Of a DNA stretch of 55,534 nucleotides, positions 1 through 55,534 are shown piece after piece. Numbering within the stretch: the first letter of the stretch is position 1; each line of letters starts with the position of its first letter. The position numbers and the translations under genes are program-made. The DNA comes from Alphaproteobacteria bacterium MarineAlpha5_Bin7 (GTDB taxonomy: Bacteria; Pseudomonadota; Alphaproteobacteria; HIMB59; GCA-002718135), in NCBI GenBank assembly GCA_002938195.1, contig PTKX01000006.1, forward strand, positions 1-55,534. Direction: 5' to 3'. Below the pieces are notes generated by a model, which had not been told where the DNA came from, made no database searches, and worked only from the letters and a program-made list of their open reading frames with translations.

Positions 1-57
1 GAGAGCACCGGTCTCCAAAACCGGGGGCTGCGGGTTCAAGTCCTGCCACTCCTGCCA
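1..57 (+). tRNA. tRNA-Trp(CCA), 5' end cut off by window edge
   Basis: Anticodon arm CCGGT-CTCCAAA-ACCGG, T arm GCGGG-TTCAAGT-CCTGC, encoded 3' CCA. Usual position upstream of secE. Confidence 0.93.
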
Positions 58-90
58 TTTAATTAAGAAAGTAAAATGTAAATAAAATTT

Positions 91-306
91 ATGAATATTG
101 AAAAGAAAAAAACTAATCCAGCCCAGTTTGTAAGACAAGTTCGTCAAGAAATGCAAAAAGTTACCTGGCCTGAAAGAAAGGATATATTTATATCTTCTGC
201 AATTGTAATATTATTAATAGTGCTTTTCTCAATATTTTTTTTGTTAACAGATCAAATATGGTCTTTTTTAATTAAATGGATCATTCAAATAGGTTCAGGT
301 TTTTAA
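91..306 (+). CDS. secE: Preprotein translocase subunit SecE
   Basis: FVRQVRQEMQKVTWP motif plus a single TM helix; lies between tRNA-Trp and nusG. Confidence 0.95.
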   Translation: MNIEKKKTNPAQFVRQVRQEMQKVTWPERKDIFISSAIVILLIVLFSIFFLLTDQIWSFLIKWIIQIGSGF

Positions 307-840
307 ATGACAAATTCTCGTTGGTACGTTTTGCATGCTTATTCAGGTTACGAAAAAAAAGTAGCTGATAGTATAGTTGAACAAGCAAGCAAACTTGGAA
401 TTTCTGATCAAATTGAAGAAGTTTCCGTTCCTACTCAAAATATTGTTGAAGTAAAGCGGGGGGTAAGAGTTAATTCAGAAAGAAAAATTTTTCCTGGATA
501 TATCTTAATAAAAATGAATCTTAGTGAAGATACTTGGCATATAATTAAAAATACTCCTAAATTAAGTGGATTTTTAGGAACGAAAGGTAAACCAATTCCA
601 ATTAGTAACGCGGAAGCAAAAAGAATTTCTCAACAAGTAATAGATGGAGTTGAAAAATCTAGACCTTCAGTTATTTATGATGTTGGAGAAAAGGTAAAAG
701 TAATAGATGGACCGTTTGCATCTTTTAATGGAGAAATTCAAGAAATAGATGAAGAAAAAGCTAGATTAAGAGTGGCAGTTTCTATATTTGGCAGATCTAC
801 CCCAGTTGATCTTGAATATACACAGGTTGAGAAAGCATAA
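307..840 (+). CDS. nusG: Transcription termination/antitermination factor NusG
   Basis: [20 protein letters not shown] motif [14 protein letters not shown]. Confidence 0.98.
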
Positions 841-844
841 AAAT

Positions 845-1273
845 ATGGCAAAAGAAATTTTAGGATTAATCAAATTACAAATTCCAGCTGGAGAAGCCAA
901 TCCATCACCTCCTGTTGGGCCAGCATTAGGACAAAGAGGTTTAAATATTATGGATTTTTGTAAGGCTTTTAATGAAAAAACAAAAAATTTAGAAAAAGGC
1001 TCTCCAATACCTGTGATTATTACCGCTTACAAAGATAAAAAATTTGACTTTATTACTAAATTACCGCCTGTAAGCTACTATCTTAAGAAGGCAGCTAAAA
1101 TTAAAAAAGGTAATTCAACTCCAGGAAGAAGTTTGGTTGGTAAAGTTACTATTAAAGATATTGAAAAAATAGCAAATGAAAAGATGGCTGATTTAAATGC
1201 TATAAATTTAGAAGGCGCTATTAACATGGTTAAAGGATCAGCTGTATCAATGGGAATGGAAATAGTTAATTAA
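845..1273 (+). CDS. rplK: 50S ribosomal protein L11 (start moved to ATG 845)
   Basis: [22 protein letters not shown]; ATG at 845 lies 4 nt after the nusG stop. Confidence 0.97.
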
Positions 1274-1968
1274 TGAAAACAGAATCTAAAAACAGAAAAA
1301 ATAAATTTAAAGATATCGACTTATCTAAAACATATAGTCCAATGGATGCACTAAAATTGCTGAAAGAAATTTCATATGTAAAATTTGAAGAAAGTATAGA
1401 TATAGCTATTAAACTAGGAATTGATGCAAGTAAAACTGATCAGAACATAAGAGGAGTTGTAAATCTTCCAAAAGGTTCAGGGAAAAAAATTAAAGTAGCT
1501 GTAATGGCAAAAGGAGACAAGGCAAAAGAAGCTTCCGATGCAGGAGCTGATTTGGTTGGAGATAACGATATAGTAGATATGGTTAATTCAAATAAAATTA
1601 GTTTTGATTTGTTGATAGCAACTCCTGACATGATGCCAACAATTGGAAAAATTGGAAAGATTTTAGGACCAAAAGGATTAATGCCTAATCCTAAATTAGG
1701 AACAGTAACTCAAGATGTTTCAAAAGCTGTAAAAGAAGCTAAGTCTGGTCAAATTCAATTTAAAAATGATAAGGCTGGCATTGTTCACGCAGGTATTGGA
1801 AAATTAAATTTTAAAGATGAAGATCTACTTGAAAATATTAAGGCTTTTTATGCAACTATTAATAAAAGCAAGCCAGATAGCGTCAAAGGATCTTTCATAA
1901 AAAAGGTTACCATAGCTTCAACTATGGGTTTAGGATTAGTAATAAACGTAGGAGATTTACGTTCATGA
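1273..1968 (+). CDS. rplA: 50S ribosomal protein L1
   Basis: LGPKGLMPNPKLGTVT, STMG; TAATG overlap with rplK. Confidence 0.97.
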   Translation: MKTESKNRKNKFKDIDLSKTYSPMDALKLLKEISYVKFEESIDIAIKLGIDASKTDQNIRGVVNLPKGSGKKIKVAVMAKGDKAKEASDAGADLVGDNDIVDMVNSNKISFDLLIATPDMMPTIGKIGKILGPKGLMPNPKLGTVTQDVSKAVKEAKSGQIQFKNDKAGIVHAGIGKLNFKDEDLLENIKAFYATINKSKPDSVKGSFIKKVTIASTMGLGLVINVGDLRS

Positions 1969-2003
1969 TATTCCTAATTTGATAGCAGTATAAACTGTTA
2001 TCA

Positions 2004-2081
2004 CCTGTCAAAGACTGTAGGTGCTTATGCTTAATATCCTACATAGACTGAAGCAAGTCATAAGATGAGCTTCTTGGCAGG
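2004..2081 (+). ncRNA. Ribosomal protein L10 leader (autoregulatory 5' UTR)
   Basis: CCTGTCAA (2004-2011) pairs with TTGGCAGG (2074-2081) and encloses AAGAC-TGTAGG...TTAA...CCTACA-TAGAC, the core typical of L10 leaders. Directly upstream of rplJ. Confidence 0.8.
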
Positions 2082-2147
2082 TTGTTGTTAGAATGATGGT
2101 CATTTTAGCAATAGCTAACAGGGGAAACCCTAAAAACCGGAGTTAAA

Positions 2148-2669
2148 GTGAAACGTTCTGATAAAAATGAATTTGTCAAAAAACTGAAAAAAGAATTAGA
2201 AGACTCTTCTTCAGTAATTGTTTCTCATTATGCTGGCTTATCAGTAATTGAAACTGATGATCTGAGAAAATCAATGAGAGATAATGGAGCAAAATTCAAA
2301 GTTACTAAGAACAGACTTACTAAGCTTGCTTTAACTGACACTAAATACGAGTCTATCACTGATCTTTTTAATGGACCAACAGCAATAGCTTTTTCTAATG
2401 ATCCAATAGCGCCTTCTAGGGTTTCTGTTGATTTTGAAAAAAAGTTTAAAAATTTTAAAATTGTTGGAGGTGCTTTTGAAGGAGAAAAGATTGATTTAGA
2501 TAAAATTCAATTTTTAGCTTCTTTGCCATCTCTTGATGAAGTGAGAGGAAAATTAGTTGGTCTAATTTTAGCGCCAGCTCAAAAAATTGCTTCTATTTTA
2601 CAAGAACCAGGTGGTCAGTTAGCTAGAGTGATTAATTCTCGTAGTGAAAGTTTAGGCAAGTCAAACTAG
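2148..2669 (+). CDS. rplJ: 50S ribosomal protein L10
   Basis: [27 protein letters not shown]; GTG start preceded by GGAG. Confidence 0.96.
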
Positions 2670-2689
2670 GTTTAAAAGGAGAAATAATT

Positions 2690-3067
2690 ATGACTGATTT
2701 AAACAAAATTGTAGAAGATTTATCTTCTTTATCAGTAATTGAAGCTGCTGAATTAAGCAAACTTCTTGAAGAAAAGTGGGGAGTTTCTGCCGCTGCGCCT
2801 GTAGCAGTTGCCGCTGCACCTGCAGCTGGCGGAGGTGATGCTGCCGCAGAAGAAAAAAGTGAATTTGATGTTGTTCTTGCTGAAGCTGGAGCAAATAAAA
2901 TTGCTGTAATTAAAGAAGTAAGAACTATTTCTGGCTTAGGACTTAAAGAAGCAAAAGATTTAGTAGAAGCTGCACCAAAACCTTTAAAACAAGGTGTTGC
3001 AAAAGCTGAAGCAGAGGAAATGAAAAAATCTCTTGAAGCAGCTGGAGCAAAAGTAGAATTAAAATAA
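2690..3067 (+). CDS. rplL: 50S ribosomal protein L7/L12
   Basis: [13 protein letters not shown] hinge, [12 protein letters not shown]; SD AAGGAG. Confidence 0.98.
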
Positions 3068-3073
3068 TAAATA

Positions 3074-3103
3074 AAAGCTCTCAATAATATTATTGAGAGC
3101 TTT
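3074..3103 (+). terminator. Hairpin (terminator/attenuator) between rplL and rpoB
   Basis: Perfect 30-bp palindrome AAAGCTCTCAATAAT/ATTATTGAGAGCTTT; only a short U tail. Confidence 0.65.
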
Positions 3104-3123
3104 CAAAACTGTAGTTAAAAGAA

Positions 3124-6100
3124 ATGAAAAACATGAGCCTTGCATATACAAATCCAAAAAAAATTAGAAAATCTTTCGGAAAAATACCTCATATAACAGC
3201 CCTACCAAATTTAATAGAAGTACAAAAAAGATCTTTTGATAATTTTTTACAACTTAAAGTTAATCCAGAAGATAGAGCTAATAGCGGTCTTCATGCAATT
3301 TTTAAATCAGTTTTTCCAATTAATGATTACACTGAAAGAGCCACAGTTGATTATGTCAGTTATGATATTGGCATACCCAAATATGATGTTGAAGAATGCT
3401 CTCAGAGAGGCATGACTTATGGAGCATCATTACTTGTAAACTTTAGGCTAATTGTCTGGGATATAGATGAAGAAGCAGGCACTAAGTCAGTGAGGGACAT
3501 TAAAGAACAAGAGGTATACATGGGTGATATACCTTTGATGACAAAAAATGCAACATTTGTGGTTAATGGCGTAGAGAGAGTAGTTGTTAGTCAAATGCAT
3601 AGATCTCCAGGAGTATTCTTTGATCATGATTTTGGTAAAACTCATGTGAGTGGTAAATATTTATACAACGCAAGGATTATTCCTTATCGTGGATCATGGT
3701 TAGATTTTGAACATGATGCAAAAAATAATATTCATGCCAGAATAGATAGAAAAAGAAAATTTCCTGTAACTACTTTATTTAAGTGTCTTTTAAGTTCTAT
3801 TTCAGAAGAATATGTTAAAGATTGTGAAGTAAAAAAAATTGAGCCTGATACGAAAAAAGTTCAAGGAATGACCGGTGAAGAAATCTTAAGAATATTTTAC
3901 GATTCAATTGAGTATAAAAAAGGTAAATTTGGGTGGCATGCAAAGTTAAATCTTCAATTCTTTAAAGGAAAGGTTTTAAATTATCATATACTTAATTCTG
4001 AAAATGGAAAAATTTTATTAGAAAAGGGAACTAAAGTAACTCAAAGACTTATTAATGAGGTTTTAAAGAAAAAAAATACTACTTTTTGTATAGAAGAAGA
4101 ATCATTGCTAGGCAGTTTTATTTCTAGCGACATCATAAATGAAAAAAATGGTAAAATTTATTATGAAGCAGGTTATGAAGTAGATGAAGATTTAATTACT
4201 TTTATCAACAACAATAATATTAATAAAATTGGAGTATTAAAAACTGATAATGTTGAAATTGGATCATATATAAGAAACACACTACAATTAGATAAAGCAA
4301 GATCTCGAGAAGAAGCATTGTTTGAAGTATTTAAAATACTAAGACCGGGTGAACCCCCTACAATAGAAACAGCTGAGTTATTATTTAATAATCTTTTTTT
4401 CAATGCAGACAGATATGATTTGTCTTCAGTGGGTAGATTAAAAATAATTTCTAAGTTTAAAAAAGATATATCAATAGAAAAAAGAGTTTTAGATAAAAGC
4501 GATATAGTTGACGTTGTTAAGCATATGCATAATCTAATTGATGGTATTGGTGAAGTAGACGATATAGATCATCTTGGGAATAGAAGAGTTAGATCTGTCG
4601 GTGAATTGCTAGAAAATCAATATCGAGTAGGCTTACTTAAAATGGATCGAGCTATTAAAGAAAGACTAAGTTCATTGGAAGTTGATAATATCATGCCGCA
4701 AGATATTATTAATGCAAAACCAGTATCAGCTTCTATTAAAGAATTTTTCGGAACTAGCCAATTAAGTCAATTTATGGATCAAACCAATCCTTTAAGTGAA
4801 ATAACTCACAAGAGAAGGGTTTCTGCACTAGGACCTGGTGGATTAAATAGAGAAAGAGCAGGATTTGAAGTTAGAGATGTGCATCAAACTCATTATGGAA
4901 GAATATGTCCTATTGAAACTCCTGAGGGAGCGAATATCGGTTTAATTAATAGCTTAGCATCTTATTCGAGAATTAATGAATATGGATTTATTGAAACTCC
5001 CTATAGAATTGTCACAAGCGGCAAGGTTACCAATAAAGTTGTTTATCTTAGCGCTATAGATGAAGAAGATTATGTTATAGCTCAAGCAAATGCTGAAGTT
5101 GATGCAAAAGGAAAGTTTTTAGATTCCTTGATAAGTTGTAGACAAAATGGTGAATTTATTACAACTGACTCAGATTCAATTGATCTTATGGATGTTTCTC
5201 CCCAACAGCTAGTTTCAGTAGCCTCTTCTTTAATACCTTTCTTAGAAAATGATGATGCAAATAGAGCTCTTATGGGTTCTAATATGATGAGACAAGCGGT
5301 TCCTCTTATGAAACCAAAGGCACCACTAGTAGGAACAGGTATGGAATATACTGTAGCTAAAGATAGTGGCTCAACTGTTGTTGCTAAAAGAGATGGCATA
5401 GTTGATCAATTAGATGCAAATAGAATAGTAATAAGAGTAACAGATAAAAGTGATAAATCTTTAAATAAAATTGATATATATAATTTGTTGAAATTTCAGA
5501 GATCAAATCAAAATACTTGTATAAATCAAAGACCATTAGTGAGTGTTGGTGATAAAGTTTCTAAAAATCAAATTATAGCAGATGGTCCAGCTACAGAACT
5601 TGGTGAATTAGCTTTAGGTAGAAATGTTTTAGTAGCATTTATGCCATGGAATGGTTACAATTTTGAAGACTCTATTTTAATTTCCGAAAGAATTGTGCAT
5701 GATGATATGTTTTCTTCAATTCATGTTGAAGAATTTGAAGTTATGGCAAGAGATACAAAACTTGGCCCAGAAGAAATAACTAGAGATATTCCGAATGCTA
5801 GCGAAGAAATGCTTAGAAATTTAGATGAAACAGGTATGGTATATGTAGGCGCAGAAGTAAAATCAGGTGATATTTTAATTGGCAAAGTAACTCCTAAAGG
5901 AGAATCTCCAATGACTCCTGAAGAAAAATTACTAAGAGCAATCTTTGGTGAAAAAGCTGCAGATGTTAAAGATACAAGTCTAAGAGTTCCTCCTGGCGCA
6001 AAAGGAACTGTTGTTGAAATAAGAGTTTTTTCAAGAAGGGGAGTTGAAAAGGATGAAAGAGCAATAAGTATTGAAAATTCAGAGATTGAAAGTATTTCTA

Positions 6101-7341
6101 GAGATAGAGATGATGAATTAAATATTCTAGAAAAAAGTTTTGCTAATCAAATTAAAGACTTATTAGTAGGCAAAACTTCTGTTTCTGATGTAGAATCTAT
6201 TCAAAAAAATTCAAAAATTGATTTTGATCAAGTAGATAACCTTGACGCAAAGTCCCTTCAAAAAGTTCAAGTTAATGATGAAAAAACAATGGCTGAAATT
6301 GAATCAAGAGCCAAAAACTATAATATTCAATTAGGTAATATAAATCAAAAATTTGAAAATAAAATTGATAAAATACAAAGTGGAGATGAACTTTTACCAG
6401 GTGTATTGAAATTAATAAAAGTATTTGTTGCGGTTAAGAGAAAATTACAACCTGGAGATAAAATGGCTGGAAGGCATGGTAATAAAGGAGTAATCTCAAA
6501 AATATGTCCAATTGAAGATATGCCATACTTAAATGATGGAACTCCAGTAGATATTGTTCTTAACCCCTTAGGTGTTCCAAGCAGAATGAATATAGGTCAA
6601 ATATTAGAAACACATTTAGGTTGGGCATCAGCTTCTCTCGGAAAACAAGTGAATGAAATGTTAACCAAAATACATTCTGAAGGAAAATCTGATGATTTAA
6701 AAAATAAATTACTTGAAATATATAATCAAGATTCATACAAAAATTTAATAAAAAATATGAATGCGGATGAAGTCATTGAACTAGCGAATAATTTAAAAGA
6801 AGGGATACCATTTGCCACTCCAGTATTTGATGGTGCTAAGGAAAATAATATTTCTTCTTTGCTAAAGAAGTCTGGAGTTAATATTACAGGGCAAGAAATT
6901 CTCACGGATGGTGTTAGTGGGGAAAAATTTGAAAGACCAGTTACAGTTGGTTATATTTATATGCTTAAACTTCACCACTTAGTTGATGAAAAAATTCATG
7001 CAAGATCTATTGGTCCATACAGTTTGGTTACCCAACAACCACTTGGAGGAAAAGCACAATTTGGTGGACAAAGGTTTGGCGAAATGGAAGTCTGGGCATT
7101 AGAAGCCTATGGAGCAGCTTATACTTTGCAAGAAATATTAACTATTAAAGCAGATGATGTTGCTGGAAGAACAAAAGTTTATGAGTCTATAGTGAAAGGT
7201 GATCATAATTTTGAATCAGGCACACCTGAATCATTCAATGTAATGATTAAAGAGTTAAGGTCGCTAGGGTTAAATGTAGAATTTAAACAGAATGTTAAAG
7301 AAGAAAATATGCAAAATAAACTTTTATTGGAGAAAGAATAA
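3124..7341 (+). CDS. rpoB: RNA polymerase beta subunit (alternative start 3133)
   Basis: [42 protein letters not shown]. Confidence 0.99.
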
Positions 7342-10300
7342 TGAATAAAGAATTGACAAACATTTTTAATCAAAATCAAGGTGTTAAAAGTTTTGATAGT
7401 ATTAAGATTTCTATAGCTAGTCCTGATCAAATTCGTTCTTGGTCTTTTGGTGAAATAAAAAAACCAGAAACTATTAATTATAGAACTTTTAAGCCAGAAA
7501 AAGACGGTCTTTTTTGCGCAAGAATTTTTGGACCTGTAAAAGATTATGAATGTTTGTGTGGAAAATATAAACGTATGAAATTTAGAGGTATTATTTGCGA
7601 AAAATGCGGAGTTGAAGTTACTTTATCTAAAGTAAGAAGAGATAGAATGGGGCATATAGAGTTAGCTGCTCCAGTTTCACATATTTGGTTTATGAAATCT
7701 TTGCCAAGCAGAATAGCTACGCTTCTAGACATGACTATAAAAAATTTAGAAAAAGTTCTATATTTTGAACAGTTTATTGTTGTTGAACCAGGATTAACTG
7801 ACTTAAAAAAAGGCGAAATTATTTCTGAAGATCAATACATAGATTATCAAGATGAGTATGGTGAAGATTCTTTTAGCGCTGCAATTGGAGCAGAGGCTAT
7901 AGAGCAAATGTTATTGAATATAGATTTACAATCAGATAGAGAACAGCTTAAGCAAGATTTATTAGAAACTAAATCTGAATTAAAAAAAACAAAAATAACA
8001 AAAAGATTAAAATTAGTTGAAAATTTCTTAGCATCTAAAAACAAACCGGAATGGATGATACTAAATGTGTTACCAGTAATACCCCCTGAGTTAAGACCTC
8101 TGGTACCTCTTGATGGCGGTAGATTTGCAACTAGTGATTTGAATGATTTATATAGAAGAGTAATTAATAGAAATAACAGATTAAAAAGATTAATAGATTT
8201 AAGAGCCCCTGATATTATTATTAGAAATGAAAAAAGAATGTTGCAAGAATCAGTTGATGCATTGTTTGATAATGGTCGAAGAGGAAGGGTTATAACCTCT
8301 ACCAATAAAAGACCTTTAAAATCATTATCTGATATGCTCAAAGGAAAGCAAGGTAGATTTAGACAAAACTTGCTAGGTAAAAGGGTTGATTATTCAGGAA
8401 GATCAGTAATAGTTGTTGGGCCTAATCTAAAATTACATCAATGCGGATTGCCAAAAAAAATGGCACTTGAACTTTTCAAGCCTTTTATTTTTCACAAACT
8501 TGATTCTTATGGATGGGCAAATACAATTAAAGCTGCCAAAAAACTTGTCGAAAAAGAAGATCCAAGAGTTTGGGATATTTTAGAAGAGGTTATCAGAGAG
8601 CATCCAGTTTTATTAAATAGAGCACCTACTTTACATAGACTTGGCATACAAGCTTTTGAACCGATGCTTATTGAAGGAAAGTCGATTCAATTGCATCCTT
8701 TAGTCTGTACTGCTTTTAATGCTGATTTCGATGGGGATCAAATGGCTATACATGTTCCTTTAAGTCTAGAGGCTCAGTTAGAAGCTAGAGTTTTAATGAT
8801 GAGCACTAATAATATTTTATCACCTTCTAGTGGCAAACCAATTATTGTACCTTCCCAAGATATAGTATTAGGAATTTATTACTTATCTATTCTCAGAAAG
8901 AATCAAAAAGGTGAAAATAAATTCTTTGTTGACTTAGATGAAATAATCAAAGCATTAGAAAATCATGATATAGCTTTGCATACAAGAATAGTAACTAGAG
9001 TTAAAGGTTTTGACTCTAATGTAAAAAAAGTAGAAACTACAGCTGGAAGAATGATGCTCGGAAATTTACTTCCTAAAAATGAAAATATTGATTTTGACTT
9101 GATTAATAAAGTTTTAACTAAAAAAGATGTTAGCAATATCATTGACACGGTTTATAGATTTTGCGGACAAAAAGAAACTATAATTTTTGCTGACAGAATA
9201 ATGAGCCTAGGATTTAAATATGCTGCTAGAGCAGGAATATCTTTTGGCAAAGATGATTTAATTATACCTGCTGAAAAAAATATACTTGTTGATGAGACAC
9301 AAAAGAAAGTTCAAGAATATGAGAATCAATATCAGGACGGACTGATTACTCAAGGAGAAAAATACAATAAAGTTGTCGATGCATGGTCAGAATGCACAAA
9401 CAAAGTAGCTGATAAAATGTTAGACACTATTTCATCTCCTGAAGATGATAAACCCGTAAATTCTGTTTATATAATGGCACACTCTGGAGCTAGAGGGTCA
9501 GCAGCACAATTGAAACAATTAGCTGGTATGAGGGGATTAATGGCAAAACCTTCAGGTGAGATTATTGAAAATCCTATTAAATCTAATTTTAAAGAAGGTT
9601 TATCTGTTTTAGAATATTTTACTTCAACACATGGTGCGCGCAAAGGACTTGCTGATACAGCGCTAAAAACTGCTAGCTCAGGATATTTGACAAGACGTTT
9701 AGTAGATGTAGCTCAAGATGCAGTGATTAGAGAGGAAGATTGTGGTACTGAAAAAGGTGTTGTCGTTGAAGAAATAATTGAGTCTGGAAACGTAACTTCC
9801 CCAATAGTAGAAAGAATTTTGGGTCGTTGCCCAGTTGAAGACGTCAAAGATAATGATGGTAACATTATTGTCAATAAAGGAAATATTATTGAAGAACCAC
9901 ATTTAGAATCTATTTCTACCTCAAATATCAGATCTATGAAAATTAGATCAGTTTTAACCTGTGAAACATTAAATGGTATTTGTGCTAAATGTTATGGACG
10001 AGATTTAGCAAGAGGAACCAATGTAAATATTGGAGAGGCAGTAGGCATAATTGCAGCTCAATCAATAGGAGAGCCTGGAACACAATTAACTATGAGAACA
10101 TTTCATATTGGAGGGGCAGCTAGTTCATCCATGGAACAGTCTTCTGCAAAGTCTCCAATAGATGGTCAGATTCAAGCTGAAAATTTAAAATTTATCAATG
10201 ACAGCAATGGGAATAAAATATTATTAACAAGAAATGCAAAAATCAAAATATTTTCTAACAATGAAGAAAAATTTTCATTTAGCATTCCTTTTGGTTCGAG

Positions 10301-11480
10301 AGTATTATTCGATAATAATGACTCAGTAAAATCAAATCAAATTTTAGCGGATTGGGATCCTTATACTTTACCAATTATAGCTGAAAAAGATGGTTTTATT
10401 AAATATGTAGATCTTAAACAGGGAGTTTCTTTTAGAGAAGCTGTAGATGATACCACTGGTATATCGAGTAAGATTATTATGGATTGGAGTCAAAATATTA
10501 AAACAAAAAATTTAAAACCTTCTATAAACATATTAGACTCTATGAATGAAGAAGTAGACTCAGAGAACAAAGATCAATTGAATTATCCAATGTCAATTGA
10601 TACGATAATTGGTGTAGAGGACAATGCAAAGGTTACAGCAGGGCAGGTTATAGCAAGAATACCTAAAGAATCTCTAAAAACAAAAGATATTACGGGAGGT
10701 CTACCAAGGGTGGCCGAGCTTTTTGAAGCAAGAAAACCAAAAGATCCAGCTATAATGAGTGAGATAGATGGAAAAGTTGCATTTGGTAAGGATTATAAAA
10801 ATAAAAGAAGACTTATTATATCAAGTATAGATAATGATAACGATTTTGAAATCTTAATACCTCGTGCTAAATATTTAAATGTCCAAGAAGGAGATTTTGT
10901 TAAAAAAGGCGATGTTTTAGTTGATGGCACACCTGTTCCTCATGACATATTAAGAATTCTTGGTATAGAAGAATTAGCAAGATATTTAGTAAGAGAAGTG
11001 CAATCAGTTTATAAACTTCAGGGAGTTTTTATTAATGACAAACATATAGAAGTTATTGCTAGACAAATGCTACAAAAAGTATTGATCAAAAGTCCTGGAG
11101 GTTCAAGTTTATTAGCTGGAGAACAAATAAATAAATATGACATGCTTGAAATTAATAAAGAATTAGAAAAAGAAAACAAAGAACAAATTATTTATGAACC
11201 AGTTTTATTAGGTATTACAAAGGCTAGTTTACAAACTAATTCATTTATTTCTGCAGCTTCCTTCCAGGAAACAACAAAAGTACTAACTGATGCTGCTACC
11301 CAAGGAAAAACTGATAGTCTCAATGGTTTAAAAGAAAATGTTATTGTAGGAAGATTAATCCCTGCGGGTACTGGAAAAATGACTTCTAATTACAATGAAA
11401 TTGCTAAAAAAAGAGATCTTGAAAAATTAGCAATAAAATCAAAGAATCAAGAAAAAATAGAGAATTTACCTAGTAATTAA
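7341..11480 (+). CDS. rpoC: RNA polymerase beta' subunit
   Basis: Catalytic NADFDGD, Zn finger CLCGKY...[17 protein letters not shown]. Confidence 0.99.
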
Positions 11481-11490
11481 GCTAATTTTC

Positions 11491-11519
11491 TTGACTTATT
11501 GAGCAGTACTTAATAAATA
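11491..11519 (+). promoter_or_regulatory. Putative sigma70 promoter of the rpsL operon
   Basis: TTGACT-17 bp-TAAATA followed by GC-rich CGCGC in the rpoC-rpsL gap. Confidence 0.65.
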
Positions 11520-11582
11520 CGCGCTACTTTAATCAATGGTGGTGGAAAATTCATTCCAAACGCTTGATGATAGGAAATTTAA

Positions 11583-11954
11583 ATGCCTACTATAAATCAA
11601 CTTGTTCGTAAGGGCAGAGACAGAGTTAACAAAAGGAATAAAGTTCCAGCTCTAAATGCTTGTCCACAAAAAAGAGGCGTTTGTACGAGAGTTTATACCA
11701 CTACCCCAAAAAAACCTAACTCTGCGTTGAGAAAAGTAGCTAGAGTTAAACTTACTAATGGTCAGGAAGTTTCAGCTTATATTCCAGGAGAAGGACATAA
11801 TTTGCAAGAGCATTCAGTTGTTTTAATTAGAGGGGGAAGAGTTAAAGATTTGCCAGGAGTTAGATATCACATTCTAAGAGGATGTCTTGATACACAAGGT
11901 GTGTCCTCAAGAAAACAAAGACGCTCTTTATATGGAGCTAAAAAACCTAAATAA
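11583..11954 (+). CDS. rpsL: 30S ribosomal protein S12
   Basis: [23 protein letters not shown]. Confidence 0.99.
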
Positions 11955-11959
11955 ATATT

Positions 11960-12430
11960 ATGTCAAGAAGAAGAGCAGCAACTAAAAGGGAAGTATTACC
12001 AGATCATAAATTTAAAGATTTAATTCTTACAAAGTTTATGAATAGAATAATGCAGGACGGAAAAAAATCTGTATCAGAAAGAATTGTCTATGGAGCTTTT
12101 GACATTGTTTACAATAAAACAAATAAGAAACCTATAGATTTTTTTCATGAAGCTTTAGATAATGTTAAACCTAACTTAGAAGTTAGATCTAGAAGAGTTG
12201 GAGGAGCAACTTATCAAGTTCCAATGGAAGTAAGACCTAGAAGAGCACAAACTCTAGCAATGAAATGGATTGTTGATTCCGCATTAAAAAGAAATGAAAA
12301 AACAATGAAGGAAAGAATTGCTAGTGAAATTATGGATGCACATAACAATAAAGGAAATGCAGTAAAGAAAAGAGAAGAAACTCATAAAATGGCTGAAGCT
12401 AATAGGGCTTTTTCTCATTTCAGATGGTAA
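11960..12430 (+). CDS. rpsG: 30S ribosomal protein S7
   Basis: [26 protein letters not shown]. Confidence 0.99.
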
Positions 12431-12436
12431 TTTAAA

Positions 12437-14512
12437 ATGTCAAGATCCCATCCAATAGAAAAATATAGAAACATAGGGATCATAGCTCATATTGATGCGG
12501 GCAAAACTACCACTACTGAAAGAATATTATATTATACCGGCAAATCTCACAAAATAGGTGAAGTTCATGATGGAGCGGCTACAATGGATTGGATGGAGCA
12601 GGAGCAAGAAAGAGGTATCACAATAACTTCTGCAGCTACCACTTGTTTTTGGAATGATCATAGAGTTAATATTATAGATACTCCAGGTCACGTTGACTTT
12701 ACTATTGAAGTAGAGAGATCTTTAAAAGTATTAGATGGAGCTGTTGTCGTTTTTGACGGAGTAGCAGGTGTTGAACCACAATCGGAGACAGTTTGGAGAC
12801 AGGCAGATAAATATAATGTTCCCCGTATGTGTTTTGTAAATAAACTAGATAGAACTGGTGCAAATTTTTTTATGACCGTTGACATGATCAGCGATAGATT
12901 AGGAGCCTATCCTTTGGTTACGCAACTACCTATAGGTATTGAAAGTGATTTAAAAGGGGTTGTTGATCTGGTTTTACAAAAAGGAATAGTTTGGAAAGAT
13001 GAAAAACTTGGAGCCGAATTTGAAATAGTTGATATTCCTGAAGATCTTGTAGATCAAGCAAAAGAATATAGAGAAAAATTAATTGAAAAGGCTGTTGAAG
13101 AAGATGATCAAATAATGGAAAATTATTTAGATGGAAAAGAACCAAGTTTAGAAGAAATTAAGAAATGTATTAGATTAGGCACAATCAAAGGTAATTTTGT
13201 TCCAATTTTAACTGGTTCAGCTTTTAAAAATAAAGGTGTTCAGCCATTGTTGGATGCGGTTATAGACTATTTACCTTCTCCAATGGATGTTGATAGCGTT
13301 AAAGGAATTAGTTTAAATGATGAAAAAGAACTTACTAGAAAATGTGATGATTCGGCGCCATTTAGTGCTTTAGCTTTTAAAATTATGACCGACCCTTTTG
13401 TTGGAAGTTTAACTTTTGCAAGAATTTATTCTGGTACAATTAATACCAAAGATTCAGTTTTAAATTCAACTTCTAACAAAAAAGAAACTATTGGCAGGAT
13501 GTTACTTATGCATGCCAATAATAGAGAAGAAATAAAGATAGCTCACTCCGGGGATGTTATTGCTTTAGTAGGATTAAAAGATGTTACTACAGGAGAAACT
13601 TTATGTGAAGTTAGTGATCCTATTGTTTTAGAAAAAATGGATTTTCCTGATCCTGTTATAGAAGTTGCAGTTGAGCCCAAAACTAAAGTAGATCATGAGA
13701 AAATGGGAGTAGCTTTAGGTAGACTTGCTCAGGAGGATCCAAGTTTTAGAGTTTCGACCGATGAAGAAAGTGGCCAAACCTTGATTAAGGGTATGGGCGA
13801 ACTCCATCTTGAAATTATTGTAGATAGAATGAAAAGAGAATTTAAAGTAGAAGCAAATGTTGGCGCACCTCAGGTAGCGTATAGGGAAACAATTTCTAAA
13901 TCCTACGATGTAGACTATACTCATAAAAAACAGTCTGGGGGAGCGGGTCAGTTTGCAAGAGTTAAAATATTATTTGAACCTGGAGATGCTGGAAGTGGTT
14001 ATGAATTTATTAATAAGATTAAAGGTGGAAATATTCCAACAGAATTTATACCAGGAGTACAAAAAGGATTAATAGCTCAGCAACAATCAGGAGTAATGGC
14101 AGGATATCCATGCATTGATTTTAAGGCAACTTTATATGATGGAGCATTTCATGATGTGGACTCAAGCGTTTTAGCTTTTGAAATTGCATCTCGTGCTGCT
14201 TTTAGAGAAGGAATAGCTAAAGCAAGTCCTAAACTTTTGGAGCCAATGATGAAAGTAGAGGTAGTAACGCCTGAAGAATATATGGGAGATGTTATTGGAG
14301 ATTTAAACAGTAGAAGAGGTCAAGTTCAAGAAATGAATACAAGAGGCAATGCAAATATTGTTAACGCAATGGTCCCTCTGGCTAACATGTTTGGATACGT
14401 TAATAATTTAAGGTCGCTAACTCAGGGAAGGGCTAACTATTCTATGGAATTTGATCATTATGAAGAAGTTCCATCAAATGTAGCTGAAGAAGTAAAGGCA
14501 AAATTAGCATAA
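12437..14512 (+). CDS. fusA: Elongation factor G
   Basis: [32 protein letters not shown]. Confidence 0.99.
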
Positions 14513-14820
14513 TGGAAACACAAGATATTAGAATTAGGCTTAGAGCTTATGATAGTAAATTGCTTGATAATAGCGCTTTAGAAATAATAAATACTGCAAA
14601 AAGAACTGGAGCAAAAGTAAGAGGACCAATTCCCTTACCAACAAGAAATGAAAAATTTACAGTAAACAAATCTCCACATGTTGATAAAAAAAGTAGAGAT
14701 CAATTGGAAATAAGAACTCATAATAGATTGCTAGATATTATTGATCCAACACCACAGACAGTAGATGCATTAATGAAATTGGATTTGTCTGCAGGTGTAG
14801 AAGTAGATATAAAGATTTAA
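14512..14820 (+). CDS. rpsJ: 30S ribosomal protein S10
   Basis: [25 protein letters not shown]. Confidence 0.98.
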
Positions 14821-14821
14821 T

Positions 14822-15463
14822 ATGCGCACTGGTTTAATAGGAAAAAAAATTGGTAGTTCATCTTATTTTAATGAAGATGGATCAGTATCTCCTATTACAA
14901 TTGTAAAGGTGGAGGAATGTATTGTTTCTCAAGTGAAAACTAAAGATAAAGATGGTTATGATGCTATCCAATTAGCTAGTATTGAAGATAAGTTAAAAAT
15001 ATCCAAAATAAACAAACCTCAAAGAAAAATATTTACTTCTATTAATATTAAACCAAAAAGGGTTTTAAAAGAATTTAGAGTGAAAGAGGACAATCTTTTA
15101 GAAATAGGAACAAAGCTTGATGTTTCCCATTTTCAAAAAGACCAAATAGTAGATGTAACTGGAGTAAGTATTGGAAAAGGTTTTGCCGGCTCAATGAAAA
15201 GACATAATTTTGCTGGACTCAGAGCATCTCACGGTGTTTCAATCTCTCATAGAGCTCATGGTTCAACAGGGAATTGTCAAGATCCTGGAAGAGTGTTTAA
15301 AGGAAAAAAAATGGCAGGACATATGGGGGCAAAAAAAGTTACAAAACATAATTTAAAGATAATTGACATTGACGAAAATAATAAAATAATTTCTATCAAA
15401 GGTTCGATTCCAGGAAAAAACAATAGTGTCGTATTTATAAAAGACGCAATTAAAAAGAAGTAG
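14822..15463 (+). CDS. rplC: 50S ribosomal protein L3
   Basis: GKGFAGSMKRHNF, PGRVFKGKKMAGHMG. Confidence 0.98.
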   Translation: MRTGLIGKKIGSSSYFNEDGSVSPITIVKVEECIVSQVKTKDKDGYDAIQLASIEDKLKISKINKPQRKIFTSINIKPKRVLKEFRVKEDNLLEIGTKLDVSHFQKDQIVDVTGVSIGKGFAGSMKRHNFAGLRASHGVSISHRAHGSTGNCQDPGRVFKGKKMAGHMGAKKVTKHNLKIIDIDENNKIISIKGSIPGKNNSVVFIKDAIKKK

Positions 15464-15466
15464 AAT

Positions 15467-16090
15467 ATGAAAAAGCAAGTAGTAAATTTAATGAATAAAA
15501 AAGTTTCAGAAATAGAACTTCCTGAGTCAATTTTTAGCTTGAAGGTTTTTCCTGATTTACTACATCAATATATTCGCTATCAAGGAGCAAAAAATAGACA
15601 GGGATCGCATAAAACTAAAACGAGATCAGAGGTAAGTGGAAGAGCAAAAAAACCTTTTTCTCAAAAAGGAACTGGAAATGCAAGACAAGGTAGTTCAAAA
15701 CCTCCAAATTTTAGAGGAGGAGCTGTTTCAATGGGTCCCAATAATAGAGATCATTCATTTAATTTAAATAAAAAAGAAAAATTACTTGCTTTAAAATGTG
15801 CGTTGTCTGAAAAAATAAATAATGATCAAATTATTTTGGTAGATTCATTTGAAATAAAAAGTCATAAAACCAAAGATTTATCAAATTCTTTAAAGAATTT
15901 TAATTTTGACTCAGCTTTATTTATACATTCACATGAAAATAAAATTGAAAATTTTAGAAAAGCTTCATCAAATATTCCAAAACTTTCACTACTTTCTGAA
16001 AAAGGTTTAAATGTAAGAGATTTAATTTTGTTTGATAAGATATTTATTGAAGAGAGTTCTATCTCTCAAATTTCAAAGAGGTTATCATGA
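15467..16090 (+). CDS. rplD: 50S ribosomal protein L4
   Basis: KTRSEVSG, QKGTGNARQGS. Confidence 0.97.
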   Translation: MKKQVVNLMNKKVSEIELPESIFSLKVFPDLLHQYIRYQGAKNRQGSHKTKTRSEVSGRAKKPFSQKGTGNARQGSSKPPNFRGGAVSMGPNNRDHSFNLNKKEKLLALKCALSEKINNDQIILVDSFEIKSHKTKDLSNSLKNFNFDSALFIHSHENKIENFRKASSNIPKLSLLSEKGLNVRDLILFDKIFIEESSISQISKRLS

Positions 16091-16407
16091 AAAAATATAC
16101 TATTTCTGATATTTCTGATGAAAGAGCACTTAGCATTATTAAAAAACCATTAATGACTGAGAAATCAACTAATTTAAATCAATATAATCAGTATTCATTT
16201 GTTGTTGCAAATGATTCAAATTCTTTTGAAATTAAACAGGCAATAGAAAAAGTTTTTAAGGTTAAAGTAATTAAAGTTAACACTTCAATTACTTTTGGAA
16301 AACCAAAAACATTTAAAGGAAATTTTGGATATAAAAAGAATTATAAAAAAGCAATTGTAACCCTGGCTGAGGGTAATACAATTGACTCTTCATTGGAGAT
16401 AAAATGA
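16087..16407 (+). CDS. rplW: 50S ribosomal protein L23
   Basis: [29 protein letters not shown]; synteny. Confidence 0.95.
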
Positions 16408-17228
16408 GTTTAAAGTTTTTAAAACCAACAACTCCTGGACAAAGAGGCACAGTTTTAGTTGATAAATCTCATCTTTGGAAAGGCAATCCATTAAAGAAAT
16501 TAATTTCTAAATCAAAATCTACAGGCGGTAGAAATAATCAAGGAAAAATTACCTCGCGCAGAATGGGCAAGGGGGCTAAAAGAAAATACAGAATAATAGA
16601 TTTTAAAAGAGATAAATTTGATGTTTATGGTGAAGTAACTAGAATAGAATATGATCCTAATCGTTCAGCCTTCATTAACTTAATTAAATATGAAGATGGA
16701 GAATTTAGATATATTTTATCGCCCCAAGGAATTTCTATCGGTGATAAAATTATATCAAGCCAAAAAGCGGACATAAAAGAAGGAAATTCATTGCCTATTA
16801 AAAATATTCCAAATGGAACTAACATTCATAATATTGAACTTAAACCTGGGGCTGGAGGTCAATTGGTGAGATCAGCTGGTACTTCTGCTCAAATATTATC
16901 AAAAGAAGAAATATTTGCCCAAATCAAATTAGTTTCTGGAGAAATACGTCTGGTAAATAAAAATTGCTTTGCCACGATTGGTGTTGTTTCTAACCCTGAT
17001 AATAAGAATGTAAAATTGGGTAAAGCTGGAAGAAAAAGACATTTAGGTTTTAGGCCAAAAGTAAGAGGAGTAGTTATGAACCCTGTGGATCATCCACATG
17101 GAGGAGGAGAAGGAAGAACTTCTGGAGGAAGGCATCCCGTTACTCCTTGGGGAAAATCTACTAAGGGCAAAAAAACTCGTAATAATAAAAAAACAAATAT
17201 GTTTATTTTAAAAAGAAGGAAAAAATAA
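16404..17228 (+). CDS. rplB: 50S ribosomal protein L2
   Basis: [22 protein letters not shown]. Confidence 0.99.
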
Positions 17229-17521
17229 TGGCTAGGTCTGTTTGGAAAGGTCCTTTTGTTGATATAACGCTTATTAAAAAAGCTGAAAAAATTTCTGAAT
17301 CAGGGAAAAAACAAGTTATAAAAACATGGTCTAGAAGATCTACTATTTTACCTCAATTTGTTGGATTAACATTTGGTGTTTATAATGGACAAAAATTTAT
17401 TCCAGTATTTGTTACAGAAAATATGGTTGGTCACAAATTAGGAGAATTTTCTCCAACAAGAAATTTTAAAGGGCATACAGCTGCAGATAAAAAAGTAACC
17501 TCAACACCCTCTAAGGATTAA
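17228..17521 (+). CDS. rpsS: 30S ribosomal protein S19
   Basis: [22 protein letters not shown]. Confidence 0.98.
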
Positions 17522-17523
17522 TT

Positions 17524-17928
17524 ATGTCCAATAATTCTTCAGTAATAGCAAAAGATAATACGATACGAGTTAGCACTTATAAACTTAAAAATATTGCAAA
17601 TTTAATTGTAAATTTAAATGTTAATAAAGCTGTGAATCAATTAAAATTTTCCAATAAGAGAGTTTCATTGCCAGTATTAAAAGTTTTAAACTCAGCTATA
17701 GCTAATGCTGAAAACAATAATCAGATGGATATAGATAATCTATTTGTAAAAGAAGCTTTCGTTGGAAAAAGCTTAACAATGAAAAGATTTAGACCGCGAG
17801 CTAAAGGAAGAGCCACATCAATATTAAAACCTTTTAGTAAATTAACTATAATATTAGAAGAAAGAATAAGTAAAAAAGAAAATAAACAAAAAATAACAAA
17901 TAAAAAGACAAAGAAAGGAAATAAATAA
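17524..17928 (+). CDS. rplV: 50S ribosomal protein L22
   Basis: [20 protein letters not shown]; Lys-rich C-terminal tail. Confidence 0.96.
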
Positions 17929-17933
17929 TAGTC

Positions 17934-18611
17934 ATGGGTCAAAAAGTTAATCCAAATGGTTTAAGATTAGGAATTAATAGAACTTGGTTATCTAGATGGT
18001 TTTCTAAAAAAGAATATTCTAAGTTATTACATGAAGATTTAGAAATAAAGAAATACGTTGAGTCCAAGTTATCTTCTGCAAGTATATCAAAGATTGTTAT
18101 TGAAAGAGCTGCAAAAAAATTACGTTTGACAATTTATAGTTCTAAACCAGGTATAATCATCGGTAAAAAAGGTACAGATATTGAATCATTAAAAAATAAA
18201 TTAACTGCTATGACTAATTTAGAGATCTTTTTAGACATTAAAGAAGTTAGAAAACCAGAGGTAGAAGCTAAATTAGTAGCAGAAAATATTGCAAATCAGT
18301 TAGAAAAAAGAATTTCATTTAGAAGAGCAATGAAGAAAGCAGTTCAATCTTCAATGAGACTAGGTGCTAAAGGAGTTAAAGTTGTATGTAGTGGAAGATT
18401 AGGCGGAGCTGAAATCGCTAGAACGGAAAAATATCATGAAGGTAGTGTTCCTTTGCATACTCTTAGAAGTGATATAGACTATGCTACTGCTGAAGCAGAA
18501 ACAACATATGGTATATGTGGAATAAAAGTTTGGATTAACAAAGGGGAAATTTTATCAAAAGATCCCTACGCAAGTGAAAAAAACCAAGTTGAACAAGGAA
18601 GTATAAGATAA
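17934..18611 (+). CDS. rpsC: 30S ribosomal protein S3
   Basis: [30 protein letters not shown]. Confidence 0.98.
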
Positions 18612-19027
18612 TGAATATGCTGTCTCCAAAAAAAACTAAGTTTAGAAAACAATTTAAAGGCAGGATTCATGGCAATGCAAAAGGTAATTATGCTTTACAC
18701 TATGGAAGTTATGGTTTGAAGGCATTACAACCTGAAAGAATTACATCTAGGCAAATTGAATCAGCAAGAAAAGCTATTACTAGATATCTAAAAAGAGCAG
18801 GCAAAATGTGGATTAGAATATTTCCTGATGTGCCTGTTTCAAAAAAACCAGCAGAAGTAAGGATGGGTAAAGGTAAAGGTTCTAATGAATTCTGGGCTTG
18901 TAGAGTAAAACCAGGTAGAATTATGTTTGAAGTAGATGGAGTTGGAATTGAAGAAGCTAAAAAAGCAATGACATTAGCAGCCGCGAAATTACCAATAAAA
19001 TGTAAATTTGTTGAAAGAAATATATAA
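18611..19027 (+). CDS. rplP: 50S ribosomal protein L16 (alternative start 18617)
   Basis: [19 protein letters not shown]. Confidence 0.98.
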
Positions 19028-19224
19028 TGAATGCAAAAACAAAAAAAATTGAAAGTAAGAATATAAAATCTGAAATTGGTTTGCTAAAAAAATCTTTATT
19101 AAATCTTAGATTTCAAAGATCTACAGGACAACTAGAAAAGACTTCAGAAATAAAAAAAGTTAGAAGAAAAATAGCTTCTTTAAAAACAAGTATTACTCAA
19201 CAGAAAGGCCTAAAAAATGCCTAA
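19027..19224 (+). CDS. rpmC: 50S ribosomal protein L29
   Basis: [21 protein letters not shown]; synteny. Confidence 0.92.
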
Positions 19225-19477
19225 AAGAATTTTATCTGGCAAAGTTGTTTCTTCTAATAGCAATAAAACTATAGTTGTACAAGTAGAGAGAAGAGTTAAG
19301 CATAAAATGTATAAAAAAATTATTAAAAGGGCAAAAAAATATCATGCACACGATGAAAATAATCAATATAAAATTGGCGATATGGTTACAATTCAAGAGT
19401 CTAAACCAATTTCAAAAATGAAATCATGGATTGTGTATCAAAATGAATTTCAAAAAGAAAAAGAGGAATCTAAATGA
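19217..19477 (+). CDS. rpsQ: 30S ribosomal protein S17
   Basis: [25 protein letters not shown]. Confidence 0.96.
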
Positions 19478-19842
19478 TACAAATGCAATCAAATTTATTT
19501 GTTGCTGATAATTCTGGTGCAAGAAAAATACAATGCATTAAGGTGTTAGGAGGCTCAAAAAGAAGATCAGCCTCTATAGGTGATATAATAGTTGTTTCCA
19601 TAAAAGATGCCATACCAAGAGGAAAAGTAAAAAAAGGTGAAGTATTTAAAGCAGTAATAGTAAGAACAAAAAAAGATTTTTGCAGATCAGATGGCACAGT
19701 GATAAGGTTTGATAAAAATGCAGCTGTACTATTAGATAAACAAGAAGAGCCAATAGCGACTCGAATTTTTGGTCCTGTAACTAGAGAATTAAGAAGTAAA
19801 AAATTTATGAAAATAATTAGTTTAGCTCCAGAGGTAATATAA
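19474..19842 (+). CDS. rplN: 50S ribosomal protein L14
   Basis: [27 protein letters not shown]. Confidence 0.98.
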
Positions 19843-20160
19843 ATGAATTTTAAAATTAAATTAAAAAAGGGCGATGAAGTTATTGTTCTTGCTGGGAAGG
19901 ATAAAGGAAAAACAGGAAAGATTTCTTCGGTAATTCCAAAAAAAAATAAGGCAGTAGTATCTGGTATCAATAAAGTAAAAAAACACCAAAAACCTGACAA
20001 TAATCAGGCAGGAGGAATCATTGATAAAGAAATGCCAATTCATATCTCTAATTTATCATTTTATGATAATTCTCTTAAAAAAGGAGTACGAATAGGTATC
20101 AAGATTAATGAAAAAAATAAAAAAGTTAGATTTAATAAACAAAATCAAAAGGAAGTATAA
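19843..20160 (+). CDS. rplX: 50S ribosomal protein L24
   Basis: [16 protein letters not shown] (KOW), PIHISN. Confidence 0.97.
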
Positions 20161-20162
20161 TT

Positions 20163-20714
20163 GTGAATAGACTGTTAGAGGATTTTAAAAATACCATCAA
20201 ACCTAAATTAATGGAAAAATTTGAATACAAAAACATCCATCAAATTCCTAAGATTACTAAAATTGTTTTAAATATGGGAATAGGAGATGCAAAAGAAGAC
20301 TCAAAAATACTTGATAAAGCCCAAGAAGAATTAACTTTAATTGCAGGACAAAAAGCTGTTAAAACTAAAGCAAAAAAAGCAATTGCAGGATTTAAAATTA
20401 GAGAAGGAATGGCTCTTGGTGTCAGTGTAATTCTAAGAAATAAAATTATGTATGAATTCTTAGATAGACTTATTAATATTGCAATGCCTAGAATAAGAGA
20501 TTTCAGGGGTCTCAATCCAAAAAGTTTTGATGGTAATGGAAATTTTACAATGGGAATAAAGGAACAAATAATTTTTCCAGAAATTAATTATGATAAAGTT
20601 GATAAAGTTAGAGGCTTAGATATAACTATTTGCACATCAGCAAAAAACAATATTGAAGCTTTGGAGCTTTTAAAAAGTTTTAACATGCCTTTTCCGGCAG
20701 AAAATAACAAGTAG
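20163..20714 (+). CDS. rplE: 50S ribosomal protein L5
   Basis: [23 protein letters not shown]; GTG start. Confidence 0.98.
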
Positions 20715-20721
20715 GTAAAAT

Positions 20722-21027
20722 ATGGCAAAACAAAGTTCTATTCAAAAAAATCTAAACAGAAAAAATCTGGTTTTAAAATTTAATAGCAGAAGAAAAAAAC
20801 TTAAAAATCAAATAATGAAAAAAGATTTAACCTTGGAAGAAAGATTTAAAATTCAATCAAAACTAAATGATCTTCCTAGAAATAGTTCAAAAATTAGGAT
20901 TAGAAATAGATGCGAATTAACAGGTAGAACCAGAGGAGTTTACAGAAAATTTGGTCTATCTAGAATAAAAATCAGAGAATTATCAATGGCAGGTTCATTA
21001 CCTGGAGTTGTTAAATCTAGTTGGTGA
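20722..21027 (+). CDS. rpsN: 30S ribosomal protein S14 (long, Zn-free type)
   Basis: [21 protein letters not shown]; 101 aa. Confidence 0.97.
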
Positions 21028-21037
21028 GGAGGAATTT

Positions 21038-21436
21038 ATGGCTTTTAATGATGCTTTATCTGATATGCTAGCAAGAATAAAAAATGCTCATAGAGCAAAC
21101 AAATCATTCACTTCTTGTTTTTGTTCAAAATTAAACTCTAATGTCTTAAGTGTTTTAAAAGATGAAGGATATATTAGAGACTTCCAAAATATTGAAATAA
21201 GAAAAGGTGTTAACAATATTAAAATAGAATTAAAATATCATAATGGCACTCCAGTTATAAAAAAAATTAAAAGAATTTCAAAACCTGGAATTAGAGTATA
21301 TTCTAAAATTAACGAATTACCCAAACCTTATGGAGGCTTAGGTATTTCAATTATTTCTACTCCCAAAGGTGTAATGTCAGACCAGCAAGCTAGAGCCAAT
21401 AATGTAGGTGGTGAAATTTTATGTGAGGTTTTCTAA
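21038..21436 (+). CDS. rpsH: 30S ribosomal protein S8 (start moved to ATG 21038)
   Basis: DMLARIKNA, RISKPGIRVY, STPKGVM; SD GAGGAGG upstream of 21038. Confidence 0.97.
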   Translation: MAFNDALSDMLARIKNAHRANKSFTSCFCSKLNSNVLSVLKDEGYIRDFQNIEIRKGVNNIKIELKYHNGTPVIKKIKRISKPGIRVYSKINELPKPYGGLGISIISTPKGVMSDQQARANNVGGEILCEVF

Positions 21437-21439
21437 TTT

Positions 21440-21973
21440 ATGTCAAGAATAGCTAAAAATAGTATTAAACTTCCAGAAGGAACTACTTGTAGTTTTGAGA
21501 ATAATACATTTTCTGTTAAAGGGAAATTAGGCGAGTCAAAATTGGCAATCAATCAACTTTTTGTTGTAAAGCAAGAAAATGATTCAATTATCGTGGTGCC
21601 AAAAGATGACAAAGATAAGGTTAATCCTATTTGGGGAACAACTCGTGCACATGTTGCTAATACAATCAGCGGTGTAAGTACAGGATTTTCTAAAACTTTA
21701 GAATTAAACGGTACAGGGTATCGCGCATCTGTTTCTGGATCTAAATTAAAATTACAATTAGGTTATAGTCATGATATTGATTATGAAATACCCAAAGAAG
21801 TAAAAATTGAGTGTCCTAAACAAAATATAATTAAAATTTCTAGCACAAATAAAGAAATATTGGGCGCGGTTGCAGCTAAAATTAGATCATATAGAAAACC
21901 AGAGCCATTCAAAGGAAAAGGCATTAAGTACAATAATGAGTTTATTTTTAGAAAAGAAGGAAAGAAAAAGTAA
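21440..21973 (+). CDS. rplF: 50S ribosomal protein L6
   Basis: GTGYRA, LGYSH, PEPFKGKGI. Confidence 0.98.
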   Translation: MSRIAKNSIKLPEGTTCSFENNTFSVKGKLGESKLAINQLFVVKQENDSIIVVPKDDKDKVNPIWGTTRAHVANTISGVSTGFSKTLELNGTGYRASVSGSKLKLQLGYSHDIDYEIPKEVKIECPKQNIIKISSTNKEILGAVAAKIRSYRKPEPFKGKGIKYNNEFIFRKEGKKK

Positions 21974-21976
21974 AAT

Positions 21977-22315
21977 ATGGAAAATCTTAAAAGACAAAAA
22001 AGGATTAGGTTTAAACTTAAAAAAGTTACAAAAAGGAAAAGACTTACTATTTTTAAATCTAATCATCATATACATGCTCAAATTATTAATGATGAATTAG
22101 GTGTAACTCTTGCAAGTGTTTCGTCTCTTGATAAAAATTACAAAGGTAAAAAAATTGAAAAAAAACAATTAGCTGAAGAATTGGGTAAAGAACTAGCTAA
22201 AAAATCAATTGATAATGGTATTAAGGAAGTAGCTTTTGATAAAGGAAAGTATAAATATCATGGGATAATAAAAATTTTTGCAGAAGCAGCAAGAGCGGGA
22301 GGACTAATCTTTTAA
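21977..22315 (+). CDS. rplR: 50S ribosomal protein L18
   Basis: HIHAQII, VAFDKG.YKYHG, AEAARAGGL. Confidence 0.95.
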   Translation: MENLKRQKRIRFKLKKVTKRKRLTIFKSNHHIHAQIINDELGVTLASVSSLDKNYKGKKIEKKQLAEELGKELAKKSIDNGIKEVAFDKGKYKYHGIIKIFAEAARAGGLIF

Positions 22316-22326
22316 AGTAGGAAAAT

Positions 22327-22845
22327 ATGTTTGAAAATGAGAATAAAGAATATACCGAACATCTTGTAACCATAAATAGGGTTGCAAAGGTTGTTAAAGG
22401 GGGAAGAAGGTTTGGATTTGCTGCAATTATGATAGTTGGAGATTCAAAAGGAAGAGTTGGTTATGGAACTGGTAAGGCAAAAGAAGTGCCAGAGGCCGTA
22501 AGAAAGGCAACCGAAAATGCAAAAAACAAAATGGTTAGAATATATTTGAAAGAAAATAGAACAATCTACCATGATATTGTAGGAAGATTTGGTGCAGGAA
22601 AAGTAATATTAAGATCAGCTGCCCCAGGAACAGGTATTATTGCTGGCGGTCCGATGAGATCATTGTTTGAATCTTTAGGAATAAAAGATATTGTAGCAAA
22701 ATCTACAGGAAGTTCTAACCCTCATAATATGATAAAAGCAACTTTTAATGCTTTGGTAGAATCAGAGTCCCCTAAAAGTGTAGCATCAAAAAGATCTAAA
22801 AAAATAAACGAACTTAATCCAAAAAAGGATTCCTTAAGCCAATGA
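22327..22845 (+). CDS. rpsE: 30S ribosomal protein S5
   Basis: [20 protein letters not shown]. Confidence 0.98.
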
Positions 22846-23303
22846 AAATAAATCAATTAAAATCAAATCTTGTATCTCAAAAGAAAAGAAAAAGACTTGG
22901 CAGGGGCGCTGGCTCAGGAACTGGCAAAACTGCCGGAAGAGGTGTTAAAGGTCAAAAATCTAGATCAGGGGTATCTATTAATGGGTTTGAAGGAGGTCAA
23001 ATGCCACTTTATAGAAGACTTCCGAAAAGAGGTTTCAATAATTATTTTGCAAAAAAAATTCAATCGATAAATTTTAATCACATAGAAAATATAATGAAAA
23101 AATATGATGTTAAGGCTCAAGAAATCAAAGAATCTGTTTTGTTTGAAAAAAAAATATTTAATAAATCAAAAGGATCTCTAAAATTATTAAATAAAGGTGA
23201 ATTAAAAACTTCTATATCTATTGAAGTTTCTTATGCTTCAAAAAAAGCTATTGAAAAAGTTGAAAAACTTGGGGGTAGCGTATCTATAAAGAAAGCGAAA
23301 TAG
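22842..23303 (+). CDS. rplO: 50S ribosomal protein L15
   Basis: [32 protein letters not shown]. Confidence 0.98.
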
Positions 23304-23307
23304 AATA

Positions 23308-24663
23308 ATGGCTACTACTGCTGAAAAATTAGCTAACAATATGAACTTTGGCGCATTAGGAAAAGCTACTGAGCTTAGAAATAGATTACTATTTACTCTC
23401 GGAGCTTTAATAGTTTTTAGATTAGGAACATTTTTACCTATTCCAGGTATCAATCCACTTGCTTTACAACAATTTTTTGAACAACAGTCTTCAGGAATAT
23501 TAGGTGTATTTGATACTTTTTCTGGAGGAGCTCTTGGTAGAATGGGTATTTTTGCACTTGGCGTTATGCCATATATTTCAGCTTCAATTATAATGACTCT
23601 TATGCAGTCAAGTATACCCTATTTAAAATCATTAAAAGAACAAGGCTCAAAGGGCAGACGACAAATTATTCAATATTCAAGATATTTAACTGTGTTAATA
23701 GCAGCATTACAAGGATACGGCGTAGCTGTTGGTCTAGAATCTATGCAAACTAATTATGGAAATATAGTAATTAATCCAGGGCTTTTCTTTAAAATGACTA
23801 CAGTAGTGACATTGGTGGGAGGAACAGTTTTTTTGATGTGGTTAGGAGAGCAGATTTCATCAAGAGGAGTTGGAAACGGAATATCACTAATTATAACTGC
23901 TGGAATTATAGCTAATTTACCTAATGCAATCGTTAGCACTCTTCAATTAGGTAGAACTGGAGAATTAAGTGTTGCATTTATTTTGGCAATATTGATTTTG
24001 ATATTAGGCTTAATTATTTTTATTATATTTGTAGAAAAAGCTCAAAGAAGACTGCTTGTTCAATACCCAAAAAGACAAGTAGGAAATAAAGTATATGGCG
24101 GTCAAAGTTCTCATTTGCCCTTAAAAATAAATACAGCAGGGGTTATTCCTGTTATCTTTGCCTCTTCTATACTTTTATTGCCAAATACAATGTCTGGATT
24201 TGGCGCTGGATCCTCTAATGAAATGTTTCTAATGATTTCAAGTTACTTGGGAAGAGGTCAACCTTTATATATGCTATTTTTTGCTTTTATGATTATATTT
24301 TTTGCTTTTTTCTATACGGGTATTGTCTTTAATCCAGATGAACAAGCAGAAAATTTACGTAAATACGGAGGATTTATTCCAGGCATAAGACCAGGAGAAA
24401 ATACATCTGCTTACATTGATTATGTTCTAACAAGACTTACAACAGTTGGCGCTATTTATTTAACATTGGTAGCTTTATTGCCAGAATATTTGATATCTAA
24501 AACTTCTATTCCATTTTATTTAGGTGGAACTAGTTTATTAATAGTTGTTGTTGTAATGATAGATTTTATAGCTCAAGTGCAATCACATTTATTTCAACAC
24601 CAATATGAAGGTTTATTAAAGAAAACCAAATTAAAAGGTAGAGTAAAAATCCCAGGAGCTTAA
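23308..24663 (+). CDS. secY: Preprotein translocase subunit SecY
   Basis: LGVMPYISASII, GVGNGISL, FIPGIRPG, GGTSLLIVV. Confidence 0.99.
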   Translation: MATTAEKLANNMNFGALGKATELRNRLLFTLGALIVFRLGTFLPIPGINPLALQQFFEQQSSGILGVFDTFSGGALGRMGIFALGVMPYISASIIMTLMQSSIPYLKSLKEQGSKGRRQIIQYSRYLTVLIAALQGYGVAVGLESMQTNYGNIVINPGLFFKMTTVVTLVGGTVFLMWLGEQISSRGVGNGISLIITAGIIANLPNAIVSTLQLGRTGELSVAFILAILILILGLIIFIIFVEKAQRRLLVQYPKRQVGNKVYGGQSSHLPLKINTAGVIPVIFASSILLLPNTMSGFGAGSSNEMFLMISSYLGRGQPLYMLFFAFMIIFFAFFYTGIVFNPDEQAENLRKYGGFIPGIRPGENTSAYIDYVLTRLTTVGAIYLTLVALLPEYLISKTSIPFYLGGTSLLIVVVVMIDFIAQVQSHLFQHQYEGLLKKTKLKGRVKIPGA

Positions 24664-24666
24664 TTC

Positions 24667-25239
24667 ATGATATTAATTTTTTTTGGCCCACCTGGAGCTG
24701 GAAAAGGAACTCAAGCAAGTTTAATTTCAAAAATCTATAGTATTCCCCATTTGTCTACAGGCGATATTTTAAGATCAATAATTTCTCAACAAGATGAAAC
24801 ATCTACAAAATTAAAAAAGATTATGAACAGTGGACAACTTATATCTGATGAAATTTTGAATGAAATAGTTTCAAAGAGAATTAATGAAAAAGATTGCTTA
24901 AATGGTTTTATTTTAGATGGCTATCCAAGAACAAAAGATCAAGCATTGTTTTTAGACTCAATTTTAGAAAATAAAAAAATCAAAATTGATAAAATTATAG
25001 ACATTAAACTAAGTGAAAAAACTATTATGAGCCGTATACTTTCAAGATCAAATATTGAAAATAGAGGAGATGATAAAGAATTAGTTATAAAAACTAGAAT
25101 ACATAAATATATATCTGAAACAAAGCCAGTTTCTGAATATTTTCTGACAAGATACCCCGATAGCTTTAAAGTTATTGATGGAGATCAAGAAATTGAAAAA
25201 ATAAACCATGATATTCTTAAATTATTGAAAAATGAGTAA
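24667..25239 (+). CDS. adk: Adenylate kinase (short-LID type)
   Basis: GPPGAGKGT, STGDILR, LDGYPR, RGDD. Confidence 0.96.
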   Translation: MILIFFGPPGAGKGTQASLISKIYSIPHLSTGDILRSIISQQDETSTKLKKIMNSGQLISDEILNEIVSKRINEKDCLNGFILDGYPRTKDQALFLDSILENKKIKIDKIIDIKLSEKTIMSRILSRSNIENRGDDKELVIKTRIHKYISETKPVSEYFLTRYPDSFKVIDGDQEIEKINHDILKLLKNE

Positions 25240-25266
25240 AAATAAGGCTTTTCAACATTTCTTGTC

Positions 25267-25296
25267 TTGACTTATATGCTTGTTATCATGTATTCA
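25267..25296 (+). promoter_or_regulatory. Possible promoter of the alpha operon
   Basis: TTGACT-18 bp-TATTCA in the adk-rpsM gap. Confidence 0.45.
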
Positions 25297-25329
25297 CCCT
25301 CATTCTTTTCAATATAATAGGCATTAATT

Positions 25330-25710
25330 ATGGCAAGAATTTCAGGTGTAAATATTCCAACAAATAAAAAGATATCGATTGCTTTAACTTATATTTTTGG
25401 AATTGGCTCTAAAATCGCAAAAGATATTTGTGATCAAGCGGAAATAGACAAAACTAAAAGAGTGAATGAATTAAATGATAATGAAATTACAAAAATTAGA
25501 GAATTAGTAGAATCAAATTATTCCGTTGAAGGAGATTTAAGAAGAAAGATATCTGTAGATATAAAAAGACTGACAGATTTAGGATGTTATAGAGGATTAA
25601 GACATAGAAAAAAATTACCCGTTAGGGGCCAAAGAACACATACAAATGCTAGAACAAGAAAAGGAAAAGCTGTAGCAATAGCTGGAAAGAAAAAAGTAAC
25701 TAAAGGATAA
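25330..25710 (+). CDS. rpsM: 30S ribosomal protein S13
   Basis: [27 protein letters not shown]. Confidence 0.98.
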
Positions 25711-25713
25711 TCT

Positions 25714-26103
25714 ATGGCAACAGAAAAGAAAAAAACAAAATTCAAAGCGAAAAGAAAAGTTTCTAGTGGTATAGCACATATAATTTCCTCATTTAATAAT
25801 ACAATAATCACAATTAGTGATGAAAATGGTAATGCTCTGGCATGGTCTTCTGCTGGACACAAAGGTTTTAAAGGTTCTAGAAAATCTACTCCTTTTGCAG
25901 CACAAATTGCTGCTGAAGATGTAGGAAATAAAGCAAAAGAATTTGGTCTTAAAACACTAAGGGTTGAAGTTTCAGGACCTGGCTCTGGAAGAGAATCTGC
26001 TTTAAGGTCGCTACAATCAATAGGATATGTAATAACTTCAATTAAAGATGTTACTCCAATTCCACATAATGGTTGTAGACCTAGAAAAAGAAGAAGAGTT
26101 TAG
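25714..26103 (+). CDS. rpsK: 30S ribosomal protein S11
   Basis: [25 protein letters not shown]. Confidence 0.98.
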
Positions 26104-26131
26104 TTAATTATTATTTAATAAGGAGTATTAA

Positions 26132-27154
26132 GTGTTACAAAAAAATTGGATGGAATTAATCAAGCCCAATAAAATGGATGTTATTGTTCAAGAAAATAAT
26201 GGAAGACAAGGCACGCTTATCGCAGAACCGTTAGAAAGAGGTTTTGGATTAACTTTAGGCAATGCTCTAAGAAGAATATTGTTATCCTCTTTGCAAGGCG
26301 CTGCAATTACTTCTATAAAAGTAAAAGGCGTAGTACATGAATTTTCTACTATATCTGGTGTTAAAGAAGATTTAACAGATATAGTGCTTAACCTAAAGTC
26401 AGTAGGAATAAAAGTTCATTCTCCAGGGGCGAGAAAAATGTATCTGAAAGCTAAGGGACCGGGAGAGATTAGAGCCGGAAATTTTGAAACTGACTCAGAA
26501 ACTGAAATTATGGATCCAGATCAAATAATTATGACTTTAGATAGTAATGCTGATGTAGAATTAGAAGCGAATGTTGAAACTGGCAAAGGGTACGTATCAG
26601 CTGAAGTAGCTGAAGATGATAGCAAACTGATTGGTGAAATCAAAATAGATGCCATGTTTAGTCCAGTTAAAAAAGCTTCATACAAAATTGAAAATAGCAG
26701 AGTCGGCCAAGTCACGGATTTTGATAAATTAATTTTAGATATAGAAACAAATGGAGCAGTATCACCTGATGATGCAATAGCTCTTGCAGCTCGAATACTT
26801 CAAGATCAATTACAGCCATTTATAAATTTTGATGAACCAGAAGTGCAAAATGAGGTTAGTAGTCAGGAGCAATTACCTTTCAATCATAATTTACTTAAAA
26901 AAGTAGAGGAATTAGAATTATCTGTTCGTTCAGCAAATTGTCTAAAAAATGATAATATTATTTATATAGGTGATTTAGTTCAGAAATCAGAATCTGAAAT
27001 GCTAAGAACTCCTAACTTTGGAAGAAAATCTCTAAATGAAATTAAAGAAGTTCTCCAACAAATGGAACTGGGTTTAGGTATTACTGTACCTAGTTGGCCT
27101 CCTGAAAACATTGAGGAACTTGCAAAAAAATTTGAAGATCCTTTTAACAAATAG
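26132..27154 (+). CDS. rpoA: RNA polymerase alpha subunit
   Basis: [28 protein letters not shown]; SD TAAGGAG with GTG start. Confidence 0.99.
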
Positions 27155-27160
27155 GTTAAT

Positions 27161-27580
27161 GTGAAACATAATATTACTCATAAAAAATTAAATAGAACTT
27201 CATCCCATAGGAAGGCTCTTCTAATGAATTTATCAAATTCCTTATTAAAGCATGAACAAATTACTACTACACTTCCAAAAGCAAAAGAATTAAGACCTTT
27301 TGTTGAAAAGATTATCACATTAGGGAAAAGGGGTGACTTGCAATCCAGGAAAAAAGCAATATCTATATTAAAAAATTCAAAAAATATAAAAAAAATCTTT
27401 GATGTTTTTGCCAATAGATATAAAAATAGACTCGGCGGTTATACTAGGATAGTTAAAATTGGTAATCGTTTTGGAGATAATGCTCCTAAAGCTATTATAG
27501 AGTTTGTTGATAGAGACGAAAAAGCAAAAGGTAAAGATAGCGGACCAGTTATAAAGAAAAAAACTTCTGAAGAAGAGTAA
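27161..27580 (+). CDS. rplQ: 50S ribosomal protein L17
   Basis: [24 protein letters not shown]; GTG start. Confidence 0.97.
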
Positions 27581-27595
27581 AATTAGTTTTTAGCA

Positions 27596-27964
27596 TTGGT
27601 TAAATTACTATTAATTATATCAGGAGGTGCCTTAGGTTCATTAACAAGATACCTAGTTAATAATTTTTATATATTTTTTTTTCCTAATTTTCCTATTGGT
27701 ACTTTGTTTGTTAATTTCACCGGCTCTTTTTTAGTTGGATTTTTAATTAGCTATTTAGAAAATTATTCCTATAACGAAAATTTTATAAGATTCTTTTTAA
27801 TTATTGGTTTTTTAGGATCATTTACAACATTCTCTGCTTTTTCCATGGAAATTATTGAATTTATTAATAATAAAAAAATATTTACTGCTTTAATATATTT
27901 AATCTTATCTATTCTATTATGCATATCTGGCGCTTTTCTAGGATACTTTATAAATCGAGTATAA
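27596..27964 (+). CDS. crcB: Fluoride channel Fluc/CrcB
   Basis: GGALGSLTRY, FPIGTLFVN, GFLGSFTTFSAF; four TM helices. Confidence 0.92.
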   Translation: MVKLLLIISGGALGSLTRYLVNNFYIFFFPNFPIGTLFVNFTGSFLVGFLISYLENYSYNENFIRFFLIIGFLGSFTTFSAFSMEIIEFINNKKIFTALIYLILSILLCISGAFLGYFINRV

Positions 27965-27965
27965 A

Positions 27966-28886
27966 TTGTTTAAGTCTATTAAAGTTAACCCCAGCAATAC
28001 AGATACTAGAATAGATAAATGGTTAAAAAGGGAATTTTCAAATTTAAATCAAAGTTTTATAGAAAAAAATCTTAGAAAAGGGTTAATTAAAATTAACAAC
28101 TCGAAAGTTAAATCTAATTATATAGTGAGTGAAAATGATATTATAAATATATTTAATTTTTCGATAGAAAAATACCCTTGTAAAATTAAAAAAAAAGATA
28201 CTAAAAAAATACCAGTAACAATAATAAATAGATTTAAAAAAATTATTGTTTATGAAAATAAAGATTTCATGATTATAGATAAATGGAATGGACTAGCTTC
28301 TCAAGCAGGAAGTAAAGTAAATATTTCAATTGATGATATAATTAAAAATATATCTATTGATTATAATTTAGTACATAGATTAGATAAGGATACATCAGGA
28401 TTAATGATAATAGCTAAGAATTTTATGACAACTAAAATTATTTCAAAACTTTTTTATGAAAAAAAAATAAAAAAAATATATTTAGCTATATGTCAAGGAA
28501 ATCCAATAAATGTTAATTCTTTAATAAAATTAAAAATCCCGATTAAAAAAAACAAAAATGTTTTTGGAGAAACAGTTACAAGATTCAAAATACTTAAAAA
28601 AAACAAGAATTTTTCTTTTATAGCATTTAAACCTTTAACTGGAAAAAAACACCAGTTAAGAATTTTGTCTAAAAAAATAGGATGTCCGATAGTTGGAGAC
28701 AATAAATACAATTTAGATAAAACTTTTTATAAAGAAAGTTTGAAATTGAATGCTCATATTTTAAAATTTACAATTAATAGTAAAGAATATATATTTAAAT
28801 CAGAAATACCTATTAATTTTAATAATTTTCTAATTAAAGAAAAATTAAATTATAATAAAATAAAAAATTTATTAAAACTTTTTTAA
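27966..28886 (+). CDS. RluA-family pseudouridine synthase with S4 domain (RluC-like)
   Basis: RIDKWL S4-like N-terminus, catalytic VHRLDKDTSG, TGKKHQLR, PIVGD.KY. Confidence 0.9.
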   Translation: MFKSIKVNPSNTDTRIDKWLKREFSNLNQSFIEKNLRKGLIKINNSKVKSNYIVSENDIINIFNFSIEKYPCKIKKKDTKKIPVTIINRFKKIIVYENKDFMIIDKWNGLASQAGSKVNISIDDIIKNISIDYNLVHRLDKDTSGLMIIAKNFMTTKIISKLFYEKKIKKIYLAICQGNPINVNSLIKLKIPIKKNKNVFGETVTRFKILKKNKNFSFIAFKPLTGKKHQLRILSKKIGCPIVGDNKYNLDKTFYKESLKLNAHILKFTINSKEYIFKSEIPINFNNFLIKEKLNYNKIKNLLKLF

Positions 28887-29522
28887 TTCATCATTAAATT
28901 TTTTAAAAAACATTTTATCAAATTCCTCTTTGGAAATGTTTATGCCTAATTCTAATAAAGATGTAGTTTTGTAATTTTTTAAGCCACAAGCATGTATATT
29001 ATCATAATAACTTAAATCAGGATTAATATTAAAACTTAATCCATGGTATGTTACCCATTTTTTGATTCTTAAACCAATTGCGCCTATTTTTTTTTCTTTA
29101 GTAAGTTTTTTATTTTTAACTTTAGTAACCCAAATACCAATTCTTTTAGGAAAGGTTTTTGCTTCAATATTAAATTCTTTTAACAAAGATATTGTAGAAA
29201 ATTCTATTATTTTTACAAATCTTCTTATATCTTTTTTTCGATTATTTAGATTGATAATAAAATAAACTATTCTTTGACCAGGGCCGTGATAAGTAGTTTT
29301 ACCTCCTCTGTTTGTTTTTATAATAGGAATATTATTGGTGAATAATATTTCGTCTTTATGAGCACTTGTGCCACAAGTGTAGATATGATCATGGTTTAAA
29401 AACCATATCATTTCCGCCTCTTTTTTATTAAGTATATTTTTTACTCTTTCTTCCATAAAAGATATAGCCTCAAAATATTCAATATTTTGGTTTGATATTT
29501 TTATATTTATTTTACTGCTCAT
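28872..29522 (-). CDS. lipB: Octanoyltransferase LipB
   Basis: RGGKTTYHGPGQ, KIGAIG, TYHGLSFN, ACG. Confidence 0.95.
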   Translation of the reverse strand: MSSKINIKISNQNIEYFEAISFMEERVKNILNKKEAEMIWFLNHDHIYTCGTSAHKDEILFTNNIPIIKTNRGGKTTYHGPGQRIVYFIINLNNRKKDIRRFVKIIEFSTISLLKEFNIEAKTFPKRIGIWVTKVKNKKLTKEKKIGAIGLRIKKWVTYHGLSFNINPDLSYYDNIHACGLKNYKTTSLLELGINISKEEFDKMFFKKFNDELKKF

Positions 29523-29545
29523 TAATATTTAAAAACTATCATTTA

Positions 29546-29574
29546 TTGATACTTAATAACCTATCTGATAGTTA
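29546..29574 (+). promoter_or_regulatory. Putative promoter for tRNA-Leu/mgtE
   Basis: TTGATA-17 bp-TAGTTA, with an extended -10 TG at 29566. Confidence 0.5.
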
Positions 29575-29597
29575 ATCTCTAATTTAATTTTCAGCGC

Positions 29598-29684
29598 GCG
29601 GCCGTGGCGGAATTGGTATACGCGCAGCGTTGAGGTCGCTGTGGGATTATTCCCGTGGAAGTTCAAGTCTTCTCGGCCGCACCA
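29598..29684 (+). tRNA. tRNA-Leu(GAG)
   Basis: Acceptor stem GCGGCCG/CGGCCGC, anticodon arm CAGCG-TTGAGGT-CGCTG, long variable arm GGGA..TCCC, GTTCAAG T loop, ACCA end. Confidence 0.96.
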
Positions 29685-29694
29685 TAAATAGGAT

Positions 29695-31068
29695 ATGATT
29701 ATGAATAAAGATATTGAATCAAAAAAAAATCAAAATCTTAATTCTAGCTTGGTAGCAATTAATAAATTTTTTGAAGAAAATAATAATGAAGATTTGTTAC
29801 ACTTTGTAAAAGAACTGCATAACGCAGATATAGCAGATTTAATACAAAATCTTGACGAAAGTAAACGAGTACAACTTATCAATAACATTAAAGATGATTT
29901 TGATCCAGAAATTCTAACATACTTAAATGAGAGTTTAAAAGAAGAAGTCATAGAATATCTAGATATAAAAAAACTTGCATCAAATGCAAGTGACTTAGAT
30001 GTTGATGATGCTGTAGATGTAGTAGAAGATTTGGAAGAGTCAGAACAAGCAAAATTTTTAGAAAATGTATCTGCCAAAGAAAGAAAATTGATTCAAGAAG
30101 GTCTTAATTATCCTGAAGATAGTGCTGGAAGATTAATGCAAAGAAATTTTGTATCTATTAGCGATACATGGAATGTTGGAGATGCAATTGATTATTTAAG
30201 AAAAGAAACCTCAAAATTACCTGATGATTTTTATGATATTTATCTAATAAATACTAACAATACCATTAGTGGAATTGTCCCTCTGGGAAGATTAATGAGT
30301 TCGAATAGAAATATAGATTTGAAAAATATTAAAAATAAAGAAACAAGAATTATTAAAGTATTAACAGATCAAGAGGAAGTAGCTTATCAATTTAATAAAT
30401 ATGCTATGGTAAGCGCACCTGTTGTGGATGAGAATAATTTTATTATCGGTTCTATTACAGTAGATGACGTTGTGGATGTTATCGAAGAAGAAAGAGAAGA
30501 AGATATTTTGAAATTAGGAGGAGTTGGTCAAGCAGATATTTATGACGCAGTTTTTGATACAACTAAACTTCGATTTTCATGGCTGCTTGTCAACTTACTC
30601 ACGGCAATTGCAGCTTCTATTGTTATAGGTTTTTTTCAAGCTTCTATAGAAAAGGTAGTTGCCTTAGCTGTTTTGATGCCAATAGTTGCTTCAATGGGTG
30701 GAAATGCAGGAACCCAAACTCTTACTGTAGCTGTTAGAGCTTTGGCTACAAAAGAGTTAACACCTTCCAACGCAATAAGAATTATAGCTAAAGAAACATT
30801 TGTTGGAGGAATTAATGGAATTATTTTTGCTATTTTAGTTGGATTAATATCATCTTATTGGTTTAGCAGTCCTCAATTAGGAATAGTTATAGCTTTAGCT
30901 ATGATATTAAATCTGCTTGTAGCAGGCTTAGCTGGAACCTTAATACCTATTACCTTGAATAAACTGAAGATTGATCCTGCTTTAGCTTCAGGAGTAATTC
31001 TCACAACTATTACTGACGTATTTGGATTTTTATCTTTTCTTGGACTGGCTTCTATCTTTATAATATAA
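29695..31068 (+). CDS. mgtE: Magnesium transporter MgtE
   Basis: Acidic N domain, YPEDSAGRLM CBS pair, MGGNAGTQ, DPALASG, TTITDV. Confidence 0.96.
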   Translation: MIMNKDIESKKNQNLNSSLVAINKFFEENNNEDLLHFVKELHNADIADLIQNLDESKRVQLINNIKDDFDPEILTYLNESLKEEVIEYLDIKKLASNASDLDVDDAVDVVEDLEESEQAKFLENVSAKERKLIQEGLNYPEDSAGRLMQRNFVSISDTWNVGDAIDYLRKETSKLPDDFYDIYLINTNNTISGIVPLGRLMSSNRNIDLKNIKNKETRIIKVLTDQEEVAYQFNKYAMVSAPVVDENNFIIGSITVDDVVDVIEEEREEDILKLGGVGQADIYDAVFDTTKLRFSWLLVNLLTAIAASIVIGFFQASIEKVVALAVLMPIVASMGGNAGTQTLTVAVRALATKELTPSNAIRIIAKETFVGGINGIIFAILVGLISSYWFSSPQLGIVIALAMILNLLVAGLAGTLIPITLNKLKIDPALASGVILTTITDVFGFLSFLGLASIFII

Positions 31069-31087
31069 TATAGTGTAATATAAATTT

Positions 31088-31654
31088 ATGAAAAATAGTT
31101 CTGTTTTAATTAATAGTATCTATCCAGCTGATTCTGGTATCAAATATATATTAAAGCTTATAATTTTATCTGCTTTTGGAAGTTTATTGCTAGCCTTGTC
31201 TTCAAAAATTCAGGTTCCTTTTTGGCCTGTTCCAATGACCATGCAAACATTTATGGTTTTTATTATTGGGATGACTTATGGTTTTACTTTTAGTTCATAC
31301 ACATTAGTTTCTTACCTAATGCTAGGTGCGATAGGTTTGCCTGTTTTTGCTAAAGGCGGAGGAATATTGTACTTAACAGGACCAACAGCAGGCTATTTAT
31401 ATGGCATGGCTATAGCCGCTGCTGTAATTGGTTTTTTGGCAGATAGGGGTTATGCAAAGTCCTATTTAAAAAGTTTAATAGCAATATTTATCGGTACAGT
31501 TATAATTTTTGCTTTAGGAGTTGGATATTTGGGTTCAGTTATTGGTTATGATAAGGCTTTAGCCGGTGGCTTGTATCCATTTTTATTAAGTGAAGCTTTT
31601 AAAATAGCTTTGGCTATATCTATTGTTCCAACGATATCAAAGCTTACTAAATAA
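31088..31654 (+). CDS. bioY: Biotin transporter BioY (solitary ECF S component)
   Basis: PVPMTMQT, GLPVFA, GPTAGYL. Confidence 0.93.
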   Translation: MKNSSVLINSIYPADSGIKYILKLIILSAFGSLLLALSSKIQVPFWPVPMTMQTFMVFIIGMTYGFTFSSYTLVSYLMLGAIGLPVFAKGGGILYLTGPTAGYLYGMAIAAAVIGFLADRGYAKSYLKSLIAIFIGTVIIFALGVGYLGSVIGYDKALAGGLYPFLLSEAFKIALAISIVPTISKLTK

Positions 31655-31667
31655 ATTAAATCTTATT

Positions 31668-32555
31668 ATGAAAATTGGTATTGATTTAGGTGGTACCAAA
31701 ACTGAAGCAATTTTAATTGATAATATTGGCAATGAACTATTCAGAAAAAGAATACAAACCGAAAAGAGCTATGATGGTACAATCAAGGGCATAATAAATT
31801 TAATTAAAGAAATTGACAATAAATTTGAAAAAATTCATTCTGTTGGCATAGGGATGCCTGGTATAATTTCAAATTACACTTCTTTAGTTAAAAATGCTAA
31901 TTCCATTTGGTTAAATGGAAAGCCACTAAAGAAAGATTTGGATAAAATTTTAGATAAAAAAATTACAATTGAAAATGATGCAAATTGTTTTGCTCTTTCG
32001 GAAGCTGTAGACGGCGCTGGCAAAGATTATAATGCAGTTTTTGGTGTTATAATCGGCACTGGAACTGGTGGTGGAATAGTATTTAACAAAAAAGTATTAC
32101 AAGGGATAAATCAAATTGGTGGTGAATGGGGTCATACATCTCTACCTAATAGAACTAATGATGAAATAAAATATGCAAAAAAATGTTTTTGTGGTCTAGA
32201 GGGATGTATGGAGACTTATGTATCAGGTCCAGGATTTGCAAATATTTTTAATAACATTCATAATGAAAATTTTAATTCTCATCAAATTATTGATGAATTT
32301 ATAAATGGATCTCAGAGATCTAAATTGGCATTAGATAATTATGTGAATCATTTAGCAAGAGGCCTGTCAAATGTTATTAATATACTCGATCCAGATGTGA
32401 TAATACTAGGTGGCGGGATGTCAAATATAGATTACATCTATGAAAATATAAGTAAACAATTAAAAAAATATGTTGTTACTGATACTTTTCACACCAAAGT
32501 GTTAAAAAACAAGCATGGTGACTCTAGTGGCGTTAGAGGAGCGGCTTGGCTTTAA
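31668..32555 (+). CDS. ROK-family sugar kinase (Mak/NagK-like); start moved to ATG 31668
   Basis: IGIDLGGTK, ENDAN, GEWGH, CFCGLEGCME Zn motif; no HTH domain. Confidence 0.9.
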   Translation: MKIGIDLGGTKTEAILIDNIGNELFRKRIQTEKSYDGTIKGIINLIKEIDNKFEKIHSVGIGMPGIISNYTSLVKNANSIWLNGKPLKKDLDKILDKKITIENDANCFALSEAVDGAGKDYNAVFGVIIGTGTGGGIVFNKKVLQGINQIGGEWGHTSLPNRTNDEIKYAKKCFCGLEGCMETYVSGPGFANIFNNIHNENFNSHQIIDEFINGSQRSKLALDNYVNHLARGLSNVINILDPDVIILGGGMSNIDYIYENISKQLKKYVVTDTFHTKVLKNKHGDSSGVRGAAWL

Positions 32556-32556
32556 A

Positions 32557-34008
32557 TTAAATACCCGCCATTTGAATATACTTTATTTCTAAAAAATCAT
32601 CTATTCCGTATTTAGATCCTTCACGTCCAAGTCCAGATTCCTTAACTCCACCAAAAGGAATTTCTGCTTTGGAAGGAAGTCCTGTATTTACTGAGACTAT
32701 GCCATATTCTAATTCTTCTGCTACTTTCCATATTCTTCCGATATCTCTTGAATAAAAATAAGAAGCTAATCCATAAGGTGTATCATTTGCCATTTTTATT
32801 ACTTCTTCATCTTTCGAAAATTTATATACTGGAGCTACTGGACCAAAGGTTTCTTCATTTGTAATTTTTGATTTAATAGAAACATCTGACAAAATGGTTG
32901 GTAAGTAAAAGTTTCCACCAAGTTTATGAATTTCTCCACCGATAGCTATTTTTGCTCCCTTATTTACAGCATCTTGAACATGTTCTTTAACTTTTTCAAG
33001 AGAATATTCATCAATTAGTGGCCCAGAAACAATTCCTTCAGTAAAACCATCTCCAACTTCCATTTCTGACACAGCTTTAACAAATTTTTTTAAAAATTCA
33101 TCATATACTTTTTCATGAACAAATAATCTATTTGCACATACACAAGTTTGACCAGTATTTCTAAATTTACTTTGGATGGCCCCAGTTACAGCTTCATCTA
33201 TGTTAGCATCATCAAAAACTATAAAAGGAGCATGTCCACCAAGTTCCATTGAAACTTTTTTTACAGTACTTGAGCATTGTGATAATAAAACTTTTCCAAC
33301 TTCTGTTGAACCAGTAAAAGACAATTTTCTTACTATTGGATTATAAGACATTTCAGAACCAATTTCTTTAGCATCTCCTGTGATAATATTGATGACTCCT
33401 TTAGGGAAACCTGCTTCTTCGGCTAGAACACCTAGTGCTAAAGCAGAAAAAGGTGTTTGACTAGCAGGTTTGATTACTACGGGACATCCAACAGCTAGAG
33501 CAGGTGCACATTTTCTTGTAATCATGGAGCTCGGAAAATTCCAAGGAGTTATTGCAGCAACAATTCCAATAGGTTGTTTAAGCACAATTATTCTTCTATC
33601 CGAAAATCTATCTGGGATAGTGTCTCCATAAATTCTTTTTGCTTCTTCTGCAAACCATTCTACAAATGAGGCTCCATAGGAAATTTCAGCTCTGGATTCT
33701 GCTATAGGCTTACCTTGCTCGAAGGTCATAATTTTTGCTAAATCCTCTTTATTTTTTTCTATTAAATAAAACCACTTTTTAAGTAAAACAGATCTTTCTA
33801 ATGCAGTTTTGCCTTTCCAACCACTCCAAGCTTCATTAGCTTTAGAAATAGCAAATTTGGTTTCCTCTTTGCCACATTTCGGAACTTTACCAATAATTTT
33901 CAATGTGCTTGGATTATTAACTTCAATTATATCCTTATTATAGCTATTTATCCACTCGCCATTAATATAACATTTATCTTTTATAAGTGACTTATTTGAG
34001 ATATCCAT
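32557..34008 (-). CDS. gabD: NAD(P)-dependent succinate-semialdehyde dehydrogenase
   Basis: ITPWNFP, KPASQTP, FTGSTEVG, ELGG, GQTCVC, EETFGP, GREGSKYG. Confidence 0.9.
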   Translation of the reverse strand: MDISNKSLIKDKCYINGEWINSYNKDIIEVNNPSTLKIIGKVPKCGKEETKFAISKANEAWSGWKGKTALERSVLLKKWFYLIEKNKEDLAKIMTFEQGKPIAESRAEISYGASFVEWFAEEAKRIYGDTIPDRFSDRRIIVLKQPIGIVAAITPWNFPSSMITRKCAPALAVGCPVVIKPASQTPFSALALGVLAEEAGFPKGVINIITGDAKEIGSEMSYNPIVRKLSFTGSTEVGKVLLSQCSSTVKKVSMELGGHAPFIVFDDANIDEAVTGAIQSKFRNTGQTCVCANRLFVHEKVYDEFLKKFVKAVSEMEVGDGFTEGIVSGPLIDEYSLEKVKEHVQDAVNKGAKIAIGGEIHKLGGNFYLPTILSDVSIKSKITNEETFGPVAPVYKFSKDEEVIKMANDTPYGLASYFYSRDIGRIWKVAEELEYGIVSVNTGLPSKAEIPFGGVKESGLGREGSKYGIDDFLEIKYIQMAGI

Positions 34009-34097
34009 AAATAATATTTAAGAAGATTTAAGAAGTTATTTTATTATATTAAATATTTTTTGTAAAATTTATTTGATAAAAAAATGGAAGCTAAGAC

Positions 34098-35204
34098 ATG
34101 AAAATAGTAAATTCTTGGAATGAATGGGATCCTCTAAAGCACGTAATTGTTGGTAAAGCTGATAATTGTTGCATACCTCCTCCTGAACCAGCTACTGATC
34201 CTAAAATTCCAAAGGATAGCGATATGAAAGGAATGCATGGACCGCGTCCACATGATACTGTTGATAAAGCAAATGAACAGCTTGATGGTTTAGCAAATAT
34301 ATTAAAAAAAAGAGGTATTAAGGTAGATAGACCAACACCTCTAGATTTTAATCAAAAAATTGCTACCCCTGATTGGGAAATTGGCTCAATGTTTGGGTGT
34401 ATGCCTCCACGCGATGTAATATTAACTTTAGGCAATGAAATGTTAGAGGCAACAATGTCTTATCGCTCAAGGTGGTTTGAATATTTGTGCTATCGTCCTT
34501 TACTCCAAAAATATTTTGATGAAGATCCTGAAATGAAATGGGAGTCAGCTCCAAAACCAAGATTAACAGAAAAATCTTACAGAACAAACTATCTTAATGA
34601 AGGTATTTCTGACGAACAAAGATTAGAAATGGTCAAAAGAAAAGAATTTGTAACAACAGAAGAAGAACCTTTATTTGATGCAGCTGATATTTTGAGAATG
34701 GGTAAGGATCTATTTATACAAAATGGTTTTACAACAAACCTTAAGGGTGCAAATTGGATACAAAGACATTTTAAAAGTCACCGGGTTCATATTTTAAATT
34801 TTCCTGGAGATATGTATCCAATTCATATTGATGCAACATTTACACCTATTAAACCAGGATTAATTATCAATAATGCGAGCAGACAATTACCTGAAGATCA
34901 GAAAAAAATATTTTATGACAATGATTGGGAAATAGTAGATGCAGCTCAACCAGCTCATAATGAACCACCACCTCTTTGTTATTCTAGTGTTTGGTTGAGC
35001 ATGAATGTGTTGGTAATAGATCCAAAAACAGTGTGTGTTGAGGCTAGTGAAGTTTATCAGTCTGAACAATTGGATAAATTAGGAATGGAAGTTATTCCTG
35101 TGCCATTTAGAGATGCATATCCATTTGGTGGAGCTCTGCATTGCGCTACTACCGATGTTTATAGAGATGGTAAATGTGAAGATTATTTTCCGAATCAATC
35201 ATGA
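34098..35204 (+). CDS. Amidinotransferase (AGAT-like, pentein fold)
   Basis: NSWNEWDPLKHVIVG, PRD, FDAAD (D194), PIHIDATF (H243), GGALHC (C349): intact Asp-His-Cys triad. Confidence 0.88.
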   Translation: MKIVNSWNEWDPLKHVIVGKADNCCIPPPEPATDPKIPKDSDMKGMHGPRPHDTVDKANEQLDGLANILKKRGIKVDRPTPLDFNQKIATPDWEIGSMFGCMPPRDVILTLGNEMLEATMSYRSRWFEYLCYRPLLQKYFDEDPEMKWESAPKPRLTEKSYRTNYLNEGISDEQRLEMVKRKEFVTTEEEPLFDAADILRMGKDLFIQNGFTTNLKGANWIQRHFKSHRVHILNFPGDMYPIHIDATFTPIKPGLIINNASRQLPEDQKKIFYDNDWEIVDAAQPAHNEPPPLCYSSVWLSMNVLVIDPKTVCVEASEVYQSEQLDKLGMEVIPVPFRDAYPFGGALHCATTDVYRDGKCEDYFPNQS

Positions 35205-35950
35205 ATAATTTTATTCAAAAAGATTTATCTCCTACTTTTAACGAAATAGTTAACCCAAGAATTGGCGTTATAACTCTTTCAACAGATTTTACTATAGAAC
35301 AAGATTTTAGAAAGGTATGTCATGGTATTGATTTAGATATCTTCTTTAATAGAATACCTTTTAACAACCCATTAAATCATGAAAATTATCTAAAGATGGC
35401 TGAACATATTCCAGAGATAACAGAACAAATATTACCTAAACAAAAAGTGGATGTAATAGCATATGGCTGTACTTCAGGAACAATTGCAATTGGAGAAGAG
35501 TTTATAACAAGTCAGATACATAAAAAAAAACCAGGTGCCTTGGTTACTACGCCGATAACTGCTGCATTAAAAGCATTTAAAAAATTAAATTTAAAAAAAA
35601 TTGCTGTTTTGACACCTTATCCTACAAACGTCAATTTAACTGTCTTTAATTATTTGGAGCAAAACAATTTAGAAGTAGATTCATTTAATTCTTTTAATTT
35701 GAATTATGACTCAGAAATTGCAAAAGTAAGTCCTGCAAGTCTTTTGGATGGTATTGATAAAATCAATCTAGAAAATGTTGATGGTCTGTTTGTTTCGTGT
35801 ACAGCTCTCAAAATATTAGAAATACTTGAAAAAGTTGAACAAAAATTCAATACTACAGTCATCTCTAGCAACCAGGCAATAATATGGGATTGTTTAAGAC
35901 TTTCAAATATCAATAACAAAATAAATGGTTATGGTAAATTGTTTCAATAA
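35201..35950 (+). CDS. eutA: EutA-like Asp/Glu racemase / maleate isomerase family protein
   Basis: RIGVITLSTD..IEQDF, YGCTSG, LTPY, FVSCTAL, SSNQA; adjacent to eutB and eutC. Confidence 0.8.
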   Translation: MNNFIQKDLSPTFNEIVNPRIGVITLSTDFTIEQDFRKVCHGIDLDIFFNRIPFNNPLNHENYLKMAEHIPEITEQILPKQKVDVIAYGCTSGTIAIGEEFITSQIHKKKPGALVTTPITAALKAFKKLNLKKIAVLTPYPTNVNLTVFNYLEQNNLEVDSFNSFNLNYDSEIAKVSPASLLDGIDKINLENVDGLFVSCTALKILEILEKVEQKFNTTVISSNQAIIWDCLRLSNINNKINGYGKLFQ

Positions 35951-35961
35951 AATTTAATATA

Positions 35962-36912
35962 ATGATCTCATTGGATAGAATTAAAGAAGCGCACAAAAAA
36001 ATTATACCTTATATCAATCATACTCCATTGATACATTCTGATTTTTTGTCTCAAAATAGAAATGTTAGATTAAAATTAGAATCACTTCAAAAAACTGGAT
36101 CTTTTAAATTACGGGGAGCATTAAATAAATTATTATCACTTTCAGATGAACAAAAAGATCGGGGGGTTATAGCTGTTTCTACAGGAAATCATGGTAAAGG
36201 TGTGGCCTATGCTTCCAGTTTATTGGGAATTAAATCCACTATATACATGTCATCTATGGTTCCAAAATATAGGAAAGAGGCAATTCAAGCTTTGGGAGCC
36301 AATGTTGAGATTGTAGGAAAAAATAGTGATGAAGCTGATTTATATGCAAAAAAAATATCTATAAAAGAAAATATTAAACTTATACATCCTTTTGATGATG
36401 AAGATATAATTGCAGGACAGGGAACAATAGGTTTAGAAATGATTAAAGATTTTCCTGATGTAGACACTGTAATTATACCTACATCTGGCGGAGGTTTGAT
36501 AGGAGGAATTGCTTTGGCTTTAAAATTACAAAAACCTAATATTAAAGTTATTGGAGTCTCTATGAAAAGAGGGCCTTCTATGTATGAAAGTTTAAAACTT
36601 GGAAAACCTGTTGATGTTGAAGAATTAGAAACTTTGGCTGATTGTTTAGGAGGAAGTATAGGGCAAGATAACAAGTATACCTTTAATATTGTCAAAAAAA
36701 CAATAGATGATTTTGTTTTAGTTGATGAAGATAAAATAGCAGAGGGTATCAAGTTAAATTTCTTGGAACATAAATTAGTAACTGAAGGCGCAGCCGCAAC
36801 CAGCATTATGGCAGTAAAAGAGAATTTATCCACACATATAGGAGAAAATGTTATTTGTTTGATTTGCGGAGGTAATATTGAATCTAAATTATTTACAAAA
36901 TTAGTTTCATGA
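35962..36912 (+). CDS. eutB: EutB-like PLP dehydratase (threonine dehydratase family)
   Basis: GSFKLRGA (PLP Lys), STGNHG, SGGGL, TLADCLGG; no ACT domain. Confidence 0.82.
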   Translation: MISLDRIKEAHKKIIPYINHTPLIHSDFLSQNRNVRLKLESLQKTGSFKLRGALNKLLSLSDEQKDRGVIAVSTGNHGKGVAYASSLLGIKSTIYMSSMVPKYRKEAIQALGANVEIVGKNSDEADLYAKKISIKENIKLIHPFDDEDIIAGQGTIGLEMIKDFPDVDTVIIPTSGGGLIGGIALALKLQKPNIKVIGVSMKRGPSMYESLKLGKPVDVEELETLADCLGGSIGQDNKYTFNIVKKTIDDFVLVDEDKIAEGIKLNFLEHKLVTEGAAATSIMAVKENLSTHIGENVICLICGGNIESKLFTKLVS

Positions 36913-37889
36913 CAGTTATTTTAAGTTTAGATGAAATCAAAAAATGTATAGGTTTGGATAAACAACTTATACCTATAATTGAAGAGGCATTTAAAAATTT
37001 AGCTCAGGATAAAGTATCTATGCCACCTATTTTACGCCTTGATATAGAAGAATATCATGGGGAGTCTGATGTAAAGGCTGCATATATTCAAGGTTTGGAC
37101 AGTTATGCTATAAAAGTAGCATCTGGTTTTTTTAACAATCCAAAAATTGGCCTTCCTTCTAGCAATGGATTAATGATTTTATTAGACTCAAAAACTGGCG
37201 TTATAAAATCAATTTTATTGGATAAGGGATACTTGACTGATATTCGTACAGCAATCGCTGGAGCCATAGCAGCAAAATATTTATCAAATCCTGATTCTAA
37301 AAAAGTAGGAATAATAGGGGCGGGAATACAGGCTAAATTACAACTTGAAGCATTATCTTTAGTTAGAAATATAGATACAGCATTTATATGGGCAAGAAAA
37401 AAAGATAAGGTTTCTGAATTTATAGCAGATATTAAGAAGCTAAATATAAATATTCAAGCATGTCTTTTACCAGAAGAAGTAGTAAATCAATGTGAAATTC
37501 TTGTTACAACAACGCCCAGCAAATCTCCTTTAATAAAAAATGAATGGTTAAAGAAAGGTCTGCACATAACAGCAATGGGTTCTGATGCTGAACAAAAGAA
37601 TGAATTAGATCCTCTTATCATTAAGGATTGTGATCTCTATATTCCTGATAGTTTGTCTCAAACAAAAATATTAGGTGAATTAAATCATGCAATAAAAAAT
37701 AATCTTGTTTCGTCTAATCAGAATTATAATGAACTTGGAGAAGTTATTCTTGATCCTAGCTTAGGAAGAAAAAGAAAAGAAGATATAACTGTATGTGACT
37801 TGACTGGTACTGGAGTTCAAGATACTGCTATAGCAAGACAAACATATGAAATAGCTATGCATTTAAAATTAGGAACAAGTGTTGATTAA
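36909..37889 (+). CDS. eutC: EutC-like cyclodeaminase (ornithine cyclodeaminase/mu-crystallin family)
   Basis: MPPILRLDI, GFFNNPKIGLPS, LTDIRTA, GAGIQA, DLTGTGVQD. Confidence 0.88.
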   Translation: MTVILSLDEIKKCIGLDKQLIPIIEEAFKNLAQDKVSMPPILRLDIEEYHGESDVKAAYIQGLDSYAIKVASGFFNNPKIGLPSSNGLMILLDSKTGVIKSILLDKGYLTDIRTAIAGAIAAKYLSNPDSKKVGIIGAGIQAKLQLEALSLVRNIDTAFIWARKKDKVSEFIADIKKLNINIQACLLPEEVVNQCEILVTTTPSKSPLIKNEWLKKGLHITAMGSDAEQKNELDPLIIKDCDLYIPDSLSQTKILGELNHAIKNNLVSSNQNYNELGEVILDPSLGRKRKEDITVCDLTGTGVQDTAIARQTYEIAMHLKLGTSVD

Positions 37890-37892
37890 GTT

Positions 37893-39335
37893 ATGAATGA
37901 ATCAATTATTAATAAAACATCTGAATATTTTAAAAAAAATGGTGTAGTTTTGCCTACTATCTCAGAACTTTGCGAACCTCATTCAATAAATGAAGAAATA
38001 AAAAATAAACTAAAATCCGTCAATAAGAATGAAATCAATCCTTTAAATTTATTTAGAGTACATTGGTATAATAATTTAAATCATTCAGGTTTTTCAAAAG
38101 TACCTGAACATATTGTGCTACCAAGTGAATTTACTGGAGTGGAAGCAAAGATAATTATTAATATTGGAAGATTATTTCCATTAATAACTGCACATAAAGT
38201 GCTTGCAGCTTATGGATGTTTATTACCAAGAATTTTAAATGGTACATTTGATTATGAAAATCATAAAGCTGTTTGGCCCTCAACTGGTAATTATTGTAGA
38301 GGAGGAGTCGCTATTTCAAGGATACTTGGATTTAAAAGTGTTGCAATTTTACCTGAAGGAATGAGTAGAGAACGTTTTAACTGGTTAGAAAAATGGGTTG
38401 AGGATAAAAATGATATAATTAAAACAGCTGGCACAGAAAGTAATGTTAAGGAAATATATGATGCTTGCAACCAATTACAAAAAGACTCAAAAAATGATAT
38501 TATAAATCAATTTGATGAATATTATAATTATGCTATTCATCGTGCAGTAACAGGACCTTCTTTTGAAAAATCTTTTTTAGAAGTAAAAGGTGACTCAAAT
38601 TTAAAACCAAGATTTTATGTTAGCGCCTCAGGATCAAGTGGAACACTTGCAGCTGGAGATTATTTAAAAGATAGACTAAATACTAAAATTGCTGTTGTTG
38701 AGGCAAAAGAATGTCCAACTTTGCTTTACAATGGCTATGGAGAACATAATATTCAAGGCATTGGTGACAAACACGTCCCATTAATTCATAATGTAATGAA
38801 TACTGATTTTGTTGTAGGCGTTTCTGATCAAGCCACAAATAATCTCAATATGATTTTTAACACAGATGAAGGTCAAAAATTTTTAATATCAAAAAAAGGT
38901 TTTGATATTAAATTTATTAACAGATTACCAGAATTTGGTTTCTCAGCTATTGCGAACATACTTGCTTCTATTAAATTAGCAAAATATATGAAATTAGGAC
39001 CTGATGATGCAATAATTACTGTAGCAACTGATGGTGCTGATTTATATTTTTCTGAATTAGAAAAAACAAAAAAAGAATTCCAAGGTATTTATGATGAAAT
39101 TGCATGCTCAGAAATATACGGTCAATATCTTAATGGCATTGCAATTGATGATACTTTAGAGCTTAATCAAAAAGACAAAGAAAGAATCTTCAATCTTGGA
39201 TACTATACTTGGGTAGAGCAACAAGGAGTAGATATTAATGATTTTGAAAAAAGAAGAAATATAAATTTTTGGAATGAACACTATAATTATATGCTTTCTC
39301 TTGATAATCAAATTAAAGAATTTAATAGTATTTAA
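37893..39335 (+). CDS. Uncharacterised PLP-dependent enzyme, fold type II
   Basis: AHKV (Schiff-base Lys), PSTGNY, SGSSGT phosphate loop, HNIQGIG; long N- and C-terminal extensions. Confidence 0.8.
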   Translation: MNESIINKTSEYFKKNGVVLPTISELCEPHSINEEIKNKLKSVNKNEINPLNLFRVHWYNNLNHSGFSKVPEHIVLPSEFTGVEAKIIINIGRLFPLITAHKVLAAYGCLLPRILNGTFDYENHKAVWPSTGNYCRGGVAISRILGFKSVAILPEGMSRERFNWLEKWVEDKNDIIKTAGTESNVKEIYDACNQLQKDSKNDIINQFDEYYNYAIHRAVTGPSFEKSFLEVKGDSNLKPRFYVSASGSSGTLAAGDYLKDRLNTKIAVVEAKECPTLLYNGYGEHNIQGIGDKHVPLIHNVMNTDFVVGVSDQATNNLNMIFNTDEGQKFLISKKGFDIKFINRLPEFGFSAIANILASIKLAKYMKLGPDDAIITVATDGADLYFSELEKTKKEFQGIYDEIACSEIYGQYLNGIAIDDTLELNQKDKERIFNLGYYTWVEQQGVDINDFEKRRNINFWNEHYNYMLSLDNQIKEFNSI

Positions 39336-39340
39336 CTTAA

Positions 39341-40495
39341 ATGAAGACAAAGAGTTTACATAATAAATTAGTAGAGTGGAGACATGATTTACACATGAAT
39401 CCACAAATAAGTTTTGAAGAAGAATATGCTTCGAATAAAGTAGCAAACTTATTAAAAGAATTTGGAATTGTGGTACATCCAGGTATAGCAAAAACTGGAG
39501 TAGTTGGAGTTTTAAAGAAAGGTAAAGGTAATAAGAGTATTGGCATTAGGGCAGATATAGACGCTTTACCAATTAATGAGAAAAATACATTTTCTTATAA
39601 ATCAAAAATTGAAAACAGAATGCATGCTTGTGGTCATGATGGACATACGACAATGTTACTTGGCGCTGCAAAATATTTAGCAGAGAATAGTAATTTTGAT
39701 GGAACTATTTATTTTATTTTTCAACCAGATGAAGAAAATTGTTTTGGCGCTAAAACAATGATTGAGGAAGGTTTATTCAGTAATTTTTCAATAGATGAAG
39801 TATATGCGATGCACAATATTCCAAATATGGAGTTAGGTTCATTTGGCACGCGTAAAGGAGCAATAACTGCTAGCGAAAATTTATTTGAAATCAATATTCA
39901 AGCAAAGGGTGGTCATGCGGCTTTACCACACATGGGGGTCGATGCAATAACTGTTGGCTCGCAAGTAGCTATAGCATTACAATCAATAGTTTCAAGAAAA
40001 CTCAATCCTGCAGATAATGGCATTGTTTCTATTACTGAATTTATTACTGATGGAAAAAAAAATGTATTACCTGGCAAAGTAAAAATAACAGGAGATGCCC
40101 GAGCTTTATCAAAAACAACTAACGAGATGATCGAAAAAAATATGAAACAGATTGTTAAAGGTGTATGTGAAGCTCATGAAGTTTCTTATGATGTAACATA
40201 TAAAACTTCTTGTCCAATAACTTTAAATGATTCAGAGCAGGCAGAATCAGCGACAAAGGCAGCAAAATCTTTACTAGGAGAGAAAAAAACTAATGGAAAT
40301 ATTGAACCAAGATTATTTTCTGAAGATTTTTCCATAATGTCTGCTGAAAAACCTGGATGTTTTGTTTTGATGGGCAATGGAACAAAAGGCTCTAATGCAA
40401 AACCATTGCATGCAGCAGATTATGACTTTAATGATGAATTATTGGTAATAGGTTCCTCTTATTGGGTGGAATTGGCAGAACAACAATTAAAATAA
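39341..40495 (+). CDS. M20D aminoacylase/hippurate hydrolase-like amidohydrolase
   Basis: RADIDALPI, MHACGHDGH, QPDEE, GGHAA.PH, SEDF, LH. Confidence 0.92.
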   Translation: MKTKSLHNKLVEWRHDLHMNPQISFEEEYASNKVANLLKEFGIVVHPGIAKTGVVGVLKKGKGNKSIGIRADIDALPINEKNTFSYKSKIENRMHACGHDGHTTMLLGAAKYLAENSNFDGTIYFIFQPDEENCFGAKTMIEEGLFSNFSIDEVYAMHNIPNMELGSFGTRKGAITASENLFEINIQAKGGHAALPHMGVDAITVGSQVAIALQSIVSRKLNPADNGIVSITEFITDGKKNVLPGKVKITGDARALSKTTNEMIEKNMKQIVKGVCEAHEVSYDVTYKTSCPITLNDSEQAESATKAAKSLLGEKKTNGNIEPRLFSEDFSIMSAEKPGCFVLMGNGTKGSNAKPLHAADYDFNDELLVIGSSYWVELAEQQLK

Positions 40496-40516
40496 TATTA
40501 TTATAAGAGAAATTTA

Positions 40517-41665
40517 ATGTTTAAGAAAAATTTACTTAAATTACAAAATAGTATGAAAGAAAATAACATTGACCTCGCAATAATAACAGATGATGATTCT
40601 TTATATTATTTTACTGGATATTATAATTTTCTTCACATGGATTTTTTTCGTCCCACAATATTACTTGTTCCTAAAGATGATGAAAGCACTTTAATTACCC
40701 CTTTATTAGACGTTCTTTTAATAGAAAAGGATTGTCCGATTAAAAAAATTAAAACTTGGAATGATGGCATAGGCAATGAATGGAGAGAATATTTGCCTAA
40801 ATTTATAAAAGAAAACAAAAAAATAGCATGTGAAAAATTTAAGATTAACGCTACTGTTAGTAATTATTTAAACGATTTACTTAGTGGCAAAGATTTAAAA
40901 GATATAACGCCTATAATAAGCAATATTCGAATGATAAAATCTGAAGAGGAGTTAAAAATTGCAAGACATGCAGGTGAGGTAGCTTTGGCTATGATGGAGG
41001 GTGGCAAAAAGGCTTTAGGTCATAATGTACCTGAGTATGAAGTTGCTATCGCAACATCTCAAGCTGGAACTAGAAAAGCTGCAGAACTTTTGGAAAAACA
41101 TTATGATAATAAGACTATGTCTCCTAATATTCATTTTTTGCAAGTTATGTCTTCAGGCCATGATTTACCAAAAACTCATCATCGTGCTTCAACAAAATTA
41201 ATTAAAAAAGGAGACCCAGTATTTCTTTGCTTTTGCGGATCTACAAATTTTCATAGATTTAAATTGGGATTTGATCGTGTTTTTTGGATCGAAGAAGTTA
41301 GAGAAGACTCGCAAATAAAAGCATTCGAAGTCGCTGTAAAATCTCAAAAAGCAGCACTTAGTGTACTTCGACCAGGAATAACCGCAGAAGAAGTGCATGA
41401 AGCTTATGCAGAGACTATACAAGAAGAAGGTTATCCTTATCCAACTTTTCGCTGTGGCCGTGCTACAGGTTTTAGTGTTTTAGAAGAGCCACAATTGATT
41501 GTTGGAAATAAAACTATATTGCAGCCAGGAATGGTTTTTGCAGTAGATGGAGGAGCAAGTACCGATAATTTTAGAGCTCAAGTTGGAGATAGTTTTATTA
41601 TTACAGAAAATGGTTATGAACAAATTACTCATCATTCCAAAGAGATTAAAGATTTAATTGTTTGA
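40517..41665 (+). CDS. M24-fold (creatinase/prolidase-like) hydrolase with degenerate metal site
   Basis: Creatinase N domain (YYFTGY), RMIKSEEEL, LRPG, LQPGMVF, ITENGYEQIT. Confidence 0.82.
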   Translation: MFKKNLLKLQNSMKENNIDLAIITDDDSLYYFTGYYNFLHMDFFRPTILLVPKDDESTLITPLLDVLLIEKDCPIKKIKTWNDGIGNEWREYLPKFIKENKKIACEKFKINATVSNYLNDLLSGKDLKDITPIISNIRMIKSEEELKIARHAGEVALAMMEGGKKALGHNVPEYEVAIATSQAGTRKAAELLEKHYDNKTMSPNIHFLQVMSSGHDLPKTHHRASTKLIKKGDPVFLCFCGSTNFHRFKLGFDRVFWIEEVREDSQIKAFEVAVKSQKAALSVLRPGITAEEVHEAYAETIQEEGYPYPTFRCGRATGFSVLEEPQLIVGNKTILQPGMVFAVDGGASTDNFRAQVGDSFIITENGYEQITHHSKEIKDLIV

Positions 41666-41668
41666 TTA

Positions 41669-42694
41669 ATGCAAAATATAAAAGTTTATAACGCACATTG
41701 TTGTGGTGAAATCGGTGATGTTGTCATAGGAATGGAAAATTTTGATTTTAAATCACCAAAAGAAGGGTCGGCACATTTATTCAAAGATAAATCTTGGAGA
41801 AATTTTTTTTTAAATGAACCTAGAGGCGGAGTATTTAAACATTGTAATATAATTGTAAAACCTTCAGATCCAGATGCTGATGCGGGATTTATTATTTTAG
41901 AGCCCGAAGATAACCCTCCTATGAGTGGTTCAAACACTATATGTGTCACAACCGTTTTGCTTGAAAAAAAAATATTAAAAATGCAATATCCTTTTACTTC
42001 ATTAACTCTTGAGGTTCCAGGGGGATTGATTAAAGTTATTGCAGAATGTGAAAATAACAAAGTAAAGAATGTTTCTTTGACTAATTTACCTTCTTTCGTT
42101 GATAAAGTTGATGTTACTCTTAAAACTTCAAATTATGGCAACATAATTGTTAGTACCGCTTATGGAGGCGATAGCTTTTTGCTATGCGAAGCAAGAGATT
42201 TTAATTTGGAAATAGAACCAAAAAATGCTAAAAATTTTGTAAATATTGCTGATGAACTATTAAATGAAGCTAATAAACAAATTGGATTTCAACACCCTAG
42301 TATTTCAGAATTAAATTATATTTCTTTTTGTCAATTTATGGATCCATTAAAAATTGACAATCAAGGAAATAAAAATGCAAAAAATACCGTTGTCATAAGA
42401 CCAGGCAAATTAGACAGGTCGCCTTGTGGCACAGGAACATCAGCAAGATTAGCATTGCTAAGAAATAAAAATGAAATTAAAATTGGAGAAAAAATAATAT
42501 CTCAATCAATTATTGGATCTACTTTTGAAGCATTTATTGAAGATGAAATTATTGAATCGTTAAGTGCTATGATCAAACCTAACATTAAAGGTAGTGCTTA
42601 TATAACCGGAGAACAAATTCTCTATAAAAATGACGATGATCCCTTTCCAGAAGGATACAAAATAAATGATACATGGCCAGATAGTCACAAATAA
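41669..42694 (+). CDS. Proline racemase superfamily protein, Ser-Cys type
   Basis: HCCGE, NEPRGG, MSGSN (S86), AYGG, DRSPCGTG (C253). Confidence 0.9.
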   Translation: MQNIKVYNAHCCGEIGDVVIGMENFDFKSPKEGSAHLFKDKSWRNFFLNEPRGGVFKHCNIIVKPSDPDADAGFIILEPEDNPPMSGSNTICVTTVLLEKKILKMQYPFTSLTLEVPGGLIKVIAECENNKVKNVSLTNLPSFVDKVDVTLKTSNYGNIIVSTAYGGDSFLLCEARDFNLEIEPKNAKNFVNIADELLNEANKQIGFQHPSISELNYISFCQFMDPLKIDNQGNKNAKNTVVIRPGKLDRSPCGTGTSARLALLRNKNEIKIGEKIISQSIIGSTFEAFIEDEIIESLSAMIKPNIKGSAYITGEQILYKNDDDPFPEGYKINDTWPDSHK

Positions 42695-42741
42695 ATATTG
42701 TTATATTTGCTTATTTTTTTGAATAAATATAGAAGAAGGTT

Positions 42742-44007
42742 ATGACAAGATTTAATGCCTGGAATGTAATTAAAAATGGATTAAATGACCAAACTGGTTG
42801 GGATAGGCAATGGAGAGATCCAGAACCCAAAAAAGAGTATGAGATTGTCATTGTAGGCGGTGGCATACATGGTTTAGCAACTTCTTATTATCTAGCAAAA
42901 AACTTCAATATTAAAAATATTGCAGTTCTTGAAAAAGGTTGGATAGGAGGTGGCAATGCAGGAAGAAACACAACTATTATACGATCTAATTATATGATGC
43001 CAGGTAGTCATCAATTTTATGAGCATTCATTAAAGTTATGGGAAAACTTGAGTCATGATTTAAATTATAATGTAATGTTTAGCCAAAGAGCGCATGTATC
43101 ACTTTTTCATAGCCCTCCTGCTAGAGATGTTGCCGCAAGAAGATATAACATTATGAAACTTCATGGCACTGATGCAGAACTATGGGATATTAATAAGCTG
43201 AAAAAAAATATACCATATTTAAATTATCATAATGCAAGATTCCCAATACTAGGAGCAGCAGTTCAAAATAGAGCTGGAAATGCTAGACATGACGCAGTTG
43301 TTTGGGGATATGCAAGGGCAGCAGATCAATTAGGAGTAGATATTCTTCAAAACTGCGAAGTGACTAACATTTTAAGAACAAATAGCAATATAGATGGATT
43401 AGAAACAACAAGAGGAATTATAAAAGCTAAAAAAATTGGCTTTGCTGTTGCAGGTAACACATCAAGACTCTGGGAAATGACGGGTCTTGGAAATCTCCCA
43501 ATTGAGTCTCATAAACTACAAGCATTTGTTACTGAGTCAATTAAGCCATTAATAGATCAAGTTATCGTATATGGAGTTGGCGGCGCACATTTTTATATAT
43601 CACAATCTGATAAGGGTAGTTTAGTTTTTGGAGGTGATCTTGATTGGTACAAATCTTATGCACAAAGAGGTAATTTACCAATAGTTCAAGATTGTGCAGA
43701 GGCAGCAATGGCAATTCTTCCTTGTTTAGGAAGGATTAGAATAGTCAGGCATTGGGCTGGTGTATGTGACATGTCTATGGACGGAACTTTTTTTATTTGC
43801 AATACTCCTATAAAGAATTTGTTTTTAAATGCTGGCTGGAACTACGGTGGATTCAAGGCTGGTCCAGCTTCTGGATGGTATTTTGCAGATTTAATTGCTA
43901 ATGAACAACCTAATCAAATCATCAAAAATCATAATCTAGAACGTTTTGAAAAAGGTATTAACTTAGATGAGCGAGGAGCTGGACCTGATCCTAAATTACA
44001 TGGATAA
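42742..44007 (+). CDS. soxB: Heterotetrameric sarcosine oxidase family, beta subunit
   Basis: IVGGGIHG FAD motif, GRNTTIIRSNY, ARHDAV, GW.YGGFK. Confidence 0.92.
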   Translation: MTRFNAWNVIKNGLNDQTGWDRQWRDPEPKKEYEIVIVGGGIHGLATSYYLAKNFNIKNIAVLEKGWIGGGNAGRNTTIIRSNYMMPGSHQFYEHSLKLWENLSHDLNYNVMFSQRAHVSLFHSPPARDVAARRYNIMKLHGTDAELWDINKLKKNIPYLNYHNARFPILGAAVQNRAGNARHDAVVWGYARAADQLGVDILQNCEVTNILRTNSNIDGLETTRGIIKAKKIGFAVAGNTSRLWEMTGLGNLPIESHKLQAFVTESIKPLIDQVIVYGVGGAHFYISQSDKGSLVFGGDLDWYKSYAQRGNLPIVQDCAEAAMAILPCLGRIRIVRHWAGVCDMSMDGTFFICNTPIKNLFLNAGWNYGGFKAGPASGWYFADLIANEQPNQIIKNHNLERFEKGINLDERGAGPDPKLHG

Positions 44008-44013
44008 TATAAT

Positions 44014-44304
44014 ATGATTAGAATTAAATGTCCTTATTGTGGAGAAAGAGATCATAGCGAATTTACCTATGGAAGTGACGCATCTATAGAATATCCAAAT
44101 CTAGAATCCAATGCAAAAGATTGGACTGAAGCTATTTTTTTTAGAAAAAATATTTATGGCAAACAAATAGAGACATGGCATCATACTAATGGTTGCAGAT
44201 TATGGTTAATCATTGAAAGATGTACAATAACTCATAAAATTTTTTCTATTAAACCTGCCCATCCAGAAATACACAAATTACTTAAAAATCAAAATAATAT
44301 ATGA
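44014..44304 (+). CDS. soxD: Sarcosine oxidase family, delta subunit
   Basis: CPYCGER...EF and WHHTNGCRLW Zn ligands. Confidence 0.92.
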   Translation: MIRIKCPYCGERDHSEFTYGSDASIEYPNLESNAKDWTEAIFFRKNIYGKQIETWHHTNGCRLWLIIERCTITHKIFSIKPAHPEIHKLLKNQNNI

Positions 44305-47279
44305 CTGCAAAAAGATTAAAAGATTACGGAAAAGTTAATCAAGATAAAATATTATCATTTACTTGGGAAAATAAAAAATATTTTGGTTACAAGGGCGATA
44401 GTTTGGCAGCATCTCTTTTAGCAAATAATATCAATATAATTGGAAGAAGTTTTAAATACCATCGTCCTAGAGGAATAATGTCTGCAGGAGTTGAAGAATC
44501 TGGAGCTCTGGTTACCATAGGTAAAAATGAATATACTGATCCAAATGTTAGGGCTACTTCTCAAGAGTTATATGAAGGTTTGATAGCATCGGGTCAAAAT
44601 GCATTTCCAAATGTTAATTTTGATCTTGGTTATATTAATAACTATCTAAGCCGTTTTTTTGCTGCGGGTTTTTACTATAAAACTTTTATGGGCTTACCAC
44701 CTTTTGAGTGGGGTAAAGGAACTAAGATTTGGATGATCTATGAAAAATTGATTAGAAAAGCAGCAGGGATGGGTAAAGCTTCTAAAATGCCAGATCCTGA
44801 CAAGTATGAGCACGCTAATGAATTTTGTGACGTACTTATTATTGGTTCAGGACCATCTGGAATAGCAGCAGCCGTTGAAGCGGCAAACAACAATCTAGAT
44901 GTTATACTTGTGGAACAAGATCATGTTATAGGAGGGAACTTACTTTCAAATTCAAACTTTGATTTTGAAGAAAAAAAATATTTTTTGCAAAAAGCTGGAA
45001 TTAAAGTGATGACGAGAACTACGGCTTTTGGTTTATATGATAATTGCGTAGCAGGTATGATCGAGAGAGTTAATGATCACTTTTTTTTACCAAAAAATAA
45101 TACTCCAAGACAGAGATTTTGGACAATTCGTTCAAAGCATATAATTTTAAGTACAGGTTCTTTGGAAAGACATATTGCTTTTAATAATAATGACATACCT
45201 GGAGTAATGACTGTTAATGCAGCTAGACATTATTTAAATAGATATGGAGTATTAGCAGGAGAAAAAATTATTATCTGTACCAATAATGATTCTGTATTTG
45301 AAACTTCGATATTATTATCTAAAGCTGGAGCTAAAGTAAAAGTATTTGATATTAGAGAAAAGATTGATGAAAACACAATAAAAAAACTTAATACCAACAA
45401 TGTTGAAATAGAGTTTAACAAAGCTCCATTAAACATTCAAGGAAACAAAAAAGTTGAAAGTATCGATATAGGAATAAAAGTGGGCAATAAATACAAAAAA
45501 GTTAACGAAGAAGAATGTGACTTGGTATTAATATCAGGAGGCTGGTCTCCGGTTATTCATCTTTTATCACATAGGGGTATAAAACCTAAATGGGATAAAG
45601 AAAATCTTTGCTTCTTACCTAGCCAATCTTCAGAACCTATAACAGTTGCAGGCTCCGCTGCAGGTATATGGAATAATGATGATTGTGAAGCTTCAGGTAT
45701 TGCCTCAGGATTAAAAGCGGCAAATGAAATTGGAATTAAAACCTCTGATTATTTTTTTCCTAAACAAGGAGGTTGGAAAAATCCTATATTTCCACTATTT
45801 GAAATAAAATCAAATCGATCAAGATCAAAAAGTTTTATAGATTTTCAGCATGACGTAACATCAGATGATATCAGGTTAGCCCATAGAGAAGGTTTTGTGT
45901 CAGTAGAGCACCTAAAAAGATATACAACTTTAGGAATGGCTAACGATCAAGGTAAAATGGGGAATATAATTGGATTATCAATAATGGCAGATTTATTACA
46001 GAAAGAAATTTCCGAAGTGGGTACCACGGTATTTAGACCACCTTATACACCTATATCAATTGGAGCGTTAGCAGGGAGAAATGTAAATAAACATTTCAGG
46101 CCATTAAGGGTTACACCATTGCATGATTGGAATTTAGAAAATGGTGCTAAAATGATAGAGACCGGGTTATATCAAAGACCTTGGTATTATCCAAAAAATA
46201 ATGAAAAATTGGCAGATGCGTATATTAGAGAGGCAAGCTCAGTAAGAAAAACAGTTGGATTATGCGATGTTACTTCTTTGGGGAAAATTTCAATACAAGG
46301 CCCTGATTCTACTATTTTTTTGAATAAGGTTTATAGCAATGCCTTTGCTAAGCTACCTATAAACAAAGCAAGATATGGTATTATGCTAAGAGATGATGGA
46401 TTGGTGATGGACGATGGAACTTCTTGGAGACTTTCTGAGAATGAATATTTTATGACTACATCTACAGCTCATGCTGCAAAGGTTATGTTATGGTTAGAGG
46501 AGTTATTACAAACTCGATGGCAAAACTTAAAAGTTCATGTAACTTCTGTTTCTGAAGAATGGGCGGCTGTATCAATTGCTGGACCAAAATCAAGAGATAC
46601 TCTTTCTTTGTGTGTTGAAGATCCTAATTTAATATCTAATGATAATTTGCCTTTTATGGGATTAACTCAAACTAAATTAAACAATGGTATACCTTGCAGA
46701 ATAGCTAGAATTAGTTTTTCAGGTGAGTTAGCTTTTGAAATTTATACCCCTTCTGATTTTGCATATAATATGATGAATATTCTTTGGGAAAGTGCAAAAA
46801 AATTTGATGGGTGTTTATATGGATTAGAAGCTTTGGGAGCACTAAGAATTGAAAAAGGTCATGTTACTGGAGCAGAATTAGACGGAAGAGTTACTATAGA
46901 GGATGTAGAATTGGGTAAAATGGCTTCTGATAAAAAATCATATATTGGCAGTGCAATGCAAAAAAGAGGAGTGTTAGCAGATAAAGATAGAGAAACTTTA
47001 GTGGGTATTTTTCCAAGAAATAAATCACAAACCTTTGATGCAGGAACTATTATTTGTAAAAAAAATGAAATTAAAGGATATGGAATAGGCAGAATTACTT
47101 CTGTAACTTATTCACCTGGATTAGGTCATTGGATTGGATTGGGATTCATAAAAGGCGGTTATACTGAGTGGAAAAACACAATTGTCGTTGGAGCAGATCC
47201 TGTTAGAAATAAGGAAATTGATTTAGAAATTGTTTCTCCTCACATGTTTGATCCCAAGGGGGAGAGATTACATGGTTGA
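44301..47279 (+). CDS. soxA: Sarcosine oxidase family, alpha subunit
   Basis: GDSLAASLLAN, RSFKYHRPRG, IGSGPSG, EHLKRYTTLGMANDQG, GcvT-like C-terminal domain. Confidence 0.94.
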   Translation: MTAKRLKDYGKVNQDKILSFTWENKKYFGYKGDSLAASLLANNINIIGRSFKYHRPRGIMSAGVEESGALVTIGKNEYTDPNVRATSQELYEGLIASGQNAFPNVNFDLGYINNYLSRFFAAGFYYKTFMGLPPFEWGKGTKIWMIYEKLIRKAAGMGKASKMPDPDKYEHANEFCDVLIIGSGPSGIAAAVEAANNNLDVILVEQDHVIGGNLLSNSNFDFEEKKYFLQKAGIKVMTRTTAFGLYDNCVAGMIERVNDHFFLPKNNTPRQRFWTIRSKHIILSTGSLERHIAFNNNDIPGVMTVNAARHYLNRYGVLAGEKIIICTNNDSVFETSILLSKAGAKVKVFDIREKIDENTIKKLNTNNVEIEFNKAPLNIQGNKKVESIDIGIKVGNKYKKVNEEECDLVLISGGWSPVIHLLSHRGIKPKWDKENLCFLPSQSSEPITVAGSAAGIWNNDDCEASGIASGLKAANEIGIKTSDYFFPKQGGWKNPIFPLFEIKSNRSRSKSFIDFQHDVTSDDIRLAHREGFVSVEHLKRYTTLGMANDQGKMGNIIGLSIMADLLQKEISEVGTTVFRPPYTPISIGALAGRNVNKHFRPLRVTPLHDWNLENGAKMIETGLYQRPWYYPKNNEKLADAYIREASSVRKTVGLCDVTSLGKISIQGPDSTIFLNKVYSNAFAKLPINKARYGIMLRDDGLVMDDGTSWRLSENEYFMTTSTAHAAKVMLWLEELLQTRWQNLKVHVTSVSEEWAAVSIAGPKSRDTLSLCVEDPNLISNDNLPFMGLTQTKLNNGIPCRIARISFSGELAFEIYTPSDFAYNMMNILWESAKKFDGCLYGLEALGALRIEKGHVTGAELDGRVTIEDVELGKMASDKKSYIGSAMQKRGVLADKDRETLVGIFPRNKSQTFDAGTIICKKNEIKGYGIGRITSVTYSPGLGHWIGLGFIKGGYTEWKNTIVVGADPVRNKEIDLEIVSPHMFDPKGERLHG

Positions 47280-47832
47280 CAGAACTTCAGCTTTAGATAA
47301 AAATTATGAAATTGTTAAAAAAATCAATGATGAAAAAGTTAATCTTATATTTAACAGAAATATTAATTTACAGATTACACAAGTGGCAGCATGGCCCGAT
47401 ACAGTTTCAAAAGTTGAATTAATTATATCAAAATATTTAAAAATATTATCATTACCTAGATCAAATTTCGCTGAAGATAATGATTCTTTTGCTATAATGA
47501 GAGTAGAACCTCTTAAATGGTGGATTCTTGGTTCTGATATTCCTTTATTATCGACTGAAGAGGGAACTACATTAGATTTATCTCATTCATTCACGAATAT
47601 TCAAATATCTGGACCAAGTGCCAAATTATTTTTGAATAGGTTTTTACCTCTAGATTTAAGAGACAATTCATTTCCAATCAACAAAGTGGCCTCTTCAGCT
47701 ATACATCATGTTAGTGTAAAATTATGGCTTTCAAGAAATGGCTTTCAATTATTTATACCACGAGGCTATGCAATGTCATTGTGGGAAATTTTTCAAGAAT
47801 CAGCAACTCAATTTGGATATGAAATAAAGTAA
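47272..47832 (+). CDS. soxG: Sarcosine oxidase family, gamma subunit (start moved to ATG 47272)
   Basis: DLSHS, PLDL, F.P..VA, IPRGYA.SLW; SD GGAGAG; follows soxA. Confidence 0.85.
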   Translation: MVDRTSALDKNYEIVKKINDEKVNLIFNRNINLQITQVAAWPDTVSKVELIISKYLKILSLPRSNFAEDNDSFAIMRVEPLKWWILGSDIPLLSTEEGTTLDLSHSFTNIQISGPSAKLFLNRFLPLDLRDNSFPINKVASSAIHHVSVKLWLSRNGFQLFIPRGYAMSLWEIFQESATQFGYEIK

Positions 47833-47929
47833 CATTGCTGTTTAGCTTGTTACTTTTTTACGCAAACTAAATCGTATTATTTTCTAGCTATTTGGTGATT
47901 ATTTGTCTAGAGAACTTATCAATTTTTTT

Positions 47930-49051
47930 ATGAAATCAAATCCTGAAATAACTTTTGGAACCAGAATAAGAAAATCCCCTTTTTTTGATTCTACAATAAA
48001 ATGGGGATGCAAGGCTTTTACAATATACAATAAAATGTACATGCCAACATACTATAAATCATTTGTTGAGGATTATTGGTCATTAGTGAATGATGTTACA
48101 TTATGGGATGTAGCAGGAGAAAGACAAGTTGAGATAACTGGAAAAGATGCTGAAAAATTTGTTGAATATATTACGCCAAGAGATATTTCTGCATGTAAAG
48201 TTGGTCAATGCATGTATATTTTGTTAACCGAAAAAGATGGAGGTATTGTAAATGATCCAGTTCTATTAAAATTAGATGAAAATCATTTTTGGTTATCAAT
48301 TGCTGATAGCGATGTATTATTATGGTGCTTAGGTATTGCTTCTTCAAATAGATTTGATGTTAAATTATCTGAGCCTGACGCTTCTCCATTATCACTACAA
48401 GGTCCAAAATCACCTGATGTTATGGCAAGAGTGTCAGGTGAATGGGTAAAAGGATTAAAATTTTTTAATTTTAAAAAATCTGTAATTAATGGAATACCTG
48501 TGATTATTGCAAGAAGTGGATGGAGTGGGGAACCTGGTTTCGAAATTTATTTATTAGACGGTTCTAGAGGAAATGAATTATGGGAAATAATTATGGAAGC
48601 TGGGAAAGATTATAAGATTGCCCCAGCTTGCCCTTCACAAATTAATAGGGTTGAGAGTGGAATGCTTTCATATGGTTCTGATATGACTCTACAGGAAAAT
48701 CCTTATGATGTTAGTTTAGGAAAATTTGTTAATATAGATAAAAAAGCCGATTTTTTATCTAAAGCGGCTTTAAGTAATATTAAACAAAAAGGAATTCTTA
48801 AAGAAATGGTAGGTGTAGAAATCATGGAAAAAACATCAGATGAATTTATTCGAGATCACTTGCCTATTTATGATGAAAAAAATGTTGTTGGTAAAATTAC
48901 ATCCAGCGTTTATTCTCCAAGACTAAAAAAAAATATAGGATTGGCAATTATAAATAAGGAGAACATAAATTCTAATAATCTTAGACTAGAGTATAGCGGA
49001 AAAAGTATAGAAATAAAAATTTCTCAATTACCTTTTCTTAGGAATAAATAG
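47930..49051 (+). CDS. DmdA/GcvT-family THF-dependent demethylase (start ATG 47930 or TTG 47903)
   Basis: TRIRKSPFF, YNKMYMP, LWDVAGERQVEI, NDPVLL, WLSIADSD, RSGWSGE, RVESG.LSYG. Confidence 0.85.
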   Translation: MKSNPEITFGTRIRKSPFFDSTIKWGCKAFTIYNKMYMPTYYKSFVEDYWSLVNDVTLWDVAGERQVEITGKDAEKFVEYITPRDISACKVGQCMYILLTEKDGGIVNDPVLLKLDENHFWLSIADSDVLLWCLGIASSNRFDVKLSEPDASPLSLQGPKSPDVMARVSGEWVKGLKFFNFKKSVINGIPVIIARSGWSGEPGFEIYLLDGSRGNELWEIIMEAGKDYKIAPACPSQINRVESGMLSYGSDMTLQENPYDVSLGKFVNIDKKADFLSKAALSNIKQKGILKEMVGVEIMEKTSDEFIRDHLPIYDEKNVVGKITSSVYSPRLKKNIGLAIINKENINSNNLRLEYSGKSIEIKISQLPFLRNK

Positions 49052-49918
49052 TTGCCATTTAAAGATTATTTTTTAGCTATTAGTGTGCCTTTATTATGGG
49101 GAATTGGCATGGTGATAACTAAGCCTGGAATGGAATATTTTCCTCCAATGCTTATTAATGGTTTGCGCTGGGGTTTAACGGGCATCATTCTTGTTTGGTG
49201 GTTTCCTATACCCAAAGATTATTTATTTAAAATATTTCTGGTGTCTATTATTGCGTGTACAATTCAGTATTCTTTAACCTTTTCTGGCTTAAATATAATA
49301 GATGCTTCATCAGCAGTACTTTTTGTGCAATGTGAAGTGCCATTTGGTGTATTAATTGCATATTTATTTTTAAAAGAAAAACCCCATCTTAAAAATATTA
49401 TTGGCATAGCAATTGCCTTTATAGGTTTGCTTATTCTATCAGGCTCACCAAATCTTGAAGGAAAATACATCGGAGTAATTCTAGTTTTATCAGGAGCATT
49501 TACTTGGGCTTTGGGACAAATTTTAATTAAACCAATAAGTGAAAAAATAAATGGAATTGTTCTTACAGCATGGATAGGAGTGTTTGCGGGACCGCAATTA
49601 ATTATTTCATCACACTTAATAGAGGGAAATGTTTTTAACAACATTGTGAATGCTGATTATAGAGCTTGGCTTATAGTAATATATTTAGGATTACTTATGA
49701 ATTCTTTAGGATATAGTATTTGGTATTATGTTTTAGGAAAGTATGCGGTTCAAAAAATATTACCAGTAATGCTACTTCTTCCTGTAACTGGAGTTTTGAC
49801 AGCTATTATCTTCCTCGGAGAAAGACCTGATATTAAAGTGTTTATAGGTGGCTTTATTATTATATTAGGTGTTGCTTTGATCTTATTTGAAAAAATCAAA
49901 CTTAATCAAAAAATTTAA
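49052..49918 (+). CDS. EamA/DMT family transporter
   Basis: About ten TM helices in two repeats; LWG, FPP, LKEK, LGE; TTG start. Confidence 0.88.
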   Translation: MPFKDYFLAISVPLLWGIGMVITKPGMEYFPPMLINGLRWGLTGIILVWWFPIPKDYLFKIFLVSIIACTIQYSLTFSGLNIIDASSAVLFVQCEVPFGVLIAYLFLKEKPHLKNIIGIAIAFIGLLILSGSPNLEGKYIGVILVLSGAFTWALGQILIKPISEKINGIVLTAWIGVFAGPQLIISSHLIEGNVFNNIVNADYRAWLIVIYLGLLMNSLGYSIWYYVLGKYAVQKILPVMLLLPVTGVLTAIIFLGERPDIKVFIGGFIIILGVALILFEKIKLNQKI

Positions 49919-50620
49919 TTAATCATTATCATTCTTTGCACCTGCTCCTTTTAATCTAGATTCTAATGATTCTGGCACATAAGAGCGTTGAGCGATTTTT
50001 TCTAAAGTTTTCCAATATCTTGAATTAGGTTTAAGTGATTTAGATAAATTATTTTGAATGGTATGATTTGTTATTTCTTGTTTAAATTTTTCTAATTTTA
50101 AAGAATCAGATTTTTTTGAAATAATAATTTTTACTTGATTTTTTTTAAGTTTCTCAAAGTTAGAATTTGATCCAATTTTTACTGAATTTTTTTTAATTGA
50201 GTAAAAAAAATTTTCTTTTTTATTTTTAACATATATTAAATGTGAAAATAAAACCTTATTTGTAATTTTAAATAGAAGAGGAAGAAAATAAATAGGCTCT
50301 TCACAATTATTTATAACAATTTCTATTCTTTTTTCTTTATCAATTATAGAGCTAAAGTAATCTATTAATCCAGGCCCTTTCATTAAAACCGATTTTTTTT
50401 TTAAATCAATAACTAATTTTTTTTTTGATAATTTAATTTTTCCATCATATTTTTTATCAATTTTATTTATTGTATTTATAAGTAGTTTTACGCCATACAA
50501 ATTGTTTAATTCAAGCCATGCGATGATAAACGCTGCATCTTCATCTGCTCCATAGGGAAAGCCCATTCCAGAGAAAGCTCTTAAGGCATTTATGTAGACT
50601 TCATAATATGAGAAATTCAC
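49919..50620 (-). CDS. DUF3726-like protein
   Basis: N-terminal EV...A.RAF.G.G..YG..EDAA....WLE and C-terminal YVPES..SRL.GAGA...ND, recognised from memory as DUF3726; GTG start. Confidence 0.72.
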   Translation of the reverse strand: MNFSYYEVYINALRAFSGMGFPYGADEDAAFIIAWLELNNLYGVKLLINTINKIDKKYDGKIKLSKKKLVIDLKKKSVLMKGPGLIDYFSSIIDKEKRIEIVINNCEEPIYFLPLLFKITNKVLFSHLIYVKNKKENFFYSIKKNSVKIGSNSNFEKLKKNQVKIIISKKSDSLKLEKFKQEITNHTIQNNLSKSLKPNSRYWKTLEKIAQRSYVPESLESRLKGAGAKNDND

Positions 50621-50626
50621 TGTTAA

Positions 50627-52288
50627 TTAATATGAATCCATGTTAGCAAAACCCCATTCATCAACGTTTTTGTCAGAAAGTTTATTAAAGAAAGGTGCCC
50701 CTGGGAAGAAACTAACTCTGAGCCATCTATCAGATCTGGGATCATATCTGGAGGCTCCAAAAAATGATAATTTAAAACGCAACATATTTATAGGCAATGT
50801 TTGTTTTGCTAAGATATTATCATTAACCTCTCCATATTGAAATTTGGATAAAGTTTGGATTCTTCTAATAATTCCCCTGTATTCTGGAAATTTTAACAAA
50901 AATTCAGCAATATTTAATTTATGTGTTTTTGGATTATTGGCAATAAAATTATATAATTCATTTACCATCTTTCCTATACCAAGAGGTTGTTCTAATTCTG
51001 CGCCTTTTTCATTAAAGCGCTCACCTAATCTTGGCTCTAATTTTGCTTCAGAAATATACCAAAATAAAAATAAGTTTTTTTTATTTTTAAAATTTATATT
51101 AATAGCCCATTTGTATTTATTTCTAATTTCATATAAAAGTGATTTAATAGTCTGATTGGTTTCTATATTCATATCCTCATTTTCAGACATATTTTCTGCA
51201 AGTGGATCTGCAATCTTAGGAAATAACTCAATTATTTGAACTTTAGTAATTTCTTGAGCATCATAACTAAATTTTTTTTCGGTATAGACAATTATATTTT
51301 TCCATGAAATATTATTTTTTTTATTTAAAGAAATCTTTTTACAATACTTAATTATATTTTTTAAATCATTTGATGATTTGCGATTCTTATTCTTTTGAAA
51401 ATTGTCATAGGTCAGTACTTCATCTAAATATAGCTTAGCTTTCTCTAAAAGTTTTATAAATTTAACAAAATGTTTTTTATTTATCTTTTTTATAAATTTT
51501 ATATCATTAAGAGCTTGTTCATATTGTTTCATCCACTGATGTATCAAAGTCGGATGTTTAATTATAAATGGAGCCATACCTAGACCAGTAGAATTTCCTA
51601 TACCTAGATGCTGTTTAATATTATCATTTAACTTAACTGCTTTTAACGGATTTTTTTTATGAGCTATGTGCTCTACAAGATCTACGCTAAACTCTCTGAT
51701 TATATATACAGCTAACATTTCTGCTCTAAATGGTTGTTTAAAATCAGTTTTCGTTTTTGTTCTAAAAAAATCTGACATTCCAAATTTACCATTGCCATAA
51801 ACAGCTGTTGTTCTTAGAAGATATCCTACGTCATTAACATCTTTTATGCTAGGTTGCTCTCCAATAGAAAGGCAAGTTACAACTTTGTCAAATAAGCGCA
51901 AACTTTTATTAGCTCTACTTAATACTAATTCATTGGCTGAATTTCTTCCTGCTTCTTGTAAAGGTATGTTTTGCCTAAGACGTTTTAGATTTTTTGTTGA
52001 TATTTTGCCTATATGCAGAGTATAGGCTGTATCCCATTTATCAGCAATTACTCTGTCACTTCTATCTTTTGCAGCTAAATATTGTGAAAAACAAACTAAT
52101 GAATATATCTGATTTTTTGTATTTATTTCATAAATAGCAGTTCCATAACCGTTTTTATCTAACGCAAACTTAGACTTAGATATTTTCCATTTTTCTTTAA
52201 CTATTGTTCTTAGCATGCTTCTTGAGAAACTTAATCTAGAAGGATATCTAGAACCCATCCGATCCAAGGTCATATTATTTTTTTTCAT
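50627..52288 (-). CDS. Conserved hypothetical protein (553 aa)
   Basis: Long ORF with non-random motif blocks: RLSFSR, DRVIADKWD, GYLLRTTAVYGNGKFG, GIGNSTGLGMAPF, KLEPRLGER, FFGASRYDPRSDRW. Confidence 0.85.
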   Translation of the reverse strand: MKKNNMTLDRMGSRYPSRLSFSRSMLRTIVKEKWKISKSKFALDKNGYGTAIYEINTKNQIYSLVCFSQYLAAKDRSDRVIADKWDTAYTLHIGKISTKNLKRLRQNIPLQEAGRNSANELVLSRANKSLRLFDKVVTCLSIGEQPSIKDVNDVGYLLRTTAVYGNGKFGMSDFFRTKTKTDFKQPFRAEMLAVYIIREFSVDLVEHIAHKKNPLKAVKLNDNIKQHLGIGNSTGLGMAPFIIKHPTLIHQWMKQYEQALNDIKFIKKINKKHFVKFIKLLEKAKLYLDEVLTYDNFQKNKNRKSSNDLKNIIKYCKKISLNKKNNISWKNIIVYTEKKFSYDAQEITKVQIIELFPKIADPLAENMSENEDMNIETNQTIKSLLYEIRNKYKWAININFKNKKNLFLFWYISEAKLEPRLGERFNEKGAELEQPLGIGKMVNELYNFIANNPKTHKLNIAEFLLKFPEYRGIIRRIQTLSKFQYGEVNDNILAKQTLPINMLRFKLSFFGASRYDPRSDRWLRVSFFPGAPFFNKLSDKNVDEWGFANMDSY

Positions 52289-52344
52289 TTATTTAAGTAT
52301 ATATAGTTAATTATGTTAAATATATTAATACTATATTTATAATT

Positions 52345-53331
52345 ATGGAAAAAAATTATCAAAATCAAATAATCATTGATGGACTCCAGTATTGTAACTG
52401 GAATAGAGAAATATTTGAAGATTTATGGAATGGAGGTATTACTGCAGTCCATGCAACACTGGTTTATTGGGAAAATACTGAAGAATCATTCAATAGAATT
52501 AATGAGTGGAATAAAATATTTGATGAAAATAATGATATTATATGTCACGCAAAATCCACCAATGATATATTGCAGGCTAAAAAAAATAAAAAAGTAGCAA
52601 TAATATTTGGTTTTCAAAATTCAGCCCCTATTGCTAATGATATATATTTGTTACAAAATTTTTTTAATCAAGGGTTAAGATTTATGCAACTTACCTACAA
52701 TAACCAAACTCCTCTTGGAGGAGGCTGTTTCGAAAATAATGACTCAGGTGTTAGCCGTTTTGGCAAAGAAGTTATCGAAGAAATGAACAGATTAGGAATC
52801 ATTGTTGATCTAAGCCATGCTGGTAAAAATACCTGTCTTGATGCCATTAAATATTCTTCTAAACCAGTAGCAATATCACATGCTAATCCAAAATTTTTTC
52901 ACAATTCACTTAGAAATATAGAGGATGAAGTTTTAATTGAACTTGCAAAAAAAAATGGATTTATCGGCTTAAGTTTATACCCCTATCATCTTAAAAACTT
53001 TGGCGAATGTACTTTAGAGGACTTTTGTGCAATGATAAAAAAATTAATTAATTTAATTGGAATTGAGCATATAGGAATAGGATCGGATTTATGTAAAAAT
53101 TGGCCCAATGAAGTTGTGATGTGGATGAGAAATGGAAAATGGACAAAAAAAATTGATTATGGAGAATCTACTAATAAAAATATTAATTGGCCAAAACAAC
53201 CTATTTGGTTCACAAAAGGAAGCGATTTAAAAAATATTTTTGAATCTTTAGTTATAAATGGATTAAGCGAAGATCAAGCTTATAAAATCATGGGAATAAA
53301 TTGGCTTAATTTTATGAAAAATCATTTCTAG
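52345..53331 (+). CDS. Membrane dipeptidase (M19)-fold amidohydrolase with atypical metal site
   Basis: IIDGLQY, GFQN, QLTYNN, DLSH, SHAN, GIGSD, MG.NW. Confidence 0.88.
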   Translation: MEKNYQNQIIIDGLQYCNWNREIFEDLWNGGITAVHATLVYWENTEESFNRINEWNKIFDENNDIICHAKSTNDILQAKKNKKVAIIFGFQNSAPIANDIYLLQNFFNQGLRFMQLTYNNQTPLGGGCFENNDSGVSRFGKEVIEEMNRLGIIVDLSHAGKNTCLDAIKYSSKPVAISHANPKFFHNSLRNIEDEVLIELAKKNGFIGLSLYPYHLKNFGECTLEDFCAMIKKLINLIGIEHIGIGSDLCKNWPNEVVMWMRNGKWTKKIDYGESTNKNINWPKQPIWFTKGSDLKNIFESLVINGLSEDQAYKIMGINWLNFMKNHF

Positions 53332-54190
53332 AATTTTTAGAATTGTAAGAACCAATAATTAAACTTATGATAACTACGCACACTCCAACAACCTGATACT
53401 GAGTTAATTTTTCACTCAAAATAATAGTTGCTCCAAGAATGCCAACTACTGGCTCAATATATAATAACAAGGCTGTTTTAGATTGACCAATTTTCTGTAT
53501 AGCAATTAGTTGTGAAAAAAAAGCTATTGTATAAAAAATTGTAGGCATAAGCACCATTGTCCATGCCCCCATTCCAATTTTGAAATTTAAATTAAAAAAA
53601 ATATAGATTACAAGTATAAAAAAAATACAATTAAATGAGTTTGTAAAAAAATGAATGTGAATTGGGTTAATTTTCAAATTAGACATTTTTTGATTAGTTA
53701 TAATCATTGTTGAAGCTCCAATAGAAGCTATGATTGCAGCAAAAATACCTTCAAAATTTAATCGATCAAAAGAAGGGCCTAAAACAAAAAAAATACCTAT
53801 GAAAGCAATAAAAAAAAATAATTTTTTTCTAAAGTGAATTTTTTCTTTGATAATAAAGATAGAAAAAATTAAAACTATAATTGGATAAGTAGAAAAAATT
53901 AACATCGTTAAGCTTACATCAATAAAATTTACAGCCGATAGCAAGCCAGTTGTTAATAAAATTGAACTTAAGGTAAAAAGCATTAGAATAGTTATATTTG
54001 ATTTAAAAATATCTATTGAGGGAGGCTTGTAAAATAAAGCTGGAATTATTAGTATAGTCCCAACAATATATCTGAGGATAATTGCTAATCCAATGCTGGC
54101 TCCAAGGTTATAGGCTAGTTTTGTAGTAGGGCCTATAAAGCCAAAAAATATACCTGCGCTAAGTGCAGCGATTAAGCCTAATAAATTCAT
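53312..54190 (-). CDS. EamA/DMT family transporter
   Basis: About ten TM helices; TYP, KEK, IEPV, LSE motifs. Confidence 0.85.
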   Translation of the reverse strand: MNLLGLIAALSAGIFFGFIGPTTKLAYNLGASIGLAIILRYIVGTILIIPALFYKPPSIDIFKSNITILMLFTLSSILLTTGLLSAVNFIDVSLTMLIFSTYPIIVLIFSIFIIKEKIHFRKKLFFFIAFIGIFFVLGPSFDRLNFEGIFAAIIASIGASTMIITNQKMSNLKINPIHIHFFTNSFNCIFFILVIYIFFNLNFKIGMGAWTMVLMPTIFYTIAFFSQLIAIQKIGQSKTALLLYIEPVVGILGATIILSEKLTQYQVVGVCVVIISLIIGSYNSKNSRNDFS

Positions 54191-54239
54191 ATTAACGATT
54201 GATATATTTTTTTAATCCTAATTCAAACTTAATCTAAGC

Positions 54240-54268
54240 TTGACATTATAAGATCAGTTCCATAACCA
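54240..54268 (+). promoter_or_regulatory. Putative sigma70 promoter for the ABC ATPase
   Basis: TTGACA-17 bp-TAACCA; SD AAGGAG upstream of TTG 54295. Confidence 0.6.
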
Positions 54269-54294
54269 ATATTATTAAATAAAGGAGAATTATT

Positions 54295-55380
54295 TTGTCT
54301 AATTCAGAAGGATTTGTCATATTTGATAAAATAGATAAAAGCTATGATGGTGAATCTCTTGTTGTTAGGAATTTAAATTTAAATATATCTAAAGGTGAAT
54401 TTGTTACGATGCTTGGCCCTTCTGGCTCAGGAAAAACAACTACACTGATGATGTTAGCTGGATTCGAAACTCCAACAAATGGTGAGATTTTTCTCGATAA
54501 TAATCCAATTAGCAAAATCCCTCCGTATGAAAGAGAAATTGGAATGGTTTTTCAAAACTATGCTTTATTTCCTCACATGACTGTTCAAGAAAATTTATCA
54601 TTTCCTTTAGAGGTTAGAAAAATTTCAAAATCTGAAGTTAAAGAAAAAGTTCAGAAAGCGCTTGATATGGTTGAACTAGGAAGTTTTGGCACAAGATTTC
54701 CTGCTCAGCTTTCTGGAGGACAGCAACAAAGAGTAGCTTTAGCAAGAGCGCTTGTATTTGAGCCAAGACTTGTATTAATGGATGAACCTCTTGGAGCTTT
54801 AGATAAAAATTTAAGAGAGCAAATGCAATATGAAATAAAACATATTCATGACAGGATTGGTATAACAGTTGTTTATGTTACTCATGACCAAAGCGAAGCA
54901 CTTACAATGTCGAACAGGATTGCAGTATTCAACGATGGTGTTGTGCAACAATTATCAACTCCTGACATATTATATGAAAAACCTGAAAATTCATTTGTTG
55001 CAAAATTTATTGGAGAAAATAATACTCTCAATGGTACTATTAAAGAAATTAACGGAAATATGTGCACTGTTGAACTTAATGACAATAGAGGTTTGGTAAA
55101 AGCGCTAAAGATTAATGTTGACTCTGTTGGAGATAAAACACAACTATCTATTAGACCAGAAAGAGTTGTGATTGGTAATTCTAATTCTCAAGATAATAAC
55201 TTTGAAGGAAAAATACTCGAGCTAATCTATTTGGGCGATCATATTAGAGCAAGACTTGATGCTTGTGGAAATAATGAATTTATCGTAAAAGTTCCCAATG
55301 AAGGAAGTTTTAAACATAAAGAAGGTGATGTTTTGAATTTAAGCTGGAATTCCAATGATGTTCGTGCTTTAGATATTTAA
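54295..55380 (+). CDS. PotA-like (polyamine/opine/phosphonate-class) ABC transporter ATPase
   Basis: GPSGSGKT, VFQNYALFPHM, LSGGQQQR, MDEP, VTHDQ, C-terminal TOBE domain. Confidence 0.93.
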   Translation: MSNSEGFVIFDKIDKSYDGESLVVRNLNLNISKGEFVTMLGPSGSGKTTTLMMLAGFETPTNGEIFLDNNPISKIPPYEREIGMVFQNYALFPHMTVQENLSFPLEVRKISKSEVKEKVQKALDMVELGSFGTRFPAQLSGGQQQRVALARALVFEPRLVLMDEPLGALDKNLREQMQYEIKHIHDRIGITVVYVTHDQSEALTMSNRIAVFNDGVVQQLSTPDILYEKPENSFVAKFIGENNTLNGTIKEINGNMCTVELNDNRGLVKALKINVDSVGDKTQLSIRPERVVIGNSNSQDNNFEGKILELIYLGDHIRARLDACGNNEFIVKVPNEGSFKHKEGDVLNLSWNSNDVRALDI

Positions 55381-55509
55381 TTCATTTTTTCCTTATTTTT
55401 AGCCACATTTTTTTATTTTTTAATCTTTTGTTTATGCTTATGTCATGTTATTACGCTTTTATTACAGACATAATCTAAAGATTAGTTAACTAAAAAATGG
55501 AGGATATAT

Positions 55510-55534
55510 ATGTCTAAAATTTTAAAAGTCTTCT
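55510..55534 (+). CDS. Start of next gene (MSKILKVF...), truncated; probably the ABC solute-binding protein
   Basis: Strong SD GGAGG then ATG at 55510; basic then hydrophobic start. Product inferred only from context. Confidence 0.45.

Follow-up and report, generated by a model that had tools for sequence, protein, structure and literature searches.

The seven co-oriented genes at 34098-41665 of the window (the whole 55,534-nt stretch of DNA analysed) appear to be the left half of a ~16-kb catabolic island of about 15 co-directional genes (34098-49918), not a self-contained operon. This island may be a mosaic, its modules acting on zwitterionic osmolytes rich in nitrogen, in which an M20-M24-Sox set represents the ectoine-type unit. 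Taken as one, this is the best explanation at hand, but it is tentative and falls short of probable. The host is a marine alphaproteobacterium near the 'MarineAlpha5' MAGs, with a streamlined genome of ~31% GC. The genes are as follows.

32557-34008, minus strand: gabD, Ssd-like NAD(P)-dependent semialdehyde dehydrogenase (Pfam Aldedh; TIGR01780 SSADH, 705 bits, above the cut-off of 646)
34098-35204, plus strand: GATM/AGAT-like amidinotransferase (PDB 1jdw/1jdx, full length, E 2e-85 to 3e-85)
35201-35950, plus strand: EutA-like protein, Asp/Glu-racemase/arylmalonate-decarboxylase superfamily (TIGR02990, 212 bits, below the cut-off of 318)
35962-36912, plus strand: EutB-like PLP threonine-dehydratase-family dehydratase (NF005680, 384 bits, cut-off 413)
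36909-37889, plus strand: EutC-like NAD(P) enzyme, ornithine-cyclodeaminase/mu-crystallin family (NF006141, 456 bits, above 408; TIGR02992 EutC, 424, below 472)
37893-39335, plus strand: 480-aa fold-II PLP enzyme, cysteine-synthase fold (Pfam PALP, 35.6 bits, gathering cut-off 35)
39341-40495, plus strand: M20D amidohydrolase, aminoacylase/hippurate-hydrolase type (TIGR01891, 327 bits, above 154; DoeB_2, 313, below 550)
40517-41665, plus strand: metal-free M24 hydrolase, uncharacterised type (Pfam Peptidase_M24 and Creatinase_N)
41669-42694, plus strand: proline-racemase-family protein, nearest trans-3-hydroxy-L-proline dehydratase (NF047722, 409 bits, below the cut-off of 550)
42742-44007, plus strand: SoxB-family subunit, sarcosine-oxidase-like heterotetrameric paralogue (TIGR01373, 598 bits, above 529; PDB 2gag_B, 400 bits)
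44014-44304, plus strand: SoxD-family subunit (Pfam SoxD; TIGR01374, 90 bits, cut-off 116.5)
44301-47279, plus strand: SoxA-family subunit with folate-binding GCV_T domain (TIGR01372, 1146 bits, cut-off 1164; Pfam GCV_T, SO_alpha_A3)
47230-47832, plus strand: SoxG-family subunit (TIGR01375, 53 bits, cut-off 144); with its listed TTG start the gene would begin 50 bp inside soxA, and the true start is probably further downstream
47903-49051, plus strand: GcvT-family aminomethyltransferase, DmdA-like (NF009133, 393 bits, cut-off 410)
49052-49918, plus strand: EamA-family transporter, final gene of the array (Pfam EamA; NCBIfam TIGR00950, 92 bits)

The preliminary description presented the first seven plus-strand genes as a non-canonical ectoine/amidine operon with gabD divergent upstream. 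The family assignments of all seven hold in profile and PDB sequence matches, the upstream aldehyde dehydrogenase is indeed divergent and of gabD/SSADH type, and the ORF coordinates bear out co-orientation with overlaps or gaps of at most 21 bp (in order, -4, 11, -4, 3, 5 and 21 bp). The end at 41665, however, is arbitrary: the following gene begins 3 bp later, and the array continues on the same strand to 49918 through about eight further genes (3-hydroxyproline-dehydratase-like, soxBDAG, GcvT-like and EamA). Nor does close packing mark an operon here, as it is the genome-wide norm; 37 of the 45 same-strand neighbour pairs outside the seven genes are likewise separated by no more than 21 bp (median 3 bp), and co-transcription of the array therefore cannot be read from spacing. 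Scans for consensus promoters and terminators gave no signal above shuffle level and are uninformative on transcription units.

Do independent modules merely abut in a streamlined genome? If so, eutABC would be a hydroxyectoine accessory using doeA/doeB elsewhere, M20-M24-SoxBDAG would act on an unrelated N-methylated compound to give an N-alkyl amino acid, and the PLP enzyme would be a beta-lyase acting on alanines that carry a sulfonate or another beta substituent. This is unlikely on balance, but it draws support from the usual tight spacing and from the nearest relative (locus L001), against which the island is a replaceable insert. At the same site L001 carries gabD (73% identical to its syntenic counterpart in the window), amidinotransferase, EutA-like, DoeA-like and DmdA genes. 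The eutB-to-EamA block of the window stands in place of the DoeA-like and dmdA pair; both flanks are 39-87% identical and the interior is exchanged. The GcvT-like protein shares just 40% identity with the bona fide DmdA (536 bits) encoded at the equivalent position of L001, where the EamA gene has no counterpart. What speaks against independent modules is the DoeA-like gene at the corresponding locus of relatives. The DoeA-like proteins of L001, L057 and L062 score 458-486 bits with TIGR02993 (531 for Priestia DoeA), share 44-49% identity with the DoeA of Leisingera and of Priestia and have a common E-P-Y-M/I-S/T pattern; the EutA-like genes preceding them are 50-54% identical to that of the window. 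Linkage of eutBC and the PLP enzyme to M20-M24-Sox is found only in the window and its close relatives. MarineAlpha5_Bin9 carries homologues of both the amidinotransferase and the PLP enzyme, and indirect evidence suggests that the pairing of PLP enzyme and M24 recurs in close relatives.

A self-contained seven-gene (hydroxy)ectoine operon, with the amidinotransferase included and the PLP enzyme replacing the DAB aminotransferase, has in its favour gene content and order, the positional analogy to eutABC-DE, and a precedent for an M20 deacetylase in DoeB2 (NF038260), an M20-type ADABA deacetylase family already in NCBIfam. It is nevertheless improbable. The gene order does not recur as a conserved unit: none of 80 related amidinotransferase loci, 56 of which have at least 8 kb of downstream sequence, carries eutB, eutC, the PLP enzyme, M20 or sox nearby. 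The usual partner is instead a true creatinase (24 of the 80, a Pelagibacteraceae habit), and EutA-like and DoeA-like genes adjoin in three. The array also goes on past 41665, M24 and M20 co-vary with SoxBDAG, and the CysK fold is not a transaminase fold. The amidinotransferase itself, whose PDB match is L-arginine:glycine amidinotransferase (E 2e-85), is >70% identical across Pelagibacteraceae, Desulfobacterales and Hyphomicrobiales, with residues D194, H243 and C349 invariant in alignment A1. Contrary to what had been supposed, it is most likely not part of an ectoine route and serves a neighbouring guanidino-compound pathway.

Likeness to known ectoine clusters is partial. EutB is 46% identical to the annotated EutB of both the Leisingera (canonical) and Priestia (Bacillota-type) clusters, and EutC shares 46-47% identity with its Leisingera counterpart and with the cyclodeaminase of Priestia; the two score at or slightly below curated cut-offs, with the NF006141 cyclodeaminase cut-off exceeded by EutC. 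Identity is 37% between the EutA-like protein and Leisingera EutA, 47.8% between GabD and the Ssd of the Leisingera cluster, and 33% between M20 and that of the Priestia cluster. The canonical eutA-eutB-eutC order is kept, and eutC overlaps eutB by 4 bp, similar to the overlap in the canonical cluster. Where canonical clusters have eutD-eutE after eutABC, the window has a hydrolase/deacylase pair, a correspondence that counts against independent modules. The reported lack of a recognisable eutD, eutE or DAB aminotransferase stands for the window: tblastn with Leisingera and Priestia references found no DoeA, DoeB or Atf homologues there beyond weak M24 matches. Genes for DoeA and DoeB may be present in another part of the source genome. 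Importers of the Ehu, Ueh and Tea kinds are also absent from the window, as are EnuR and AsnC regulators. In Ruegeria pomeroyi, one account has EutABC as required for hydroxyectoine use, by reactions it gives as unknown, and hydroxy-DABA as quickly converted to DABA (PMC8739950); in Halomonas elongata, growth on ectoine is reported as unimpaired by deletion of eutB and eutC (PMC3187862). A folate-linked Sox enzyme, present in the window array, has no role in the known ectoine/hydroxyectoine route, which suggests that the substrate is N-methylated or differs in some other way.

Prominent among the comparisons are two plasmid clusters, in Roseovarius and Aminobacter. Their M20 proteins are 49-50% identical to that of the window (PDB matches YxeP and ILR1-like), their M24 proteins are 59% and 58% identical, respectively, and their SoxB proteins 72.6% and 70.9%; in Roseovarius, SoxA is 57%, SoxD 54% and a SoxG-like protein 34% identical. 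Among 1010 plasmid records, SoxB identity exceeds 60% in only two, both of them these M24-linked clusters, and Aminobacter SR38 has a second, generic SoxB (59%) on another plasmid. Both clusters carry AsnC, LysR, two EutA-like paralogues (31% identical to the window protein in Roseovarius) and a DAP-ammonia-lyase-family (fold-II) gene. Their EhuB-like binding proteins score 178-188 bits against a cut-off of 190.9, and the names EhuC, EhuD and EhuA are those of the records' annotation. A decayed third copy, Ehu-LysR-M24, occurs in Parasedimentitalea. Judged from sequence, M20, M24 and SoxBDAG form a recurring module, whose SoxBDAG part the seven-gene grouping left out. The proposal of an alternative ectoine-type route gains independent support here, as on two plasmids the orthologues of M24 and M20 share a cluster with EutA-like genes, AsnC and EhuB-like/EhuCDA importers; the unit, however, is M20-M24-Sox and not the seven genes, and its substrate is only inferred. 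The tie to importers and AsnC argues against independent modules. On the other side, neither eutB nor eutC is in the two plasmid clusters, a DAP-ammonia-lyase-type enzyme takes the place of the 480-aa PLP enzyme, and the Roseovarius Sox paralogue, Rieske protein and DMGDH-like genes point to N-demethylation. A remoter M24 (42%) in Rhizobium binae lies with an Amdase-like gene, an amidase, an ABC importer and SoxBDAG-FolD; its adjacency to GlxA-SoxBDAG-FolD-PurU also favours separate modules.

The preliminary description called the M24 hydrolase metal-free, and rightly: it has no metal ligands, the residues aligned to the five ligands of Pyrococcus prolidase being C, G, R, D and G. Both plasmid orthologues keep this pattern. 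Membership tests gave 57 bits for DoeA and 68 for DoeA_2, far under cut-offs, and the creatinase test also failed. Identity to DoeA-type and creatinase-type M24s is 20-25%, and the five-residue pattern differs from those of both (E-P-Y-M/I-S/T and N-A-Y-E-H, respectively). The protein thus represents a third metal-free M24 type, neither DoeA nor creatinase. Might it still act as a creatinase, with creatine converted to sarcosine and urea, SoxBDAG taking sarcosine to glycine, and the amidinotransferase in the same guanidino metabolism? One source describes creatinase feeding sarcosine oxidase as an established route (10.1101/2020.12.31.424895). A metal-free M24 with Creatinase_N, aligning full length with PDB 1chm (72 bits), the conserved M24-Sox adjacency and the amidinotransferase as a creatinase neighbour in Pelagibacteraceae agree with such a role. 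Yet the match of the true SAR11 creatinase to 1chm reaches 533 bits and its pattern is N-A-Y-E-H, whereas the M24 of the window has C-G-R-D-G and shares 21-22% identity with it. Creatine breakdown has no place for M20, EutA-like and ammonia-lyase, the conserved partners, and the Sox is a special paralogue beside a generic one in Aminobacter. A creatinase function is accordingly a poor prospect.

The 480-aa PLP enzyme has N- and C-terminal helical extensions on a cysteine-synthase (beta-replacement/beta-elimination) fold. Its top PDB sequence matches are cysteine synthases (58 bits), and the AF2 model (pLDDT 94.6) has CysK, beta-cyanoalanine synthase, CBS and SbnA as best Foldseek matches (target TM ~0.8). 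The enzyme had been suggested to handle the diamino acid; fold II is confirmed, but with the modelled CysK-type fold, DAB transamination would be unexpected. There are at least 8000 homologues at E<=0.001, and 301 50%-identity clusters at E<=1e-30 among the matches listed. Two of two plasmid homologues (Bosea, Rhizobium; 49-52%) lie near TauE/SafE sulfite exporter genes, in sulfonate-like contexts and not with ectoine genes. Homologues near TauE/SafE, RidA and a TPP enzyme again fit independent modules.

How might the mosaic island function? We infer every chemical step from sequence. An ectoine-type cyclic amidine or guanidine amino acid, at best guess 5-hydroxyectoine/ectoine or an N-methylated relative, would be taken up by an importer that is not in the window. 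M24 might ring-open or de-amidinate it, and M20 would strip the N-acyl or N-carbamoyl group formed. The hydroxylated diamino acid could be processed as in organisms that use hydroxyectoine, with a beta-hydroxy elimination by EutB and an imine reduction or cyclodeamination by EutC. On an intermediate of the beta-substituted alanine type, the CysK-fold enzyme may catalyse beta-elimination or beta-replacement. Ssd-like GabD would oxidise the semialdehyde, and the dedicated paralogue of Sox, perhaps assisted by the GcvT-like protein, would take off an N-methyl or N-alkyl substituent and feed it to the folate pool.

The proline-racemase-family protein, whose gene starts 3 bp past that of M24, matches PDB 4k8l (337 bits) and 4k7g, '3-hydroxyproline dehydratase' (315 bits), and carries the motifs MSGSN (Ser) and DRSPCGTG (Cys). 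It raises the prospect of a hydroxyproline or N-alkyl-proline route. Sox would demethylate or oxidise an N-alkyl (hydroxy)proline, the racemase-family protein would convert trans-3-hydroxy-L-proline to pyrroline-2-carboxylate, the OCD-family 'EutC' would reduce this to proline, and M24 would act, prolidase-like, at a bond of the X-(hydroxy)proline type. N-alkyl amino acids are the speciality of the M24 fold (prolidase, creatinase), and the OCD family includes pyrroline-2-carboxylate reductases (EutC scores 158 bits with NF004793); both are in keeping with this route, as are the dehydratase-like match and its position. EutC is much nearer, however, to EutC/cyclodeaminase models (424-456 bits) than to Pyr2C reductases (68-158 bits), M24 lacks metal ligands for peptide hydrolysis, and the Roseovarius and Aminobacter clusters have an EutA-like gene in place of a proline-racemase-family gene, which leaves the route highly improbable. 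The 3-hydroxyproline-dehydratase-like gene most likely serves a neighbouring hydroxyproline pathway, not the main route of the island.

The seven ORFs of the preliminary description are present at 34098-41665 on the plus strand, with gaps of -4, 11, -4, 3, 5 and 21 bp, and their Pfam, NCBIfam and PDB scores agree with the families first assigned to them. The divergent gene upstream, gabD, is an SSADH-type aldehyde dehydrogenase as proposed; it passes the SSADH subfamily model and is 47.8% identical to Leisingera Ssd. Does the operon end at 41665, as was also proposed? Eight further plus-strand genes follow, up to 49918, and the co-directional array (the island) runs through 15 genes from the amidinotransferase to an EamA transporter. 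The main features are:

from 34098, plus strand: amidinotransferase, then EutA-like, EutB-like and EutC-like genes
37893-39335, plus strand: fold-II PLP enzyme (480 aa)
39341-40495, plus strand: M20 gene
40517-41665, plus strand: M24 gene
from 3 bp downstream of the M24 gene, plus strand: proline-racemase-family gene, then soxB, soxD and soxA
47230-47832, plus strand: soxG
47903-49051, plus strand: GcvT/DmdA-like gene
ending at 49918, plus strand: EamA transporter gene
49919-52288, minus strand: genes for a DUF3726 protein (233 aa) and a 553-aa protein

The listed TTG start of soxG overlaps soxA by 50 bp, and the true start probably sits further downstream. Tight spacing had been read as a sign of an operon. 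This does not hold, because 37 of the 45 same-strand neighbour pairs outside the seven genes are equally tight (gap of 21 bp or less, median 3 bp); such spacing is genome-wide. Scans for consensus promoters and terminators stayed at shuffle level and were uninformative on transcription units. Thus the genes, the families and the absences within the window stand, and the boundary and the argument from spacing fall. The first 28 kb of the window carry nusG, rplKAJL, rpoBC, rpsLG, fusA, ribosomal-protein operons, secY, adk and rpoA, followed by CrcB, an RluA-type pseudouridine synthase, LipB (minus strand), MgtE, BioY and a ROK kinase. GC content is ~31% across the whole window (0.30-0.33 throughout), and base composition gives no signal of a recent transfer of the inserted block.

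That there is an inserted block is apparent from related genomes. The amidinotransferase alignment was scanned against one genome per species, which gave 80 loci, mostly of Pelagibacteraceae, 56 of them with 8 kb or more of downstream sequence. The best match (L001, a MarineAlpha5 MAG, 87% identity) keeps synteny with the window on either side, the flanking proteins being 39-87% identical. Between the EutA-like gene and the minus-strand DUF3726 gene, L001 has a DoeA-like M24 gene and a bona fide DmdA gene alone, whereas the window has eutB, eutC, the PLP enzyme, M20, M24, the proline-racemase-family gene, soxBDAG, the GcvT-like gene and EamA. Since the interior differs between conserved flanks, the block 35962-49918 represents a lineage-specific replacement. 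The DUF3726 and 553-aa proteins, kept in L001 at 45% and 69% identity, anchor the variable island on its right; the 553-aa protein has no Pfam or NCBIfam match. An M19 membrane dipeptidase gene and a second EamA gene come after the pair.

The EutA-like protein scores 212 bits against TIGR02990 (cut-off 318) and is 37% identical to Leisingera EutA, and 50-54% identical to the products of SAR11-type EutA-like genes that precede DoeA-like genes. The EutB-like dehydratase reaches 384 bits with NF005680 (cut-off 413), and the EutC-like cyclodeaminase 456 bits with NF006141 (cut-off 408) and 424 bits with TIGR02992 (cut-off 472); each is 46% identical to the annotated Leisingera protein. The EutB and EutC scores are near misses, of a kind that an AT-rich genome may lead one to expect. 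The reported lack of eutD, eutE and an aminotransferase is confirmed, as tblastn with reference proteins finds no homologue of eutD/DoeA, eutE/DoeB or Atf anywhere in the window. There is no DoeA-like ORF besides the M24 gene and no match to the Atf/DoeD DAB aminotransferase, and Leisingera DoeB has zero tblastn matches in the window and in all 80 related loci. An Ehu/Ueh/Tea importer and an EnuR/AsnC regulator are absent among the scanned window ORFs, a set that excludes the short ribosomal-protein ORFs between 14512 and 23303 and three other ORFs, at 25330-25710, 25714-26103 and 27161-27580.

How does this compare with the canonical cluster? The available text of PMC5924519 gives the order ehu/ueh-eutABC-eutD-eutE-asnC-ssd-atf, which is confirmed on the Leisingera caerulea plasmid (NZ_CP081073). 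The full makeup there, and in R. pomeroyi and S. meliloti, is uehABC/ehuABCD-eutABC-eutD/doeA-eutE/doeB-asnC-ssd-atf plus enuR. The window shares the eutA-eutB-eutC order, with eutB and eutC overlapping, and a hydrolase and a deacylase after eutABC. However, it is without DoeA, DoeB, Atf/DoeD, EnuR, AsnC and the Ueh/Ehu transporter; its hydrolase is of another M24 type, and its deacylase is an M20 and not an aspartoacylase-family protein. It has in addition the amidinotransferase, the CysK-fold PLP enzyme, the proline-racemase-family gene, soxBDAG and the GcvT-like gene. EutD and EutE open and deacetylate ectoine and hydroxyectoine alike, and hydroxyectoine use needs EutABC, whose reactions are described as not established, with hydroxy-DABA passing quickly to DABA (PMC8739950, in the portion available). 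From the accessible part of PMC3187862, deletion of eutB and eutC in H. elongata leaves growth on ectoine unimpaired, and DoeA is called creatinase-like. In the available excerpts of the SAR11 literature (PMC6018831, PMC10030771), ectoine transporters are the sole mention.

Of particular interest is the M24 protein, which had been described as metal-free. It has a Creatinase_N domain and carries C238, G251, R315, D344 and G357 (C-G-R-D-G) at the five positions that we take, by the 1pv9 numbering, to be those of the metal ligands D, D, H, E and E in Pyrococcus prolidase. The description is therefore upheld, and the five ligands of the M24 metallopeptidases (prolidase/aminopeptidase P) are missing; a conserved His (H221) is retained. 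The protein is not EutD/DoeA either (56.9 bits vs 613 for TIGR02993; 22% identity to Leisingera DoeA), and scores and residues rule out both DoeA_2 (68 bits, cut-off 575) and creatinase. An alignment of eleven M24 proteins, read at the five ligand positions, separates four patterns:

DoeA type: E-P-Y-M/I-S/T, in Leisingera, Priestia and three related loci (L001, L057, L062)
creatinase type: N-A-Y-E-H
M24 of related locus L025: ligands largely kept, D-D-H-E, with His in the fifth aligned column
window type: C-G-R-D-G, 17-25% identical to the other types

A creatinase role might be suspected, as a metal-free M24 protein with Creatinase_N adjoins soxBDAG, as in the creatinase-heterotetrameric sarcosine oxidase pathway, and the array also holds an AGAT-like gene. 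But the window M24 is no orthologue of creatinase (72 bits to 1chm vs 533 bits for the Pelagibacter creatinase) and the window Sox is a distinct paralogue. The residue pattern, and the fact that this lineage has true creatinases, make this one of the weaker readings. The M24 search returned 5281 proteins at E<=0.001; in the ESM Atlas the M24 protein and the PLP enzyme matched generic family names and nothing more, and no description of a third metal-free M24 class was found in the literature searched. The window M24 probably represents a new functional class of metal-free M24 enzyme.

For the M20 gene, the variant ectoine enzymes DoeA_2/DoeB_2 (NF038259/NF038260) show that N-acetyl-DAB deacetylases of the M20 fold are an accepted alternative, and the window M20 aligns to DoeB_2 from end to end (model positions 7-376 of 378, E 3e-93). 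It is not a DoeB_2 member (312.6 bits vs a cut-off of 550, NF038260); CpsA and generic TIGR01891 models score about equally, and membership is limited to the broad TIGR01891 amidohydrolase subfamily (327 bits, cut-off 154). The name ‘DoeB2’ was not found in the literature searched. Bacillota clusters that lack eutE and have an M20 gene (abgB) are proposed in the available text of PMC13188858. On the Priestia megaterium plasmid pBMV_1 the order is pucR-eutB-pdxS-doeA-cyclodeaminase-CGS-family PLP enzyme-M20-homoserine dehydrogenase-ALDH. Common to this cluster and the window are eutB, a cyclodeaminase, a PLP enzyme, an M20 replacing eutE and an aldehyde dehydrogenase, with identities of 46-47% for EutB and EutC and 33% for M20. 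The Priestia cluster differs in that it retains a DoeA-type hydrolase (TIGR02993, 531 bits), has a fold-I PLP enzyme (cystathionine gamma-synthase family) where that of the window is fold-II, and is without sox genes.

Are the M20 and M24 genes joined elsewhere? A protein search of plasmids found M24 orthologues in Roseovarius pelagicus HL-MP18 (NZ_CP106737, 59% identity) and Aminobacter sp. SR38 (NZ_CP062115, 58%), both of which keep C-G-R-D-G. The two clusters are composed alike:

divergent part: DAP-ammonia-lyase-family PLP enzyme and amidohydrolase
next: AsnC, one or two EhuB-like binding proteins, EhuC, EhuD, EhuA and LysR
then: M24, EutA-like, SoxB, SoxD, SoxA and SoxG, followed in Roseovarius by a Rieske protein

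Functions in these clusters are annotated to family names alone, and the EhuB-like proteins score 178-188 bits vs an EhuB cut-off of 190.9. Identity to the window is 49-50% for M20, 73% and 71% for SoxB, 57% for SoxA, 54% for SoxD and 34% for SoxG. Like the window, the clusters have an EutA-like gene and a fold-II PLP lyase; unlike it, they carry an importer and regulators, and are without eutB, eutC, the 480-aa PLP enzyme, the amidinotransferase and the proline-racemase-family gene. No description of the Roseovarius/Aminobacter cluster, or of the present gene set in SAR11-like bacteria, was found in the literature searched.

The sox genes of the window have the subunit order B-D-A-G, and SoxA carries a folate-binding GCV_T domain, as in heterotetrameric sarcosine oxidase. 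SoxB passes its family model (598 bits, cut-off 529; 400 bits to 2gag_B), and SoxA (1146 bits), SoxD (90) and SoxG (53) lie under the family cut-offs yet have these families as best matches. A SoxB more than 60% identical occurs in only two of the 1010 plasmid records with a SoxB match, which are the same two M24 clusters, and Aminobacter SR38 has a separate generic SoxB (59%) on another plasmid; the Sox is therefore a dedicated paralogue that travels with the window-type M24. From the plasmid clusters and this specificity it follows that the conserved unit is M20-M24-SoxBDAG with an EutA-like gene and a fold-II lyase, and position 41665 cuts through it. A decayed Ehu-LysR-M24 remnant is found in Parasedimentitalea, and in Rhizobium binae an M24 relative (42%) lies near an Amdase-like gene, an amidase, an ABC importer and GlxA-SoxBDAG-FolD. 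Different contexts, with an amidase or nitrilase and other ABC/TRAP systems, surround the M24 relatives of 38-42% identity in S. meliloti, Paraburkholderia and Rhodobacteraceae SC52; these contexts give weak support to an M24-racemase-like-amidase theme. An EutA-like gene also stands beside M24 in Roseovarius, Aminobacter, Rhizobium binae, Paraburkholderia and L025, and EutA-like proteins seem to partner metal-free M24 hydrolases generally.

The fold-II PLP enzyme had been thought to handle the diamino acid in place of the DAB aminotransferase, but its fold is of the CysK type. The predicted fold (pLDDT 94.6) has cysteine synthase, beta-cyanoalanine synthase, CBS and SbnA as structural neighbours (target TM ~0.8); the predicted scaffold is that of beta-replacement/beta-elimination, not of an aminotransferase, and the fold search gave generic CysK/CBS/SbnA-type neighbours without a specific function. 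In marine data there are at least 8000 homologues with E<=0.001, 81-100% identical among the matches listed, and the family forms 301 clusters of 50% identity at E<=1e-30. The sole two plasmid homologues (49-52%), in Bosea vaviloviae (L081, 7163-19236) and Rhizobium sp. NXC24 (L082, 8750-11428), have a TauE/SafE sulfite exporter gene beside or near them, and that of Bosea is also near a TPP enzyme, RidA and gamma-glutamyltransferase. The TauE/SafE neighbours hint at elimination from a beta-substituted alanine, e.g. cysteate, and suggest that the abundant marine family might act as lyases on sulfonates or beta-substituted alanines. The proline-racemase-family protein most resembles 3-hydroxyproline dehydratases (NF047722, 409 bits vs a cut-off of 550; 4k7g, 315 bits); the Ser of its MSGSN motif and the Cys of DRSPCGTG presumably form a Ser/Cys catalytic pair, other than Cys/Cys. 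A route for hydroxyproline could be read from this, but that reading is also a weaker one, as it is founded on one gene, and this gene is absent from the plasmid clusters. The GcvT-family protein scores 393 bits with the DmdA model (cut-off 410) and shares just 40% identity with the true DmdA (536 bits) that L001 has in the equivalent position, and so is probably a demethylase for another methylated substrate.

What might the island do? We infer the chemical steps from gene content, synteny, family membership or non-membership and co-occurrence. Three independent lines tie the locus to ectoine-type chemistry: eutA-eutB-eutC stand in canonical order with an Ssd-like dehydrogenase, relatives hold a DoeA-like gene at the same site, and an Ehu-type importer and AsnC accompany the M24/M20 orthologues elsewhere. 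The hydrolase/deacylase pair sits after eutABC where eutD and eutE normally do, with the 480-aa PLP gene intervening. Given these lines and this pair, the likeliest reading, held tentatively, is that M24 and M20 are non-orthologous stand-ins: M24 would open the ring and M20 would remove the acyl group of hydroxyectoine, ectoine or a close analogue, and EutB and EutC would process the hydroxylated diamino acid. The alternative ectoine-type route first proposed is thus partly supported, by the eutABC triad, the DoeA-like gene at the site in relatives and the Ehu-linked M24/M20 orthologues; the seven-gene unit and the role of the amidinotransferase are not supported. The evolutionary coupling to a folate-linked Sox paralogue is unexplained by known ectoine chemistry. 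Together with the Rieske and DMGDH-like genes of Roseovarius, it suggests that the true substrate is an N-methylated relative or an unrelated N-methyl compound; the second of these, in which the module would act independently of ectoines, is possible but rather unlikely. Returning to ectoine-like substrates, the array can be viewed as a putative non-canonical ectoine-like catabolic island. A more far-reaching proposal, in which our confidence is low, is that the C-G-R-D-G M24, M20, fold-II PLP lyase, EutA-like protein and dedicated folate-linked SoxBDAG constitute an undescribed pathway, served by an EhuB-like importer, for an ectoine-like zwitterion (e.g. an N-methylated cyclic amidine/guanidine amino acid). 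The pathway would be common to abundant streamlined marine Alphaproteobacteria, roseobacters and rhizobia, with M24 the founding member of a third metal-free functional class after creatinase and ectoine hydrolase.

In seawater, ectoines, creatine and similar zwitterions rich in nitrogen serve as labile currencies of carbon and nitrogen, and their consumption by the most abundant streamlined bacteria is poorly mapped. If M20-M24-Sox does act on ectoines or a close analogue, surveys based on EutD/EutE markers miss part of the consumers, including a very abundant marine lineage (at least 8000 PLP-enzyme and 5281 M24 proteins, E<=0.001); the survey in PMC13188858, by its available text, started from EutD. 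Roseovarius pelagicus and Aminobacter sp. SR38 offer culturable hosts for study of the substrate and of EutA-type chemistry.

The same analysis flags a conserved amidinotransferase-creatinase pairing in Pelagibacteraceae. The window amidinotransferase matches PDB 1jdw/1jdx over its full length (residues 4-364, E 2e-85 to 3e-85). D194, H243 and C349, which we take to correspond by offset to the catalytic triad Asp254, His303 and Cys407, are invariant in 12 sequences, and the protein belongs to the L-arginine:glycine amidinotransferase family. It had been counted as part of a seven-gene operon, and as an anchor of linkage it gave the opposite result: none of the 80 loci has eutB, eutC, the PLP enzyme, the window M20, the proline-racemase-family gene, soxB, DoeB or Atf within reach, and a 29% soxA-like match lies 9 kb upstream in L014. 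A true creatinase adjoins it in 24 of the 80 (L012, L018, L026, L028, L033, L036, L039, L040, L041, L047, L048, L051, L055, L058, L062, L064, L065, L069, L070, L072, L073, L074, L079, L080), in most cases directly upstream, but at a greater upstream distance in L070 and on the downstream side in L062; the L018 copy scores 533 bits (E 5e-159) to P. putida 1chm. The pairing was not found described in the SAR11 literature searched. In three of the 80, all SAR11-type genomes (L001, 11071-13019; L057, 11098-13017; L062, 12320-14241), an EutA-like gene with a DoeA-like gene immediately behind it lies downstream of the amidinotransferase. These DoeA-like proteins reach 458-486 bits with TIGR02993 (Priestia DoeA 531, cut-off 613) and are 44-49% identical to Leisingera and Priestia DoeA, and there is no DoeB, Atf, eutB or eutC within 10 kb of the pairs. 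From the lack of eutBC-type linkage and the creatinase and DoeA-like neighbours it follows that the amidinotransferase neighbourhood collects amidine and guanidine hydrolases.

One locus of the 80, L055 (11365-16160, a Pelagibacteraceae SAG), has an importer 2 kb downstream of the amidinotransferase; the order is creatinase-amidinotransferase, a PhyH/halogenase-like dioxygenase (minus strand), an uncharacterised 262-aa protein and EhuB-like/EhuC/EhuD/EhuA. In Pelagibacter HTCC8051 (L018, 11100-12152) a beta-eliminating-lyase/threonine-aldolase-type PLP enzyme follows the amidinotransferase; NCBIfam gives it a single match, at 70 bits vs a cut-off of 230, to the guanitoxin pathway aldolase subfamily GntG. 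Outside Pelagibacteraceae, the amidinotransferase (~75% identical) sits with arginine/ornithine-type genes (L014, 11197-14900; L003, 6742-8913): an amino-acid-kinase-family gene and an ornithine-carbamoyltransferase-like gene in a Desulfobacterales MAG, and an Asp/Glu racemase and an arginase-family fusion in an alphaproteobacterial MAG.
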